50,487 bases of DNA. It comes from Reyranella sp. Lineage in GTDB: Bacteria > Pseudomonadota > Alphaproteobacteria > Reyranellales > Reyranellaceae. The stretch is from the NCBI GenBank assembly GCA_051985755.1, contig JBPYDO010000380.1, positions 1 to 50,487 on the forward strand, read 5' to 3'. Below, one piece after another: positions 1 through 50,487 of the stretch; the stretch's first letter is position 1, and every line of letters begins with the position of its first letter. The notes beneath the pieces are model-generated. The model worked only from the letters and a program-made list of their open reading frames with translations, ran no database searches and was not told the origin of the DNA. The position numbers were made by a program, and so were the translations under genes.

Positions 1-2024
1 CACGGGAGGTCGGCTTCACGGTGCTGTCGATGAGCCTGTCGCTGGTCGCGGTGTTCATCCCCATCCTGCTGATGGGCGGCATCGTCGGGCGGCTGTTCCG
101 CGAGTTCGCCGTAACGCTGACCATCGCCATCGTGATCTCGATGGTGGTGTCGCTCACCACCACGCCGGTGATGTGCGCCTTCCTCCTGCGCCCGCCGCGG
201 CACGGCGAGGATGCGCCGCGGGCGCAGGGCTGGCGCGGGGCGGTGCATGGGCTCTCCGTGCTGAGCGAGCGGATCTTCGACTCGGTCCAGACGTTCTACG
301 GCCGCACGCTTGCCTGGGTGCTGCGCCATCCGGGCCCCACCGCGCTGGTATTCCTCGGCACGGTGCTCCTCAATGTCTTTCTGTACATCGAAGTGCCGAA
401 GGGCTTCTTCCCCCAGCAGGATACCGGCCGGATGATCGGCTTCATCCGCGCTGACCAGAGCATCTCGTTCCAGGCCATGCGGCGGAAGTTCCGGCAGTTC
501 ATCGGCATCGTACGCGCCGATCCGGCGGTGCAGAACGTCGTGGGTTTCACCGGCGGCTTCCAGACCAATTCGGGCTTCATGTTCACCCAGCTGAAGCCGC
601 TGGCCGAGCGCAAGACCCCGGTCGACCAGGTGATCGCCCGCCTGCGCCAGAAGCTCAACGAGGTGGCCGGCGCCCAGCTCTTCCTGCAGGCGGTCCAGGA
701 CATCCGGGTCGGCGGGCGCCAGGCAAGCTCGCAATACCAGTTCACCCTGCAGTCGGATTCGCTTTCCACCCTGTATGACTGGGGGCCCAAGATCCTCGAG
801 GCGCTGCGCAAGGATCCTTCGGTCATCACCGACGTCGATTCCGACCAGCAGCAGCACGGCCTGCAGGTCAACCTCACGATCGATCGCGATGCGGCGGCGC
901 GGCTCGGCGTCGACACGCGCTCGATCTCGGCAACTCTCTATGACGCCTTCGGCCAGCGTCAGGTCTCGACCATCTACAACCTCCTGAACCAGTACCACGT
1001 CGTCATGGAGGTCTCGCCGGAATACTGGCAGAACCCCGAGACGCTCGACCAGATCTATGTCAGCACCTCGGGCGGCTCTATCAGCGGCTCGCAGGCGACG
1101 CAGGCGATCGTGTCGACAGCGCCTCTGGCCGCCGGCGCCGTCGACCCGTCGGCGGCGGTGCGCAACCAGCTCACCAACTCAATCGCCGTCAGCGGCCACG
1201 GCTCGGCCTCGACCGGCGCCGCCGTCAGCACCTCGGTCGAGACGATGGTGCCGCTCTCGCAGCTGACCAAGTACGAGTTCGGCAGCACGCCGCTCGGCGT
1301 CAATCACCAGGGCCTGTTCGTCGCCACGACGATCTCGTTCAACCTGGCGGTCGGCAAGACCCTGAGCGATGCCGTCACCTTCGTGAACGACAAGATGCGC
1401 GAGATCGGCGTGCCAGCCTCGATCCACGGCACTTTCCAGGGCACGGCGCGGGCCTTCCAGCAGTCGCTCGACAGCCAGCTCGTGGTCGTCCTGTTCGCGC
1501 TGGCCGCCATCTACATCGTGCTGGGCGTGCTGTACGAGAGCTACATCCATCCGCTCACGATCCTCTCGACCCTGCCCTCGGCCGGCATCGGCGCGCTGCT
1601 GGCGCTGCAGCTGTTCGGAATTCCGCTCACCATCATCGCCATGATCGGCGTCCTGCTGCTGATCGGCATCGTGAAGAAGAATGCCATCATGATGATCGAC
1701 GTGGCGCTGGAGCGCGAGCGACACCGGGATCTGGACCCGCGCGAGGCCATCTTCCAGGCCGCCCTGCTGCGCTTCCGCCCGATCCTGATGACCACGCTCG
1801 CCGCGATGTTCGGCGCCGTGCCGCTGGCGCTGGGTATCGGCGACGGGGCGGAACTGCGCCAGCCACTCGGCCTCTCCATCATCGGTGGCCTGCTGGTGAG
1901 CCAGGTCCTGACGCTCTATACGACGCCCGTGATCTACCTCTACCTCGACCGCTTCCGGCGCCGCGACCGCGATCCGCTCAGCCGCACGGCGCGCGCCCTG
2001 GGCGGCTTCGAGGCGCAGACATGA
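1..2024 (+). CDS. mdtC: RND multidrug efflux permease, MdtB/MdtC-like (5'-truncated by the window edge)
   Basis: The frame is open from the window start (REVGFTVLSMS). Motifs GRLFREFAVTL, PKGFFPQQDTG, GIVKKNAIMMID and RFRPILMTT are typical of MdtB/C. Confidence 0.88.
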   Translation, partial: REVGFTVLSMSLSLVAVFIPILLMGGIVGRLFREFAVTLTIAIVISMVVSLTTTPVMCAFLLRPPRHGEDAPRAQGWRGAVHGLSVLSERIFDSVQTFYGRTLAWVLRHPGPTALVFLGTVLLNVFLYIEVPKGFFPQQDTGRMIGFIRADQSISFQAMRRKFRQFIGIVRADPAVQNVVGFTGGFQTNSGFMFTQLKPLAERKTPVDQVIARLRQKLNEVAGAQLFLQAVQDIRVGGRQASSQYQFTLQSDSLSTLYDWGPKILEALRKDPSVITDVDSDQQQHGLQVNLTIDRDAAARLGVDTRSISATLYDAFGQRQVSTIYNLLNQYHVVMEVSPEYWQNPETLDQIYVSTSGGSISGSQATQAIVSTAPLAAGAVDPSAAVRNQLTNSIAVSGHGSASTGAAVSTSVETMVPLSQLTKYEFGSTPLGVNHQGLFVATTISFNLAVGKTLSDAVTFVNDKMREIGVPASIHGTFQGTARAFQQSLDSQLVVVLFALAAIYIVLGVLYESYIHPLTILSTLPSAGIGALLALQLFGIPLTIIAMIGVLLLIGIVKKNAIMMIDVALERERHRDLDPREAIFQAALLRFRPILMTTLAAMFGAVPLALGIGDGAELRQPLGLSIIGGLLVSQVLTLYTTPVIYLYLDRFRRRDRDPLSRTARALGGFEAQT

Positions 2025-3544
2025 GGATGATGCATGCTCGGCAGGCGTCGCTCGCGGCATGCCTCCTCCTGACGAGCTGCCTCGTCGGCCCGGACTACAA
2101 GAAGCCGCCGCCGGCCAGCGATTCCACCGCGTCGTTCAAGGAGCAGGCGCCGGTGACCGACGGCGAAATCGAGTTCCGGCCGGCCCTGCCGCGCGACGCC
2201 ATCGATCATGGCCCGTGGTGGACGATCTACAACGATCCGACGCTCGACAGCCTGATGGCGCAGGTCAACATCTCCAACCAGACCCTGAAGGAGAACGAGG
2301 CAGCCTACCGCCAGGCGCTCGCCCTGATCCGCCAAAGCCAGTCGCCACTCTATCCGACGATCGCTCTCTCCGGCGGCACCTCCCAGGCAGGCAGCGGCTC
2401 GAGCGGGCGAAGCGCCACCGTGGTGGCAGGCAGCACGCAGGGGCAGTTCACGTCGGGCGCCTCGATGTCCTGGGAGCTCGACGTCTGGGGCGCCATCCGC
2501 CGCGCCGTCGAGAGCGATGCCGCCGCCGCCCAGGCGAGCGCCGGCACGCTCGAAGCCGCCCGACTCTCAACGCAGTCGAGCCTCGCCACGGCGTACTTCT
2601 CGCTGCGCATCACCGACGAGCGCATTAAGTCCTACCGGCAGTCGGTCGCGGCCTACACCAGGTCGCTCGACATCGTGCGCAACCAGGTGAATGCCGGCAC
2701 CGCATCCGGACTGGATCTGGCGCAGGCCGAGACCCAGCTGGAGCAGACGCGGGCGCTCTATGTTGCGGAGGGCGCCAACCGCGCCCTGTTCGAGCACGCG
2801 ATCGCCGCCCTGATCGGCAAGCTGCCGGTCGAGGTCAACATCCCGGTGGCCAACCTGCCCGACCGCGTGCCGACCCTCGATGCCGGCGTGCCTTCGACCA
2901 TGCTCGAGCGGCGTCCCGACATTGCATCCGCCGAGCGGCAGATGCAGTCGGCCAATGCCCAGATCGGCGTCGCCGTGGCGGCCTACTATCCGACCTTCAC
3001 CTTCAACGCTTCGATCAACGTTCTGGCGACCATGCTGCAGAACATCATGAACTTCACCTCGTCGGTCTGGTCGTTCGGCACGGAGATGGCCGCCACCGCC
3101 ATCGAGGGCGGCACGCGGGCGGCGCAGGTCGAGGGGGCGCGCGCCAACTACGACAAGACGGTCGCGACGTACCGCCAGACCGTGGTCACCGCCTTTCAGC
3201 AGGTCGAGGACGCGCTCGCCCAGCAGCGCTACTTCGAATTGCAGGAGTCGATCCAGCGCCGCGCCGTCGCCTCCGGCTTCGAGGCCGAGCGGCTGTCGCT
3301 CAACCAGTATCAGGCCGGCACCGTCTCCTACACCACCGTGGTCACCGCCCAGACCGCGGCGCTGGTGGCCGAGCAGACTCTGCTCGATATCGAGCTCAGT
3401 CGCTTCACGACCAGCGCCAACCTCGTGACGGCGCTGGGTGGCGGCTGGCGCGAGGAGGACCTGCCCAAGGTGATGCCGGTGATCCCGGGCCAGGGCACCG
3501 GCGGCTCGCCGGTCAAGGGCAAGAGCCACTGGTGGCCGTTCTAA
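2021..3544 (+). CDS. Efflux outer-membrane lipoprotein, NodT/OprM (TolC) family
   Basis: Lipobox-like LLTSC followed by LVGPDYKKP; motifs WELDVWG and LERRPDIASAER; C-terminal ALGGGW. ATGA overlap with the RND gene. Confidence 0.9.
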   Translation: MRMMHARQASLAACLLLTSCLVGPDYKKPPPASDSTASFKEQAPVTDGEIEFRPALPRDAIDHGPWWTIYNDPTLDSLMAQVNISNQTLKENEAAYRQALALIRQSQSPLYPTIALSGGTSQAGSGSSGRSATVVAGSTQGQFTSGASMSWELDVWGAIRRAVESDAAAAQASAGTLEAARLSTQSSLATAYFSLRITDERIKSYRQSVAAYTRSLDIVRNQVNAGTASGLDLAQAETQLEQTRALYVAEGANRALFEHAIAALIGKLPVEVNIPVANLPDRVPTLDAGVPSTMLERRPDIASAERQMQSANAQIGVAVAAYYPTFTFNASINVLATMLQNIMNFTSSVWSFGTEMAATAIEGGTRAAQVEGARANYDKTVATYRQTVVTAFQQVEDALAQQRYFELQESIQRRAVASGFEAERLSLNQYQAGTVSYTTVVTAQTAALVAEQTLLDIELSRFTTSANLVTALGGGWREEDLPKVMPVIPGQGTGGSPVKGKSHWWPF

Positions 3545-3573
3545 GCGGCGCCTTCCGGCGATAAGCTCGGGGG

Positions 3574-4659
3574 ATGGCGGAGCCCGAGATCCGCAAGATC
3601 ATCCATCTCGACATGGACGCCTTCTATGCGTCGGTCGAGCAGCGCGACGATCCCGAACTGCGCGGCAAGCCGGTGGCGGTGGGCGGCAGCCGCGAACGCG
3701 GCGTGGTGATGGCGGCTTCCTACGAGGCGCGCCAATTCGGCGTGCGCTCGGCCATGCCGTCGGCCACCGCCAAGCGGCTATGCCCGGAGCTCCTGTTCGT
3801 GAAACCGCGCTTCGATGCCTACAAGGAGGTCTCGCAAAAGATCCGCGCGATCTTTCTCGAATACACGTCGCTGGTCGAGCCGTTGTCGCTCGACGAGGCC
3901 TATCTCGACGTCACGACCAATCTCAAGAACATACCGCTTGCCTCCGACATCGCCCGCGCGATCCGCGCCCGCATCCTCGCCGAGATCGGCCTCACCGCCT
4001 CGGCGGGCATTTCCTACAACAAGTTCCTGGCCAAGCTTGCGTCCGATCACCGCAAACCGAATGGCCAGTTCGTGATCCCGCCCGAGAAAGGCCCGGCCTT
4101 CGTCGAGGCCCTGCCGATCGGCAAGTTCCACGGCGTCGGGCCCGCCACCGAGGCCAAGATGAAGCGGCTGGGCATCGAGACCGGAGCCGACCTCAAGGCG
4201 CAGTCGCTGGAGTTCCTGCAGCAGTATTTCGGCAAGGCCGGCAGCTGGTACTTCGCCATCTCCCGCGGCGAGGACGACCGCCGGGTGGTGCCCGACCGGC
4301 CGCGCAAGTCGGTCGGCTCCGAGACGACTTTCGCGCAGGATCTCGGCCGGCCGGCCGAGATCGAAGAGGGAGTGAAGTCGGTGCTGGACGATGTCTGGGG
4401 CTATTGCGAGCGCACCGGGATCGCCGGCCGGACCGTGACGGTGAAGATAAAGTACTCCGACTTCCAGATCGTGACGCGCAGCCGCACCCTCGATCACCCT
4501 GTCGCGAGCCGCGGCGAACTAGAGCAGACCAGCGTCGAGCTGGTGCGCTCGATCCTGCCGCTGGAGAAGAAGGTGCGACTTTTAGGCGTGTCGCTCTCCA
4601 ACATGGCCGAGCGCGCACCAGCCGCGACGGTGCCGCCGCAGCTGACCCTCGGGCTATAA
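3574..4659 (+). CDS. dinB: DNA polymerase IV (Y family)
   Basis: Motifs RKIIHLDMDAFYASVE, SYEAR, SLDEAYLD and NKFLAKLAS; C-terminal QLTLGL resembles a beta-clamp-binding motif. Confidence 0.96.
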   Translation: MAEPEIRKIIHLDMDAFYASVEQRDDPELRGKPVAVGGSRERGVVMAASYEARQFGVRSAMPSATAKRLCPELLFVKPRFDAYKEVSQKIRAIFLEYTSLVEPLSLDEAYLDVTTNLKNIPLASDIARAIRARILAEIGLTASAGISYNKFLAKLASDHRKPNGQFVIPPEKGPAFVEALPIGKFHGVGPATEAKMKRLGIETGADLKAQSLEFLQQYFGKAGSWYFAISRGEDDRRVVPDRPRKSVGSETTFAQDLGRPAEIEEGVKSVLDDVWGYCERTGIAGRTVTVKIKYSDFQIVTRSRTLDHPVASRGELEQTSVELVRSILPLEKKVRLLGVSLSNMAERAPAATVPPQLTLGL

Positions 4660-4678
4660 GGCTCTGACCCCTATCCCT

Positions 4679-4702
4679 GGGGTACTGGCTTGCCAGTACC
4701 CC
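4679..4702. repeat. Perfect inverted repeat GGGGTACTGG-CTTG-CCAGTACCCC (terminator or operator)
   Basis: 10-bp stem with a CUUG loop about 20 nt after the dinB stop; no U-tract. Confidence 0.6.
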
Positions 4703-4950
4703 CGTATATTGTGGAAAGACAATAGAGCAAACGCATGCAAACCTGAGCCGAGCATAGAAATGTTCTATCGAAGGGCAGGACGGCTTTGTTGAAGGTGTGC
4801 CGGCATCCCCCGATCATTCGTTGTTCGATCAGGGGAAGTCGATCGGAGCAAGCGATGACGGCGCCGAGCCAAACAGAGGCCAACGACATTGGTCACCGTC
4901 GGGCGAGGCGCGTGGGCGTCGCCATGACGGCGGCACGGTAAGCGGCGCGG

Positions 4951-5180
4951 ATGCCTGGCGACACGCTCGTCACAGGGCCAACCAGATCGGCAAGTTCTTC
5001 GCGCCGCGTCTGCAAGGCGACGCGGCCGCGGCGATCGCCGAGCATCTGCGGAAGTTCTGGGACCCCGCTATGCGAGCCGCCATTGTTGCTCACGAGGAGC
5101 AGGGCGGTGCCGGCCTCGACGAAGCCGTTCGCGAAGCCGTGAGGCAATTGCGCGGCGACGTTAGCGGCGACCTTAGTTGA
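4951..5180 (+). pseudogene. fdsD: Formate dehydrogenase delta subunit (FdsD), apparently frameshifted after codon 8
   Basis: ATG at 4951 gives MPGDTLVT. The FdsD-like ANQIGKFF...IAEHLRKFWDPAMRAAI...GGAGLD starts at 4977 in another frame (ACA-GG-GCC-AAC, one base short). Confidence 0.72.
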
Positions 5181-5231
5181 CGCTGTAAAGTGGTGGACCC
5201 TAGGGTCCTTCGAGAGAACTCAAGGAGACGT

Positions 5232-6959
5232 TTGGTGCCTGAAGGATCCTCCCCCGCCCGCCAACCCCGCCATCCGGGGTCGAGCCGCCGTCGCGGGCGC
5301 ACGGTCCCCAAGGGTCGCCAGGCCGTCCCATCGGCGCAGGCCGAGGTCCGGGCGCTGCTCGGCAACGCCGAGCGGCGGCCCGATCTCCTGATCGAATTTC
5401 TGCATCTGATCCAGGACAAGTATGGCCATCTCTCGGCGGCCCATCTGATGGCGCTCGCAGAAGAAATGCGCCTGTCGCAGGCCGAGGTCTACGAGGTCGC
5501 GACCTTCTACGCCCATTTCGACGTGGTGAAAGAGGGCGAGACGCCGCCGCCGCCGCTCACCATTCGGGTCTGCGATAGCCTGTCCTGCGCGCTGGCCGGT
5601 GCGGAAAAGCTGATCGCCGGGCTGGGCCCTGCGGTCGGCCCGGGCGTGCGCGTCGTGCGCGCGCCGTGCGTCGGCCACTGCCACACCGCACCTGCCGCTG
5701 AAGTCGGCCATCACTTCGTCGACCATGCCGACTTCGCCAAGGTCAAGAAGGCCGTGGACGAGCACCGGCACGATCCGGTGATCCCGAAATACAAGGACCT
5801 CGACGCTTATCGCGCCGACGGCGGCTACAAGACGCTCGGCCGCCTGCGCAGCGGCGAGCTCAGCCGCGATGCGCTGGTCGAGGTTGTCGACAAGGCGGGC
5901 TTGCGCGGCTGCGGCGGCGCCGGCTTTCCGACCGCGCGTAAATGGAAATCGGTGCTGGGCGAGAAGGGTCCGCGCCTGATGGCGGTCAATGCCGACGAAG
6001 GCGAGCCCGGCACGTTCAAGGATCGCCACTTCCTCGAGACCGATCCGCATCGCGTGCTCGAGGGCATGCTGATGGCCGCCCATCTTGTCGAGGCGGCGGA
6101 AATCTACTTTTACCTGCGCGACGAGTATCCCGAGTGCCGCGAGATCCTGACGCGTGAGATCGCCAGGCTCGAATCGACCGGGCTGCTGGCCGGCGTGCGC
6201 ATCCATCTGCGACGCGGCGCCGGCGCCTATATCTGCGGCGAAGAATCGGCGATGATCGAGAGCATCGAGGGAAAGCGCGGCCTGCCGCGCCACCGGCCGC
6301 CGCTCCCCTTCCAGGTCGGGATCTTCGGCCGGCCGACGCTGATCAACAATGTCGAGACGCTCTACTGGGTGCGCGACATCGTCGAGCGCGGGCCCGACTG
6401 GTGGACGGCGCAGGGCCGCAACGGCCGCAAGGGCGTGCACGTTTTCTCGGTGTCGGGGCGCGTTGCCAATCCAGGCGTCAAGATCGCGCCGGCCGGCGTC
6501 ACGGTGCGCGAGCTGATCGACGAATTCTGCGGCGGCATGCTCAAGGGCCACGCCTTCAAGGCCTATGTGCCGGGTGGCGCATCGAGCGGCATCCTGCCCG
6601 CGTCGATGGGCGACATCCCGCTGGATTTTGGCACGCTCGAACCGCACGGCAGCTTCATCGGCTCGGCGGCGGTGATGATCCTGTCCGACAAGGACGACAT
6701 CAAGGAGGCGGCGCTCAACCTGATGCGCTTCTTCATGGATGAGAGCTGCGGCCAGTGCACGCCCTGCCGTGTCGGCACCGAGAAGGCGGTCAAGCTGATG
6801 GCGGCGCGCGGCTGGAACGAGAAGCTCCTCAGCGAGCTGTCGGTCGCCATGCGCGACGCCTCGATCTGCGGCCTGGGACAGGCTGCGCCCAATTCCGTGA
6901 CCACGGTCATGAACCACTTTCCCGCCGACGTGGGAATCGCCAAGGAGACCGGGCGATGA
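5232..6959 (+). CDS. NAD-dependent formate dehydrogenase beta subunit (NuoE-NuoF fusion; FMN, 2Fe-2S, 4Fe-4S)
   Basis: EVATFYAHF and CDSLSC (NuoE-like); GLRGCGGAGFPT, NADEGEPGTFKDR, GAGAYICGEESA and ESCGQCTPCRVG (NuoF-like). Start set at TTG 5232/GTG 5235, after the AGGAG at 5223. Confidence 0.9.
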   Translation: MVPEGSSPARQPRHPGSSRRRGRTVPKGRQAVPSAQAEVRALLGNAERRPDLLIEFLHLIQDKYGHLSAAHLMALAEEMRLSQAEVYEVATFYAHFDVVKEGETPPPPLTIRVCDSLSCALAGAEKLIAGLGPAVGPGVRVVRAPCVGHCHTAPAAEVGHHFVDHADFAKVKKAVDEHRHDPVIPKYKDLDAYRADGGYKTLGRLRSGELSRDALVEVVDKAGLRGCGGAGFPTARKWKSVLGEKGPRLMAVNADEGEPGTFKDRHFLETDPHRVLEGMLMAAHLVEAAEIYFYLRDEYPECREILTREIARLESTGLLAGVRIHLRRGAGAYICGEESAMIESIEGKRGLPRHRPPLPFQVGIFGRPTLINNVETLYWVRDIVERGPDWWTAQGRNGRKGVHVFSVSGRVANPGVKIAPAGVTVRELIDEFCGGMLKGHAFKAYVPGGASSGILPASMGDIPLDFGTLEPHGSFIGSAAVMILSDKDDIKEAALNLMRFFMDESCGQCTPCRVGTEKAVKLMAARGWNEKLLSELSVAMRDASICGLGQAAPNSVTTVMNHFPADVGIAKETGR

Positions 6960-9739
6960 GCACCATCAAGTTCACCATCGACGGCACCGAGGTCGAGGCG
7001 CGCGACGGCGAGACGATCTGGCAGGTCGCCAACCGCATCGGCGTCGAGATCCCGCACCTCTGCTATTCGCCGGCGCCCGGCTACCGGCCCGATGGCAATT
7101 GTCGCGCCTGCATGGTCGAGATCGAAGGCGAGCGGGTGCTGGCCGCCTCCTGCCTGCGGCAGCCGACCGCGGGCATGAAGGTGAAGGTCGCGACGCCGCG
7201 CGCCGAGGCGTCGCGCAAGATGGTGTTCGAGCTGCTGCTCGCCGACCAGCCGGAACGGGCCATCTCGCGCGATCCCGATTCCAAGTTCTGGCACTGGGCC
7301 GACGCGGTCGGCCTGAGCGCAAGCCGCTTCCCCAAGGACGAGCGGCCGGCCTGCGACGTCAGCCATCCGGCGATGGCGGTGAACCTCGACGCCTGCATCA
7401 ACTGCAATCTCTGCGTCCGCGCCTGCCGCGAGGTGCAGGTCAATGACGTGATCGGCATGGCCTTCCGCGGCAATCACGAGAAGATCGTGTTCGATTTCAA
7501 CGACCCGATGGGCGACAGCTCGTGCGTCGCCTGCGGCGAGTGCGTGCAGGCCTGCCCGACCGGCGCGCTGATGCCATCGGCGCTGCTCGATGCCAACCAG
7601 AGCCGCACCCAGTATGCCGATCGCACGGTCGACAGCCTCTGCCCGTTCTGCGGCGTCGGCTGCCAGCTGACCTATCACATCAAGGACGACAAGATCCTGC
7701 ATGTCACCGGCAAGGACGGGCCGGCCAACCACGCGCGGCTCTGCGTCAAGGGACGTTTCGGCTTCGACTATGCCCATCATCCCCACCGGCTCACCGTGCC
7801 GCTGGTGCGCAAGGACGGCGTGCGCAAGTCGGCCGAGGACGAGGTCGATCCGGGCAATCCGTGGACGCATTTCCGCGAGGCCACCTGGGAAGAGGCGATG
7901 GAGCGGGCCGCGGCCGGCCTGCTCGAGATTCGCGGCCGCAAAGGCGGGGCGGGCCTGGCGGGCTTCGGCTCGGCCAAGGGCTCCAACGAGGAGGCCTATC
8001 TCTTCCAAAAGCTGGTGCGCACCGGCTTCGGCACCAACAACGTCGACCATTGCACGCGGCTCTGCCATGCCTCGTCGGTAGCCGCCCTGTTCGAGGGCAT
8101 CGGCTCGGGTGCGGTGACGGCGCCGTTTTCGGCCGCGCTCGATGCCGAGACGATCGTCGTCATCGGCGCCAATCCGACCATCAACCATCCGGTCGCCGCC
8201 ACCTTCATCAAGAATGCCGTCAAGCGCGGCGCCAAGCTGATCGTCGCCGATCCGCGCGGCCAGGGCCTGTCACGCCATGCCACGATCAATCTGCGCTTCA
8301 AGCCGGGCAGCGACGTGGCGCTCCTAAACGCGATGCTGCACACCATCATCAAGGAGGACCTCACCGACAAGCAGTACATCGCGGGCTTCACCGAAGGCTT
8401 CCCCGAGCTCGCCGGGAAGATCGACGGCTTCTCGCCCGAGGCGATGGAGCCGGTGTGCGGCGTCCCGGCCGAGACGATCAAGACCGTGGCCCGCATGTAC
8501 GCCCGTTCGCGGGCTTCGATCATCTTCTGGGGCATGGGCATCTCGCAGCACGTGCACGGCACCGACAACGCCCGCTGCCTTATCGCGCTCGCCCTGGTCA
8601 CCGGCCAGGTGGCGCGGCCGGGCACCGGCCTGCATCCGCTGCGCGGCCAGAACAACGTGCAGGGCGCCTCCGACTCCGGCCTGATCCCGATGTTCTTCAC
8701 CGACTATCGGCCGGTCGAACCGGGCGAGGCTCACCAATTCTTCGAGAAGACCTGGGGCGTGCCGCTCGATACCAAGCGCGGGCTCACGGTGGTCGAGATC
8801 ATGAACGCGATCCACGCCGGCCAGATCGAGGGCATGTACATCATGGGCGAGAACCCCGCGATGTCCGACCCTGACACCCATCACGCGCGCCAGGGTTTCG
8901 CCAAACTGAAGCACCTGGTGGTGCAGGACGTCTTCCTGACCGAGACCGCCTGGCACGCCGACGTCGTGCTGCCGGCCTCGGTGTTCCCCGAGAAGACCGG
9001 CACCTTCACCAACACCGACCGGCGCGTGCAGCTCGGCCGCATCGCGCTGCCGCTGCCCGGCAAGGCGCGGCACGACATCGACATCATCATCGACCTCGCC
9101 AACCGGCTGGGCTGCGGCTGGAACTACAAGGATGTCGGCGAGGTCTACACCGAGATGGCCATGACCATGCCGTCGCTCAACAACATCAGCTGGCAGCGGC
9201 TGCAGCGCGAGGGCGCGGTGACCTATCCGGCCGACGGCGAAAACGTGCCCGGCAACGAGATCCTGTTCGCGTCGGGCTATCCGACCAAGAGCGGGCGCGG
9301 CAAGATCGTGCCCGCCCACGTCCAGCCACCCGACGAGATCCCGGACGACAAATACCCGTTCGTGCTGTCGACCGGCCGCGTGCTCGAGCATTGGCACACC
9401 GGTGCGATGACCCGCCGCGCATCGGTTCTCGACGAGCTCGAGCCCGAGGCCATGGCGTTCCTGGCGCCGCGCGATCTCGAGCGGCTGGGCATCGAGCGTG
9501 GCGACATGATCCGCGTCTCGACGCGACGCGGCGCCATCGAGCTCAAGGTGCGCTCCGACACCGACGTGCCGGACGGCATGGTGTTCATCCCGTTCTGCTA
9601 CGCCGAGGCGGCGGCCAATATCCTGACCAACCCGGCGCTCGATCCGTTCGGCAAGATCCCCGAATTCAAGTTCTGCGCCGCCCAGGTCGAGCCGGCCAAA
9701 GCTGCTCCGGATAAGGCCGTCGCGGAGGCCGCCGAGTAG
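6956..9739 (+). CDS. fdhF: Formate dehydrogenase alpha subunit (bis-MGD Mo/W enzyme with NuoG-like Fe-S N-terminus)
   Basis: IPHLC, CRAC, CINCNLCVRAC, CVACGECVQACP, CPFCGVGC, catalytic RLCHAS (Cys ligand), LRGQNNVQG and IPEFK. ATG 6956 overlaps the beta-subunit stop (ATGA). Confidence 0.93.
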   Translation: MSTIKFTIDGTEVEARDGETIWQVANRIGVEIPHLCYSPAPGYRPDGNCRACMVEIEGERVLAASCLRQPTAGMKVKVATPRAEASRKMVFELLLADQPERAISRDPDSKFWHWADAVGLSASRFPKDERPACDVSHPAMAVNLDACINCNLCVRACREVQVNDVIGMAFRGNHEKIVFDFNDPMGDSSCVACGECVQACPTGALMPSALLDANQSRTQYADRTVDSLCPFCGVGCQLTYHIKDDKILHVTGKDGPANHARLCVKGRFGFDYAHHPHRLTVPLVRKDGVRKSAEDEVDPGNPWTHFREATWEEAMERAAAGLLEIRGRKGGAGLAGFGSAKGSNEEAYLFQKLVRTGFGTNNVDHCTRLCHASSVAALFEGIGSGAVTAPFSAALDAETIVVIGANPTINHPVAATFIKNAVKRGAKLIVADPRGQGLSRHATINLRFKPGSDVALLNAMLHTIIKEDLTDKQYIAGFTEGFPELAGKIDGFSPEAMEPVCGVPAETIKTVARMYARSRASIIFWGMGISQHVHGTDNARCLIALALVTGQVARPGTGLHPLRGQNNVQGASDSGLIPMFFTDYRPVEPGEAHQFFEKTWGVPLDTKRGLTVVEIMNAIHAGQIEGMYIMGENPAMSDPDTHHARQGFAKLKHLVVQDVFLTETAWHADVVLPASVFPEKTGTFTNTDRRVQLGRIALPLPGKARHDIDIIIDLANRLGCGWNYKDVGEVYTEMAMTMPSLNNISWQRLQREGAVTYPADGENVPGNEILFASGYPTKSGRGKIVPAHVQPPDEIPDDKYPFVLSTGRVLEHWHTGAMTRRASVLDELEPEAMAFLAPRDLERLGIERGDMIRVSTRRGAIELKVRSDTDVPDGMVFIPFCYAEAAANILTNPALDPFGKIPEFKFCAAQVEPAKAAPDKAVAEAAE

Positions 9740-9749
9740 CGGCCCTCGC

Positions 9750-11003
9750 ATGGCCCAGCTTTCCGACGACTGCTTCGCCTTCGGCGGCAGCCTGTTGGGC
9801 GTCGATGCGGCGCGCGCCATGATCTTCGAGCGCGTGCGGCCGGTGGCTGGCATTGAGCAGGCTCCGCTGCGCCAAGCCTTGGGTCGCATCCTTGCGCAGG
9901 ACATCGCCGCGCCAATCGCGGTTCCGGGCTACGACAATTCCGCGGTCGACGGCTACGCCGTGCGCTTCGACGACCTCGACGCCGACCGCGCCACAGTGCT
10001 GCGCTGCACCGATCGCATCGCGGCCGGCCACGCTCCGGCCGGGGCGCTCAAGCCCGGGCTGGCCGCCCGGATTTTCACCGGCGCGATCCTGCCCGAGGGC
10101 GCCGACGTGGTGATCATGCAGGAGGATTGCGAGCGCGACGGCGAGCGCGTGACCATCCGGCCCGGCATCAAGCGCGGCGCCAACACCCGCCGCGCCGGCG
10201 AGGACGTGGCCAAGGGCGCGGTCGCCCTGACGGCCGGTCGGCGCCTGGGTCCGGCCGACCTTGGCTTGCTGGCGGCGCTTGGCTTCGTCGACGTGCCGGT
10301 GCGGCGCCGGCTATCGGTCGCCCTGCTCTCGACTGGCGATGAGGTGCGCGAACCGGGCCAGCCGCTGGGCCGCGGCCAGATCCACGACGCCAACCGCTAC
10401 ATCCTGGCGAGCCTGCTGCAGCGCCTGGGGGTCGATGTGGCCGACCTCGGCATCGTGCGCGACGACGAGGCGAGCCTCGGCGCTGCGCTGCGCCAGGCGG
10501 CTGACAAGAGCGACCTCATCATCACCTCGGGCGGCGTCTCGACTGGCGAGGAGGATCACGTCCGCTCGGCCATTGCCAACCACGGCTCGCTCTATTTCTG
10601 GCGGCTGGCGATCAAGCCCGGCCGACCGGTCGCGATGGGGCAGGTGGGCGCGACGCCGCTCGCCGGCCTGCCGGGCAACCCGGTGGCCGCCCTGCTCACC
10701 TTCGCCCTTGTCGCACGGCCTATGATCGAAGCCTTGTCCGCCGCCACGCCACACGTGGCGCAACGTTTTCCAGTGCTGAGCGATTTTTCCTACAGGAAGA
10801 GGCCCGGCCGTCGCGAGTATGTTCGGGTGTCGCTTGACCGTCCGGCTGCCGGTCTCGCCAAGGCCCGTCGCTACCACAAGGAAGGGGCGGGGATGCTGAC
10901 TTCGCTCACAGAGACCGATGGGCTGGTGGAACTAAGCGAGGGCACAACCCGTTTAGAGTCGGGCGCCGAGGTCGCCTTCGTGCCCTATAGTGAATTGATC
11001 TGA
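9750..11003 (+). CDS. moeA: Molybdopterin molybdotransferase MoeA (gephyrin-like)
   Basis: Motifs NSAVDGYA, RIFTGA, STGDE, TSGGVSTGEED, KPGRP and LPGNP. Confidence 0.94.
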   Translation: MAQLSDDCFAFGGSLLGVDAARAMIFERVRPVAGIEQAPLRQALGRILAQDIAAPIAVPGYDNSAVDGYAVRFDDLDADRATVLRCTDRIAAGHAPAGALKPGLAARIFTGAILPEGADVVIMQEDCERDGERVTIRPGIKRGANTRRAGEDVAKGAVALTAGRRLGPADLGLLAALGFVDVPVRRRLSVALLSTGDEVREPGQPLGRGQIHDANRYILASLLQRLGVDVADLGIVRDDEASLGAALRQAADKSDLIITSGGVSTGEEDHVRSAIANHGSLYFWRLAIKPGRPVAMGQVGATPLAGLPGNPVAALLTFALVARPMIEALSAATPHVAQRFPVLSDFSYRKRPGRREYVRVSLDRPAAGLAKARRYHKEGAGMLTSLTETDGLVELSEGTTRLESGAEVAFVPYSELI

Positions 11004-11104
11004 CTTGATTTATTGTGTCTTGCTCAAGGGCCGCACCCAAGCGGTCCGCAAGCCACCATCAAGCGTGCGCAGGAAGTAAAGCAAAGCCTGGGAGACAAAC
11101 GCCA

Positions 11105-12487
11105 ATGTTTAGCTTTCTCGATCGAAAACGAACCATCGCCAAGCCGGGCTTCAGCCGGTGGATGGTGCCGCCGGCCGCGTTGTGCGTGCATCTATGCATC
11201 GGCCAGGCCTACGCGTTTAGCGTGTTCAACCTGCCGATGACCAAGCTGATCGGCATCAGCAAATCCACGCCGGACGACTGGAAGCTCACCGAGCTCGGTT
11301 GGATCTTCTCGATTGCCATTTTCATGCTCGGCGTCTCGGCGGCGGTGTTCGGCCGCTGGGTCGAGGAAGGCGGTCCGCGCCGGGCCATGTTCACCGCCGC
11401 CCTGTGCTGGGGTGGGGGCTTCCTGATTGGGGCCTTCGGCGTCTCGATCCATAATCTGTGGGTCGTCTATTTCGGCTACGGGTTCCTCGGCGGTTGTGGC
11501 CTCGGCATCGGCTACATCTCGCCGGTCTCGACGCTGATCAAATGGTTCCCCGACCGGCCGGGCATGGCAACCGGCATGGCCATCATGGGCTTCGGCGGCG
11601 GCGCTTTCATCGCCTCGCCACTGTCAGTGTGGCTGATGCAGAAATTCTCTACGTCGACGCATATCGGCGTCGCCGAGACGTTCGTCATCCTCGGTATCGT
11701 CTATTTCTTCTTCATGATCGTCGGCTCGATTATCGTGCGCGTCCCGGCCGAGGGCTGGAAGCCCGCCGGCTGGGTCGAGCCCGCGAAGCCGAAGAAGCTG
11801 ATCACGACGAAGAACGTGTTCGTCTACGACGCGCTGAAGACCCCACAGTTCTGGTTTATCTGGTGGGTGCTGTGCCTGAACGTCACGGCCGGCATCGGCG
11901 TGCTCGGCCAGGCCTCGGCTATGAGCCAGGAGATGTTCCCTGGCCACGTCTCGGCCGTGGCCGCTGCGGGCTTCGTCGGCATGATGAGCCTGTTCAACAT
12001 GGGCGGCCGGTTCTTCTGGGCCTCCACGTCGGACTACCTCGGCCGCAAGAACACCTACTTCGTGTTCTTCGCCCTGGGCACGGTCCTCTATGCGCTCGTG
12101 CCGCAGACCGGCGAGATGGGCAGCGTGCCGCTGTTCGTGCTGTGCTTCCTAATCATCATCAGCATGTACGGCGGCGGGTTCTCGACCGTGCCGGCGTATC
12201 TGCGCGATATGTTCGGCACGCGCTACGTCGGCGCCATCCACGGACTGCTGCTGACCGCCTGGTCGATGGCCGGCATCTTCGGCCCGGTGCTGGTGAACTA
12301 CATCCGCGAGTACAACGTCGCGCACGGCGTGGCCAAGGCTCAAGCCTACAACACCACCATGTACGTGATGGCGGTCCTGCTGGTGATCGGCTTCATCAGC
12401 AACGCCATGGTGCGGGCGGTGCACGACCGCCACCACATGAAGGCGGACGACCCGCGGGGCGACTTCGTCGCCGCAGCGCGCAGCTAG
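11105..12487 (+). CDS. OFA-family MFS transporter (oxalate/formate antiporter-like)
   Basis: CIGQAYAFSVF, GIGYISPVSTLIKWFPDRPGMATG and SMYGGGFSTVPAYL; about 12 hydrophobic segments. ATG 11105 follows GGGAGA. Confidence 0.88.
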   Translation: MFSFLDRKRTIAKPGFSRWMVPPAALCVHLCIGQAYAFSVFNLPMTKLIGISKSTPDDWKLTELGWIFSIAIFMLGVSAAVFGRWVEEGGPRRAMFTAALCWGGGFLIGAFGVSIHNLWVVYFGYGFLGGCGLGIGYISPVSTLIKWFPDRPGMATGMAIMGFGGGAFIASPLSVWLMQKFSTSTHIGVAETFVILGIVYFFFMIVGSIIVRVPAEGWKPAGWVEPAKPKKLITTKNVFVYDALKTPQFWFIWWVLCLNVTAGIGVLGQASAMSQEMFPGHVSAVAAAGFVGMMSLFNMGGRFFWASTSDYLGRKNTYFVFFALGTVLYALVPQTGEMGSVPLFVLCFLIIISMYGGGFSTVPAYLRDMFGTRYVGAIHGLLLTAWSMAGIFGPVLVNYIREYNVAHGVAKAQAYNTTMYVMAVLLVIGFISNAMVRAVHDRHHMKADDPRGDFVAAARS

Positions 12488-12496
12488 GGAGGCAAC

Positions 12497-12625
12497 ATGA
12501 GCGACGCAAACGACACCACGCCTACACCCGCCTGGAAGCTGGCCGCCGCCTGGGGCTTCGTCGGCATCCCACTCGCCTGGGGCGTGATCCAGACGTTGAT
12601 CAACGCACTGAAGCTTTTCCAGTAG
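12497..12625 (+). CDS. 42-aa membrane peptide, MFS transporter small subunit type (not in the ORF track)
   Basis: GGGAGG RBS followed by MSDANDTTPTPAWKLAAAWGFVGIPLAWGVIQTLINALKLFQ*. The WxxVGIPLAWG motif is typical of small partners of OFA transporters. Confidence 0.8.
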   Translation: MSDANDTTPTPAWKLAAAWGFVGIPLAWGVIQTLINALKLFQ

Positions 12626-12643
12626 CCAACGAAATCATTGCAG

Positions 12644-12675
12644 AAACCCCGGCGGTCAACCCGCCGGGGTTTTTG
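12644..12675 (+). terminator. Rho-independent terminator, possibly bidirectional
   Basis: AAACCCCGGCGG-TCAAC-CCGCCGGGGTTT followed by further Ts, between convergent operons. Confidence 0.85.
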
Positions 12676-12688
12676 CTTGGCACGACGG

Positions 12689-13402
12689 CTAGCCCGCAGG
12701 CAGGGGATCGAGCGGCGCTGCCAGTTGCCATCGGCCGCGCGCGGCGATCGCGACGTGCAGGCCGGCGGCCGGCGCAAGGGAAGCTAGCGACCAGCTGCCG
12801 GTATCCTTGTCGCCGGCGCATTGCAGCAGCTCGGCCGGTTCTCCGGGAGCGAGTGAAACGGCGAATGAGCCGAGCGGCACGGACAACCCGAGGCCCAGTG
12901 CCTTGAGGTACGCTTCCTTGCGCGTCCAGCAATTGAAGAAGCCTTCCTCGCGCAGCGCTGCCGGAAGCGCTGCCAGCGCCGCCACTTCGCGCGGCGCGAA
13001 GAATTGCTCGGCGAGTTTGGCGGTGGCCAGCATGGGGATGCGCCATTCGATGTCGCAGCCGATGGCGAGGCCGCGATCGATGACATAGAGCGCCAGTCCC
13101 GCGGAGTGGGAAAGACTGAACTCGATATCGGTGCCATCGACGCGTGGCTTGCCGAAACGATTGCAGGCGAGCCGCACTTGCCGCGGCAGGTTGCCGAGCT
13201 CCTCGGCCAGCAACTCGCGCAGGCGGCCGCGACGCACGATGTAGCGATCGCGGTCGCGCTGGAAATGAAATCGTCTGGCGCGCCGCTGCTCTGAGTCGGA
13301 AAGGACGCTGGCATAGCGGGCCACGGCATCCGCTTCGATATCGAGCGCCTGCCAGTGCGCGCGTACGCGGATGGTCTCGGTCGTGGCGGTCGACGGCGGC
13401 AC
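12689..13402 (-). CDS. 4'-phosphopantetheinyl transferase, Sfp type
   Basis: FGKP, FSLSHS, IGCDIE and FFNCWTRKEAYLKALGLGL. Confidence 0.92.
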   Translation of the reverse strand: MPPSTATTETIRVRAHWQALDIEADAVARYASVLSDSEQRRARRFHFQRDRDRYIVRRGRLRELLAEELGNLPRQVRLACNRFGKPRVDGTDIEFSLSHSAGLALYVIDRGLAIGCDIEWRIPMLATAKLAEQFFAPREVAALAALPAALREEGFFNCWTRKEAYLKALGLGLSVPLGSFAVSLAPGEPAELLQCAGDKDTGSWSLASLAPAAGLHVAIAARGRWQLAAPLDPLPAG

Positions 13403-13417
13403 GGGCCCCTGCCAGTC

Positions 13418-16400
13418 TCAATGCGCCTGGAGAGGCGAGTAGGGGACAGTCGATTCGCGGTGGGTTCTATCCTCCCTTCTCGGCCGCCCGGTCCCGCTGC
13501 CGTCGGCGGCGGCCAGGCATCGGCTAAGCGCCGATGCGAGCGTGCGGACGAACGGTTCTTCCATGATCGTGTCGTGCTCGCCGGCGATGGCGACCACGTC
13601 GAGCGACGGCGCGGCGCGACGCCAGATCGGCACGGGATCGCAGACGTCATAGCGCGGGCCGGTGACGCGGAAGAGGCTCAACTTGGCGTCGTACCTCCCG
13701 GGCCGAAAGGCCACGAAGGCGCGGACACCGATCTGGAACATCTGCCGGGATCGCTCGGAAGTCGCCCAGACGGTGCCGGCCAGCCGCCGGGCAGGATCGC
13801 CAAGTCCCAGGCGCGTGCGCAGCCTGTTGGCGACCTGCGCGAGCTTGGCCGACAGGTAAGCCGGCAACTGGCTCCGCTTCAGGGTCGCGAACTTGCGCAG
13901 CACGCGCGCCAGCAACATCGCCTGGTAGCCAAGCCAGTGCGGCAGCGGCAGGTAGCGCTCGTGAAGGTCGGTCTCGAGCAGGGCCAGCAGTTCGACCTCG
14001 GCGCCCGCCTGGCGGAGCCGGCGGCCCATGTCGAAGGCGATGAGACCGCCGAACGAATAGCCCGCGAGCGCGTAGGGACCAACCGGCTGCAGCTCGCGAA
14101 TCGCCGCGAGGTAGGCCTCGGCCATGTCGGCGATGCTGCCGTGCGGCTCCTGCTGCGGATCGGCGCCGCGGGCTTGGATGGCGTAGACCGGCCGCGTCGT
14201 GCGCATCTGCTCGGCGAGCGGCCTGAGCTGCAGGACATTGCCGAAAACGCCGTGAACGATGAAGAGCGGCCGGCCGATGCCCGGCCGCAGCTCGACCAGG
14301 TAGGAGAAGCGCTCCTCGGCGGCCGAGCGCAGCGCGTCGCCAAGGCCGGCGATCGTGCGCGTCCTGAAGAGGATGCTGAGCGGCAATTCGCGACCCCAGC
14401 GCGCTTTGATCTCGCAAGTCATCTTGAAGGCGAGCAGCGAATGGCCGCCGAGATCGAAGAAGTCGTCGTGCATGCCGACTTTCTCGAGTCCCAGCAGCTC
14501 CTGCCAGATGGCGGCCAACCCGCGCTCGATGTCGTCGCGCGGTTCCTGCCCTTCCACAGAAGGGGCGGGCATCGACGGAGCGGGCTGCAGCGTGGGCAGG
14601 CGCTTGCGGTCGATCTTGCCGTTGGGCGTCACCGGCAGCTGCGGCAGCACGACGATGCGCCCCGGCACCATGTAGCCCGGCAGGCGCTCGCGCAGGAAAG
14701 CGCGCATGTCCGTCAGGTCGCTCTCGCCCAGCTCTGATCCCGCAGGGCCAGCCACATAGGCGACCAGGCTCGCCTCGCCCGAGGCGTCGGCCACGGCGCG
14801 GGCGGCGGCGGCGGCGATCTTCGGATGCAAGGCGATCGCGCCTTCCACTTCTTCCAACCCGACGCGAAAGCCGCGCACCTTGACCTGGTTGTCCATGCGG
14901 CCGAGGAACTCGATCTCGCCGTCGTTCCGGTAACGCACGCGGTCGCCCGTCTGGTACAGCCGTTCTCCCGGCACGAAGGGATCGGCCACGAATTTGCCTG
15001 CCGTCAGTGCCGCGTCGTTGCGGTAGCCGCGGGCGAGGCCCGCCCCGCCGATACAGAGCTCTCCCGCGACACCATCGGGGACCAGGGCACCGCCGCCGTC
15101 CAAAACGTAGGCACGGGTATTGGCCAGCGGCCGGCCGATCGGGACCGGCTCCTCGCCGGCGCTCACTTCGTGGCGCAGCGACCACACCGTCGTTTCGGTG
15201 GGACCGTACATGTTCCAGACGCTGCGGCCCCGGTCGAGCAGTGCGCCCGCCAGGTCGGACGAGAGTGCCTCGCCGCCGCACAGGATCTTGAGCTGGCGAT
15301 CGCCGCGCCAGCCTGCCGCGATCAAGGCCCGCCAGGTGGCGGGCGTTGCCTGCGCCACGGTGCAGCCCGACCGCGCCAGGAGCCGCGCGAGGCGCGACGG
15401 ATCGGCCGCTTCCTCGCGCGTCGCCAGCACCAACCGGCCGCCCGCGATCAGCGGCAAGAAGAGCTCCAGCGCGGCGATGTCGAAGGAGAGGGTGGTGAGC
15501 GCCAGAAAACTGTCGTCCGACGAGAATCCCAGGTCGCGCTGCATCGCCGTCAGGAGGTTCACTAGCGAGCGGTGCGTGATCTCGACCGCCTTCGGCTTTG
15601 CCGTCGAGCCGGAGGTGTAGAGAAGATAGGCGAGGTCGTCGGGGCTGGCGGTTCGCGAGGCCTTCGGCGGATTGGGGCGCGGCGGAACCTGGTCGCGGCC
15701 GCAATCGTCGGCGTCGTAGAGGACGACGCGGGCCTCCGAGCGGGGCAGTCGCCAGGCGACCGACCGCTCGGTAAGCAGCGCGGCGGGTTGGGCGTCCTCG
15801 AGCAAGAAGCTAAGCCGCGCCGCCGGCAGGGCCGGATCGAGCGGCAGGTACGTGGCACCGGCGCGCATGACGGCGAGCAGGCCTGTAACCATTTCAATCG
15901 ACCGCTCCATCGCAATCGCCACCAGCGTTCCCGGCGCCACACCGGCCCGGGTGAGCCGCCGCGCCAGGCGCTGGACGCGCCGCTCCAGCCTGTCGTAGCG
16001 CCAGCTGCGCCCATTGCATTCGACAGCGATCGCCTGCGGTGTCTGCCGCGCCTGCTCCCGGCATCGTGCCTGGATCAGCGAATCGAGAGTCGCTTGCGGG
16101 AAATCCCGCTCAGTGGCGTTGCGCTCTACCAGGAGCCGCTGCCGCTCCTCGGACGACAGCAAGGGCAGGCGGCCCAGCGTGCATTGCGGGTTCGCGACTG
16201 CGCTGGCCAGCAGCGTTCGCCAGTGGCCGATCATGCGCCGGATGGTGGCGGCCTCGAACAGGTCGGTGCTGTAGAGGAACCGCCCGAGGATCAGGTCCTG
16301 CTGCTCCTCGAGCTCGAAATACAGGTCGAACTTGGCGGTGCCGACCGTCACGTCCATCTGCGTCAGCAGCCAGCCCTCGCCGCACGCCATGGGTGGCGGC

Positions 16401-17581
16401 TGGATCGAGAACAGGACCTGGAACAGCGGATGGCGGTTGTCGCGCCGTGGGCGGACTTCGCGTACCACCCGGTCGAGCGGCACGTCGCTGGCGTCGAGCG
16501 CCTCCACCACAGTCGTCTGGACCTCGGCGAGGTAGTCGCAGAACCGCTTGCCGCCTTCGGGCTGGCTGCGCAGCGCCACGCCGTTCAGGAAATAGCCCAT
16601 CAGGGTCTCGAGCTCGGGCCGGCGGCGCATGTCGGTGACCCCGCCGATGACGAAGTCGGTCTGGCCGCTATAGCGGTGCAGCATCGCCTTGAAGGCGGCG
16701 AGCAGCGTCGTGTAGAGCGTCACGCCCTGCTGCCGGCTGAGCGATCTCAGGGCCGCGGTGAGCTCACGCGACAAGGCGAAAGTCTCCATCGACCCACGAT
16801 GCGATGCGGGGCCCGTGACCGGCCGGTCGGTGGGCAGAGCAAGTTCCGGCGGATCACCCGCGAGTTTCTGCCGCCAATAGGCCAGTTCGCGTGCCATCGA
16901 CCGGGAGGCGAGGCGGCGCTGCTGCCAAGCGGTATAGTCGCCGTACTGCAGGCGGGGCTCGGCGAGCGTGGGCGTCTCGCCGCGCGCATAGGCGGCGTAG
17001 AGCGCGCTGAGTTCGGGCATCATCACCCGCACCAGCGACACGCCGTCGAAGATCAGGTGATGCAGCGCCACGTAAAGCCGATGCCGGTCGCTGGCGAGCC
17101 GCACCAGCAGCGTGCGCAACAGCGGGCCTTCCTCGAGGTCGAAGGGCCGCCGGGCCTGCCGCGTGGCAATGCGCAAGGCCTCCTTCTCGCGCTCCTCCTC
17201 GGCTAGATGGGTGAGGTCGACCAGGCGCAGCCGCAGGCGAAGCTCGGGATGCACTACCGCCCGCGGCTGGCCGTCGGCGAGGTCGAACGACGTGCGCCAG
17301 ACCTCGTGCCTTCTCAGGATCTCGTTGAAGGCGCGCTCGAATGCTGCGAGATCGAACGGGCCGGTCCGATGGATGGTGATCGCCTCGTTGTAGAGGGGCA
17401 CGTCGGGCGCCATCGAGGCATGGAGCCAGATGTCGTTTTGCTCGGCCGAGAGCGGCACCGTCGCGGACCGCTTTCGCGGTTCAACGGCCTCGCCGGGGGC
17501 TCGATGGAGCGCACCCTCGCCGTGCAGCAGGTCCTCGAGCAACCGCCGCCTTTGCTCGTCGAGGGTCGGTTCGACGGTCAT
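13418..17581 (-). CDS. NRPS termination module C-A-T-TE (A-domain code suggests Gly)
   Basis: C: HHLIFDG. A: YTSGST, YGPTETT, TGD, GRMDNQVKVRGFRV, NGKIDR. T: FFDLGGHSL. TE: GYSFGG. ATG 17581 overlaps the P450 stop. Pocket residues read by eye: DILQLGMVWK. Confidence 0.93.
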   Translation of the reverse strand: MTVEPTLDEQRRRLLEDLLHGEGALHRAPGEAVEPRKRSATVPLSAEQNDIWLHASMAPDVPLYNEAITIHRTGPFDLAAFERAFNEILRRHEVWRTSFDLADGQPRAVVHPELRLRLRLVDLTHLAEEEREKEALRIATRQARRPFDLEEGPLLRTLLVRLASDRHRLYVALHHLIFDGVSLVRVMMPELSALYAAYARGETPTLAEPRLQYGDYTAWQQRRLASRSMARELAYWRQKLAGDPPELALPTDRPVTGPASHRGSMETFALSRELTAALRSLSRQQGVTLYTTLLAAFKAMLHRYSGQTDFVIGGVTDMRRRPELETLMGYFLNGVALRSQPEGGKRFCDYLAEVQTTVVEALDASDVPLDRVVREVRPRRDNRHPLFQVLFSIQPPPMACGEGWLLTQMDVTVGTAKFDLYFELEEQQDLILGRFLYSTDLFEAATIRRMIGHWRTLLASAVANPQCTLGRLPLLSSEERQRLLVERNATERDFPQATLDSLIQARCREQARQTPQAIAVECNGRSWRYDRLERRVQRLARRLTRAGVAPGTLVAIAMERSIEMVTGLLAVMRAGATYLPLDPALPAARLSFLLEDAQPAALLTERSVAWRLPRSEARVVLYDADDCGRDQVPPRPNPPKASRTASPDDLAYLLYTSGSTAKPKAVEITHRSLVNLLTAMQRDLGFSSDDSFLALTTLSFDIAALELFLPLIAGGRLVLATREEAADPSRLARLLARSGCTVAQATPATWRALIAAGWRGDRQLKILCGGEALSSDLAGALLDRGRSVWNMYGPTETTVWSLRHEVSAGEEPVPIGRPLANTRAYVLDGGGALVPDGVAGELCIGGAGLARGYRNDAALTAGKFVADPFVPGERLYQTGDRVRYRNDGEIEFLGRMDNQVKVRGFRVGLEEVEGAIALHPKIAAAAARAVADASGEASLVAYVAGPAGSELGESDLTDMRAFLRERLPGYMVPGRIVVLPQLPVTPNGKIDRKRLPTLQPAPSMPAPSVEGQEPRDDIERGLAAIWQELLGLEKVGMHDDFFDLGGHSLLAFKMTCEIKARWGRELPLSILFRTRTIAGLGDALRSAAEERFSYLVELRPGIGRPLFIVHGVFGNVLQLRPLAEQMRTTRPVYAIQARGADPQQEPHGSIADMAEAYLAAIRELQPVGPYALAGYSFGGLIAFDMGRRLRQAGAEVELLALLETDLHERYLPLPHWLGYQAMLLARVLRKFATLKRSQLPAYLSAKLAQVANRLRTRLGLGDPARRLAGTVWATSERSRQMFQIGVRAFVAFRPGRYDAKLSLFRVTGPRYDVCDPVPIWRRAAPSLDVVAIAGEHDTIMEEPFVRTLASALSRCLAAADGSGTGRPRREDRTHRESTVPYSPLQAH

Positions 17582-18840
17582 GGCTGCCCCGCCGCTTGGA
17601 AGGTCACCGGCAGCGCCTCGAGGCCGCGCAGTCCTAGATTCTGCCGCCAGACCAGGGGCCCGGGCTCGAGCGCGAGCCCGCCGAGCCGGCGCAGCAGCGT
17701 GGGAAAGGCGACCTGCGCCTCGATGCGGGCAAGCGGCGCGCCGAAGCAGAAGTGCGCCGCCCAACCGAAGGCGAGGTGACGGTTGTTCTGCCGCTCGAGG
17801 TCGAGCCGATCGGGGTCGGCGAAGCGTGCGGGATCGCGGTTGGCCGCCGCCATGACGGCCATGACGGCGTCGCGTTTCTTGATGCGTTTGCTGCCCAGCA
17901 CGAGGTTGTCGGGCGCCAGTCGCGCCGTGTGCTGGCTCGGGCTTTCATAGCGCAGCAGCTCCTCGACCGCCGATTCGGTGATCGCGGGGTCGTCGCGCAG
18001 CTGCGCCAGCGCCGCCGGATTTCGCATCAGGGTGAGCAGGCCGCTGGCGATCAGGTTGGTCGTCGTTTCCTGGCCGCCCACCATGGTGACGATGACGTTG
18101 GCGATCACTTCCTCCTCGCTGAGCCGCGAGCCCTCCTCGCAGGCGTCAAGAAGGAGGCGGATGAGACCCGGCCGTCGCGTGCCCTGCTGCTCGCGCACGG
18201 CGGATCGGAAATAGGCGACCATCTCGCCGAGGCTCTGCAACACGCGGCTGACGCGGTCGGGATTGTGCTGGAAGTTGCCCAGCATCTCCGCGAAGTCGGC
18301 GGACCAAGCCTTGAGTTGCCGGTGGTCGCTCGCCGGCACGCCGAGCAATCCGGCGGTGACGATAGCCGGCAACGGGTTCGCGAAATCGTCAATCACATCC
18401 ATCCGGCCGCTCGCCGCGACCTGGTCGATCAGGCCGTCGGCGATGTCCTGGATCTGCGGGCGCAGCTGCTCGACGCGCCGCGACGTGAAGGCGCTGGAGC
18501 AGAGCCCGCGCATCCTGGTGTGGGCCGGCGCGTCCAGGAACAGCATCTGCCGCACCATCACCTGCGCCACCGGTTCCAGCGCGCCGAGCCCCATGGCGCC
18601 GAGCTGCTCGGGCGTAGGCGTGCGCTGGGCGGAAAACTTGTGCAGCACATCGAGCACGCCCGAGTAGCTGGTGACGACCCAGGCGTGCAGGAACGGGTCC
18701 CAGGCGACCGGGTCGCGCGCGCGCAAGCGATGGTAGAGCGGGTAAGGGTCGGCAAGCACGCTGGGATCGAGCAGCTGGTAGAGGCTCGGCTGTTCGCCCC
18801 GTCGGGTGGCCGACGGAACTGCGGAAGCCCCGGACGTCAC
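17578..18840 (-). CDS. Cytochrome P450 (BioI/CYP107-like)
   Basis: I-helix GGQETT, EELLR (ExxR), ANRDPARF and heme ligand FGWAAHFCFG. Confidence 0.95.
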   Translation of the reverse strand: MTSGASAVPSATRRGEQPSLYQLLDPSVLADPYPLYHRLRARDPVAWDPFLHAWVVTSYSGVLDVLHKFSAQRTPTPEQLGAMGLGALEPVAQVMVRQMLFLDAPAHTRMRGLCSSAFTSRRVEQLRPQIQDIADGLIDQVAASGRMDVIDDFANPLPAIVTAGLLGVPASDHRQLKAWSADFAEMLGNFQHNPDRVSRVLQSLGEMVAYFRSAVREQQGTRRPGLIRLLLDACEEGSRLSEEEVIANVIVTMVGGQETTTNLIASGLLTLMRNPAALAQLRDDPAITESAVEELLRYESPSQHTARLAPDNLVLGSKRIKKRDAVMAVMAAANRDPARFADPDRLDLERQNNRHLAFGWAAHFCFGAPLARIEAQVAFPTLLRRLGGLALEPGPLVWRQNLGLRGLEALPVTFQAAGQP

Positions 18841-18841
18841 C

Positions 18842-20752
18842 TCACTCTCCCGAATCGGCGGTCATCCGCTGCCTGACATCGTCCTCGCTCATCGATGCCA
18901 CGAGGGCGCGGACCTCCTGCTCGACGCGCCGGGCGAGATTCGCCGCCGTCTGGGCTTCGAAGAGGTCGCGCAGGCCAAGTGCGACGCCGAACGCCTCGCG
19001 CATGCGCAGCACGAGCTGAGTGCCGAGCAGCGAATGGCCGCCCAGCAAGAAGAAGTTGTCGTCGACGCCGACATGCTCGACCTTCAGAAGATGCTCGATG
19101 ATCGACACGATCCGCTGTTCGGCGTCGGTCGCGGGCGCGCGATAGAGGCTCGCCGGTAGGATGTTCGCGGGGGCGGGCGGCGGCAGGGCCGAACGGTCGA
19201 CCTTGCCGTTGGCAGTCAAGGGCAAAGACGCCACGCGAACGAAGGTGGCGGGCAGCATGTAGGTGGGCAATTGCTGGCCGAGAAAGTCGTGCAGCTCGGC
19301 GGCGCGCGGCGCCTGGCGTTCGGCCGGCACGACATAGGCGATCAGCCGCTTTCCGCGGCCGTCATCGCGCGCAACGATGGCGCTTTGGGCGACGCTCGGA
19401 TGGCGATCCAGCACCGCCGATATCTCGTCCGGCTCGATGCGATGGCCGCGCAGCTTCAGCTGGTTGTCGCAACGGCCGTGGAAGGCGATTTCGCCGTCCA
19501 TCGTCCAAGCGCCGAGGTCGCCGGTGCGGAACAGGCGCTCGGCCAGCGTCGCCGGCTGGGCGCTGCCCGGCAGGAATTTCTCCGCGGTGAGCGGCGGCCG
19601 GTTGCGGTAGCCGCGGCCAACGTTCTCGCCGCTGATATAGATCTCGCCGATCTCGCCCGGGACAGTCGGCTCACCGTCCTCGTCGAGGATGTGGACCGCC
19701 GTGCCGGAGATCGGCCGTCCGATGGTCGGCAGGCCCGCCGCCAGCGGCTCGGGCTGGACCACCCCCGAAGTCGTCACGACCGTGCACTCGGTGGGACCGT
19801 AGTTGTTGACGACGGCGAAGGGCAGGCCGGGCTTGGGGCGCAGGTGCAGCGTGTCGCCGCCGGTCAGCAGGGTGCGCAAGGCTACGCCTTTCGGCCAGTC
19901 GCCGGTGATAAGCGCCTCGGCGAGCGGCGTCGGGACGAACGCGATGGTGATCGCCTCTTCCAGCAGCCACTGCTGCAGATGGCTTGTCGAGGTGCGCACC
20001 GAGTCTGGCGGCAGGTGGAGCGTTGCACCCGCCGCCAGGTACGGCAGCAGCTCCCAGACGACAGCATCGAAACTCAGTCCGGCCAGGCAGCTCGCTTGAT
20101 CGCGCGGCCCCACGCCGAAGGCTTGGCAATGCCAGGAGACGAGATTGAGAAGATTGTTGTGCGTGATCTCCACGCCCTTGGGCTCGCCGGTCGAGCCGGA
20201 GGTGTAGATGATGTAGGCAAGGTCCTCGCCCTCGACGCTGCTCGAACGAAGCGGATTGCCGCGGCGGCGCGCCTCCTTGCGGCCATCGAGCACCGTGCGG
20301 CCGCTCGCCGCGAGCCTTGCCGTCATCGCACCGGCCGCCACCACGGCCACCGCGCCGGCATCGTCCAATACGAAGCGAATCCTCTCCTCCGGCCAGGCGG
20401 GATCGATCGGCAGGAAAGCCGCTCCGGCGCGCAGCGCGGCGAGCACGGCGACGATCTGCTCGAACGAGCGCTCCAGGCAGATGCCGACGACCGTGTTCGC
20501 GTCGGCGCCGGCGGCCTGCAGGTCGGCGGCAAGCGCCTCCGACGCCTGCAACAGCTTGCCGTAGGTCATGCGCCGGGTGCCGGACTTGATTGCGACCGAG
20601 TTCGGCGCGGTCTGTCCGGAGTCGACAATCAACTCGGTGACCAGCCGGCGTGTGCCGCGCATCGGGCTGCTCGATCTGGCGGCAGCATGTAGGAAACTGT
20701 GAGGGATCAACTCAGCCGCCGCTTCTTCCAGCAGCCGATGGATAAGACTCAT
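18842..20752 (-). CDS. Stand-alone NRPS adenylation-thiolation (A-T) didomain (code suggests Leu)
   Basis: YTSGSTGEPKG, FDAVVWE, NNYGPTE, FRTGD and NGKVDR; PCP motif FFLLGGHSL. ATG 20752 is coupled to the upstream stop (a start at 20662 is also possible). Pocket read by eye: DAWFLGNVVK. Confidence 0.92.
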   Translation of the reverse strand: MSLIHRLLEEAAAELIPHSFLHAAARSSSPMRGTRRLVTELIVDSGQTAPNSVAIKSGTRRMTYGKLLQASEALAADLQAAGADANTVVGICLERSFEQIVAVLAALRAGAAFLPIDPAWPEERIRFVLDDAGAVAVVAAGAMTARLAASGRTVLDGRKEARRRGNPLRSSSVEGEDLAYIIYTSGSTGEPKGVEITHNNLLNLVSWHCQAFGVGPRDQASCLAGLSFDAVVWELLPYLAAGATLHLPPDSVRTSTSHLQQWLLEEAITIAFVPTPLAEALITGDWPKGVALRTLLTGGDTLHLRPKPGLPFAVVNNYGPTECTVVTTSGVVQPEPLAAGLPTIGRPISGTAVHILDEDGEPTVPGEIGEIYISGENVGRGYRNRPPLTAEKFLPGSAQPATLAERLFRTGDLGAWTMDGEIAFHGRCDNQLKLRGHRIEPDEISAVLDRHPSVAQSAIVARDDGRGKRLIAYVVPAERQAPRAAELHDFLGQQLPTYMLPATFVRVASLPLTANGKVDRSALPPPAPANILPASLYRAPATDAEQRIVSIIEHLLKVEHVGVDDNFFLLGGHSLLGTQLVLRMREAFGVALGLRDLFEAQTAANLARRVEQEVRALVASMSEDDVRQRMTADSGE

Positions 20753-22086
20753 GGCTCGCCTCCCGAAGGTGTTGAGGCTTCGCTGGCGCGGACGCGATGC
20801 GCAGACAACGTGTCCACGCTCGCGAACGTGCTGCGACAAAAGTTCGTCTGTGCAACTACGGAATTTCGCCTCTCGGTGGTGGTCGACGTTCTTGCGCGGG
20901 CATACGCAAGGTGCCGGGCGAGCCGACGCGCGGTGAACTTCGCTCCATAGGCAAACCGCGCTACCGGCCCGAAGTTCAGCGCCGAGATCGGCCCGACGAA
21001 GTGCAGACCCGGCACTGTGCTTTCGAATTGCGATGACAGCAGCGGCGTCCTCTCGAACAGAGAGAGCCTCGCCATCAGCACGGGATCGAGGAAGCCGAGC
21101 CGCCGTGCGTCCGGCCGATAGCCCGTTGCTGCAACGATGTGGTCGGTATTGACGATTGTGTTGCCGCCGTCCGGCGTCGCCAGGCACAACTGGATCCGGC
21201 TGCCCGCACACTCGGCCCGCAGCAGCCGATGGCCCGATAACAACGGGAAGCGGCCGATGACTCGCTCGGCCATGTACCAGCCGCCGGCGGGACCGAGGTG
21301 ATTGCTTACGATCCTGAGTCGCCGCGCGTCCGACAGATGGCGAAAGGCGAGCGGCGCATGGACGTAGGCCCATGAGCGCCAGGATGGGCCGATCCCGGTC
21401 ATCGGTTCGCGCAGCCGGTCGGTGAGGGGGCGCGGCAGGCGCATGCGGGTATGGATTTCTAGGCGCGGACTGCGGGTCACCAGGCGGACGACCGCGCCCT
21501 GCTCGTGCAGCAGCGCGGCAATGTCGATTGCCGAGGCGCCGCCGCCCAGCACGGTCACGTCCTTGTTCCGAAAGGCGGCGAGGTCGTGGTGCGCCGAGCT
21601 GTGCGAGACGAGATCCGACGGCAAGTGACCGAGCTCATCCGGCAAATGGGCGAAGGCGCCGATCCCGACAGCGACGACGACACGACGGGCCTGCAGGGCC
21701 TCGCCGTCGTCGAGCTCGAGGCTGAAGCCTGCGCTGGCCGGCCGCACGGCGATGACCGACTTTTGCTCCAGGTGCGGCACCAACCGGCGCTGGAATGCGA
21801 GCCCATACTGGCAGAAGGTCTTGAGCGAAACCGGCACGCCGAGGGCGCTGTAGGGCAGGTCGTTCTCAGCGCAGTAGCGGCTGAGCGTGAACTGACCCTT
21901 GTGGTCGTACAGGCAGGAGGCGAAGGGCTCCGACTTCAGCAACATGTCCTTGGGCATGTGCTGGCGCCAGAATTGCAAGGGCACGCCGAAGATCCGGTGC
22001 TCGACGCCACGGCCGGCAAGTTGCGCCGCAATCGACAGGCCGTAGGGACCCGCTCCCACTATTGCGACATCGGTCACCGCTGACAT
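20749..22086 (-). CDS. FAD/NAD(P)-dependent oxidoreductase (flavin monooxygenase/pyridine nucleotide-disulfide fold)
   Basis: VGAGPYG (FAD), LGGGASA (NAD(P)H), ATGY and PGLHFVG; no redox CxxC seen. Confidence 0.85.
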   Translation of the reverse strand: MSAVTDVAIVGAGPYGLSIAAQLAGRGVEHRIFGVPLQFWRQHMPKDMLLKSEPFASCLYDHKGQFTLSRYCAENDLPYSALGVPVSLKTFCQYGLAFQRRLVPHLEQKSVIAVRPASAGFSLELDDGEALQARRVVVAVGIGAFAHLPDELGHLPSDLVSHSSAHHDLAAFRNKDVTVLGGGASAIDIAALLHEQGAVVRLVTRSPRLEIHTRMRLPRPLTDRLREPMTGIGPSWRSWAYVHAPLAFRHLSDARRLRIVSNHLGPAGGWYMAERVIGRFPLLSGHRLLRAECAGSRIQLCLATPDGGNTIVNTDHIVAATGYRPDARRLGFLDPVLMARLSLFERTPLLSSQFESTVPGLHFVGPISALNFGPVARFAYGAKFTARRLARHLAYARARTSTTTERRNSVVAQTNFCRSTFASVDTLSAHRVRASEASTPSGGEP

Positions 22087-22129
22087 CTTGGTTTCCTCCT
22101 GTTCCGTCCTGACAACAAAATCTGCGGGC

Positions 22130-23491
22130 TCACCTCATCGGTTTAGCGGCATCGCCGAGAACGCCGGCCGGCGGCGTCGCCGGGATGATCGCTTGCGCCG
22201 GGATGATCGTAGGTCGCCGTCGCAGGCGCCGCCGGGCCTCGGTCATCCGCCGACGCATGACGTCGAGCCAGGCCGGCGGCTCCATGGCCACCGGTGTTCG
22301 GTAGGCGAGAACGAATTCGGGCGATTGCCAGGGCACGTCGTGATGCGCCGAGGTGAGCCAGGCGCTCGCCGGGTCGCGCCAGCTCTCCTGCGGGAACAAC
22401 GCCACGATGCGCGAGCCGACGGTCGGCAGCACGCGCCGGCGACAGGGGGCGTCGCCGAATGCCTCTGCGAGAGCGCCGATCATGTCCGACCGGCTGTCGA
22501 TCGCGATGTGGCAGATCTGCGTGGGACGCGCGTTCATCTCGATCAGGAACGGCCGGCCGCCGGCGGCCTCCAGGACGAAGTCGAACCCGACGAGGCCGCA
22601 CAGGCCCAGTCGCCGGACCATGCGCAGGGTGGCGATGCTCATGCCGGGCGAGTCGATCAGGCGCACCACTGTGGCGGGGCTGGTGGCGTCGGCGGTCTCG
22701 AGCACCTCGACGCTCAATCCGGCAAGGACTTCACCCCGCCAGCAGGCGACGGCGCGGTTGGCCGGCCGTCCTTCGACGTACTGCTGCAGGCAGATTGCGG
22801 GCGGTCGCCGCCACAGGCGATCGAGGAAGGCAAGGTCCAGCTTCTTGACCGTCTGCTTGACACCTGACAGCGGGCCGGCAGCGGCGCGCAACTCCGCGAA
22901 GGCGCGCACCGCCTCCTCGACGTCGTGGACGATGCGCACGCCCTGTCCGCCAAAGCTACGGTCGCGCTTCAGGACCAGCGGGAAGGTCGCCTTTGCGGCG
23001 CGCTGCCGTAGCTCGGCCGCGCTGCCGACGATCGACGTCGCGGGCACGGTCAGGCCCTCCGATCGGGCCAGCGACACGAACCGGCTCTTCTCGTAGCCGA
23101 ACACGAATGACCACGCCGCGCCGAGCGACCTCTCGATCAGTTCGGCCATGCCGTGCGGGTCGCGACCGGCGCCATGCATGGCGCGGGCGTAGAGCCGGCG
23201 CATGAGATCGATCGCGAGCTCGTCTCCCGGAATGATGAGGCTGGGCCCGAGGCGGACGACAGAACGAGCGATGCTCGCTATCGCCTCGCCTCGGGTGCGC
23301 CCGAGGGGGCTGGAGGAAAGCCCGCTCAGCCGATGGGCGGCATGATCTTCGGGCGCAACCACATGAACGCAAAAGCCGCCTTCGGCCAGCGCCAGGCAGA
23401 GCCGCGTCGTTGAGGGCCAGTGGATCGTCGTGACGACGACCACAAATGGCCGGACGCTATCGCTCTCCTCGGCGTCTAACGGCGGTTGCAT
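22130..23491 (-). CDS. ATP-grasp domain protein (putative amide/carboxylate-amine ligase)
   Basis: EKSRF, FPLVLKRDRSFGGQGVRIV, LQQYVEG, GFDF and FLIEMNAR. The start is uncertain (ATG 23491 chosen); the 704-aa ORF upstream of this looks non-coding or relic. Confidence 0.82.
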   Translation of the reverse strand: MQPPLDAEESDSVRPFVVVVTTIHWPSTTRLCLALAEGGFCVHVVAPEDHAAHRLSGLSSSPLGRTRGEAIASIARSVVRLGPSLIIPGDELAIDLMRRLYARAMHGAGRDPHGMAELIERSLGAAWSFVFGYEKSRFVSLARSEGLTVPATSIVGSAAELRQRAAKATFPLVLKRDRSFGGQGVRIVHDVEEAVRAFAELRAAAGPLSGVKQTVKKLDLAFLDRLWRRPPAICLQQYVEGRPANRAVACWRGEVLAGLSVEVLETADATSPATVVRLIDSPGMSIATLRMVRRLGLCGLVGFDFVLEAAGGRPFLIEMNARPTQICHIAIDSRSDMIGALAEAFGDAPCRRRVLPTVGSRIVALFPQESWRDPASAWLTSAHHDVPWQSPEFVLAYRTPVAMEPPAWLDVMRRRMTEARRRLRRRPTIIPAQAIIPATPPAGVLGDAAKPMR

Positions 23492-23733
23492 CAGTCTCGC
23501 GCGCCTCCCGTACTCTGGGTTGTTCAGGTGGAACGCAGCAACACTCGACACTCGACCAACGCACCCTCGCCCATCGTTAAATTTGGCTGATCTGCTGCGC
23601 AGCAGCTTGTGACCAGAGTGGAGCGCCTTGTGACCAAACGGGGCTGCTTGTTTGGAATTTCGTGGCTCACTCGGTGCTGCGGCGAGGGGGCGCCGGCCGC
23701 TGCAGTGCAGCGTAAGGTGAGCGTCGCGTGGTT

Positions 23734-23769
23734 TCCTCGCCGCCGGTTTCTTGCGACCGGCGGCGAGGA
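23734..23769. terminator. 14-bp perfect GC hairpin, probably the terminator of the former degP-like gene
   Basis: TCCTCGCCGCCGGT-TTCTTGCG-ACCGGCGGCGAGGA, downstream (minus strand) of the DegP relic. Confidence 0.55.
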
Positions 23770-23912
23770 GGGGGTGGGTTGACGGGAGGCTCAGTCCAGC
23801 AACCCGTTGCCGCGATCCGGAGGACCGGAAAGGCAGGCAAAGGGGACAACGCGCGGACAAGAAGGGCGCCGCGGTGACCAAATTGTGCGACGTCACCTTT
23901 GTGTGAGGCCGA

Positions 23913-24190
23913 CTACGCCGCTTTTTCGGAGAGACGGCGACGAAGCGCGTCATGCCGCGCGCGTCCACTACGGCCGGCGTCACCTTGATGGCGAGGTCGG
24001 AAAAGTCGTGCATAGGTTCGCTGGCAACCGCGGATTGTACCACTGTCGACGGGACGAGCACGGCGGAGGCGGCAAGCGCCGTCGTCGCTGCCAGCTCGCC
24101 CAGAAGCCGGCTTGTCGGTGCGGCCGCAACATTGAAAATTTGTATAGCTCGCGCGCCGACTCGCAGAGCAATGATCTGGATGGATAAACG
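23913..24190 (-). pseudogene. Internally deleted Do/DegP-family serine protease relic
   Basis: Signal-like ATTALAASAVLVP...AVA plus DFSDLAIKVTPAVV (Do-family N-terminus), joined directly to DARGMTRFVAV (resembles the PDZ2 C-terminus). Protease and PDZ cores are absent. Confidence 0.55.
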
Positions 24191-24308
24191 CGCGGCATGC
24201 ACGCCCACCAGGGCGCGGCCATCAAAACATCCAAACCTCGGCAAGGAGTTGCCAACATCGTCTCCTACCTCGGCATGGGTTTCGGGGAGTCTTTCGATGG
24301 AGGATACG

Positions 24309-24638
24309 ATGATCCCTCGTCTGGCCTTCCTGACAGTCGCGATGATCGGCGTCGCAGGGCTTGCTTATGCCCAGGGGACCACGACAACGCCGGCGCCAAC
24401 GCCGGCACAGACGCAGCAAAAGACCGTGCAGCAGGCCAAGTCGACCGCGACTCCGGCCCCTACGAAGAAGAACAATACGCATCGAATGCAGGCTCAGACG
24501 TGCGGCATGCACCAGACCGTGGCGATGACGGACGAGTATGGCTTCAAGTACGACAGCCGCGGCGACAGGCTCAACGCTGCGGGATGCGTGATCCCACCGC
24601 CGCATTCGCGGCCGGGCGCGAAGGTCATTCAGAATTGA
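24309..24638 (+). CDS. Small secreted hypothetical protein (109 aa, two Cys)
   Basis: GGAGGA RBS; signal peptide ending AYA-Q; Thr/Pro/Gln-rich linker; C-terminal C...DEYGFKYDSRGDRLNAAGC. Confidence 0.7.
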   Translation: MIPRLAFLTVAMIGVAGLAYAQGTTTTPAPTPAQTQQKTVQQAKSTATPAPTKKNNTHRMQAQTCGMHQTVAMTDEYGFKYDSRGDRLNAAGCVIPPPHSRPGAKVIQN

Positions 24639-24642
24639 CCGG

Positions 24643-25038
24643 ATGACCGACCGACGCTTTGTGCTTTGGATGGCGCTTGCCGGCATCGCGGCTTTTTCTG
24701 CCGCGCCGGCATTCGCCTTCCAGAGCGGCACCTTCGACGCCAAGAGCTTCGCCGCGGCGCAGGCTGCCGGCAAACCGATCCTGATCGAGGTTACCGCTCC
24801 GTGGTGTCCGATCTGCAAGGCGCAGAAGAAAATCCTTTCGCGCCTTGCGCGTGATCCCAAGTTCGCGACCCTGGTCGATCTCCACATAGACTTCGACAGC
24901 CAGAAGGACCTGCTGCGCCGCTTCGGCGTATCGATGCAAAGCACGCTGATCTCCTTCAAGGGTGCGAAGGAAGTAGGCCGCTCGACCGGCGATACCGACG
25001 CTTCGTCGATCGAGGCGCAACTCGAGAAGTCGCTCTAG
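24643..25038 (+). CDS. Exported thioredoxin-family protein
   Basis: Signal peptide (RR...AFA) and APWCPIC active site. Confidence 0.9.
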   Translation: MTDRRFVLWMALAGIAAFSAAPAFAFQSGTFDAKSFAAAQAAGKPILIEVTAPWCPICKAQKKILSRLARDPKFATLVDLHIDFDSQKDLLRRFGVSMQSTLISFKGAKEVGRSTGDTDASSIEAQLEKSL

Positions 25039-25046
25039 GGGCGAAA

Positions 25047-25763
25047 GTGGCTGGCTCGGCGGGACTCGCCTTTCTCGCCGGGCTGCTGTCGACGCTGTCA
25101 CCTTGCGTGCTGCCGCTCATCCCGCTCGTGCTGGGAGCGGCACTGTCGGAGCACAGGCTCGGACCGGCGGCACTGGCCGCCGGTGTCGCTCTGTCGTTCA
25201 CCGCCATCGGGCTGTTCGTCGCCACGATCGGTTTCGCCATCGGACTCGACACCGGCCTCTTCCGCAGCGTCGGTGCGATCCTGCTGGTGGCGCTGGGCAC
25301 GATGCTGCTGGTCCCCGGACTTCAGACTCGCCTGGCGGTGGCCCTTGGTCCGGCGGGCAATTGGGTTGAGAGTCACTTCGGGGGCCCGACGAGCGGCCTT
25401 GCCGGCCAATTCTGCGTCGGGTTGTTGCTCGGTTCGGTGTGGGGACCATGCGTTGGCCCGACCCTCGGCGCGGCGTCGATACTGGCTGCCAAAGAGCAGA
25501 ACCTGGCCGAGGTGGCGCTCACCATGCTGATCTTTGGCATCGGGGCATCGCTGCCCCTGGTCCTGCTCGGCCTGCTTTCGCGGGAGTCGATGCAGCGCCT
25601 GCGTGGCCGCCTGATCGCCACGGGCGGCGGCGCCAAGATCGCCCTCGCTGTCATCCTGATCGTGCTTGGCCTGCTCATTCTGAGCGGCCTGGATCGGCGC
25701 GCCGAAGCCTATGCCGTCGGCGTTGCGCCGGACTGGCTGATCAGCCTGACGACGCGATTCTAG
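25047..25763 (+). CDS. ccdA: CcdA/DsbD-family thiol-disulfide membrane transporter
   Basis: LSPCVLPLIP and WGPCVGPTL; about 6 transmembrane segments. Confidence 0.88.
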   Translation: MAGSAGLAFLAGLLSTLSPCVLPLIPLVLGAALSEHRLGPAALAAGVALSFTAIGLFVATIGFAIGLDTGLFRSVGAILLVALGTMLLVPGLQTRLAVALGPAGNWVESHFGGPTSGLAGQFCVGLLLGSVWGPCVGPTLGAASILAAKEQNLAEVALTMLIFGIGASLPLVLLGLLSRESMQRLRGRLIATGGGAKIALAVILIVLGLLILSGLDRRAEAYAVGVAPDWLISLTTRF

Positions 25764-25839
25764 TGCCAAAAAGCGCCCAATTTGTCGGCCATTCGTCAGG
25801 GATCGTCGGGGAGAAGTCACCAAACCAAGGAGACTTCAC

Positions 25840-27060
25840 ATGACGACCAGCAGACGCTCATTCCTGATCGGCGCGGCGGCGGCACCCGTGCTGCTTGCCC
25901 GATCGCCAGCCTGGGCCAAAGGCACCTACGACCCAGGCGTGACGGACACCTGGATCAAGCTCGGCAACACCAATCCCTACAGCGGCCCGGCGTCGTCCTA
26001 CAGCACGCTCGGGCACTGCGAGACGGCCTACTGGAAGATGGTCAACGACAAGGGCGGCATCAACGGCCGCAAGATCGAGTTCATCAGCCTGGACGACGGC
26101 TACTCACCGCCCAAGACGGTCGAGGTGGTCCGCCAGTTGGTCGAGGAAGACAAGGTGTTCAGCTGCTTCAACACGCTCGGCACGCCAACCAACACGGCGG
26201 TCCACAAATACCTGAATCACGCGAAGGTACCGCAGCTCTATGTCGCCTCCGGCGCGTCGAAGTGGGGCGACCCCAAGCACTTTCCCTGGACGATGGGCTT
26301 CCAGCCGGACTACCGCACCGAGGCCATCATCTATGCCAAGCACATCATGGCCAACGTCAAGAACCCCAAGATCGCCGTGCTCTACCAGAACGACGACTAC
26401 GGCAAGGACTACTTCAAGGGCCTGAAGGAAGGGCTCGGCAAGGACGCCAGCCGGATCGTCAAGGAAGTCACCTACGAGACCACCGATCCGACGGTCGATT
26501 CGCAGACGATCGAGGCCTCGAATTCCGGCGCCAACGTCTATTTCATCGTCGCCATCCCCAAGTTCGCCGCCCAGACCATCCGCAAGTCGGCGGCGCTGGG
26601 ATGGAAGCCGGTCAAGTACTTGAATAACGTCTCCTCGTCGGTCACCGCGACTATGAAGCCGGCGGGCTTCGACAACTCTGAGGGGACGATCACCGGTCTC
26701 TACCTGATGGATCCCACGGATCATCAGTGGGACAACGACAAGGACATGAAGACCTGGCGAGCCTTCATGGCGAAGTACATGCCCGACGCCAACACGGCCG
26801 ACGGCAACTACGCCTACGCCTACGCCGTCTCGTACCTGATGGAGCAGACACTCAAGAAGTGTGGCGATGAACTGACGCGCGCCAACCTGATGAAGCAGGC
26901 GGCAAGCTTCAAAAATTTCAAGGTGCCGCTGCTGTTGCCCGGTATCAGCGTCAACACTAGCCCGACCGACTTCTATCCCATCCAGGCGATCAAGTTGGCC
27001 CGTTTCACCAAGGGGATATGGAAGCTGTTCGGCGACGTGCTGTCGCATGAGACCACCTGA
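25840..27060 (+). CDS. ABC transporter substrate-binding protein, branched-chain amino acid (LivJ-like) family
   Basis: Tat signal SRRSFL; motifs PYSGPAS, GGINGRKI, DDGYSPPKT and YQNDDYGKDY; AAGGAG RBS. Confidence 0.9.
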   Translation: MTTSRRSFLIGAAAAPVLLARSPAWAKGTYDPGVTDTWIKLGNTNPYSGPASSYSTLGHCETAYWKMVNDKGGINGRKIEFISLDDGYSPPKTVEVVRQLVEEDKVFSCFNTLGTPTNTAVHKYLNHAKVPQLYVASGASKWGDPKHFPWTMGFQPDYRTEAIIYAKHIMANVKNPKIAVLYQNDDYGKDYFKGLKEGLGKDASRIVKEVTYETTDPTVDSQTIEASNSGANVYFIVAIPKFAAQTIRKSAALGWKPVKYLNNVSSSVTATMKPAGFDNSEGTITGLYLMDPTDHQWDNDKDMKTWRAFMAKYMPDANTADGNYAYAYAVSYLMEQTLKKCGDELTRANLMKQAASFKNFKVPLLLPGISVNTSPTDFYPIQAIKLARFTKGIWKLFGDVLSHETT

Positions 27061-27188
27061 GGCGGTCGCCATCAGGGCCGCTGCCTTGCGCGGCGGGGCT
27101 GCCGGCGGCCATCGGCGATGAGGGGACGTGCCTCACGACGCGTCCTTACACCGCACGGCCGCCGCCCGCCGCGCAGGCATTGCTCTGG

Positions 27189-27224
27189 GTGATGCCGCCC
27201 GACACTGTGATGCCGCCCGACACT
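27189..27224 (+). repeat. Tandem 18-bp direct duplication GTGATGCCGCCCGACACT x2
   Basis: Two exact adjacent copies covering the petA start region (VMPPDT VMPPDT). Confidence 0.9.
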
Positions 27225-27851
27225 GCAAAGCCCGAAGCGGTCGATGAATCGCGCCGAGAGTTCCTGTTCGTGGCCACCGGAGCCATGGGCGCTGTCGGGG
27301 CGATCGCCACGGCCTGGCCGTTCATCGATAACCTCAACCCGGCGGCCGATACACTGGCGGCCGGCGCGCCAATCGACGTCGACATCTCCAAGGTCCAGCC
27401 CGGCCAGCAGATCATCGTCCGCTGGCGCAGCCACCCGATCTTCATCGTCAACCGTCCGCCCGAGGCGCTGAAGATGCTGCAAGACGCCCGCGACCTCGAC
27501 CTCCTGTCGGACCCGCACTCCAGCGTGCAGCAGCAGCCCGACTACGCGCGCAACTGGCATCGCTCTGTCAAACCGGAATATCTGGTGGTTGTCGGCATCT
27601 GCACTCATCTCGGCTGCATACCGGAGCTCAGGGCGACGCCCGGTGGCAATCTTGGCAGCGATTGGCCGGGAGGGTTTTTCTGTCCCTGCCATGGCTCGCG
27701 CTATGACCTCGCCGCGCGCGTGTTCAGGGGCGTTCCCGCGCCGTACAACCTGCCTGTGCCGCCGTATCACTTCGTCAAGGACAAGACCCTGCGGATCGGC
27801 GAGAACCCGCCGGGATCCGAGTTCGAGCTGCGATCGGTCGTGCAGATGTAG
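27192..27851 (+). CDS. petA: Ubiquinol-cytochrome c reductase Rieske iron-sulfur subunit (orphan copy)
   Basis: Tat signal SRREFL, TM anchor, CTHLGC, CPCHGS, GVPAPYNL. Start at 27192 or 27210. Confidence 0.9.
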   Translation: MPPDTVMPPDTAKPEAVDESRREFLFVATGAMGAVGAIATAWPFIDNLNPAADTLAAGAPIDVDISKVQPGQQIIVRWRSHPIFIVNRPPEALKMLQDARDLDLLSDPHSSVQQQPDYARNWHRSVKPEYLVVVGICTHLGCIPELRATPGGNLGSDWPGGFFCPCHGSRYDLAARVFRGVPAPYNLPVPPYHFVKDKTLRIGENPPGSEFELRSVVQM

Positions 27852-27872
27852 AGGCCCAGATCGGGCGCTGTT

Positions 27873-28820
27873 CTAGTCGCCAACATCCGCGATCATGCGC
27901 TCAAGCAGCTTCGCATCGGGATAGACGCCGAGCCCGGCCCGGACGTTGTCGCGCATGTGCTCGGGATTGCTGGTGCCCGGGATGACGCAGGTCACGGCGG
28001 GGTTGGCCAGCACGAACTTCAGTAGGATCTGCGGCCAGCTGGTGCAGTCGATGTCGGCCGCCCAGCCCGGCAGCTTGCGCCGGCGCAGCCGGTGCAGGAG
28101 GTCGCCGCCGCCGAACGGCAGGTTGATCACGACGGCGATGCCATTGTCGCGCGCGAACGGCAGCAAGGTCTCCGCGGCGCCGCGATCGACGATCGAATAG
28201 TCGACCTGCACGAAGTCGAACCCGCCGAGCCGCAGCACCGATTCGAGCGCGCTGTGCGCGCCTGCCGTGTAGTGGGTGACGCCGATCAGCCGGATGCGGC
28301 TGTCCTTCTTCCAGGCCTTCAGGGTCGGCAGATGCGTCCCCCAGTCGAGCATGTTGTGGATCTGCATCAGGTCGATGACGTCGGTACGCAGCCGCTCGAA
28401 CGAGCGACGCATCTGGGCGATGCCGGCCTCGCGGCCGCTGGTCCAGACCTTGGTGGCGAGGAAGGCCTTGTCGCGGCTGCCGGCAGTGGCCAGCAGATCG
28501 CCGACCACGCCCTCGGCGCGACCGTACATGGGCGAGCTGTCGATCACCGAGCCGCCCGCCTCGAACAACACCTTCAGCACCTCGGCCAAAGGCGCCCGCT
28601 CGGCGGGGCTCGAGCCGACATCGAAGGTTCGCCACGTGCCGCAGCCGATCACGGGCAGCATTTCACCGGTCGCGGGTATCTTGCGGGTCTGCATGCGCTC
28701 TCCTGGCTGGGCCGCGGTCTGCTGGCCGGTTTGCGCCATGGCTCGAGGACAGCCGGTTGCGGCGAGCATTGCCGTGCCGGCCAACTGAAGGAAGGACGAA
28801 CGCGTCAGCCTGTGTCTCAC
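27873..28820 (-). CDS. Aldo/keto reductase with an N-terminal signal-like extension
   Basis: IGCGTW, IDSSPMYGRAE, FLATKVW, IDLMQIHN and VIPGTSNPEHM. GTG start overlaps the upstream stop. Confidence 0.9.
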   Translation of the reverse strand: MRHRLTRSSFLQLAGTAMLAATGCPRAMAQTGQQTAAQPGERMQTRKIPATGEMLPVIGCGTWRTFDVGSSPAERAPLAEVLKVLFEAGGSVIDSSPMYGRAEGVVGDLLATAGSRDKAFLATKVWTSGREAGIAQMRRSFERLRTDVIDLMQIHNMLDWGTHLPTLKAWKKDSRIRLIGVTHYTAGAHSALESVLRLGGFDFVQVDYSIVDRGAAETLLPFARDNGIAVVINLPFGGGDLLHRLRRRKLPGWAADIDCTSWPQILLKFVLANPAVTCVIPGTSNPEHMRDNVRAGLGVYPDAKLLERMIADVGD

Positions 28821-31800
28821 AGCACCACCTTGAATCCATCGCCGTCGCGCTTGGCTTCGATCGGCTTAGCGTTGACCACGACGCGCAGCGGCCCCTTCAG
28901 TCCGTCAACGGTGAAGGTCCTGGCGAAGTCCTCGACATGCTGATCGGGCTTCAGCGCGTGCCTGATGTCGATCTCGTGGCTCCACGGGCGGTATTCCAGG
29001 CGCAGCAGGCCAACTTTGCCGTCGGCCTTGAAGGTGGCGCCGTCGCGCGTGGTGAGGGCAAAAGACTGCGGATCGGGCAAGGGATTGTAAGCGAGCACGC
29101 CGCCGCTCCTTGGGTCGCAGATCAGGTAGGCCTTGCGGCCCGCCTCCGTCGTCAGCACCGCGCCGTTCTTCTCCAGGCGGCCGGTGGTGCCCTGCTGCGC
29201 CCAGCTCGTGTCGCGCTCCAGCCCGGCCGGCAGATAGGGCCATTCGCCATTGAGCCGCCGCCACGGGATGGCCTTTTCCTGTGAGCCGGGATCGATGCTG
29301 AAATGCGCCGTCGGCTGGCCAAATTCGGTGCCGAAGCCGGCTTCCATCAGGTCGTCGCCGCTCTTGTAGGCGACCTTCATCTGATGGTGATCCTCGCTCC
29401 ACGAGGCGGTGAGCGTGTTGGCCTTGATACGGTTCCGGAAAGCCTCGAACGAGCCGTATTGCTCGACGTCGCCCATCTCGAGGACGAAGCCGCCATAGGT
29501 CGACAGCGCGAGCTTGTCGAAGTCGATGGCATCCGGCTTGAGCGGCTCGGCCCGCTTCATGTTGTACATCGACACGATCAAAGCCGGCGCCACCTCGGCC
29601 CCGGTCGGGTCGGCCTTGCCGCCGCCGCCCGGGCCGATCTCGATCTCGGCGTCACGGCCCAGGTCGGCCGTCGGCAGCGGCAGGATCGCGAGATAGGTGA
29701 TCCCGTCGCGGATCAGGAAGCGCGTGCCTGCCGCCAGGCGCTGGGGAAACGAATCGAGCTTGCGGTCGTCGGCGTAGATCTCCCAGTCCCTGTTCTCGTT
29801 GAAGTTCCACAGTCCGATCACGGTTGCGAGCTTGGCGAGCCCCTGCTTGCCCAGCGCTTCGAGGAAGCGCTGGCGATTGGCGTGCGGCTTGGTGAAGATG
29901 ATGGCGCGGCCGCGACTCTGAAAGGTGAGGGTGATGCCGGCCTGGGCGCTGATGCCGCCGCCGGTGGTGACGAGATCGGGGTCGTTGGCGGCATAGCGCA
30001 CGGTGAGCGAGCCGAGATCCTCGAGCCGCGTCGATTTCTGCGGCGCGCGCACCCATTGCGCCAGCACGTCGAATGTACCGCCGCGGATGTCGGTGCTGGC
30101 GAGCCCATGCCAGCGGCCGAGCCAGCTGCGGCGCCACAGCGGCGGCTTGAAGAAGCCGCGCGTGGTTTCGGCCGACGTCTCCTCGAACGGTACCGGCTTG
30201 TCGTCGATGAGGTCCGCCACCCACGACGGCCCCCACGGCTCGGCCAGCGCCTGCATGGCGACCCGGCCCGGCGGAAAGTCGTAGCCCCACGCCGCCATGC
30301 CCTGCACGCGGCCATCGAACTTGAGGTCGGGGTACTTGACCACGCCTTCCTTGGAGAGGCTGTGCAGGGCGCCGTAGATGCCGTCCTGCTCGACCATCAC
30401 GCCGGAAAGCCGGGCGCGCCCCGACGACGACACGAAGCGGCGCAGCCGCGAATGGTAGAGCGTGATCAGCATCTCGAGAGTGCGGTCGACCAGCACGCGT
30501 CCCATCAGCCGGTCGACCGCCGTGGGCGCGAAGTCGGCGAACATCTTCTGCCCGCTCAAGGTGATCGACAGGTAATAGTGATCGAGGATCTCCTGGGTCG
30601 TGCCGTCGAGGAATCCCCAGAAGCGCAGAGGCAGGTGCTCGAGCCCATGCCGGCCGTCAGCCATGGCGTACTGCGAGCCGATCAGCGCGCCGCCCAGCAA
30701 GGCGCCCATGGCGGCCGTGTGGTTGAAGTTCTGGGTGCTGACCTGGTAGTTGTAGCCGTCGCGGAAAAAGCTGGCGCGGCCGCGCCAATCGTGGTTGCGC
30801 TTCCAGTAGTCGATGGCATCCGGGCTCTGCGGATGCACGAAGGCATCGGTCGGCAGGTCGGGCTGCAGCCACGCCGTCCAGTAATTCTTGAGATGATCCT
30901 GCACGGGACCCGGCATCAGGTCGCGGAACAGGTACCAGACCAGCAGGAGGTCCTCGATCTCCCAGCCCATCCAGTAGCGCGGCGGCATCTGCAACAGCCC
31001 GCTGAGGCGCGCCTCGTAGTCCTTGTAGCCTTTGTCGCCTTCCACCTCGGCCCAGCTGCTGACGCTGTCGCCGCCGACCTTGCGCAGCTCCGCCAGTCGC
31101 TTCAGTTCCCAGTCCCGCCGTGCGACGCCGCGCGGCGTCATGGCGCGGCGGGCGCGCTGGACCAGCTCGGTCTGCGGCACCAGCACCGCCGTCGGCCGCG
31201 AGCCGTCCGCCGTCTGAAGTTCCAAGTCGGCGCGCAGTCCCAGCGGCAGGTTGATGGAGACGATCCCGTTCGTCCGCCGGCAGGCGACCAGCAGGCGCGG
31301 CACGGTGAAGCGCAGGCCGTGGCCGCCGGTCGGCATCGCCCATTCATAGGCGTCGCCCAGTTGCCGGTAGCGCGAATCATAGGTCTCGAGCTTGCGCAGC
31401 AGGAAGCCGCCCTGCTCCAGCCAGCGCAGCCGCGCCCCGGCTTCGCGCTCGAGGGCTGGCGACGCGAGCAGGTGGGTGATGTCGAAACGCGCCTCGTGCT
31501 CGCGGGTGGAAAGTTCCTGCGGCGGCAACTCGGTCGAGTAGCGGTCGTGGGCGACGTCGGCGGCGCCGTAGCGCGTCCAGTAGCGGCGCCCGTTGACGCT
31601 GGCATTGAAGGTGGGCCCGCTATCGGGATCGGCTTTCCAGGGATGGCGCAGCGGGATCGCCTCGACGTGCCAAGTGGGCGGGTCATCCGTCCACATCTTG
31701 CGCCCCAGCCCGTCGCGGCAGGTGTAGCCCTCGGGCACGATCTCGTAGCCGTTGTAGGTGAGCGACAGATCGGCGTGCACCAGCACGCGGCCGAACCGCA

Positions 31801-32032
31801 AGAGGTCGGCGATCTCCTGCGCCGCCGTTGGGAAGCGCAGCAGCACCGAGCGATGGACAGCGTCGACCGTGGTGCCGCCGGGGATCGACTTGTCCCAGTG
31901 GCGGCCGTCGATGGTCGCAGTCTCGCCCTTGGCTATTTCAAACGTCTCGTGGCCTTGCGCCAGAGCGCGACTCGGGGCGGCGAGCGCGGCTCCAGCCAGG
32001 AGGAGGCGGCGTCTGTCGATTTGGAACGACAT
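28817..32032 (-). CDS. Large Tat-exported hypothetical protein (1071 aa)
   Basis: Signal DRRRLLL...ALA-Q; long ORF with normal, aromatic-rich composition; no family recognised with confidence. Confidence 0.8.
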   Translation of the reverse strand: MSFQIDRRRLLLAGAALAAPSRALAQGHETFEIAKGETATIDGRHWDKSIPGGTTVDAVHRSVLLRFPTAAQEIADLLRFGRVLVHADLSLTYNGYEIVPEGYTCRDGLGRKMWTDDPPTWHVEAIPLRHPWKADPDSGPTFNASVNGRRYWTRYGAADVAHDRYSTELPPQELSTREHEARFDITHLLASPALEREAGARLRWLEQGGFLLRKLETYDSRYRQLGDAYEWAMPTGGHGLRFTVPRLLVACRRTNGIVSINLPLGLRADLELQTADGSRPTAVLVPQTELVQRARRAMTPRGVARRDWELKRLAELRKVGGDSVSSWAEVEGDKGYKDYEARLSGLLQMPPRYWMGWEIEDLLLVWYLFRDLMPGPVQDHLKNYWTAWLQPDLPTDAFVHPQSPDAIDYWKRNHDWRGRASFFRDGYNYQVSTQNFNHTAAMGALLGGALIGSQYAMADGRHGLEHLPLRFWGFLDGTTQEILDHYYLSITLSGQKMFADFAPTAVDRLMGRVLVDRTLEMLITLYHSRLRRFVSSSGRARLSGVMVEQDGIYGALHSLSKEGVVKYPDLKFDGRVQGMAAWGYDFPPGRVAMQALAEPWGPSWVADLIDDKPVPFEETSAETTRGFFKPPLWRRSWLGRWHGLASTDIRGGTFDVLAQWVRAPQKSTRLEDLGSLTVRYAANDPDLVTTGGGISAQAGITLTFQSRGRAIIFTKPHANRQRFLEALGKQGLAKLATVIGLWNFNENRDWEIYADDRKLDSFPQRLAAGTRFLIRDGITYLAILPLPTADLGRDAEIEIGPGGGGKADPTGAEVAPALIVSMYNMKRAEPLKPDAIDFDKLALSTYGGFVLEMGDVEQYGSFEAFRNRIKANTLTASWSEDHHQMKVAYKSGDDLMEAGFGTEFGQPTAHFSIDPGSQEKAIPWRRLNGEWPYLPAGLERDTSWAQQGTTGRLEKNGAVLTTEAGRKAYLICDPRSGGVLAYNPLPDPQSFALTTRDGATFKADGKVGLLRLEYRPWSHEIDIRHALKPDQHVEDFARTFTVDGLKGPLRVVVNAKPIEAKRDGDGFKVVL

Positions 32033-32073
32033 GGGGGTGGCGCATGTTACGCTGGCGCCCCGGAGGAAACACG

Positions 32074-32631
32074 ATGATCAAGCGCAAACAGCGCGTCCCC
32101 ATGCGCGACCTTTCGACCATGCCGGCGGAGGACCGCGAGGCCGTCGAGAAGAACGCGCTGAACGGCCGGCTCTATAACATCTTCAAGGTGCTGGCGCACC
32201 ATCCCAAGCTGGTGAAGCGCTGGACGCCGTTTGCCGGCCACGTGCTCGCCAAGCAGACACTGCCCTTTCGTGATCGCGAGATTTTGATCCTGCGCATTGG
32301 CTGGTTGAACCAGGCGGAGTACGAGTTCGCGCAGCATGAGCTGATCGCTCGGCGCGGCGGTTTCGGCGACGCCGATATCGACAAGATCAAGGCCGGGCCG
32401 AAGGCGGCCGGCCTCACGCCGCACGAGGCGGCGCTGATGCAGGCGGCCGACGATCTGTTCGAGAACTCGGTGATTACCGACGCGACCTGGGCCACGCTTG
32501 CCAAGAGCTACTCGACCGAACAGCTGTTGGACGCGGTCTTCACCGTCGGCCAGTACAACATGGTCTCCTGGGCGCTCAACAGCCTCGGCGTCCCGCTCGA
32601 CGACTTCCTGCCGGGCGCGAAGAAGGGCTAG
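32074..32631 (+). CDS. Carboxymuconolactone decarboxylase/AhpD-like family protein
   Basis: GGAGG RBS; motifs NIFKVLAHHP, REILILR, YEFAQH and VGQYNMVSWALNSLGV. Confidence 0.85.
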   Translation: MIKRKQRVPMRDLSTMPAEDREAVEKNALNGRLYNIFKVLAHHPKLVKRWTPFAGHVLAKQTLPFRDREILILRIGWLNQAEYEFAQHELIARRGGFGDADIDKIKAGPKAAGLTPHEAALMQAADDLFENSVITDATWATLAKSYSTEQLLDAVFTVGQYNMVSWALNSLGVPLDDFLPGAKKG

Positions 32632-33668
32632 ACCTTCCCGCTGACGCCGGCCGATTCGAACGTCGCCATGCCGTTGTGGCAGGCGGCGGCGGCCTTCAGC
32701 AGCGGCACGGCCAGCGCCGCGGCCGAGGCCTCGCCCAGGCGCATGTCCATGTCCAGAAGCGGCCGCTGGCCGATCGCCTCGAGCAGGCGCTTGTGGCCGG
32801 GCTCGGCCGAGCGATGCGCCACCTTGCAGTGATCGAGCGCCCGGTGGTCGAAGGCATAGAGCACGGCCGCCGCGGCGGTGCAGGCATAGCCGTCGAGCAG
32901 CACCGGGATGCGGGCCATGCGGGCAGCGATCACGGCGCCCGCGATGGCGGCGAACTCCTCGCCGCCCAGCGCCGCCAGCAAGGTCAGTGGATCGCGCGCG
33001 GCGATTGCTGCCTTGTGATGGGCCAGCGCCTCGTCGATGACCGTGATCTTGTGGGCGAGTGCCGCGCCCTGCACGCCGGTGCCGGGTCCCGCCCAATCCG
33101 CGCCGCCGCCGCCGAACAGCGCCGCACAAAGGGCGGCGGCTGCCGTCGTGTTGGCGATTCCCATTTCGCCAAGACACAGCACGTCGATGCCGGGTTCGGC
33201 CGCCATCATGCCGTAGGCCATGGCCTTGGCGGTGCGCGCCTCGTTCATGGCCGGTGCTTGCGTGAAATCCTCGGTCGGATGCGCAAGGTCGAGCTCGTAG
33301 ATGCGCAGATCGGCGTCGATCGCAGCCGAGAGCTGATTGATGGCGGCCCCGCCGGCCAGGAAGTTCTTGACCATCTGCAGCGTCACGTCCGGCGGATAGG
33401 CCGAGACGCCGCGCCGCGCCACGCCGTGGGTTCCGGCGAATACCGCCACCCTCGGCCGCTCGATCCGGGGCTGCGCACGGCCCTGCCAGGCGCCGAGCCA
33501 TTCTGCGAGTTCTTCCAGGCGGCCGAGCGAGCCGGGCGGCTTGGTGAGAGTGGCCTGGCGGCGGACGATCTCGGTCTGCGCCGCAAGATCGGGCCCGGGC
33601 AGGTCGCTCAGGATGCGCCGTATTTCGGCAAAGTTGGCGGCCTCAATGGGCTGGGCTTGGGCGTTCAT
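32628..33668 (-). CDS. cobT: Nicotinate-nucleotide:dimethylbenzimidazole phosphoribosyltransferase
   Basis: LTKPPGSLGRLE, GVSAYP, NFLAGGAAIN, GEMGIANTT, MRLGE and MATFESAGV. Confidence 0.95.
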   Translation of the reverse strand: MNAQAQPIEAANFAEIRRILSDLPGPDLAAQTEIVRRQATLTKPPGSLGRLEELAEWLGAWQGRAQPRIERPRVAVFAGTHGVARRGVSAYPPDVTLQMVKNFLAGGAAINQLSAAIDADLRIYELDLAHPTEDFTQAPAMNEARTAKAMAYGMMAAEPGIDVLCLGEMGIANTTAAAALCAALFGGGGADWAGPGTGVQGAALAHKITVIDEALAHHKAAIAARDPLTLLAALGGEEFAAIAGAVIAARMARIPVLLDGYACTAAAAVLYAFDHRALDHCKVAHRSAEPGHKRLLEAIGQRPLLDMDMRLGEASAAALAVPLLKAAAACHNGMATFESAGVSGKV

Positions 33669-33701
33669 CGCGGGCGCGGACCATCCTATATTTGCCGGGC
33701 C

Positions 33702-34505
33702 ATGACCAGCCCCGACGACTTCCCCGGCAGCCGACCCACGACCTACGATGAGTGGCTGCAAGCCTTCAAGGAACAGGCAGCGTTCTTCACCGGCCTCAGA
33801 TTCAAGGTCGGCGAGCCGAGTTGGCAACTGGCCGACGTGCTGCCGGTACTGCCGTTCATCGGCGCCGCCGTCGGCCTGGTGGCCGGCTTCGTCTTCGCGC
33901 TTGTGCGCAGCCTCGCAGGACCGGGCTGGCTTGCCGGTGTACTGGCCATCGGGGCGGCGATCGTCATCACCCGCGCTTTGCACGAGGACGGTCTCGCCGA
34001 CACCGCCGACGGGCTCGGCCCGCATGCGCTGGAGGCGCCGAAGCGGCTCGAGATCATGCGTGACAGCCGCATCGGCACGTTCGGTGTGCTGGCCCTCGCG
34101 CTCTCCGTGCTGATCAAGGTCGCGTGCCTGGCGCAGTTCTCCGGCGGCACGGGTCTGGTCGTGCTGGTCGGCGCCCATGCGCTGTCACGCGCCGTGCTGG
34201 CCTATCCTCTGCTGGCCTTCAGTCCGGTGCGCGAGGACGGCCTCGGCGCGCAAGCCGGCAAGCCGACCGATCACGACGCCTGGATCGCCATCGGCATCGG
34301 TGCGGCCGTCGCCTTCGTGCTGCTGCTGGGCAAGGGCCTGGTCGTGGCGGTCGTGGCGCCGGTCGCCGCAGTGGCCGCGGCATGGTTCGCCGCGCGCTGG
34401 ATCGCCGAGCGCATCGGCGGCTATACCGGCGACACTTTGGGCGCCGTGCAGCAGACGGCCGAACTCGTCTTCCTGCTGGCCGCGGCCCTGCTGATCGCGC
34501 GCTGA
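33702..34505 (+). CDS. cobS: Adenosylcobinamide-GDP ribazoletransferase (cobalamin synthase)
   Basis: ALHEDGLADTADG, IMRDSRIGTFG and GGYTGDTLGA. Confidence 0.94.
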   Translation: MTSPDDFPGSRPTTYDEWLQAFKEQAAFFTGLRFKVGEPSWQLADVLPVLPFIGAAVGLVAGFVFALVRSLAGPGWLAGVLAIGAAIVITRALHEDGLADTADGLGPHALEAPKRLEIMRDSRIGTFGVLALALSVLIKVACLAQFSGGTGLVVLVGAHALSRAVLAYPLLAFSPVREDGLGAQAGKPTDHDAWIAIGIGAAVAFVLLLGKGLVVAVVAPVAAVAAAWFAARWIAERIGGYTGDTLGAVQQTAELVFLLAAALLIAR

Positions 34506-34544
34506 AGCCAGCGATCCGAACCTGCACGTCATCGAGGAGAGCGT

Positions 34545-35216
34545 ATGCCCACGGGAGCCAAGATTACCGGGCCGGTCACGCGCTGGTGGTGGGTGCGCCA
34601 TGCGCCGGTTCCTAATCCCGAACGCCGCTGCTACGGCCAGTCGGACAAGGACTGCGACACCAGCAACGTCGCGCTCTTCCGCCACCAGGCTGCGCTCCTG
34701 CCCAAGGGCGCCATCTGGTACTCGTCCAATCTCCTGCGGGCGCGCAAGACGGCCGAGAGCCTGGGCGCCGCCGGGGCCGAGATGGGCGAGCTGTTGATCG
34801 ATCCCGATCTCGCCGAGCAGCATTTCGGTGACTGGCAGGGCCTGACTTACAGCGAGATCGCCGAGAGCCACGGCCGCAATCACCTCTTCTGGCTGGGACC
34901 ACCCGAGCTCAGGCCGCCGGGCGGCGAGAACTTCGTCGATCTGCGCGAGCGCACGGTGCGTACCATCGAGCGCGTGACGGCGAAACATCCCGGCCGCGAC
35001 ATCGTGGCGACGGCCCATGGCGGCACGATCCGCGCCGCTCTGGCGCACGCCTTCAACATGCATCCCGAGGCGGCCGTGCGCTTCGAGATCGACAATGTGT
35101 CGATCACCCTGATCGAGCATTTCGCACAGGCCGATCCGGCGCACTCATGGCGCGTCGCCTTCACCAACTACATGCCGCGCAACATCGTCGTGCAACACGC
35201 AGGCAGCAGCGCATGA
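34545..35216 (+). CDS. Histidine phosphatase (CobC-like alpha-ribazole phosphatase candidate)
   Basis: VRHA, SSNLLRARKTA, EQHFGDWQG, PPGGE and AHGGTIR; lies in a cob operon. Confidence 0.85.
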   Translation: MPTGAKITGPVTRWWWVRHAPVPNPERRCYGQSDKDCDTSNVALFRHQAALLPKGAIWYSSNLLRARKTAESLGAAGAEMGELLIDPDLAEQHFGDWQGLTYSEIAESHGRNHLFWLGPPELRPPGGENFVDLRERTVRTIERVTAKHPGRDIVATAHGGTIRAALAHAFNMHPEAAVRFEIDNVSITLIEHFAQADPAHSWRVAFTNYMPRNIVVQHAGSSA

Positions 35217-36055
35217 AGAGCACGGCCGAGCTCGCGGCCGAGCAGGCCGCCTTCTGGAATGGCCCGGGCGGCCAGATGTGGCTCGCGTCCTACGATCGCA
35301 TCCAGCGCGCCACCGCAGCCTTCACCGTCTCGGTGCTGCAGGCGGCCGCGGCCCAGCCAGGAGAGCAGGTGCTCGATGTCGGATGCGGCACCGGCGCAAC
35401 CACGGCCGCCCTTGCTGCCGCCGTCGGTCCGGACGGTCGCGTGATGGGCGTCGACATCTCCGAGCCGCTGCTGGACGTTGCGCGCCAGCAGGGACTTGCC
35501 AACGCCACCTTCGACCTTGGCGATGCCACCACCTTTGCCTTCGCTCCCGCGGCCTTCGATCTGATCTTTTCGCGCTTCGGTGTGATGTTCTTCGCCGAAC
35601 CGGTGAAGGCCTTCGCCAACCTGCGGCGGGCGCTGAAACCTTCCGGCCGACTGGTGTTCCTGTGCTGGCGGACGCCGCAGGAGAATCCCTGGGGTCTGGT
35701 GCCGCTGCGTGCCGTCCAGCCGCATCTGCCGCCGGTCGAGCGGCCCGGCCCGGAGGATCCCGGTCAGTACTCCTTCGGCGACCGTGCGCGTGTCGAGCGC
35801 ATTCTCGGCGCGGCAGGCTTCGGCCCGCCCTCGTTCCAGCCGGTCGACCATCCGGTCCAGCTGGGCCGGGACGTGGCCGACGCCGTTGAAGGCTTGACCT
35901 ATCGCGGAGCCTTGGCGCGGATGTTCGCCCAGGCGACGCCTCAGCAGGCCGAAAACGCCAGGCGGGCGATGGCCGACGCGCTCAGGCCCCATGAAGGCGC
36001 CGACGGCGTCGCCCTGACGGGCGCCTGCTGGCTAGTGCGCGCCGCACAGGACTGA
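35213..36055 (+). CDS. Class I SAM-dependent methyltransferase
   Basis: VLDVGCGTG, GVDIS and FDLIFSRFGVMFF; ATGA overlap with the phosphatase stop. Confidence 0.9.
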   Translation: MKSTAELAAEQAAFWNGPGGQMWLASYDRIQRATAAFTVSVLQAAAAQPGEQVLDVGCGTGATTAALAAAVGPDGRVMGVDISEPLLDVARQQGLANATFDLGDATTFAFAPAAFDLIFSRFGVMFFAEPVKAFANLRRALKPSGRLVFLCWRTPQENPWGLVPLRAVQPHLPPVERPGPEDPGQYSFGDRARVERILGAAGFGPPSFQPVDHPVQLGRDVADAVEGLTYRGALARMFAQATPQQAENARRAMADALRPHEGADGVALTGACWLVRAAQD

Positions 36056-36621
36056 TGGAACACGCGCCGAGTCTCGCGCTGCCGCCTGTCAGCCTGGTGC
36101 TTGGCGGGGCGCGCTCGGGCAAGAGCAGCCACGCCGAGAAACTGGTGGCCGGCACCTTGTTCGGCGCGCCGCCGCGTCCGGCGGTCTACGTCGCCACCGC
36201 CCAGGCGGGCGACCTCGAGATGGCGACCCGCATCATGGCGCATCGCGCGCGGCGCGGTGCCCATTGGACGACCATCGAGGAGCCTCTCAAGCTCGCCAGG
36301 GCGCTGGCCGAGGCCGGCGCACACTCCGCGCCGGTGTTGGTCGACTGCCTGACGCTCTGGCTTGCCAATCTCATGCAGGCCAGCGCCGACCTGGACGAGG
36401 CGGCAGACGAGTTGCTCGGCGCGCTCGAGGGCTTTGTCGTTCCGGTCGTCTTCGTGAGCAACGAAGTGGGGCTTGGCATCGTGCCCGACACCCCGCTGGG
36501 GCGCGCCTTCCGCGATGCCCAGGGCCGGCTCAACATGCGGCTTGCCGAGCGGGCCGACCGGGTCATTTTGATGACCGCGGGCTTGCCGTTGCTGCTCAAG
36601 GATCGTCCGGCGCCGCGCTAG
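36055..36621 (+). CDS. cobU: Bifunctional adenosylcobinamide kinase/adenosylcobinamide-phosphate guanylyltransferase
   Basis: P-loop GGARSGKS, YVATA, VLVDCLTLWL and VSNEVGLGIVP. Confidence 0.95.
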   Translation: MEHAPSLALPPVSLVLGGARSGKSSHAEKLVAGTLFGAPPRPAVYVATAQAGDLEMATRIMAHRARRGAHWTTIEEPLKLARALAEAGAHSAPVLVDCLTLWLANLMQASADLDEAADELLGALEGFVVPVVFVSNEVGLGIVPDTPLGRAFRDAQGRLNMRLAERADRVILMTAGLPLLLKDRPAPR

Positions 36622-36760
36622 AGCAGCGCCCGGCAGGGTTCAATCGGCCGCTGTACGCTGCGCCGCAATTCTGCCCCGAAACGTGATATGATCGGTTTGT
36701 TGCGGTCGCGTCAGTCCTGCCCCTCCGACCTCCAGGCGGCCGCCAACCAAGGAGCAGAAT

Positions 36761-37447
36761 ATGAAGCCCGATCGCCGAACCGTCCTGGCGGGCGCTGCGG
36801 CCGCCATCGCCGCTCCCTTCATCCTATCGCCCCAGGCCCGCGCCGACGCCAAGCGTCAGTCGCTGGTCGATCAAAGCCTTAGGAGCGCCCAGGACGTCCT
36901 GAGCGGCAAGGACTATCCGGATGTGCTGAAGCTCATGCCCAAGTCGAGGGGCGTCTTGATCGTGCCCGAACTGGTGCAGGGCGGCTTCATCATCGGCGCC
37001 GCCGGCGGCCGCGGCATCCTGATGGCGCGCAGCGCACCGAGCGACTGGTCCTATCCTGCCTTCTACGCCATGGGCTCGGGCAGCCTTGGCCTGCAGATCG
37101 GCGGCAAGGTGTCGAAGATCGTGTTCATCATCCTGACCGACAAGGGTCTCGACGCCCTGATAAACAGCAAGTTCAAGTTCGGCGCCGAGGCAGGCGTCAC
37201 CATGGTCGCGGTCGGCGCCGGCTTCGAGGGCGCCACCACGGCCGCGGCCGGCACTGACATCGTCGCCTATGCGAGCTCCAACGGCTTGTTCGCCGGCGCT
37301 TCGGTCGAGGGCTCCTATATCGACGCCGACAACGACTGGAACGCGCTTTACTACGGGCCGGGAGCCACCGGACGCTCGATCGTCAAGGAGCGGCGCTTCA
37401 GCAATCCCGGCGCCGAGCCGCTGCGACAATTCCTCTCCAAGTGGTGA
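36761..37447 (+). CDS. Ysc84/SYLF lipid-binding domain protein, Tat signal
   Basis: DRRTVL signal; GVLIVP, GGFIIG, SLGLQIGG, GLFAGASVEG and N.LYYG. Confidence 0.85.
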   Translation: MKPDRRTVLAGAAAAIAAPFILSPQARADAKRQSLVDQSLRSAQDVLSGKDYPDVLKLMPKSRGVLIVPELVQGGFIIGAAGGRGILMARSAPSDWSYPAFYAMGSGSLGLQIGGKVSKIVFIILTDKGLDALINSKFKFGAEAGVTMVAVGAGFEGATTAAAGTDIVAYASSNGLFAGASVEGSYIDADNDWNALYYGPGATGRSIVKERRFSNPGAEPLRQFLSKW

Positions 37448-37879
37448 TCAGCCGCCGCTCTCGACGCGCTGTTTGAGGGCGCCGTTCATCGCTGCGAAGC
37501 CGCGCGCGGTGTTCGCGAGCATCTCCGGGCTCAGGCCCACAAGCAGACCGCGAAAGTTTTCGTTCTGATGCAGACGGCAGCCGCCGGGCAGCGGCTCGAG
37601 GCGAAAGTCGTGCTCGCCGTCGAACAGGCCGGGCAGGATGAAATGGCCGAGCCAGCGCAATTCCCGGCCGGGCGAGGCGGCCAACACCGTTGGCTTGAAC
37701 GTCATGGCACGCCCGCCCGGCGGCTGCACCGTCACGGCAAGGCGCGCGCCGACCCGGGCTTCGCCGGCGAGGTGGCGGATGAAAGGGTTCCAGTCGGGAT
37801 AGGTCGCGAAATCGACCAGCACGCCCCAAACGCGGTCGGCCGAGGCGGCGATATCGATCGCCGTCTCGATGCGCCGCAT
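37448..37879 (-). CDS. SRPBCC (polyketide cyclase/START-like) domain protein
   Basis: VWGVLVDFATYPDWNPFI, ELRWLG, FDGEH and MNGALK. Confidence 0.85.
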   Translation of the reverse strand: MRRIETAIDIAASADRVWGVLVDFATYPDWNPFIRHLAGEARVGARLAVTVQPPGGRAMTFKPTVLAASPGRELRWLGHFILPGLFDGEHDFRLEPLPGGCRLHQNENFRGLLVGLSPEMLANTARGFAAMNGALKQRVESGG

Positions 37880-37882
37880 GGC

Positions 37883-38542
37883 TCACGCCACTTTCAGGCC
37901 GGCACCGATAATGAGCTTGGCCTTGGTCTTGGCCTTGACCTCATCCACCGTGACGGCGTCGGCGAGTTCGACCAGCGTGACGCCGCTGCCGCCCGTCTTG
38001 TCGACCGAAAAGACGCCGAGCTCGGTGATCACCATGTCGACCACGCGCCGGCCGGTCAGCGGCAGGGTGCACTCCTTCAAGAGCTTGGACTGGCCGTCCT
38101 TGGAGACGTGCTCCATGGTGACGATCACCCGCTTGACGCCGGCGACCAGATCCATGGCGCCGCCCATGCCCTTCACCACCTTGCCCGGGATCATCCAGTT
38201 GGCGAGGTCGCCGTTCTCCGCCACTTCCATGGCGCCCAGGATCGAAAGATCGATGTGCCCGCCGCGGATCATGCCGAAGCTGTCGGCCGAGCTGAAATAG
38301 GACGTACCCTTCACTTCGGTGACGGTCTGCTTGCCGGCATTGACGATATCGGCATCGACCTCGTTGTCGAACGGGAAGGGCCCGACCCCCAGCATGCCGT
38401 TCTCGCTTTGCAGCGTGATGTCGACATTCTCGGGCACGTAGTTGGAGACAAGCGTCGGGATGCCGATGCCCAGGTTGACGTAGAAGCCGTCCTTCAGCTC
38501 TTTCGCGGCGCGTGCCGCCATCTGTTCTCGGGTCCAGGCCAT
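37883..38542 (-). CDS. scoB: 3-oxoacid CoA-transferase subunit B
   Basis: YVNLGIGIPT, catalytic QSENG, NAGKQTV and KGMGGAMDLV. Confidence 0.93.
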   Translation of the reverse strand: MAWTREQMAARAAKELKDGFYVNLGIGIPTLVSNYVPENVDITLQSENGMLGVGPFPFDNEVDADIVNAGKQTVTEVKGTSYFSSADSFGMIRGGHIDLSILGAMEVAENGDLANWMIPGKVVKGMGGAMDLVAGVKRVIVTMEHVSKDGQSKLLKECTLPLTGRRVVDMVITELGVFSVDKTGGSGVTLVELADAVTVDEVKAKTKAKLIIGAGLKVA

Positions 38543-38551
38543 GGTGCCCTC

Positions 38552-39253
38552 CTAAGCTTTGCGAACTGTACGCTGCTCGATCTGCTTGTTGTAGGGCGCG
38601 CCGCAGAAGATGCGCTGCACGAAAACCGCGGGCGTATGGATGTGGTCGGGATCGAGCTCGCCCACCGGCACCAGCTCTTCGACTTCGGCGACGCAGACCT
38701 TGGCCGCGGTCGCCATGATCGGATTGAAGTTCCGCGCCGCCTTGCGATAGACGAGGTTGCCTGACGTGTCGCCCTTCCAGGCCTTGACCAGCGCGACGTC
38801 GCCATAGAGGCCGCGCTCCATGACGTATTCCGCTCCGTCGAACTTCTTGGTCTCCTTGCCCTCGGCCACCAGGGTGCCGACGCCGGTCTTGGTGTAGAAG
38901 GCCGGGATGCCAGCACCGCCGGCGCGCACGCGCTCGGCCAACGTGCCCTGCGGATTGAATTCGAGCTCGAGCTTGCCTTCGAGATAGAGCTTGGCGAAGG
39001 TTTTGTTCTCGCCGACATACGAGCTGATCATCTTCTTGACCTGCCCGGTATCGAGCAGCAGGCCGAGGCCGGCGCCGTCGATGCCGGCATTGTTACTGAC
39101 GCAAGTCAGGTTCTTGACGCCTGACTCGCGCAGGGCCCGGATCAGCTTTTCGGGAATGCCCACCAGGCCGAAGCCGCCGCACATCAGCATCTGGCCGTCG
39201 GCGATCACGCCCGCCAAAGCCGATTTGGCATCCTTGTAGACCTTGTTCGCCAT
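38552..39253 (-). CDS. scoA: 3-oxoacid CoA-transferase subunit A
   Basis: GGFGLVGIPE, SNNAG, SSYVGEN, PQGTLAER and ARNFNP. Confidence 0.93.
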   Translation of the reverse strand: MANKVYKDAKSALAGVIADGQMLMCGGFGLVGIPEKLIRALRESGVKNLTCVSNNAGIDGAGLGLLLDTGQVKKMISSYVGENKTFAKLYLEGKLELEFNPQGTLAERVRAGGAGIPAFYTKTGVGTLVAEGKETKKFDGAEYVMERGLYGDVALVKAWKGDTSGNLVYRKAARNFNPIMATAAKVCVAEVEELVPVGELDPDHIHTPAVFVQRIFCGAPYNKQIEQRTVRKA

Positions 39254-39272
39254 CGCTTCCCTCTCTGCTTCG

Positions 39273-39302
39273 CATATGCGGGAGGGGCTCGCGGCCTGTC
39301 AA
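39273..39302 (-). promoter_or_regulatory. Putative sigma70 promoter for scoAB
   Basis: Minus strand TTGACA-N17-GCATAT, about 20 nt upstream of the scoA ATG. Confidence 0.55.
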
Positions 39303-39379
39303 TGCGGCCGCTTAAGCGGCCATCTTCTTGCCAAACACCACAGTGAGTTGGTGCGTCGCCAGATCTCCAGCAGCCCGCG

Positions 39380-40192
39380 CTAGGCCAGCAGCATCAACTG
39401 CTTTGTGAGCAAACCGTCGGCATCCTGGAGCTCGTGCGTAATCGTGAAATGGTCGGCGCCGGCCACCGGGATCAGGGCCCCCGGCAAGTGCTGCGCCGAC
39501 CGGATTTCGTGCAATTTGCGGCTGTCGCCGACCAGGGGCGGCAACTCGAGGGTGCCGTAGGTGATGGCGAGCGGCTTTTGCACCATGGGCAGGCGCAGCG
39601 GCGAGAGCCTTTCGATCTCCTCGTCGGAGAGCTTGAGCTTGTCATTGAGGTAGGTGTCGCGGATCGGCCCCAGCTCGAACACGCCTGAGACGGCGAGGCC
39701 GGCGTTGACGCGCGCATGGCCGAGGCACTGTGCCGTGAGATGCCCGCCGGCCGACCAACCCGACAGGATGACTTGGCCCGCGATGCCGTGCGCCGGTCCG
39801 TTGACCGCGAGCCAGTCCAGCGCCACGTCGATTTCGGCGACTATCTCGCTGAGCGATGCTTCGGGCGCGAGCGTGTAGCCGGGCAACGCGCCGGCCCAGC
39901 CGTGCGCATGGACGCCGGCGACCAGGCTCGCGAACTGGTCCTTGCTGTTGCGCTGCCAGTAGCCGCCATGGATGAAGACGAGGCAGGGCGCGTTGGGGTC
40001 GCGGGCGGGAAACAGGTCCCAGGTGTTCCGTTCGCGCGGCCCGTAGCGCAGGTCGAGATGCTGCGAATGGGCCCTGCGGAACGCCGCCGACCTCGCCTCG
40101 CGGTCGGCGTTCAGCTCGGCGCTGTTCTTCACGGCATTGGTGTTGTTGTACGCCGCATCGCGTTCGTCGCGGCTCATGGCGCCCCAGTTCAT
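39380..40192 (-). CDS. Alpha/beta hydrolase (arylformamidase/esterase-like)
   Basis: FIHGGYW oxyanion motif, GWSAGG nucleophile and DHF catalytic His. Confidence 0.88.
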   Translation of the reverse strand: MNWGAMSRDERDAAYNNTNAVKNSAELNADREARSAAFRRAHSQHLDLRYGPRERNTWDLFPARDPNAPCLVFIHGGYWQRNSKDQFASLVAGVHAHGWAGALPGYTLAPEASLSEIVAEIDVALDWLAVNGPAHGIAGQVILSGWSAGGHLTAQCLGHARVNAGLAVSGVFELGPIRDTYLNDKLKLSDEEIERLSPLRLPMVQKPLAITYGTLELPPLVGDSRKLHEIRSAQHLPGALIPVAGADHFTITHELQDADGLLTKQLMLLA

Positions 40193-40231
40193 TTCCGTCC
40201 CTTCACCCTGCGAAGGGCGAGACTAACGCGC

Positions 40232-41119
40232 CTAGCGTCTGTCGACGATCACGATCGCGATGCCGGCGATCACCAGCGCCGTGCCGATCGCCAGCGCGGC
40301 GGTGATCGGCTCGTCGAGCAGCAGTGCCGACGAGAGGATGCCGACCAGGGGCACGCCCAGCATGCCGAGCGAAGTGGTGATGGGCGGCAGGACGCGGGTC
40401 ACCGAGACGGTGGCCCAGGTGCCGGCCGGCCCGGCCAAGCTGCCGATATAAATGAGCGCCGCCCAGAGCTGCCACTTGCCGGTGTCGTAATAGCCATGCG
40501 GCTCGACGATGGCGGCGAGCAGCCACAGCAGCACGGTGGCCACGCTCATCTGCCAGGGCAGCACATCGAGCGGCGTGGTGCGCCAGCGATGGCGGCGCGT
40601 GTGCAGGATGGCGAGCGCCCAGCTCAGTCCGGCCAGCAGGAGATAGATGTGGCCCAGCACGACCTTGCGGTCGTGCCAGTCGAAGCGACCTGGATCGGCC
40701 AGCACGACAATGCCGCCCAGGCCCAGCGCCACGCCGGCAAGCGCCCGCCAGCCCACCCGCTCGCCGGCCAATAGCGACAGCGGCACCATCCAGAGCATGG
40801 TGGTGTAGGAGAGCACGCTCGAGCGGCCGGCCGGCACGCTTTGCACGCCGAGATTCGCGAGCGCAAAGAAGATCGAAAGCTGCAGCCCACCGACCGACAG
40901 GATCACCGGCCAGTCGTCGCGATGCGGCCAGGCCAGTCGCCGGAGCAGCGCCAGCAGGAAGAAAGCGCTCAGCGCCGAAAGCGTGGCGCGACCCGCCGCC
41001 AGCCAGACTGGCGTGCCGGCCATAAGGCCGATCTTCATGGCGGGCCAGGTGAGGCCGAACAGCACCATGGCCGCGGCGAGCTGCAGCCAGGCGACGCGAG
41101 GAACGGCGTTTTCCGTCAT
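40232..41119 (-). CDS. DMT/EamA-family transporter
   Basis: About 10 TM segments in two EamA repeats (FGLTWP, GRSSVLSYT, LLDEPIT). Confidence 0.88.
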   Translation of the reverse strand: MTENAVPRVAWLQLAAAMVLFGLTWPAMKIGLMAGTPVWLAAGRATLSALSAFFLLALLRRLAWPHRDDWPVILSVGGLQLSIFFALANLGVQSVPAGRSSVLSYTTMLWMVPLSLLAGERVGWRALAGVALGLGGIVVLADPGRFDWHDRKVVLGHIYLLLAGLSWALAILHTRRHRWRTTPLDVLPWQMSVATVLLWLLAAIVEPHGYYDTGKWQLWAALIYIGSLAGPAGTWATVSVTRVLPPITTSLGMLGVPLVGILSSALLLDEPITAALAIGTALVIAGIAIVIVDRR

Positions 41120-41257
41120 TCGGCAGCCTGGCCGCGGGCCCGATAACAAATTTTTGAGCGGGCGCGCGATTTGTCGAAATTCGTCCGCGCCGAACGTCCA
41201 GAGATGCGGCGCCGATTCCGCGCCGTGGCCTCAACAGGAATGGAGCGGAGGAAGCCC

Positions 41258-41611
41258 ATGGTCCCGTCGAACACGATGCCGCGTACGATTGCAGCGATAT
41301 TCATGACATTGCTGGTTGCCTGGAACACGGCGGAGTTCGCCTTTCAGCCCGTCCGCCGACCGGTCGGCGACGAGATCCGGGTGTTTGTCGCGACCGCGCT
41401 CGTCATGGCGCTCATTCCCTTTGTCCGCTCGAGTTCGCGCTGGTCGGGCTGGGCAGCGCTGGTCATCGGGGTGATCTGGTGCATTTTCGGCACCGCTGGC
41501 CTCTTTCTGGCCGGTGCCAATGAGGGCTTTGGCAAGGTAGGCCCAGCCGTCGCCGCGGTCCTGATGCTGGTCGCCACGATTTCAGCCGTGCGCATCGTGC
41601 GCGAGAGGTGA
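41258..41611 (+). CDS. Small hypothetical membrane protein (about 4 TM)
   Basis: GGAGGA RBS before ATG 41258; four hydrophobic stretches. Confidence 0.6.
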   Translation: MVPSNTMPRTIAAIFMTLLVAWNTAEFAFQPVRRPVGDEIRVFVATALVMALIPFVRSSSRWSGWAALVIGVIWCIFGTAGLFLAGANEGFGKVGPAVAAVLMLVATISAVRIVRER

Positions 41612-41660
41612 CGCCGACCCCTCGGCCGGCAGGCGCGCCGCCACTTCGCGATGTCAGCGA

Positions 41661-41843
41661 CTAGTCGGAGAACAGCTTCCCGGCCTCGGCCCAGTTCTCT
41701 TTCTTGACGTCGGTCAGGATGATCTGGACGGCGTCGGGCGTGCAGCCGAGCGCACGGCAGGTGCCTTCGGTCAGCTCCTTGGCGAGCTTGCGGCGCTGCT
41801 CGAGCGTGCGACCTTCGAACATCTGCACATTGATCATCGGCAT
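41661..41843 (-). CDS. 4-oxalocrotonate tautomerase family protein
   Basis: Catalytic Pro directly after Met; EGRT.EQ and ENWAEAG; 60 aa; GAGGAG RBS. Confidence 0.9.
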   Translation of the reverse strand: MPMINVQMFEGRTLEQRRKLAKELTEGTCRALGCTPDAVQIILTDVKKENWAEAGKLFSD

Positions 41844-41856
41844 CGCTCTCTCCTCA

Positions 41857-42468
41857 TCAGTTCTCCTGGTCCATGGTGACGTGGCCGGGCTGGGCGGCGA
41901 CCCGCGACAGCCAGCTGCTCACATGCGGGAAGTCGTCGAGATTGAAGGCGCCTTCCTGGGCGACATGCGTGTAGCCATAGAGGGCAATATCGGCCAGGCC
42001 ATAGCGGTCGCCGACGAAGAAGGGATGGCGCGCGAGATGCTGCTCCATCACGCCGAGCGCCGCGTAGCCGCGCTTCACGCGCTCGGGCAGGTCGAGCTCC
42101 TGCAGCGGCGAGAGCCTGGTGAGGAAGTGTCGCCAGAAGCGCACCACGGCGATGTTGGGCTCGTGGCTGTACTGCTCGAAGAACATCCATTGCAGCGTCT
42201 GCGCCCGCTCGAGCCGGGTCGCCGGCGCGAATTTCGTGCCCTCGGCCAGGTACCAGAGGATGGCATCGGACTCGGCCAAGTATGTGCCGTCCTCGAGTTG
42301 CAAGGTTGGGATCCGGCCGTTGGGATTCTTGGCTAGGAACTCGGGCGTGTGCGTCTCGCCCTTCAGGATGTCGCACTCGATGAGGGTGTAGGGGAGGCCG
42401 AGTTGCGCCAGCAGCAGGCGCACCTTGTAGCCGTTGCCCGAGCCCATGAAGTCGTACAGCGTCAGCAT
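41857..42468 (-). CDS. Glutathione S-transferase family protein
   Basis: SGNGYKVRL, NPNGRIPTL, ESDAILWYL, WMFFEQYSHEP and ADIALYGYTH. ATG 42468 follows GGAG. Confidence 0.92.
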   Translation of the reverse strand: MLTLYDFMGSGNGYKVRLLLAQLGLPYTLIECDILKGETHTPEFLAKNPNGRIPTLQLEDGTYLAESDAILWYLAEGTKFAPATRLERAQTLQWMFFEQYSHEPNIAVVRFWRHFLTRLSPLQELDLPERVKRGYAALGVMEQHLARHPFFVGDRYGLADIALYGYTHVAQEGAFNLDDFPHVSSWLSRVAAQPGHVTMDQEN

Positions 42469-42663
42469 CGGATTCACTCCGCCGCGGCGATGAGCACGGG
42501 CTGCGCCTGCGCCTTGACCATCGCGCCCACAGTGTAATTTAATTACGCCGAACTAGCGCTTATCGCGCTAAAACTGCGTCGACACGCCCTTTTCTACGGC
42601 TTTAAAACCTAAGTCAACGTTATTGACCTAATGCGAGCCCCAAAGAAGGCTCGTGGTCTCGGC

Positions 42664-43629
42664 TCAGGCCGGCGCCTGCTGGTTGTAGCGGCCACCGATG
42701 CGGAAGCGATCGAGATACCCGGGGAGGATGGCCTCCGCGGCGGTTGGTTGAATGCCCAGCGTCGCGAGGGTGAGCGCGCCCGCCCGCACGACGTTGTCAT
42801 GGGTCATTAGGTCGGCCTGATCGACGGTGATGGGCGGCACTAAACCCAGTCGCGCGATTTGCTGAGCAAAGAAGCCCGCGAACTTCATCAGTGGAATTGG
42901 CACGCCGATGATCGGCTTTTTGCGACCGATCTCGCGCAACACGAGCGCGGCCACCTCGCGATAAGTGTAGACGCGCGGGCCGCCCAGCTCGAACACGCTC
43001 TTCGCCGTATCGGGCCGCGCCAGCACGGCGGTCACCGCGTCGCCCACATCGCCCACGAACACCGGCTGTACCCTGGCGGAACCGTTCCCGACCAAGGGCA
43101 GGAAAGGCGTATTGGCCGCCATGCTGGCGAGGCGGGTGAACATCGCATCGCCCGGCCCGAACACGACGCTGGGGCGCAGGATGGTCGCCTTTTCGAAGCT
43201 GCGCACCATGGCGTCTTCCGCGCCGATCTTGGACTGGACGTAGCGGTTGCGCGTGCTCCGTTGATCGGTGCCTAGGCCCGAGATGTGCACGACGCGCTCG
43301 ACGCCGAAGGCCGCGGCGGCGGCGGCGATGGTTCGGGCGCCTTCGACATGCACGGCCTGATAGCGCTGCCGGCCTCGCTGGAACGGGATGCCGGCGGCAT
43401 TGACGACGGCCTGGCTGCCGGCGATCGCCGCGGCGACCGACTGCGGCATCCTGAGATTGGCGCGCACCAGCATGACCTGGCCCACGTCGCCCGCCGTCTT
43501 GAGCGGCTCGGCGAGCTCGATCCGGCGCGAGGCCGCCTTGACCAGGTAACCCTCCCTGGCAAGCGACCGCACGATGCCGCGACCGACCAAGCCGCTGCCG
43601 CCAAAAACCGTGACCTGCTTGATGCTCAT
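42664..43629 (-). CDS. Complex I NDUFA9-family NAD-dependent epimerase/dehydratase
   Basis: VTVFGGSGLVG, GDVGQV, ILRPSVVFGPGD and QPVFVGDV. Confidence 0.88.
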   Translation of the reverse strand: MSIKQVTVFGGSGLVGRGIVRSLAREGYLVKAASRRIELAEPLKTAGDVGQVMLVRANLRMPQSVAAAIAGSQAVVNAAGIPFQRGRQRYQAVHVEGARTIAAAAAAFGVERVVHISGLGTDQRSTRNRYVQSKIGAEDAMVRSFEKATILRPSVVFGPGDAMFTRLASMAANTPFLPLVGNGSARVQPVFVGDVGDAVTAVLARPDTAKSVFELGGPRVYTYREVAALVLREIGRKKPIIGVPIPLMKFAGFFAQQIARLGLVPPITVDQADLMTHDNVVRAGALTLATLGIQPTAAEAILPGYLDRFRIGGRYNQQAPA

Positions 43630-43689
43630 GGCCCGCTGCCTATAGCCGAACCCGCCGCTGGCGCAAGCCGTGGTTGCCGGCCCTCGCGG

Positions 43690-43718
43690 TTGACATCGGC
43701 CCGGGCCGGTCCTAACTG
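43690..43718 (+). promoter_or_regulatory. Putative sigma70 promoter of tRNA-Leu
   Basis: TTGACA-N17-TAACTG (alphaproteobacterial-type -10 lacking the final T). Confidence 0.55.
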
Positions 43719-43745
43719 ACGGCCCTCACATGCCCCGCATGCCGT

Positions 43746-43830
<85 letters not shown>

Positions 43831-43856
43831 TGCCGGGTGTGCGAGGCGCTCCCTAG

Positions 43857-44468
43857 ATGGCCATCAAACTGCACCACGGCGACCTTCCCGACGGCTTGTC
43901 GCTCGGGCCCGTGGTCGCGGTCGACACCGAAACGATGGGACTCAATCCGCATCGCGACCGGTTGTGTCTGGTCCAGCTCTCGGCCGGCGACGGCAACGCC
44001 CATCTGGTGAAGATCCCGCGTGGACCGGTGAAGGCGCCACGGCTTGCCAACCTGCTCGGCGATCCCAAGGTGCTGAAGCTGTTTCACTTCGGCCGCTTCG
44101 ACATCGCCGTTCTCGAGCATGCGCTCGGCATCAGGTGCGAGCCGGTCTATTGCACCAAGATCGCGGCGCGGCTGACGCGCACCTTCACCGACAAGTTCGG
44201 GCTCAAGGATCTCTGCAAGGAACTGCTGGGCATCGATCTTTCCAAGCAGCAGCAAACCTCGGACTGGGGCGCCGATGCATTGAGCGAGGAGCAGTTGAAC
44301 TACGCCGCATCCGACGTGCTTCACCTGCATGCGCTGAAGGCCAAGCTCGATCTCCTGCTGAAGCGCGAGGGCCGCAGCGACTTGGCCGAGGCCGCCTTCC
44401 GCTTCCTGCCGAGCCGCGCCCGCCTTGACCTTGCCGGCTGGGCCGGCATCGACATTTTCGAGCACTAG
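43857..44468 (+). CDS. rnd: Ribonuclease D (DEDDy 3'-5' exonuclease, short form)
   Basis: AVDTETMGL, RDRLCLVQL, FHFGRFD, CTKIA, SKQQQTSDW and YAASDV. Confidence 0.92.
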   Translation: MAIKLHHGDLPDGLSLGPVVAVDTETMGLNPHRDRLCLVQLSAGDGNAHLVKIPRGPVKAPRLANLLGDPKVLKLFHFGRFDIAVLEHALGIRCEPVYCTKIAARLTRTFTDKFGLKDLCKELLGIDLSKQQQTSDWGADALSEEQLNYAASDVLHLHALKAKLDLLLKREGRSDLAEAAFRFLPSRARLDLAGWAGIDIFEH

Positions 44469-44474
44469 CTAGAC

Positions 44475-44490
44475 TGGCACGGTTCTTGCT
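44475..44490 (+). promoter_or_regulatory. Sigma54 (-24/-12) promoter upstream of rpoN
   Basis: TGGCACGGTTCTTGCT matches the TGGCACG-N4-TTGCW consensus exactly. Confidence 0.85.
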
Positions 44491-44532
44491 AGAACCCCTC
44501 CGTGGGAGGTCGGATGACCTCTTGGGGGGCAT

Positions 44533-46071
44533 ATGCGTATCGGTCCGAGTCTCGTCCTCGCTTCGCGTCAGACGCTGGCCATGACGCCGCAGCTGCAGCA
44601 GGCCATCAAGCTGCTGCAGTTCTCCCATCTCGAACTTGCCGCCTTCATCCAGCAGGAACTCGAAAAGAATCCGCTGTTGCAGGAAGCCCCGCCGGAGGAC
44701 GGCGTGGCCGCAGAGCCCGAACCGCCGACACTCGATGCGCCGGTCGACACAGCGGAAGCGCTGGCCGCAGCCGCGCCGGCGCTGGTCGATGCCGACGAGC
44801 GCTGGACCCGCGAATTCGCCGACCGCGGCGGCGATGGTGCGGCGACGCGGGGCACAGTACGCGACGACGTTCCCGATGCGCTGGATTTCGTGGCCGAGCG
44901 GCCGCACTCGCTCGCGACGCACGTGCTGGAACAGATCGATCTCCTCTTCCGCGCAGCCGACGAGCGGCGGATTGCGCTGAAGCTTGCCGAGGGTCTCGAC
45001 GAGGCGGGCTATTGCCGACTGGAAGCGAGCGCCATCGCCCACGCCCTGTCGGTCGATCTCGAGGCCGTCGAGCGCATATGGTCGCGCCTGCGCCAGATCG
45101 AGCCGGCCGGACTCTTTGCCCGCTCGCTCGCCGAGTGCCTGGCGGCGCAGCTCGCCGAGCGCAACCGCCTCGACCCGGCGATGAAGGCCTTGCTCGACAA
45201 CTTGGAGCTGGCGGCGGCCGGCGAGCTCGGCCAGCTCCGCCGGCGTTGCGGCGTCGACGAAGAAGATCTGCGCGACATGCTGGCCGAGCTGCGCACGCTC
45301 GATCCGCGTCCCGGCCAGAAATTCGACTTCGAGCCGATCCAGCCGGTGGCGCCCGACCTGATGCTGACTGCGGCCAAGGATCCTGAGACGGGCGAGGAAG
45401 GCTGGCACATCGAGCTCAACACCGAGGCGCTGCCCAAGGTTCTGGTCGACCGCAACTACCACGCCACCTTGATGAAGGGCGCGCGCGCCAAGGCCGATCG
45501 CGACTTCGTCGCCGAACGGTTCCAGTCGGCGAACTGGCTGGTCAAGACGCTGGAGCAGCGCGCCACCACCATCCTCAGGGTGGCGCGCGAGATCGTGCGC
45601 CAGCAGGACGGCTTCTTCCGTAAAGGCGTGGGCGCGTTGCGTCCCCTGGTGCTGCGCGACATCGCCATCGCCACCGACCTGCATGAGAGCACGGTGAGCC
45701 GCGTCACCTCGAACAAGTACATCGCCACGCCGCGCGGCATCTTCGAGCTGAAATACTTCTTCACCTCGGCGCTGCCGGCGCGCACGCCGGGAGTCGTGGT
45801 GTCCTCCGAGTCGGTGCGGTCCCGCATCCGGCATCTGGTCGATGGCGAGGATGCGCGCCAGCCGCTGTCGGACGACCGCATCGTCGATCTCCTGAAGAAT
45901 GAAGGCGTCGAGATCGCGCGTCGCACGGTTGCCAAGTATCGCGAAGCCATGCGCATCCCCTCGTCGGCCGAACGGCGCCGGCTCGGCCGCCTCGGCATGA
46001 CGAGAAGCCTGCCGGCCGGCGTGCCGCTCGCCGCCGTCGCGGCGCAGGCTCTGGCGAGTCAAGCGGATTGA
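44533..46071 (+). CDS. rpoN: RNA polymerase sigma-54 factor
   Basis: MTPQLQQAIKLLQ, ELEKNPLL, HESTVSRVT, LSDD and RpoN box ARRTVAKYRE. Confidence 0.97.
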   Translation: MRIGPSLVLASRQTLAMTPQLQQAIKLLQFSHLELAAFIQQELEKNPLLQEAPPEDGVAAEPEPPTLDAPVDTAEALAAAAPALVDADERWTREFADRGGDGAATRGTVRDDVPDALDFVAERPHSLATHVLEQIDLLFRAADERRIALKLAEGLDEAGYCRLEASAIAHALSVDLEAVERIWSRLRQIEPAGLFARSLAECLAAQLAERNRLDPAMKALLDNLELAAAGELGQLRRRCGVDEEDLRDMLAELRTLDPRPGQKFDFEPIQPVAPDLMLTAAKDPETGEEGWHIELNTEALPKVLVDRNYHATLMKGARAKADRDFVAERFQSANWLVKTLEQRATTILRVAREIVRQQDGFFRKGVGALRPLVLRDIAIATDLHESTVSRVTSNKYIATPRGIFELKYFFTSALPARTPGVVVSSESVRSRIRHLVDGEDARQPLSDDRIVDLLKNEGVEIARRTVAKYREAMRIPSSAERRRLGRLGMTRSLPAGVPLAAVAAQALASQAD

Positions 46072-46118
46072 ACCGGTCCGGCGCAAAAAAGACTGCCATG
46101 ACGTCACCCCGTGGTTGC

Positions 46119-46147
46119 TTGACCGGTTCGGGCGACGCGCCTATAGG
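46119..46147 (+). promoter_or_regulatory. Putative sigma70 promoter for ptsN
   Basis: TTGACC-N17-TATAGG (CTTGAC...CTATAG), the alphaproteobacterial housekeeping type. Confidence 0.6.
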
Positions 46148-46204
46148 GGCGCTCTTCTGGGCGGGGGGAGTACGACCCCGCCCAGCTAACTAACTGGTGA
46201 CATT

Positions 46205-46675
46205 GTGGAAATCGCCGATTTGCTGCCCGGCCCAGACGCGGTTCTGGCTTCGGTAAAGGCGTCTGGCAAGAAGGCTCTCTTGGCCGAGTTGGCCAGTCGA
46301 GCCGCCACAGTGTTCAAGCTCGATGAGCGCAAGTTGTTCGACCGCCTGCTCGAGCGCGAGCGCCTCGGCTCGACCGGGATCGGCAGCGGCATCGCCATCC
46401 CGCACGGCCGCCTGGGCCTGCTCGCCAAGCCGATCGGGCTGTTCGCCCGCTTGGCAGCGCCTGTCGATTTCGATTCGATCGACGAGCGCCCCGTGGATCT
46501 CGTGTTCCTTCTGGTCGCGCCGGAGGGTGCGGGCGCCGACCATCTCAAGGCGCTCGCGCGCGTCTCGCGCCTGCTGCGCGATCGGGCGCTGGTCGAGAAG
46601 CTGCGCGCGACCGACAGCGCCGACGCCCTCTTCGCTCTACTTGTTGAGACTGTGCCCGCGCAAAGCGCGGCGTGA
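46205..46675 (+). CDS. ptsN: PTS IIA-like nitrogen regulatory protein
   Basis: RERLGSTGIGSGIAIPH (phospho-His), PVDFDSID and GADHLKALARVSR. Confidence 0.95.
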   Translation: MEIADLLPGPDAVLASVKASGKKALLAELASRAATVFKLDERKLFDRLLERERLGSTGIGSGIAIPHGRLGLLAKPIGLFARLAAPVDFDSIDERPVDLVFLLVAPEGAGADHLKALARVSRLLRDRALVEKLRATDSADALFALLVETVPAQSAA

Positions 46676-46677
46676 GG

Positions 46678-46705
46678 TCTCCCTCCCCCGAGGAGGGGAG
46701 GGAGA
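46678..46705. repeat. Purine/pyrimidine-asymmetric hairpin between convergent genes (terminator or REP-like element)
   Basis: TCTCCCTCCCC-CGAGGA-GGGGAGGGAGA, 11-bp perfect stem. Confidence 0.6.
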
Positions 46706-46713
46706 ACCAGGGT

Positions 46714-46935
46714 TCAGTGAACCAGCGCCGGCTCGAGGTCGTGCTGGCGGATGAGCGCCTGCGCGATCTCGATAGACGGTGCAGCCGCCATCGGCTTGCC
46801 GTCGGCCGAGAAGATGCCGACCGCGTGCGCGCCGTCTGGCAGATTGACCGACTTGATGTAGGCGATCTGCTGAGCACCCAGGCTCAGGAAGGCGTCATCC
46901 GGCAGAGGGGTGAAGACCGTGTTGTTGTTTTCCAT
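46714..46935 (-). CDS. DUF1150-like small protein
   Basis: AAGGAGG RBS; LGAQQIAYIK, IFSADGKPMA and terminal LVH; typical position downstream of Hsp20. Confidence 0.8.
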   Translation of the reverse strand: MENNNTVFTPLPDDAFLSLGAQQIAYIKSVNLPDGAHAVGIFSADGKPMAAAPSIEIAQALIRQHDLEPALVH

Positions 46936-46970
46936 GGCTACCTCCTTGGCAGCGTCATCGCGCGGCGTGC

Positions 46971-47432
46971 TCATCTCACCCGCCGTGCGGTGATATCGAT
47001 AGTGTTGCTCGCTCCGGCCAATTCGTTGCCGGAGTCGATGCGAATGGTGCGAACCCGGGGCTCGGCGTGCGGCCGCACGAGTTCGATGGAGAGCAGGCCA
47101 TTGTCCAGCCGCGCGCCCGTGACCTCGATGCCGTCGGCCAACATGAAGGCGCGCTGGAATTGCCGGGCGGCGATGCCGCGATGGAGAAAGACGCGGTCCG
47201 AATCGTCACTCTGCTTGCCGCGGACCGTAAGCTGGTTCTCGGCCAGCTCGATATTGAGATCGTCGGCGGTGAAGCCCGCCACCGCGAGCGTGATACGCAG
47301 GCCGTTCTCGCCAATCTTCTCGATATTGTACGGGGGATAGCCTTCCGCGCTCTTGGCCAGACGGTCGAGTGTGCGCTCGAACTGGTCGAAACCGAGCAGC
47401 AAAGGCGAGTTGAACATCGACACTCTACTCAT
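46971..47432 (-). CDS. Small heat-shock protein (Hsp20/IbpA family)
   Basis: LLGFD, YPPYNIE, LAVAGF, FLHRGIAARQFQRAF and LDNGLLSI. Confidence 0.94.
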   Translation of the reverse strand: MSRVSMFNSPLLLGFDQFERTLDRLAKSAEGYPPYNIEKIGENGLRITLAVAGFTADDLNIELAENQLTVRGKQSDDSDRVFLHRGIAARQFQRAFMLADGIEVTGARLDNGLLSIELVRPHAEPRVRTIRIDSGNELAGASNTIDITARRVR

Positions 47433-47490
47433 ATGACCCTCCTCCGAGGAGCGAGCGGCCGGAAGCCCTTTTAGAGGCGCTCCCGTTCGA
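47430..47490 (-). promoter_or_regulatory. ROSE-type RNA thermometer in the Hsp20 5'-UTR
   Basis: Minus strand: hairpin CGGGAGC...GCUUCCG, then CUC(G)CUC-CUCG-GAGGAG. The UCGCU motif with a bulged G pairs with the SD. Confidence 0.75.
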
Positions 47491-47493
47491 TGA

Positions 47494-47521
47494 ATCTGGG
47501 GTCCCGGAAAGCCCAATCAAG
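47494..47521 (-). promoter_or_regulatory. Sigma32 (RpoH) promoter for Hsp20
   Basis: Minus strand CTTGAT-N14-CCCCAGAT, compared with the consensus CTTGAA-N13-17-CCCCATNT. Confidence 0.72.
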
Positions 47522-47676
47522 GGCCAACTAGTGACCATCAGAGGCTCTCCATAGATACGCAACGGGACGGCTTTTCAGCCCCAACCCATCCCCAGGGCCA
47601 TCGCCACGGCAAGCGGGCTCAGCTAGACTGTGACAAAGCCCCTCTCGCCCGGAACCCCGGGCCAAAGATCAACAGA

Positions 47677-49422
47677 ATGTCATTGGTCGCCTTCGAGACA
47701 TCCCGGGCCGGTGGGCCCCTCATGGCCGGTTCCCGCCCGATCCGCTCCACAGATCTACCTGCCGGGCTTTCGCAAAGGGTGGCCAAGCTGCGCCATTGGG
47801 TGCTCGGCTCATCCTCTTATGTACTGACCCTGGGCCATGGCACGCCGCGCAGCTTTTTCGCCGTGGCGCCCGATCAATGGCCGGGCAATGCCGCCGCGGG
47901 CCAGCGCCTGATGATCGGCGAGTTCATGGCCTACGGCGTTGCCGGCGCTGCCGCGCCGGGCAGCGACGACCCGCCCTGGCAACGCGCCGCCGCCAATCCG
48001 CTCTGGCTGGAGGCGCTCAATGGCTTTGGCTGGCTGCGCGATCTGCGCGACTGCGGCGATACGGGCGCAGCTGTCCTCGCCGTCGCCCTGGTCGACGACT
48101 GGATCGACCGCGAAGGGCGCGGCTCGTCGACCAGTTGGCAGCGCGACGTGCTGGCAAGCCGCGTTGTCGAATGGATACGTCACTTCGATTGGCTGGCCTC
48201 GGCCGCCGATGCGGGCTTTGCCGGGCGATACGTGCAGTCGCTCGGCCGCCAGCGGCTCCATCTCCGCCGCCTGTCGCATGGCGGGCTCAGCGGCCACGAG
48301 GGCGTCGCCGTCCTGAAGGCGATGATCTTCGCCGACCTCGCCTTCCTGCACGACGGCAAGCGCTACGAGAAGAGCCTCGAGCAGTCGCTCGGGCGGCTCG
48401 CGAAGTTCGTGAAGCGCTATGTGCTGCACGACGGCGTGGTCGCCGAGCGCGCGCCGCACCTGCAGGTCACGGTGTTGCGCCATCTCATCGACGTGCGCTC
48501 GGCCCTCGCTTCGGCCGATCTCCGCATGCCGGCCGAGATCGCCGCCGCCATTGAGCGGCTGGCGCCGATGCTGCGCTTCTTCCGCCACGGCGATGGCGGG
48601 CTGGCGCTGTTCAACGGCACCTGGGAAGGCGAGCGCGGCTTGATCGACCTGGTGCTGGCGCGCTCCGGCTCGGGCGAGGGCGCGCCGGCCATGGCGCTCG
48701 CCTCGGGTTTCCAGCGTATGTCCGCCGGCACGTCGGTGGTGATCGCCGACGCCGGCAGTCCGCCGGGCCGCGGCATGGACGGTCAGGCTCATGCCGGCAC
48801 GCTGTCGTTCGAGATGAGCGCTGCGCACGAGCGCCTGATCGTCAATTGCGGCATCTATCCCGGCGCGCCGCGCGACTGGCGGCACTTCATGCGCTTCACG
48901 GCGGCGCATTCGACGGCGGTGGTCGACGACACCAATTCCAGCGAGATCACCGATCACGGCGCGCTCGAGTATCGCGCCGGCAACGTGCTGGTCGACCGCG
49001 CCGAGGACCAGGGCGCGCAATGGCTCGACATGAGCCACGATGGCTATCGCTCGCTGTACGGCATGATCCACCGCCGCCGCTTGTGGCTGTCGCCCGACGG
49101 CGGCGACCTGCGCGGCGAGGACATCTTCACCGGCCCCGAGGGCAGGCCGGTCACGTCGCCCGATCGGCGCTTCATCGTTCGCTTTCATCTGCATCCGGCG
49201 GTGAAGGCGACCTTGGCGCAAAGCGGCCAGGCGGTACTGATGCGCCTGCCGAGCGGCCGCGGCTGGCGGCTGCGGGCGTCGGGCGCGGGCCTCGGCCTCG
49301 CCGAAAGCATCTATCTCGGCGAAGAGGGCCGTCAGCGCCGCACCGAGCAGATCGTGCTGGTCGGCCAGGTCCCCGCCGAAGGCGTCTCGGTGAAGTGGGC
49401 GCTGACCCGGATGGAAGGCTAA
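47677..49422 (+). CDS. Heparinase II/III-family protein (conserved alphaproteobacterial type)
   Basis: [49 protein letters not shown] and RFHLHP. Confidence 0.85.
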
Positions 49423-50420
49423 GGCTTCAAGAAGCCCACGATCTTGTTGACCTCGGCCAGGTTCGGTGCCGCGAGAGCGCGGGCCCGTTCGGCGCCGTTG
49501 CGCAGCACGCCATCGACGTAGCCCGGGTCCTTCATCAACCGCTGCATCTCGGCGCCGACCGGCCCCAGCCTGGCGACGGCGAGCTCGGTGAGCGCGCCCT
49601 TGAACTCGGAGAACTGCTTGCCGGCGAACTCGGCCACCACCTCGCTCTTGTCGCGGTCGGCGAGCGCCGCGTAGATGCCCAGGAGATTGTCGGCGTCCGG
49701 CCGCTTTTCGGCGTCGGCGATGCTGGCCGGCATGGGATGCGGGTCGGTCTTGGCGCGGCGGATCTTCTGGGCGATGGCGTCGGAATCGTCGGTGAGGTTG
49801 ATGCGCGAAAAGTCGGACGGGTCCGACTTGCTCATCTTCTTGGTGCCGTCGCGCAGGCTCATGACGCGGGTCGCCGCGCCGAAGATCAGCGGTTCGGTCA
49901 GCGGGAAGAAGTCGGGCGCGCCGAAATCGTTGTTAAACTTCTGGGCGATGTCGCGCGTCAGTTCGAGGTGCTGTTTCTGGTCCTCGCCGACCGGCACGTG
50001 CGTCGCCTTGTAGATCAGGATGTCGGCCGCCATCAGGGCCGGATAGGCGTAGAGGCCGAGCGAGGCTGCCTCGCGGTCCTTGCCCGCCTTCTCCTTGAAC
50101 TGCGTCATGCGGTTCATCCAGCCGACCCGGGCCACGCAATTGAACACCCAGGCGAGCTCGACATGCGCCGAGACCATGCTCTGGTTGAAGATGATGCAGC
50201 GCTCGGGATCGATCCCGGCGGCGATGTAGGCGGCCGTAACCTCGCGCGTGGAGGCGCGCAATTCGGCGGGGTCCTGCGGTTGGGTCAGGGCATGCAGGTC
50301 GACGATGCAGAAGATGCACTCGTAATCGTGCTGCAGCGCGACCCAGTTGCGGATCGCTCCGAGATAATTGCCGAGATGCAGATTGCCGGTCGGCTGAATG
50401 CCGGAAAAGATGCGGTTCAT
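49419..50420 (-). CDS. trpS: Tryptophan--tRNA ligase
   Basis: [17 protein letters not shown] (HIGH), [18 protein letters not shown] and KMSKS. Confidence 0.97.
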
Positions 50421-50487
50421 CGGACCTCGAATGCGTGGCACTGGCCGCGCTGTTATCGCCAGTGGGAGGCTGCGGTCAAGCCGGTTG

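Follow-up and report, generated by a model that had tools for sequence, protein, structure and literature searches.

The six-gene NRPS operon found in the window (the whole stretch of DNA analysed, 50,487 nucleotides of a contig of Reyranella sp., a soil bacterium) raises the question of whether its genes form one system, and of where its product goes. The first-pass annotation had described a single six-gene system. The genes are intact, but they are not one conserved unit: the operon is two joined modules, one made of A-T(Leu), P450, NRPS and PPTase and the other of an ATP-grasp protein and a flavoenzyme (Table 1), both of them widespread and adjacent in few genomes.

Table 1. Features of the six-gene operon (positions in the window)
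Feature	Position	Strand	Basis
ATP-grasp protein, 453 aa	22130-23491	-	Pfam CPSase_L_D2, ATP-grasp_3
Class B flavoprotein, 445 aa	20749-22086	-	Pfam Pyr_redox_3, Lys_Orn_oxgnase
Free-standing A-T protein, 636 aa, Leu code	18842-20752	-	Pfam AMP-binding, AMP-binding_C, PP-binding
Cytochrome P450, 420 aa	17578-18840	-	Pfam p450
C-A-T-TE termination module, 1387 aa, Gly code	13418-17581	-	Pfam Condensation, AMP-binding, PP-binding, Thioesterase
Sfp/HetI-type phosphopantetheinyl transferase (PPTase), 237 aa	12689-13402	-	Pfam ACPS, AASDHPPT_N
Hairpin terminator, common to the operon and the convergent formate dehydrogenase/MFS operon	12640-12676		folding

The co-orientation of the six genes, with overlaps or short gaps, was borne out by ORF positions, Pfam domains and spacing (43, -4, 1, -4 and 15 nt, from the ATP-grasp gene to the PPTase gene), and a purine-rich, ribosome-binding-like stretch lies 5' of every start codon. 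As had also been claimed, no regulator, transporter or resistance gene was detected inside the operon by the Pfam domains of its genes. The closing terminator exists as a hairpin (arms of 16 nt, 94% complementary; folding z = -4.4 on the operon strand and -7.1 on the opposite strand, with 0 of 200 shuffles equally stable), but was considered as shared because its longer U-run faces the convergent operon; terminator-like sites in the region are at chance level (6 versus 6.6 expected). No sigma-70 site was found in positions 12000-25000, no sigma-54 site above chance upstream of the operon, and no Rfam family in the window beyond one tRNA.

A contig from another study's run is identical over positions 20710-20980, spanning the flavoenzyme/A-T junction, which argues against an assembly chimera. 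No NRPS besides this operon (about 11 kb) was found in the genome, and the A-T/P450 cassette is patchily distributed (4 of 113 other genomes of the genus; 1 of 400 genomes of the class, in a search scoring only 4-5 candidates per genome). This patchiness, together with the A-T of G124 being split into two frames, would suit a relic of an EPS locus that came in by horizontal transfer and is now non-functional or decaying; such a relic is nevertheless very unlikely here, since all six frames and the catalytic motifs are intact, near-identical pieces of the operon occur in runs of four studies, and rough dN/dS values against the closest relative are 0.16-0.42 for five of the genes. RNA data sets containing the operon were looked for and none was listed, a result that speaks neither for nor against expression.

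The specificity code of the A-T protein, DAWFLGNVVK, is exactly a published leucine code (passages of PMC7524897), and that of C-A-T-TE, DILQLGMVWK, differs at one of ten positions from a published glycine code (passages of PMC12283262), which upholds the earlier assignment of both substrates. The motifs of the free-standing A-T protein are intact (carrier serine motif at residues 571-575), and C-A-T-TE carries HHLIFDG at 174, the carrier motif at 1045, GYSFGG at 1174 and the His motif at 1334. Its thioesterase is intact and of the serine type, for which reason beta-lactone release was set aside. The PPTase scores 144 bits with the NCBIfam HetI model, under the cut-off of 370, and no second copy was found by tblastn of its own genome (89% complete). 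C-A-T-TE shares its architecture with AB3403 of Acinetobacter baumannii (PDB 4ZXH; E 8e-170). AB3403 is not the best match and there is no sign of orthology. Its neighbour genes are presumably unlike the A-T/P450/ATP-grasp set of the operon.

From known enzymology, the PPTase would prime both carriers, the A-T protein would make Leu-S-carrier, the P450 would oxidise it (β-hydroxylation being the commonest precedent), the C domain would condense the oxidised leucine with glycine, and the serine thioesterase would free or transfer the dipeptide. In the P450, the I-helix acid-alcohol pair, the ExxR motif and the haem cysteine are intact (motifs at 255, 293 and 358). Its family is highly conserved, with 64-80% identity across five phyla, the haem motif FGWAAHFCFG in 77 of 81 sequences and the I-helix motif MVGGQETTT in 73. 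The nearest solved structure is BioI (E 3e-76), and no NikQ- or OxyD-named chain was found among 59 P450 structure matches at E<=1e-50; β-hydroxylation is therefore an analogy. The P450 is predicted to oxidise carrier-bound leucine, with β-hydroxylation about evenly balanced against another C-H oxidation or N-oxidation. A P450 of the cyclodipeptide-synthase-associated, pulcherriminic acid type was rejected (187 bits with TIGR04538, cut-off 500; none of the six genes encodes a cyclodipeptide synthase).

NovH/NovI is one free A-T and P450 pair. The NikP1/NikQ and PlyR cassettes are built like the present one, with a stand-alone A-T adjoining a P450 and an invariant amino-acid code, and in polyoxypeptin the proposed role of PlyR is the hydroxylation of leucine on its carrier (passages of PMC3943440). 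Unlike all of these, the cassette described here feeds a minimal dipeptide module. The carrier-bound oxidation logic of the first-pass annotation thus gained comparative support from the A-T beside the P450 and the conserved leucine code, tempered by the proximity of the P450 to BioI.

Relatives of this first module number at least 524. An A-domain match accompanies the P450 in 77 of 80 loci, and a leucine-type code was read in 68 of 71 A-T proteins adjoining a P450 of the family; the codes of the downstream NRPS modules vary widely, and some relatives have cysteine-type thioesterases, additional C domains or GNAT-like proteins. The cassette is common in soil Acidobacteriota, and no P450 orthologue was found on plasmids at E<=1e-100. 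Unlike NikP1/NikQ-type antibiotic clusters, cassette relatives sit in polysaccharide loci: 12 of 19 cassette loci carry export or priming markers, compared with 0 of 19 control stretches taken from those same genomes, and among cassette loci of at least 15 kb the count is 34 of 53. These ratios overstate the association, as kin are not independent. The marker label is dispersed among numerous P450 clades, with 20 changes, of which starred branches force at least 14. Of the 11 cassette loci in Alphaproteobacteria, just 1 has a marker.

The ten alphaproteobacterial cassettes lacking markers are consistent with a free small molecule, in which the oxidised Leu-Gly would leave the enzyme in linear form or as a diketopiperazine, and the flavoenzyme and ATP-grasp protein would N-oxidise and extend it, for instance into a small hydroxamate chelator or a signal. 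That the operon is self-contained, having a PPTase of its own and an intact serine thioesterase, points the same way, as does polyoxypeptin, for which amino-acid N-hydroxylation is proposed beside the hydroxylation of carrier-bound leucine (PlyR, PlyE; passages of PMC3943440). Against it stand the operon's lack of an exporter, receptor or regulator, the independent recurrence of both modules within EPS loci, and the varied downstream codes of the relatives, which misfit one conserved diketopiperazine. A free metabolite was considered a strong rival reading, at a probability well short of even.

The flavoenzyme of the second module carries GxGxxG-type motifs at residues 11-16 and 181-186 and ATGY at 320-323, with G181, T321 and G322 invariant in 51 sequences. 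Its predicted model (pLDDT 91.6) superposes on PvdA (Z 34.7, rmsd 2.8, 364 residues aligned), on the YpdA/Bdr reductase (Z 30.2, rmsd 2.6, 310 aligned), and on thioredoxin and ferredoxin reductases at Z no higher than 25.6; in the model, the protein has the N-hydroxylase fold including the substrate-binding subdomain, and such siderophore enzymes as best matches would also suit a free metabolite. With PvdA, KtzI, DesB and SidA it shares a fold of about 365 residues (Z 30-35) and two dinucleotide-binding motifs, at only 11-19% identity, and its partner is an ATP-grasp protein instead of their acyltransferase and siderophore synthetase. PF13434 scores 49.4 bits (cut-off 21.3) over residues 126-210 only, Pyr_redox_3 scores higher, and the best solved matches by sequence and profile are ferredoxin-NADP reductases. 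A role as P450 reductase, considered given those matches, was set aside on two grounds: the fold is closer to that of N-hydroxylases, and in most cases the gene is found with no P450 nearby or elsewhere in the genome searched.

The ATP-grasp protein has a three-domain ATP-grasp fold (model pLDDT 92) with the ATP/metal residues (two Lys, Asp, ExN) present, and K135, K175, D304, E318, N320 and R322 are conserved in 75-80 of 80 homologues. PurK, biotin carboxylase and L-amino acid ligase folds match at Z 20-24; PurK, CPS, PurT, GAR synthetase and L-amino acid ligase lie within a few Z units of each other at 9-18% identity, and no NCBIfam family was found at E<=1e-12. The protein is a predicted carboxylate-amine ligase of an uncharacterised family. 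Mycosporine-like amino acid clusters combine an ATP-grasp and an NRPS-like enzyme with a sugar-phosphate cyclase and an O-methyltransferase; neither of the latter was found among the six genes or direct neighbours, and this candidate was rejected.

An ATP-grasp gene is present in 39 of 43 flavoenzyme loci, whereas an NRPS was found in only 2 of 25 long loci and a P450 relative in none of the 25 of at least 10 kb. The pair is therefore not dedicated to tailoring this peptide, contrary to part of the earlier proposal. In an even draw of 400 genomes of the class, the flavoenzyme had four matches outside the genus, three with the pair beside Wzc and glycosyltransferases and the fourth at a contig end. 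Four of five plasmid regions have an ATP-grasp gene near the flavoenzyme and glycosyltransferase genes, two of these with export or flippase genes; an ATP-grasp gene of S. meliloti appears in a list of EPS-related genes (passages of PMC12542648), and no S. meliloti record was returned in the plasmid searches. Nine close loci of the pair in the genus showed no EPS export genes (FkbM methyltransferase in four), and many acidobacterial pairs lie among housekeeping genes: of the 25 flavoenzyme loci that reach 10 kb, no more than 8 have polysaccharide markers, and two of the eight count by virtue of a marker drawn from one of these loci.

The flavoenzyme adjoins the P450 in 2 of 80 loci, and no flavoenzyme match was found in 35 of 50 cassette genomes searched, so that as a rule each module can do without its counterpart. 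Of the 6 genomes in the P450 clade to which the window belongs, 5 carry a flavoenzyme, compared with 0 of 6 other alphaproteobacterial rows; the background is 5 of 400 genomes of the class and, in the order that includes G062, 0 of 300 other genomes (searches scoring only 4-5 candidates per genome). In the genus the pair occurs in 3 of 4 cassette genomes versus 9 of 113 overall. This suggests that the modules meet more often than by chance, although these ratios too are overstated through kinship. In G062 (Caulobacteraceae), all six gene types lie at the end of a Wzx/Wzc/Wza EPS locus; its ATP-grasp protein is only 25% identical and its flavoenzyme belongs to another clade (in a quick tree, ignoring the L104 row, translated out of frame), which suggests that this arrangement of six genes came together on two occasions. 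Elsewhere, a Wza/Wzc/priming-transferase locus encloses both flavoenzyme and cassette in L104; in L154 and in L173, the genes near the pair include a Gly-like A-T-TE together with either Wzx or a priming transferase.

Since the pair is common without NRPS genes, it may have its own substrate. Each module would then add its own substituent to one polysaccharide, the ATP-grasp protein never touching the NRPS product and the promoter being common solely because both are needed simultaneously; the cysteine-type thioesterases, extra C domains and GNAT-like proteins of relatives could transfer the peptide directly. Co-occurrence with flavoenzymes of different origin (the 5 of 6 versus 0 of 6 above) favours a shared intermediate instead, although a shared acceptor fits too, and we regard two parallel substituents as unlikely.

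Because both modules recur in EPS loci and co-occur in a clade-specific manner, we tentatively prefer, at a little under even probability, a reading in which the operon makes oxidised Leu-Gly and the pair helps to attach this unit to a surface polysaccharide whose genes lie on other contigs. From neighbourhood and fold, the flavoenzyme would N-oxidise an amine, and the ATP-grasp protein would phosphorylate a carboxylate, most simply the glycine C-terminus, and join it to a sugar precursor through an amine or hydroxylamine of the latter. Contigs C233, C391 and C34 of the genome carry polysaccharide loci of the Wzx/Wzy or ABC type, one of which would supply the acceptor, and the operon would be a detached, trans-acting glycan-tailoring unit. 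A cell-surface polymer had been named earlier as one acceptor; the EPS loci of both modules support it comparatively, but no polysaccharide gene was found in the window near the operon, and the GNAT-like protein of some EPS-embedded loci has no match in the genome.

Two known systems bear comparison with attachment to a surface polysaccharide. In teichoic acid D-alanylation (Dlt), an adenylating enzyme and a carrier protein bring an amino acid to a surface polymer; DltA models score 282 and 249 bits here (cut-off 476), DltB (MBOAT) and DltD are absent among the six genes, and the P450, condensation module and thioesterase would act first. In the type B flagellin glycan of C. difficile, an ATP-grasp protein is needed to add a Gly-ending amino-acid unit to an amino sugar (passages of PMC5207245 and PMC5207246), and the mutant has a glycan without the peptidylamido sugar (PMC5207246). 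The enzymes described there are a FemAB-like acyltransferase and a cyclodeaminase, both absent among the six genes, and the passages searched make no mention of an NRPS, P450 or flavin monooxygenase. That locus modifies a protein glycan and adjoins its own glycosyltransferases, of which there are none in the window; in G062 and L104, such co-location with glycosyltransferases was observed.

No paper describing the cluster or its product was found in the open literature (subscription papers, supplements and MIBiG lying outside this scope), passages of a general survey (PMC13642348) do not mention it, and no paper was found on a peptide-to-polysaccharide decoration route of this kind, whose chemistry would be a variant of known enzymology. 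Of the NRPS units in this comparison, the A-T(Leu)/P450 cassette is one of the better conserved, and the operon, as the sole NRPS found in its genome, with both modules and its own PPTase in about 11 kb, is a good test case. A wider proposition, which we hold as speculative and somewhat unlikely, is that soil bacteria hang oxidised, N-hydroxylated peptides (possibly metal-binding hydroxamates) on exopolysaccharide via NRPS/P450 and ATP-grasp/N-hydroxylase enzymes, this operon being a minimal trans-acting version. If the cassette does tailor EPS, the chemistry of the cell surface would be the true business of many soil clusters now counted as "peptide natural-product" clusters, and glycan decoration would become a further role of NRPS modules.

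All six minus-strand genes described in the first-pass annotation (ATP-grasp protein, flavoenzyme, A-T(Leu), P450, C-A-T-TE(Gly) and PPTase) were recovered with the coordinates and domains assigned to them, successive genes being spaced by 43, -4, 1, -4 and 15 nt. They are treated here as two modules, the cassette (A-T, P450, NRPS and PPTase) and the pair (ATP-grasp protein and flavoenzyme). By motif reading, the carrier serine motifs are intact in both NRPS proteins; the C domain of the C-A-T-TE protein retains HHLIFDG, its thioesterase is of the serine type and has both an Asp and a His motif, and the P450 likewise keeps its haem, ExxR and I-helix motifs. Specificity codes were read at positions located by motif, following the ten-residue scheme. 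The A-T code, DAWFLGNVVK, is a Leu code in an excerpt of PMC7524897, and the C-A-T-TE code, DILQLGMVWK, is one letter off a Gly code in an excerpt of PMC12283262. Rough dN/dS values against the closest relative were 0.16-0.42 (five operon genes: flavoenzyme, A-T, P450, C-A-T-TE and PPTase). Near-identical pieces of the region are present in soil runs from four studies, and one soil-run contig spans the flavoenzyme/A-T junction with zero differences. The operon is real, intact and uncharacterised; that it is a relic appears very improbable.

The closing terminator proposed earlier corresponds to a strong hairpin, but one that also serves the convergent formate dehydrogenase/MFS operon. Upstream of the operon, a repeat and a second hairpin are possible regulator sites, and this stretch had no match in Rfam. 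Elsewhere in the window, a long ORF with no match in Pfam or NCBIfam reads like a genuine exported protein, and the only zero-mismatch sigma-54 site of the window suggests autoregulation of rpoN.

Coordinates of features in the window and in related loci (L-numbers)
Sequence	Position	Strand	Feature
Window	12689-23491	-	Six-gene operon, 11 kb
Window	12640-12676		Strong hairpin
Window	23607-23636 and 23734-23769		Two copies of a 9-nt sequence, 21 nt apart, and perfect 14-bp hairpin, upstream of operon
Window	28817-32032	-	1071-aa ORF, twin-arginine-like N-terminus
Window	44475-44489	+	Exact sigma-54 -24/-12 motif shortly before rpoN (44533)
L258 (G124, genus member)	851-2655		A-T gene broken into two frames; PPTase divergent, upstream
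L027	6702-7922		Luciferase-like/AurF-like neighbour gene
L030	16000-17052		Luciferase-like/AurF-like neighbour gene
L031	5863-6867		Luciferase-like/AurF-like neighbour gene
L029	15400-16326		Luciferase-like/AurF-like neighbour gene
L154	467-3445		A-T-TE protein, Gly-like code
L173	2805-5831		A-T-TE protein, Gly-like code

Scanning of GTDB genomes gave at least 524 P450 relatives, the best 80 of which (64-80% identity) are spread over Alphaproteobacteria, Acidobacteriota, Rokubacteria/Methylomirabilota, Chloroflexota and Actinomycetota; Caulobacter sp. 17J80-11 is one cultured carrier of the cassette. Of these best 80 loci, 77 contain an A-domain match and 2 a flavoenzyme, and none contains a close relative of the ATP-grasp protein. 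Of the A-T proteins immediately 5' of the P450, 71 could be read, and 65 of these carry the exact Leu code; the other six have a one-letter variant (3) or a Gly-type code (3), the latter where a second A-T is inserted. Modules downstream of A-T/P450 differ among relatives in architecture and code. Within the class the cassette has a scattered distribution (4/113 other genomes of the genus, 1/400 class genomes) and was found in none of 300 other genomes of the order of G062, a Caulobacteraceae genome. The closest solved P450 is BioI (E 3e-76), and no chain named NikQ or OxyD occurs among the 59 solved-structure matches.

Stand-alone condensation-like proteins lie directly 3' of the P450 in L035, L040, L041, L043, L045-L048 and other loci; HHxxxDG is absent from 24 of 31 stand-alone C matches, and these proteins are possibly P450-recruiting or interface domains. 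The luciferase-like monooxygenase or AurF-like N-oxygenase genes near several alphaproteobacterial cassettes might substitute for the flavoenzyme, or may lie there by chance.

Recurrent neighbours of the cassette are Wza, Wzc, Wzy, Wzx, priming transferases and an ABC-2 permease/ATPase pair. For scoring, export and priming markers were drawn from other loci, and 20-kb stretches of the same genomes (n = 19) served as controls. Markers were present in 12/19 cassette loci versus 0/19 controls, in 34 of the 53 cassette loci that reach 15 kb, and in 40 overall (best 80 of at least 524), ratios that are overstated because the Acidobacterial genomes are kin. Marker-bearing loci are scattered across the P450 tree; among the alphaproteobacterial cassette loci, the closest relatives of the window, only 1 of 11 has markers. 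That the operon product is a free metabolite is a serious possibility, to which we give about one chance in three. In a large Acidobacterial group (L039, L042, L044, L049, L050, L053 and related loci), the ABC-2 pair accompanies a C-T-TE gene whose motif is of the cysteine type and which runs divergently from C-A-T, A-T(Leu) and P450.

Concerning the pair, the flavoenzyme was found in 68 metagenome loci, and a divergent ATP-grasp gene lies within 2.5 kb of it in 39 of the 43 with at least 1 kb of upstream sequence. The order in the genus, ATP-grasp then flavoenzyme, is that of the window. An FkbM methyltransferase comes next in 4/9 close genus loci; its closest match in the window's genome (59%) adjoins a glycosyltransferase on contig C289. 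Four of five plasmid regions have an ATP-grasp gene and glycosyltransferases near the flavoenzyme (the Streptomyces one is without), and Wzc and glycosyltransferases adjoin 3 of the 4 non-genus flavoenzyme matches in a 400-genome class draw. In the cultured Granulicella tundricola MP5ACTX9 the pair lies within an EPS locus. Many pairs are orphans: markers occur in 8 of 25 long metagenome flavoenzyme loci, and GT2/GT4 genes in 9/25 versus 1/19 controls. The best fold matches of the flavoenzyme model (pLDDT 91.6) are N-hydroxylases, with PvdA (Z 34.7, rmsd 2.8, 364 aligned), KtzI (Z 34.2) and DesB (34.0) ahead of YpdA (30.2 over 310 residues) and of reductases (at most 25.6), all at less than 20% identity. 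The ATP-grasp model (pLDDT 92) has a generic ligase fold and conserved ATP and metal residues, with no clear winner among the subfamily matches.

In a separate flavoenzyme clade (L205-L208, L210, L211, L215-L217; support 99, quick tree), homologues of MetY and MetA come after the flavoenzyme, in most loci along with a small carrier-like protein and an AMP-forming ligase; polysaccharide genes are nearby, a GNAT-like gene occurs in four loci, and no ATP-grasp gene was found. This clade may hint at a sulfur amino acid or homoserine-linked substituent. The A-T-TE proteins of L154 and L173 lie near the pair and polysaccharide genes, without a P450.

Conservation of the six-gene cluster elsewhere was borne out in part: the six gene types recur in G062, but the modules usually stand apart, each being mostly found without the other. 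That the two modules decorate in parallel is rather unlikely. A whole-genome search covering 50 of the 80 P450 loci found the flavoenzyme in 15/50 cassette genomes. The window belongs, in the P450 tree, to a six-row clade with L025, L026, L027, L029 and L033 (support 99); five of its six genomes, window included, have the flavoenzyme versus 0/6 other alphaproteobacterial rows (Fisher p 0.015, kinship ignored). Background frequencies of the flavoenzyme are 15/113 in the genus, 5/400 in the class and 0/300 in the order to which G062 belongs. In G062, flavoenzyme, ATP-grasp, A-T, P450, C-A-T-TE and PPTase terminate a Wzx/Wzc/Wza locus. This layout of six genes appears to have originated twice: in a quick tree, read without one junk row, the G062 flavoenzyme clusters with proteins of Mesorhizobium and G061, outside the clade of the window's genus (support 96), and the G062 ATP-grasp protein is only 25% identical to the window's. 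Such an apparent twofold origin suggests a common intermediate or a common acceptor.

The window's genome is 89% complete and congeneric with G151, G007 and G135 (genomes of L027, L029 and L033). By tblastn in this 89%-complete genome, the operon holds its only NRPS and the only PPTase of its type. The genome has polysaccharide loci on contigs C233, C391 and C34, C233 holding Wzx, Wzc, Wza, priming and other glycosyltransferases.

Every enzyme type in the operon is already known; for want of hallmark features, its membership was rejected for the Dlt system, the C. difficile locus, and the mycosporine and cyclodipeptide systems. Searches across main texts of the open literature gave no description of the cassette or of NRPS-built EPS substituents. 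Following established NRPS chemistry, the A-T protein would load Leu onto its carrier, the P450 would oxidise it there, and the product of condensation with Gly would be released by the thioesterase; hydroxylation of carrier-bound Leu is proposed for the P450 PlyR in an excerpt of PMC3943440. From neighbourhood and fold, the flavoenzyme would N-oxidise an amine and the ATP-grasp protein form an amide onto a sugar precursor; in C. difficile flagellin, according to portions of PMC5207246 and PMC5207245, a Gly-linked peptidylamido sugar needs an ATP-grasp protein. Coupled glycan tailoring in trans is the function that we tentatively favour for the operon, at a little under even chances.
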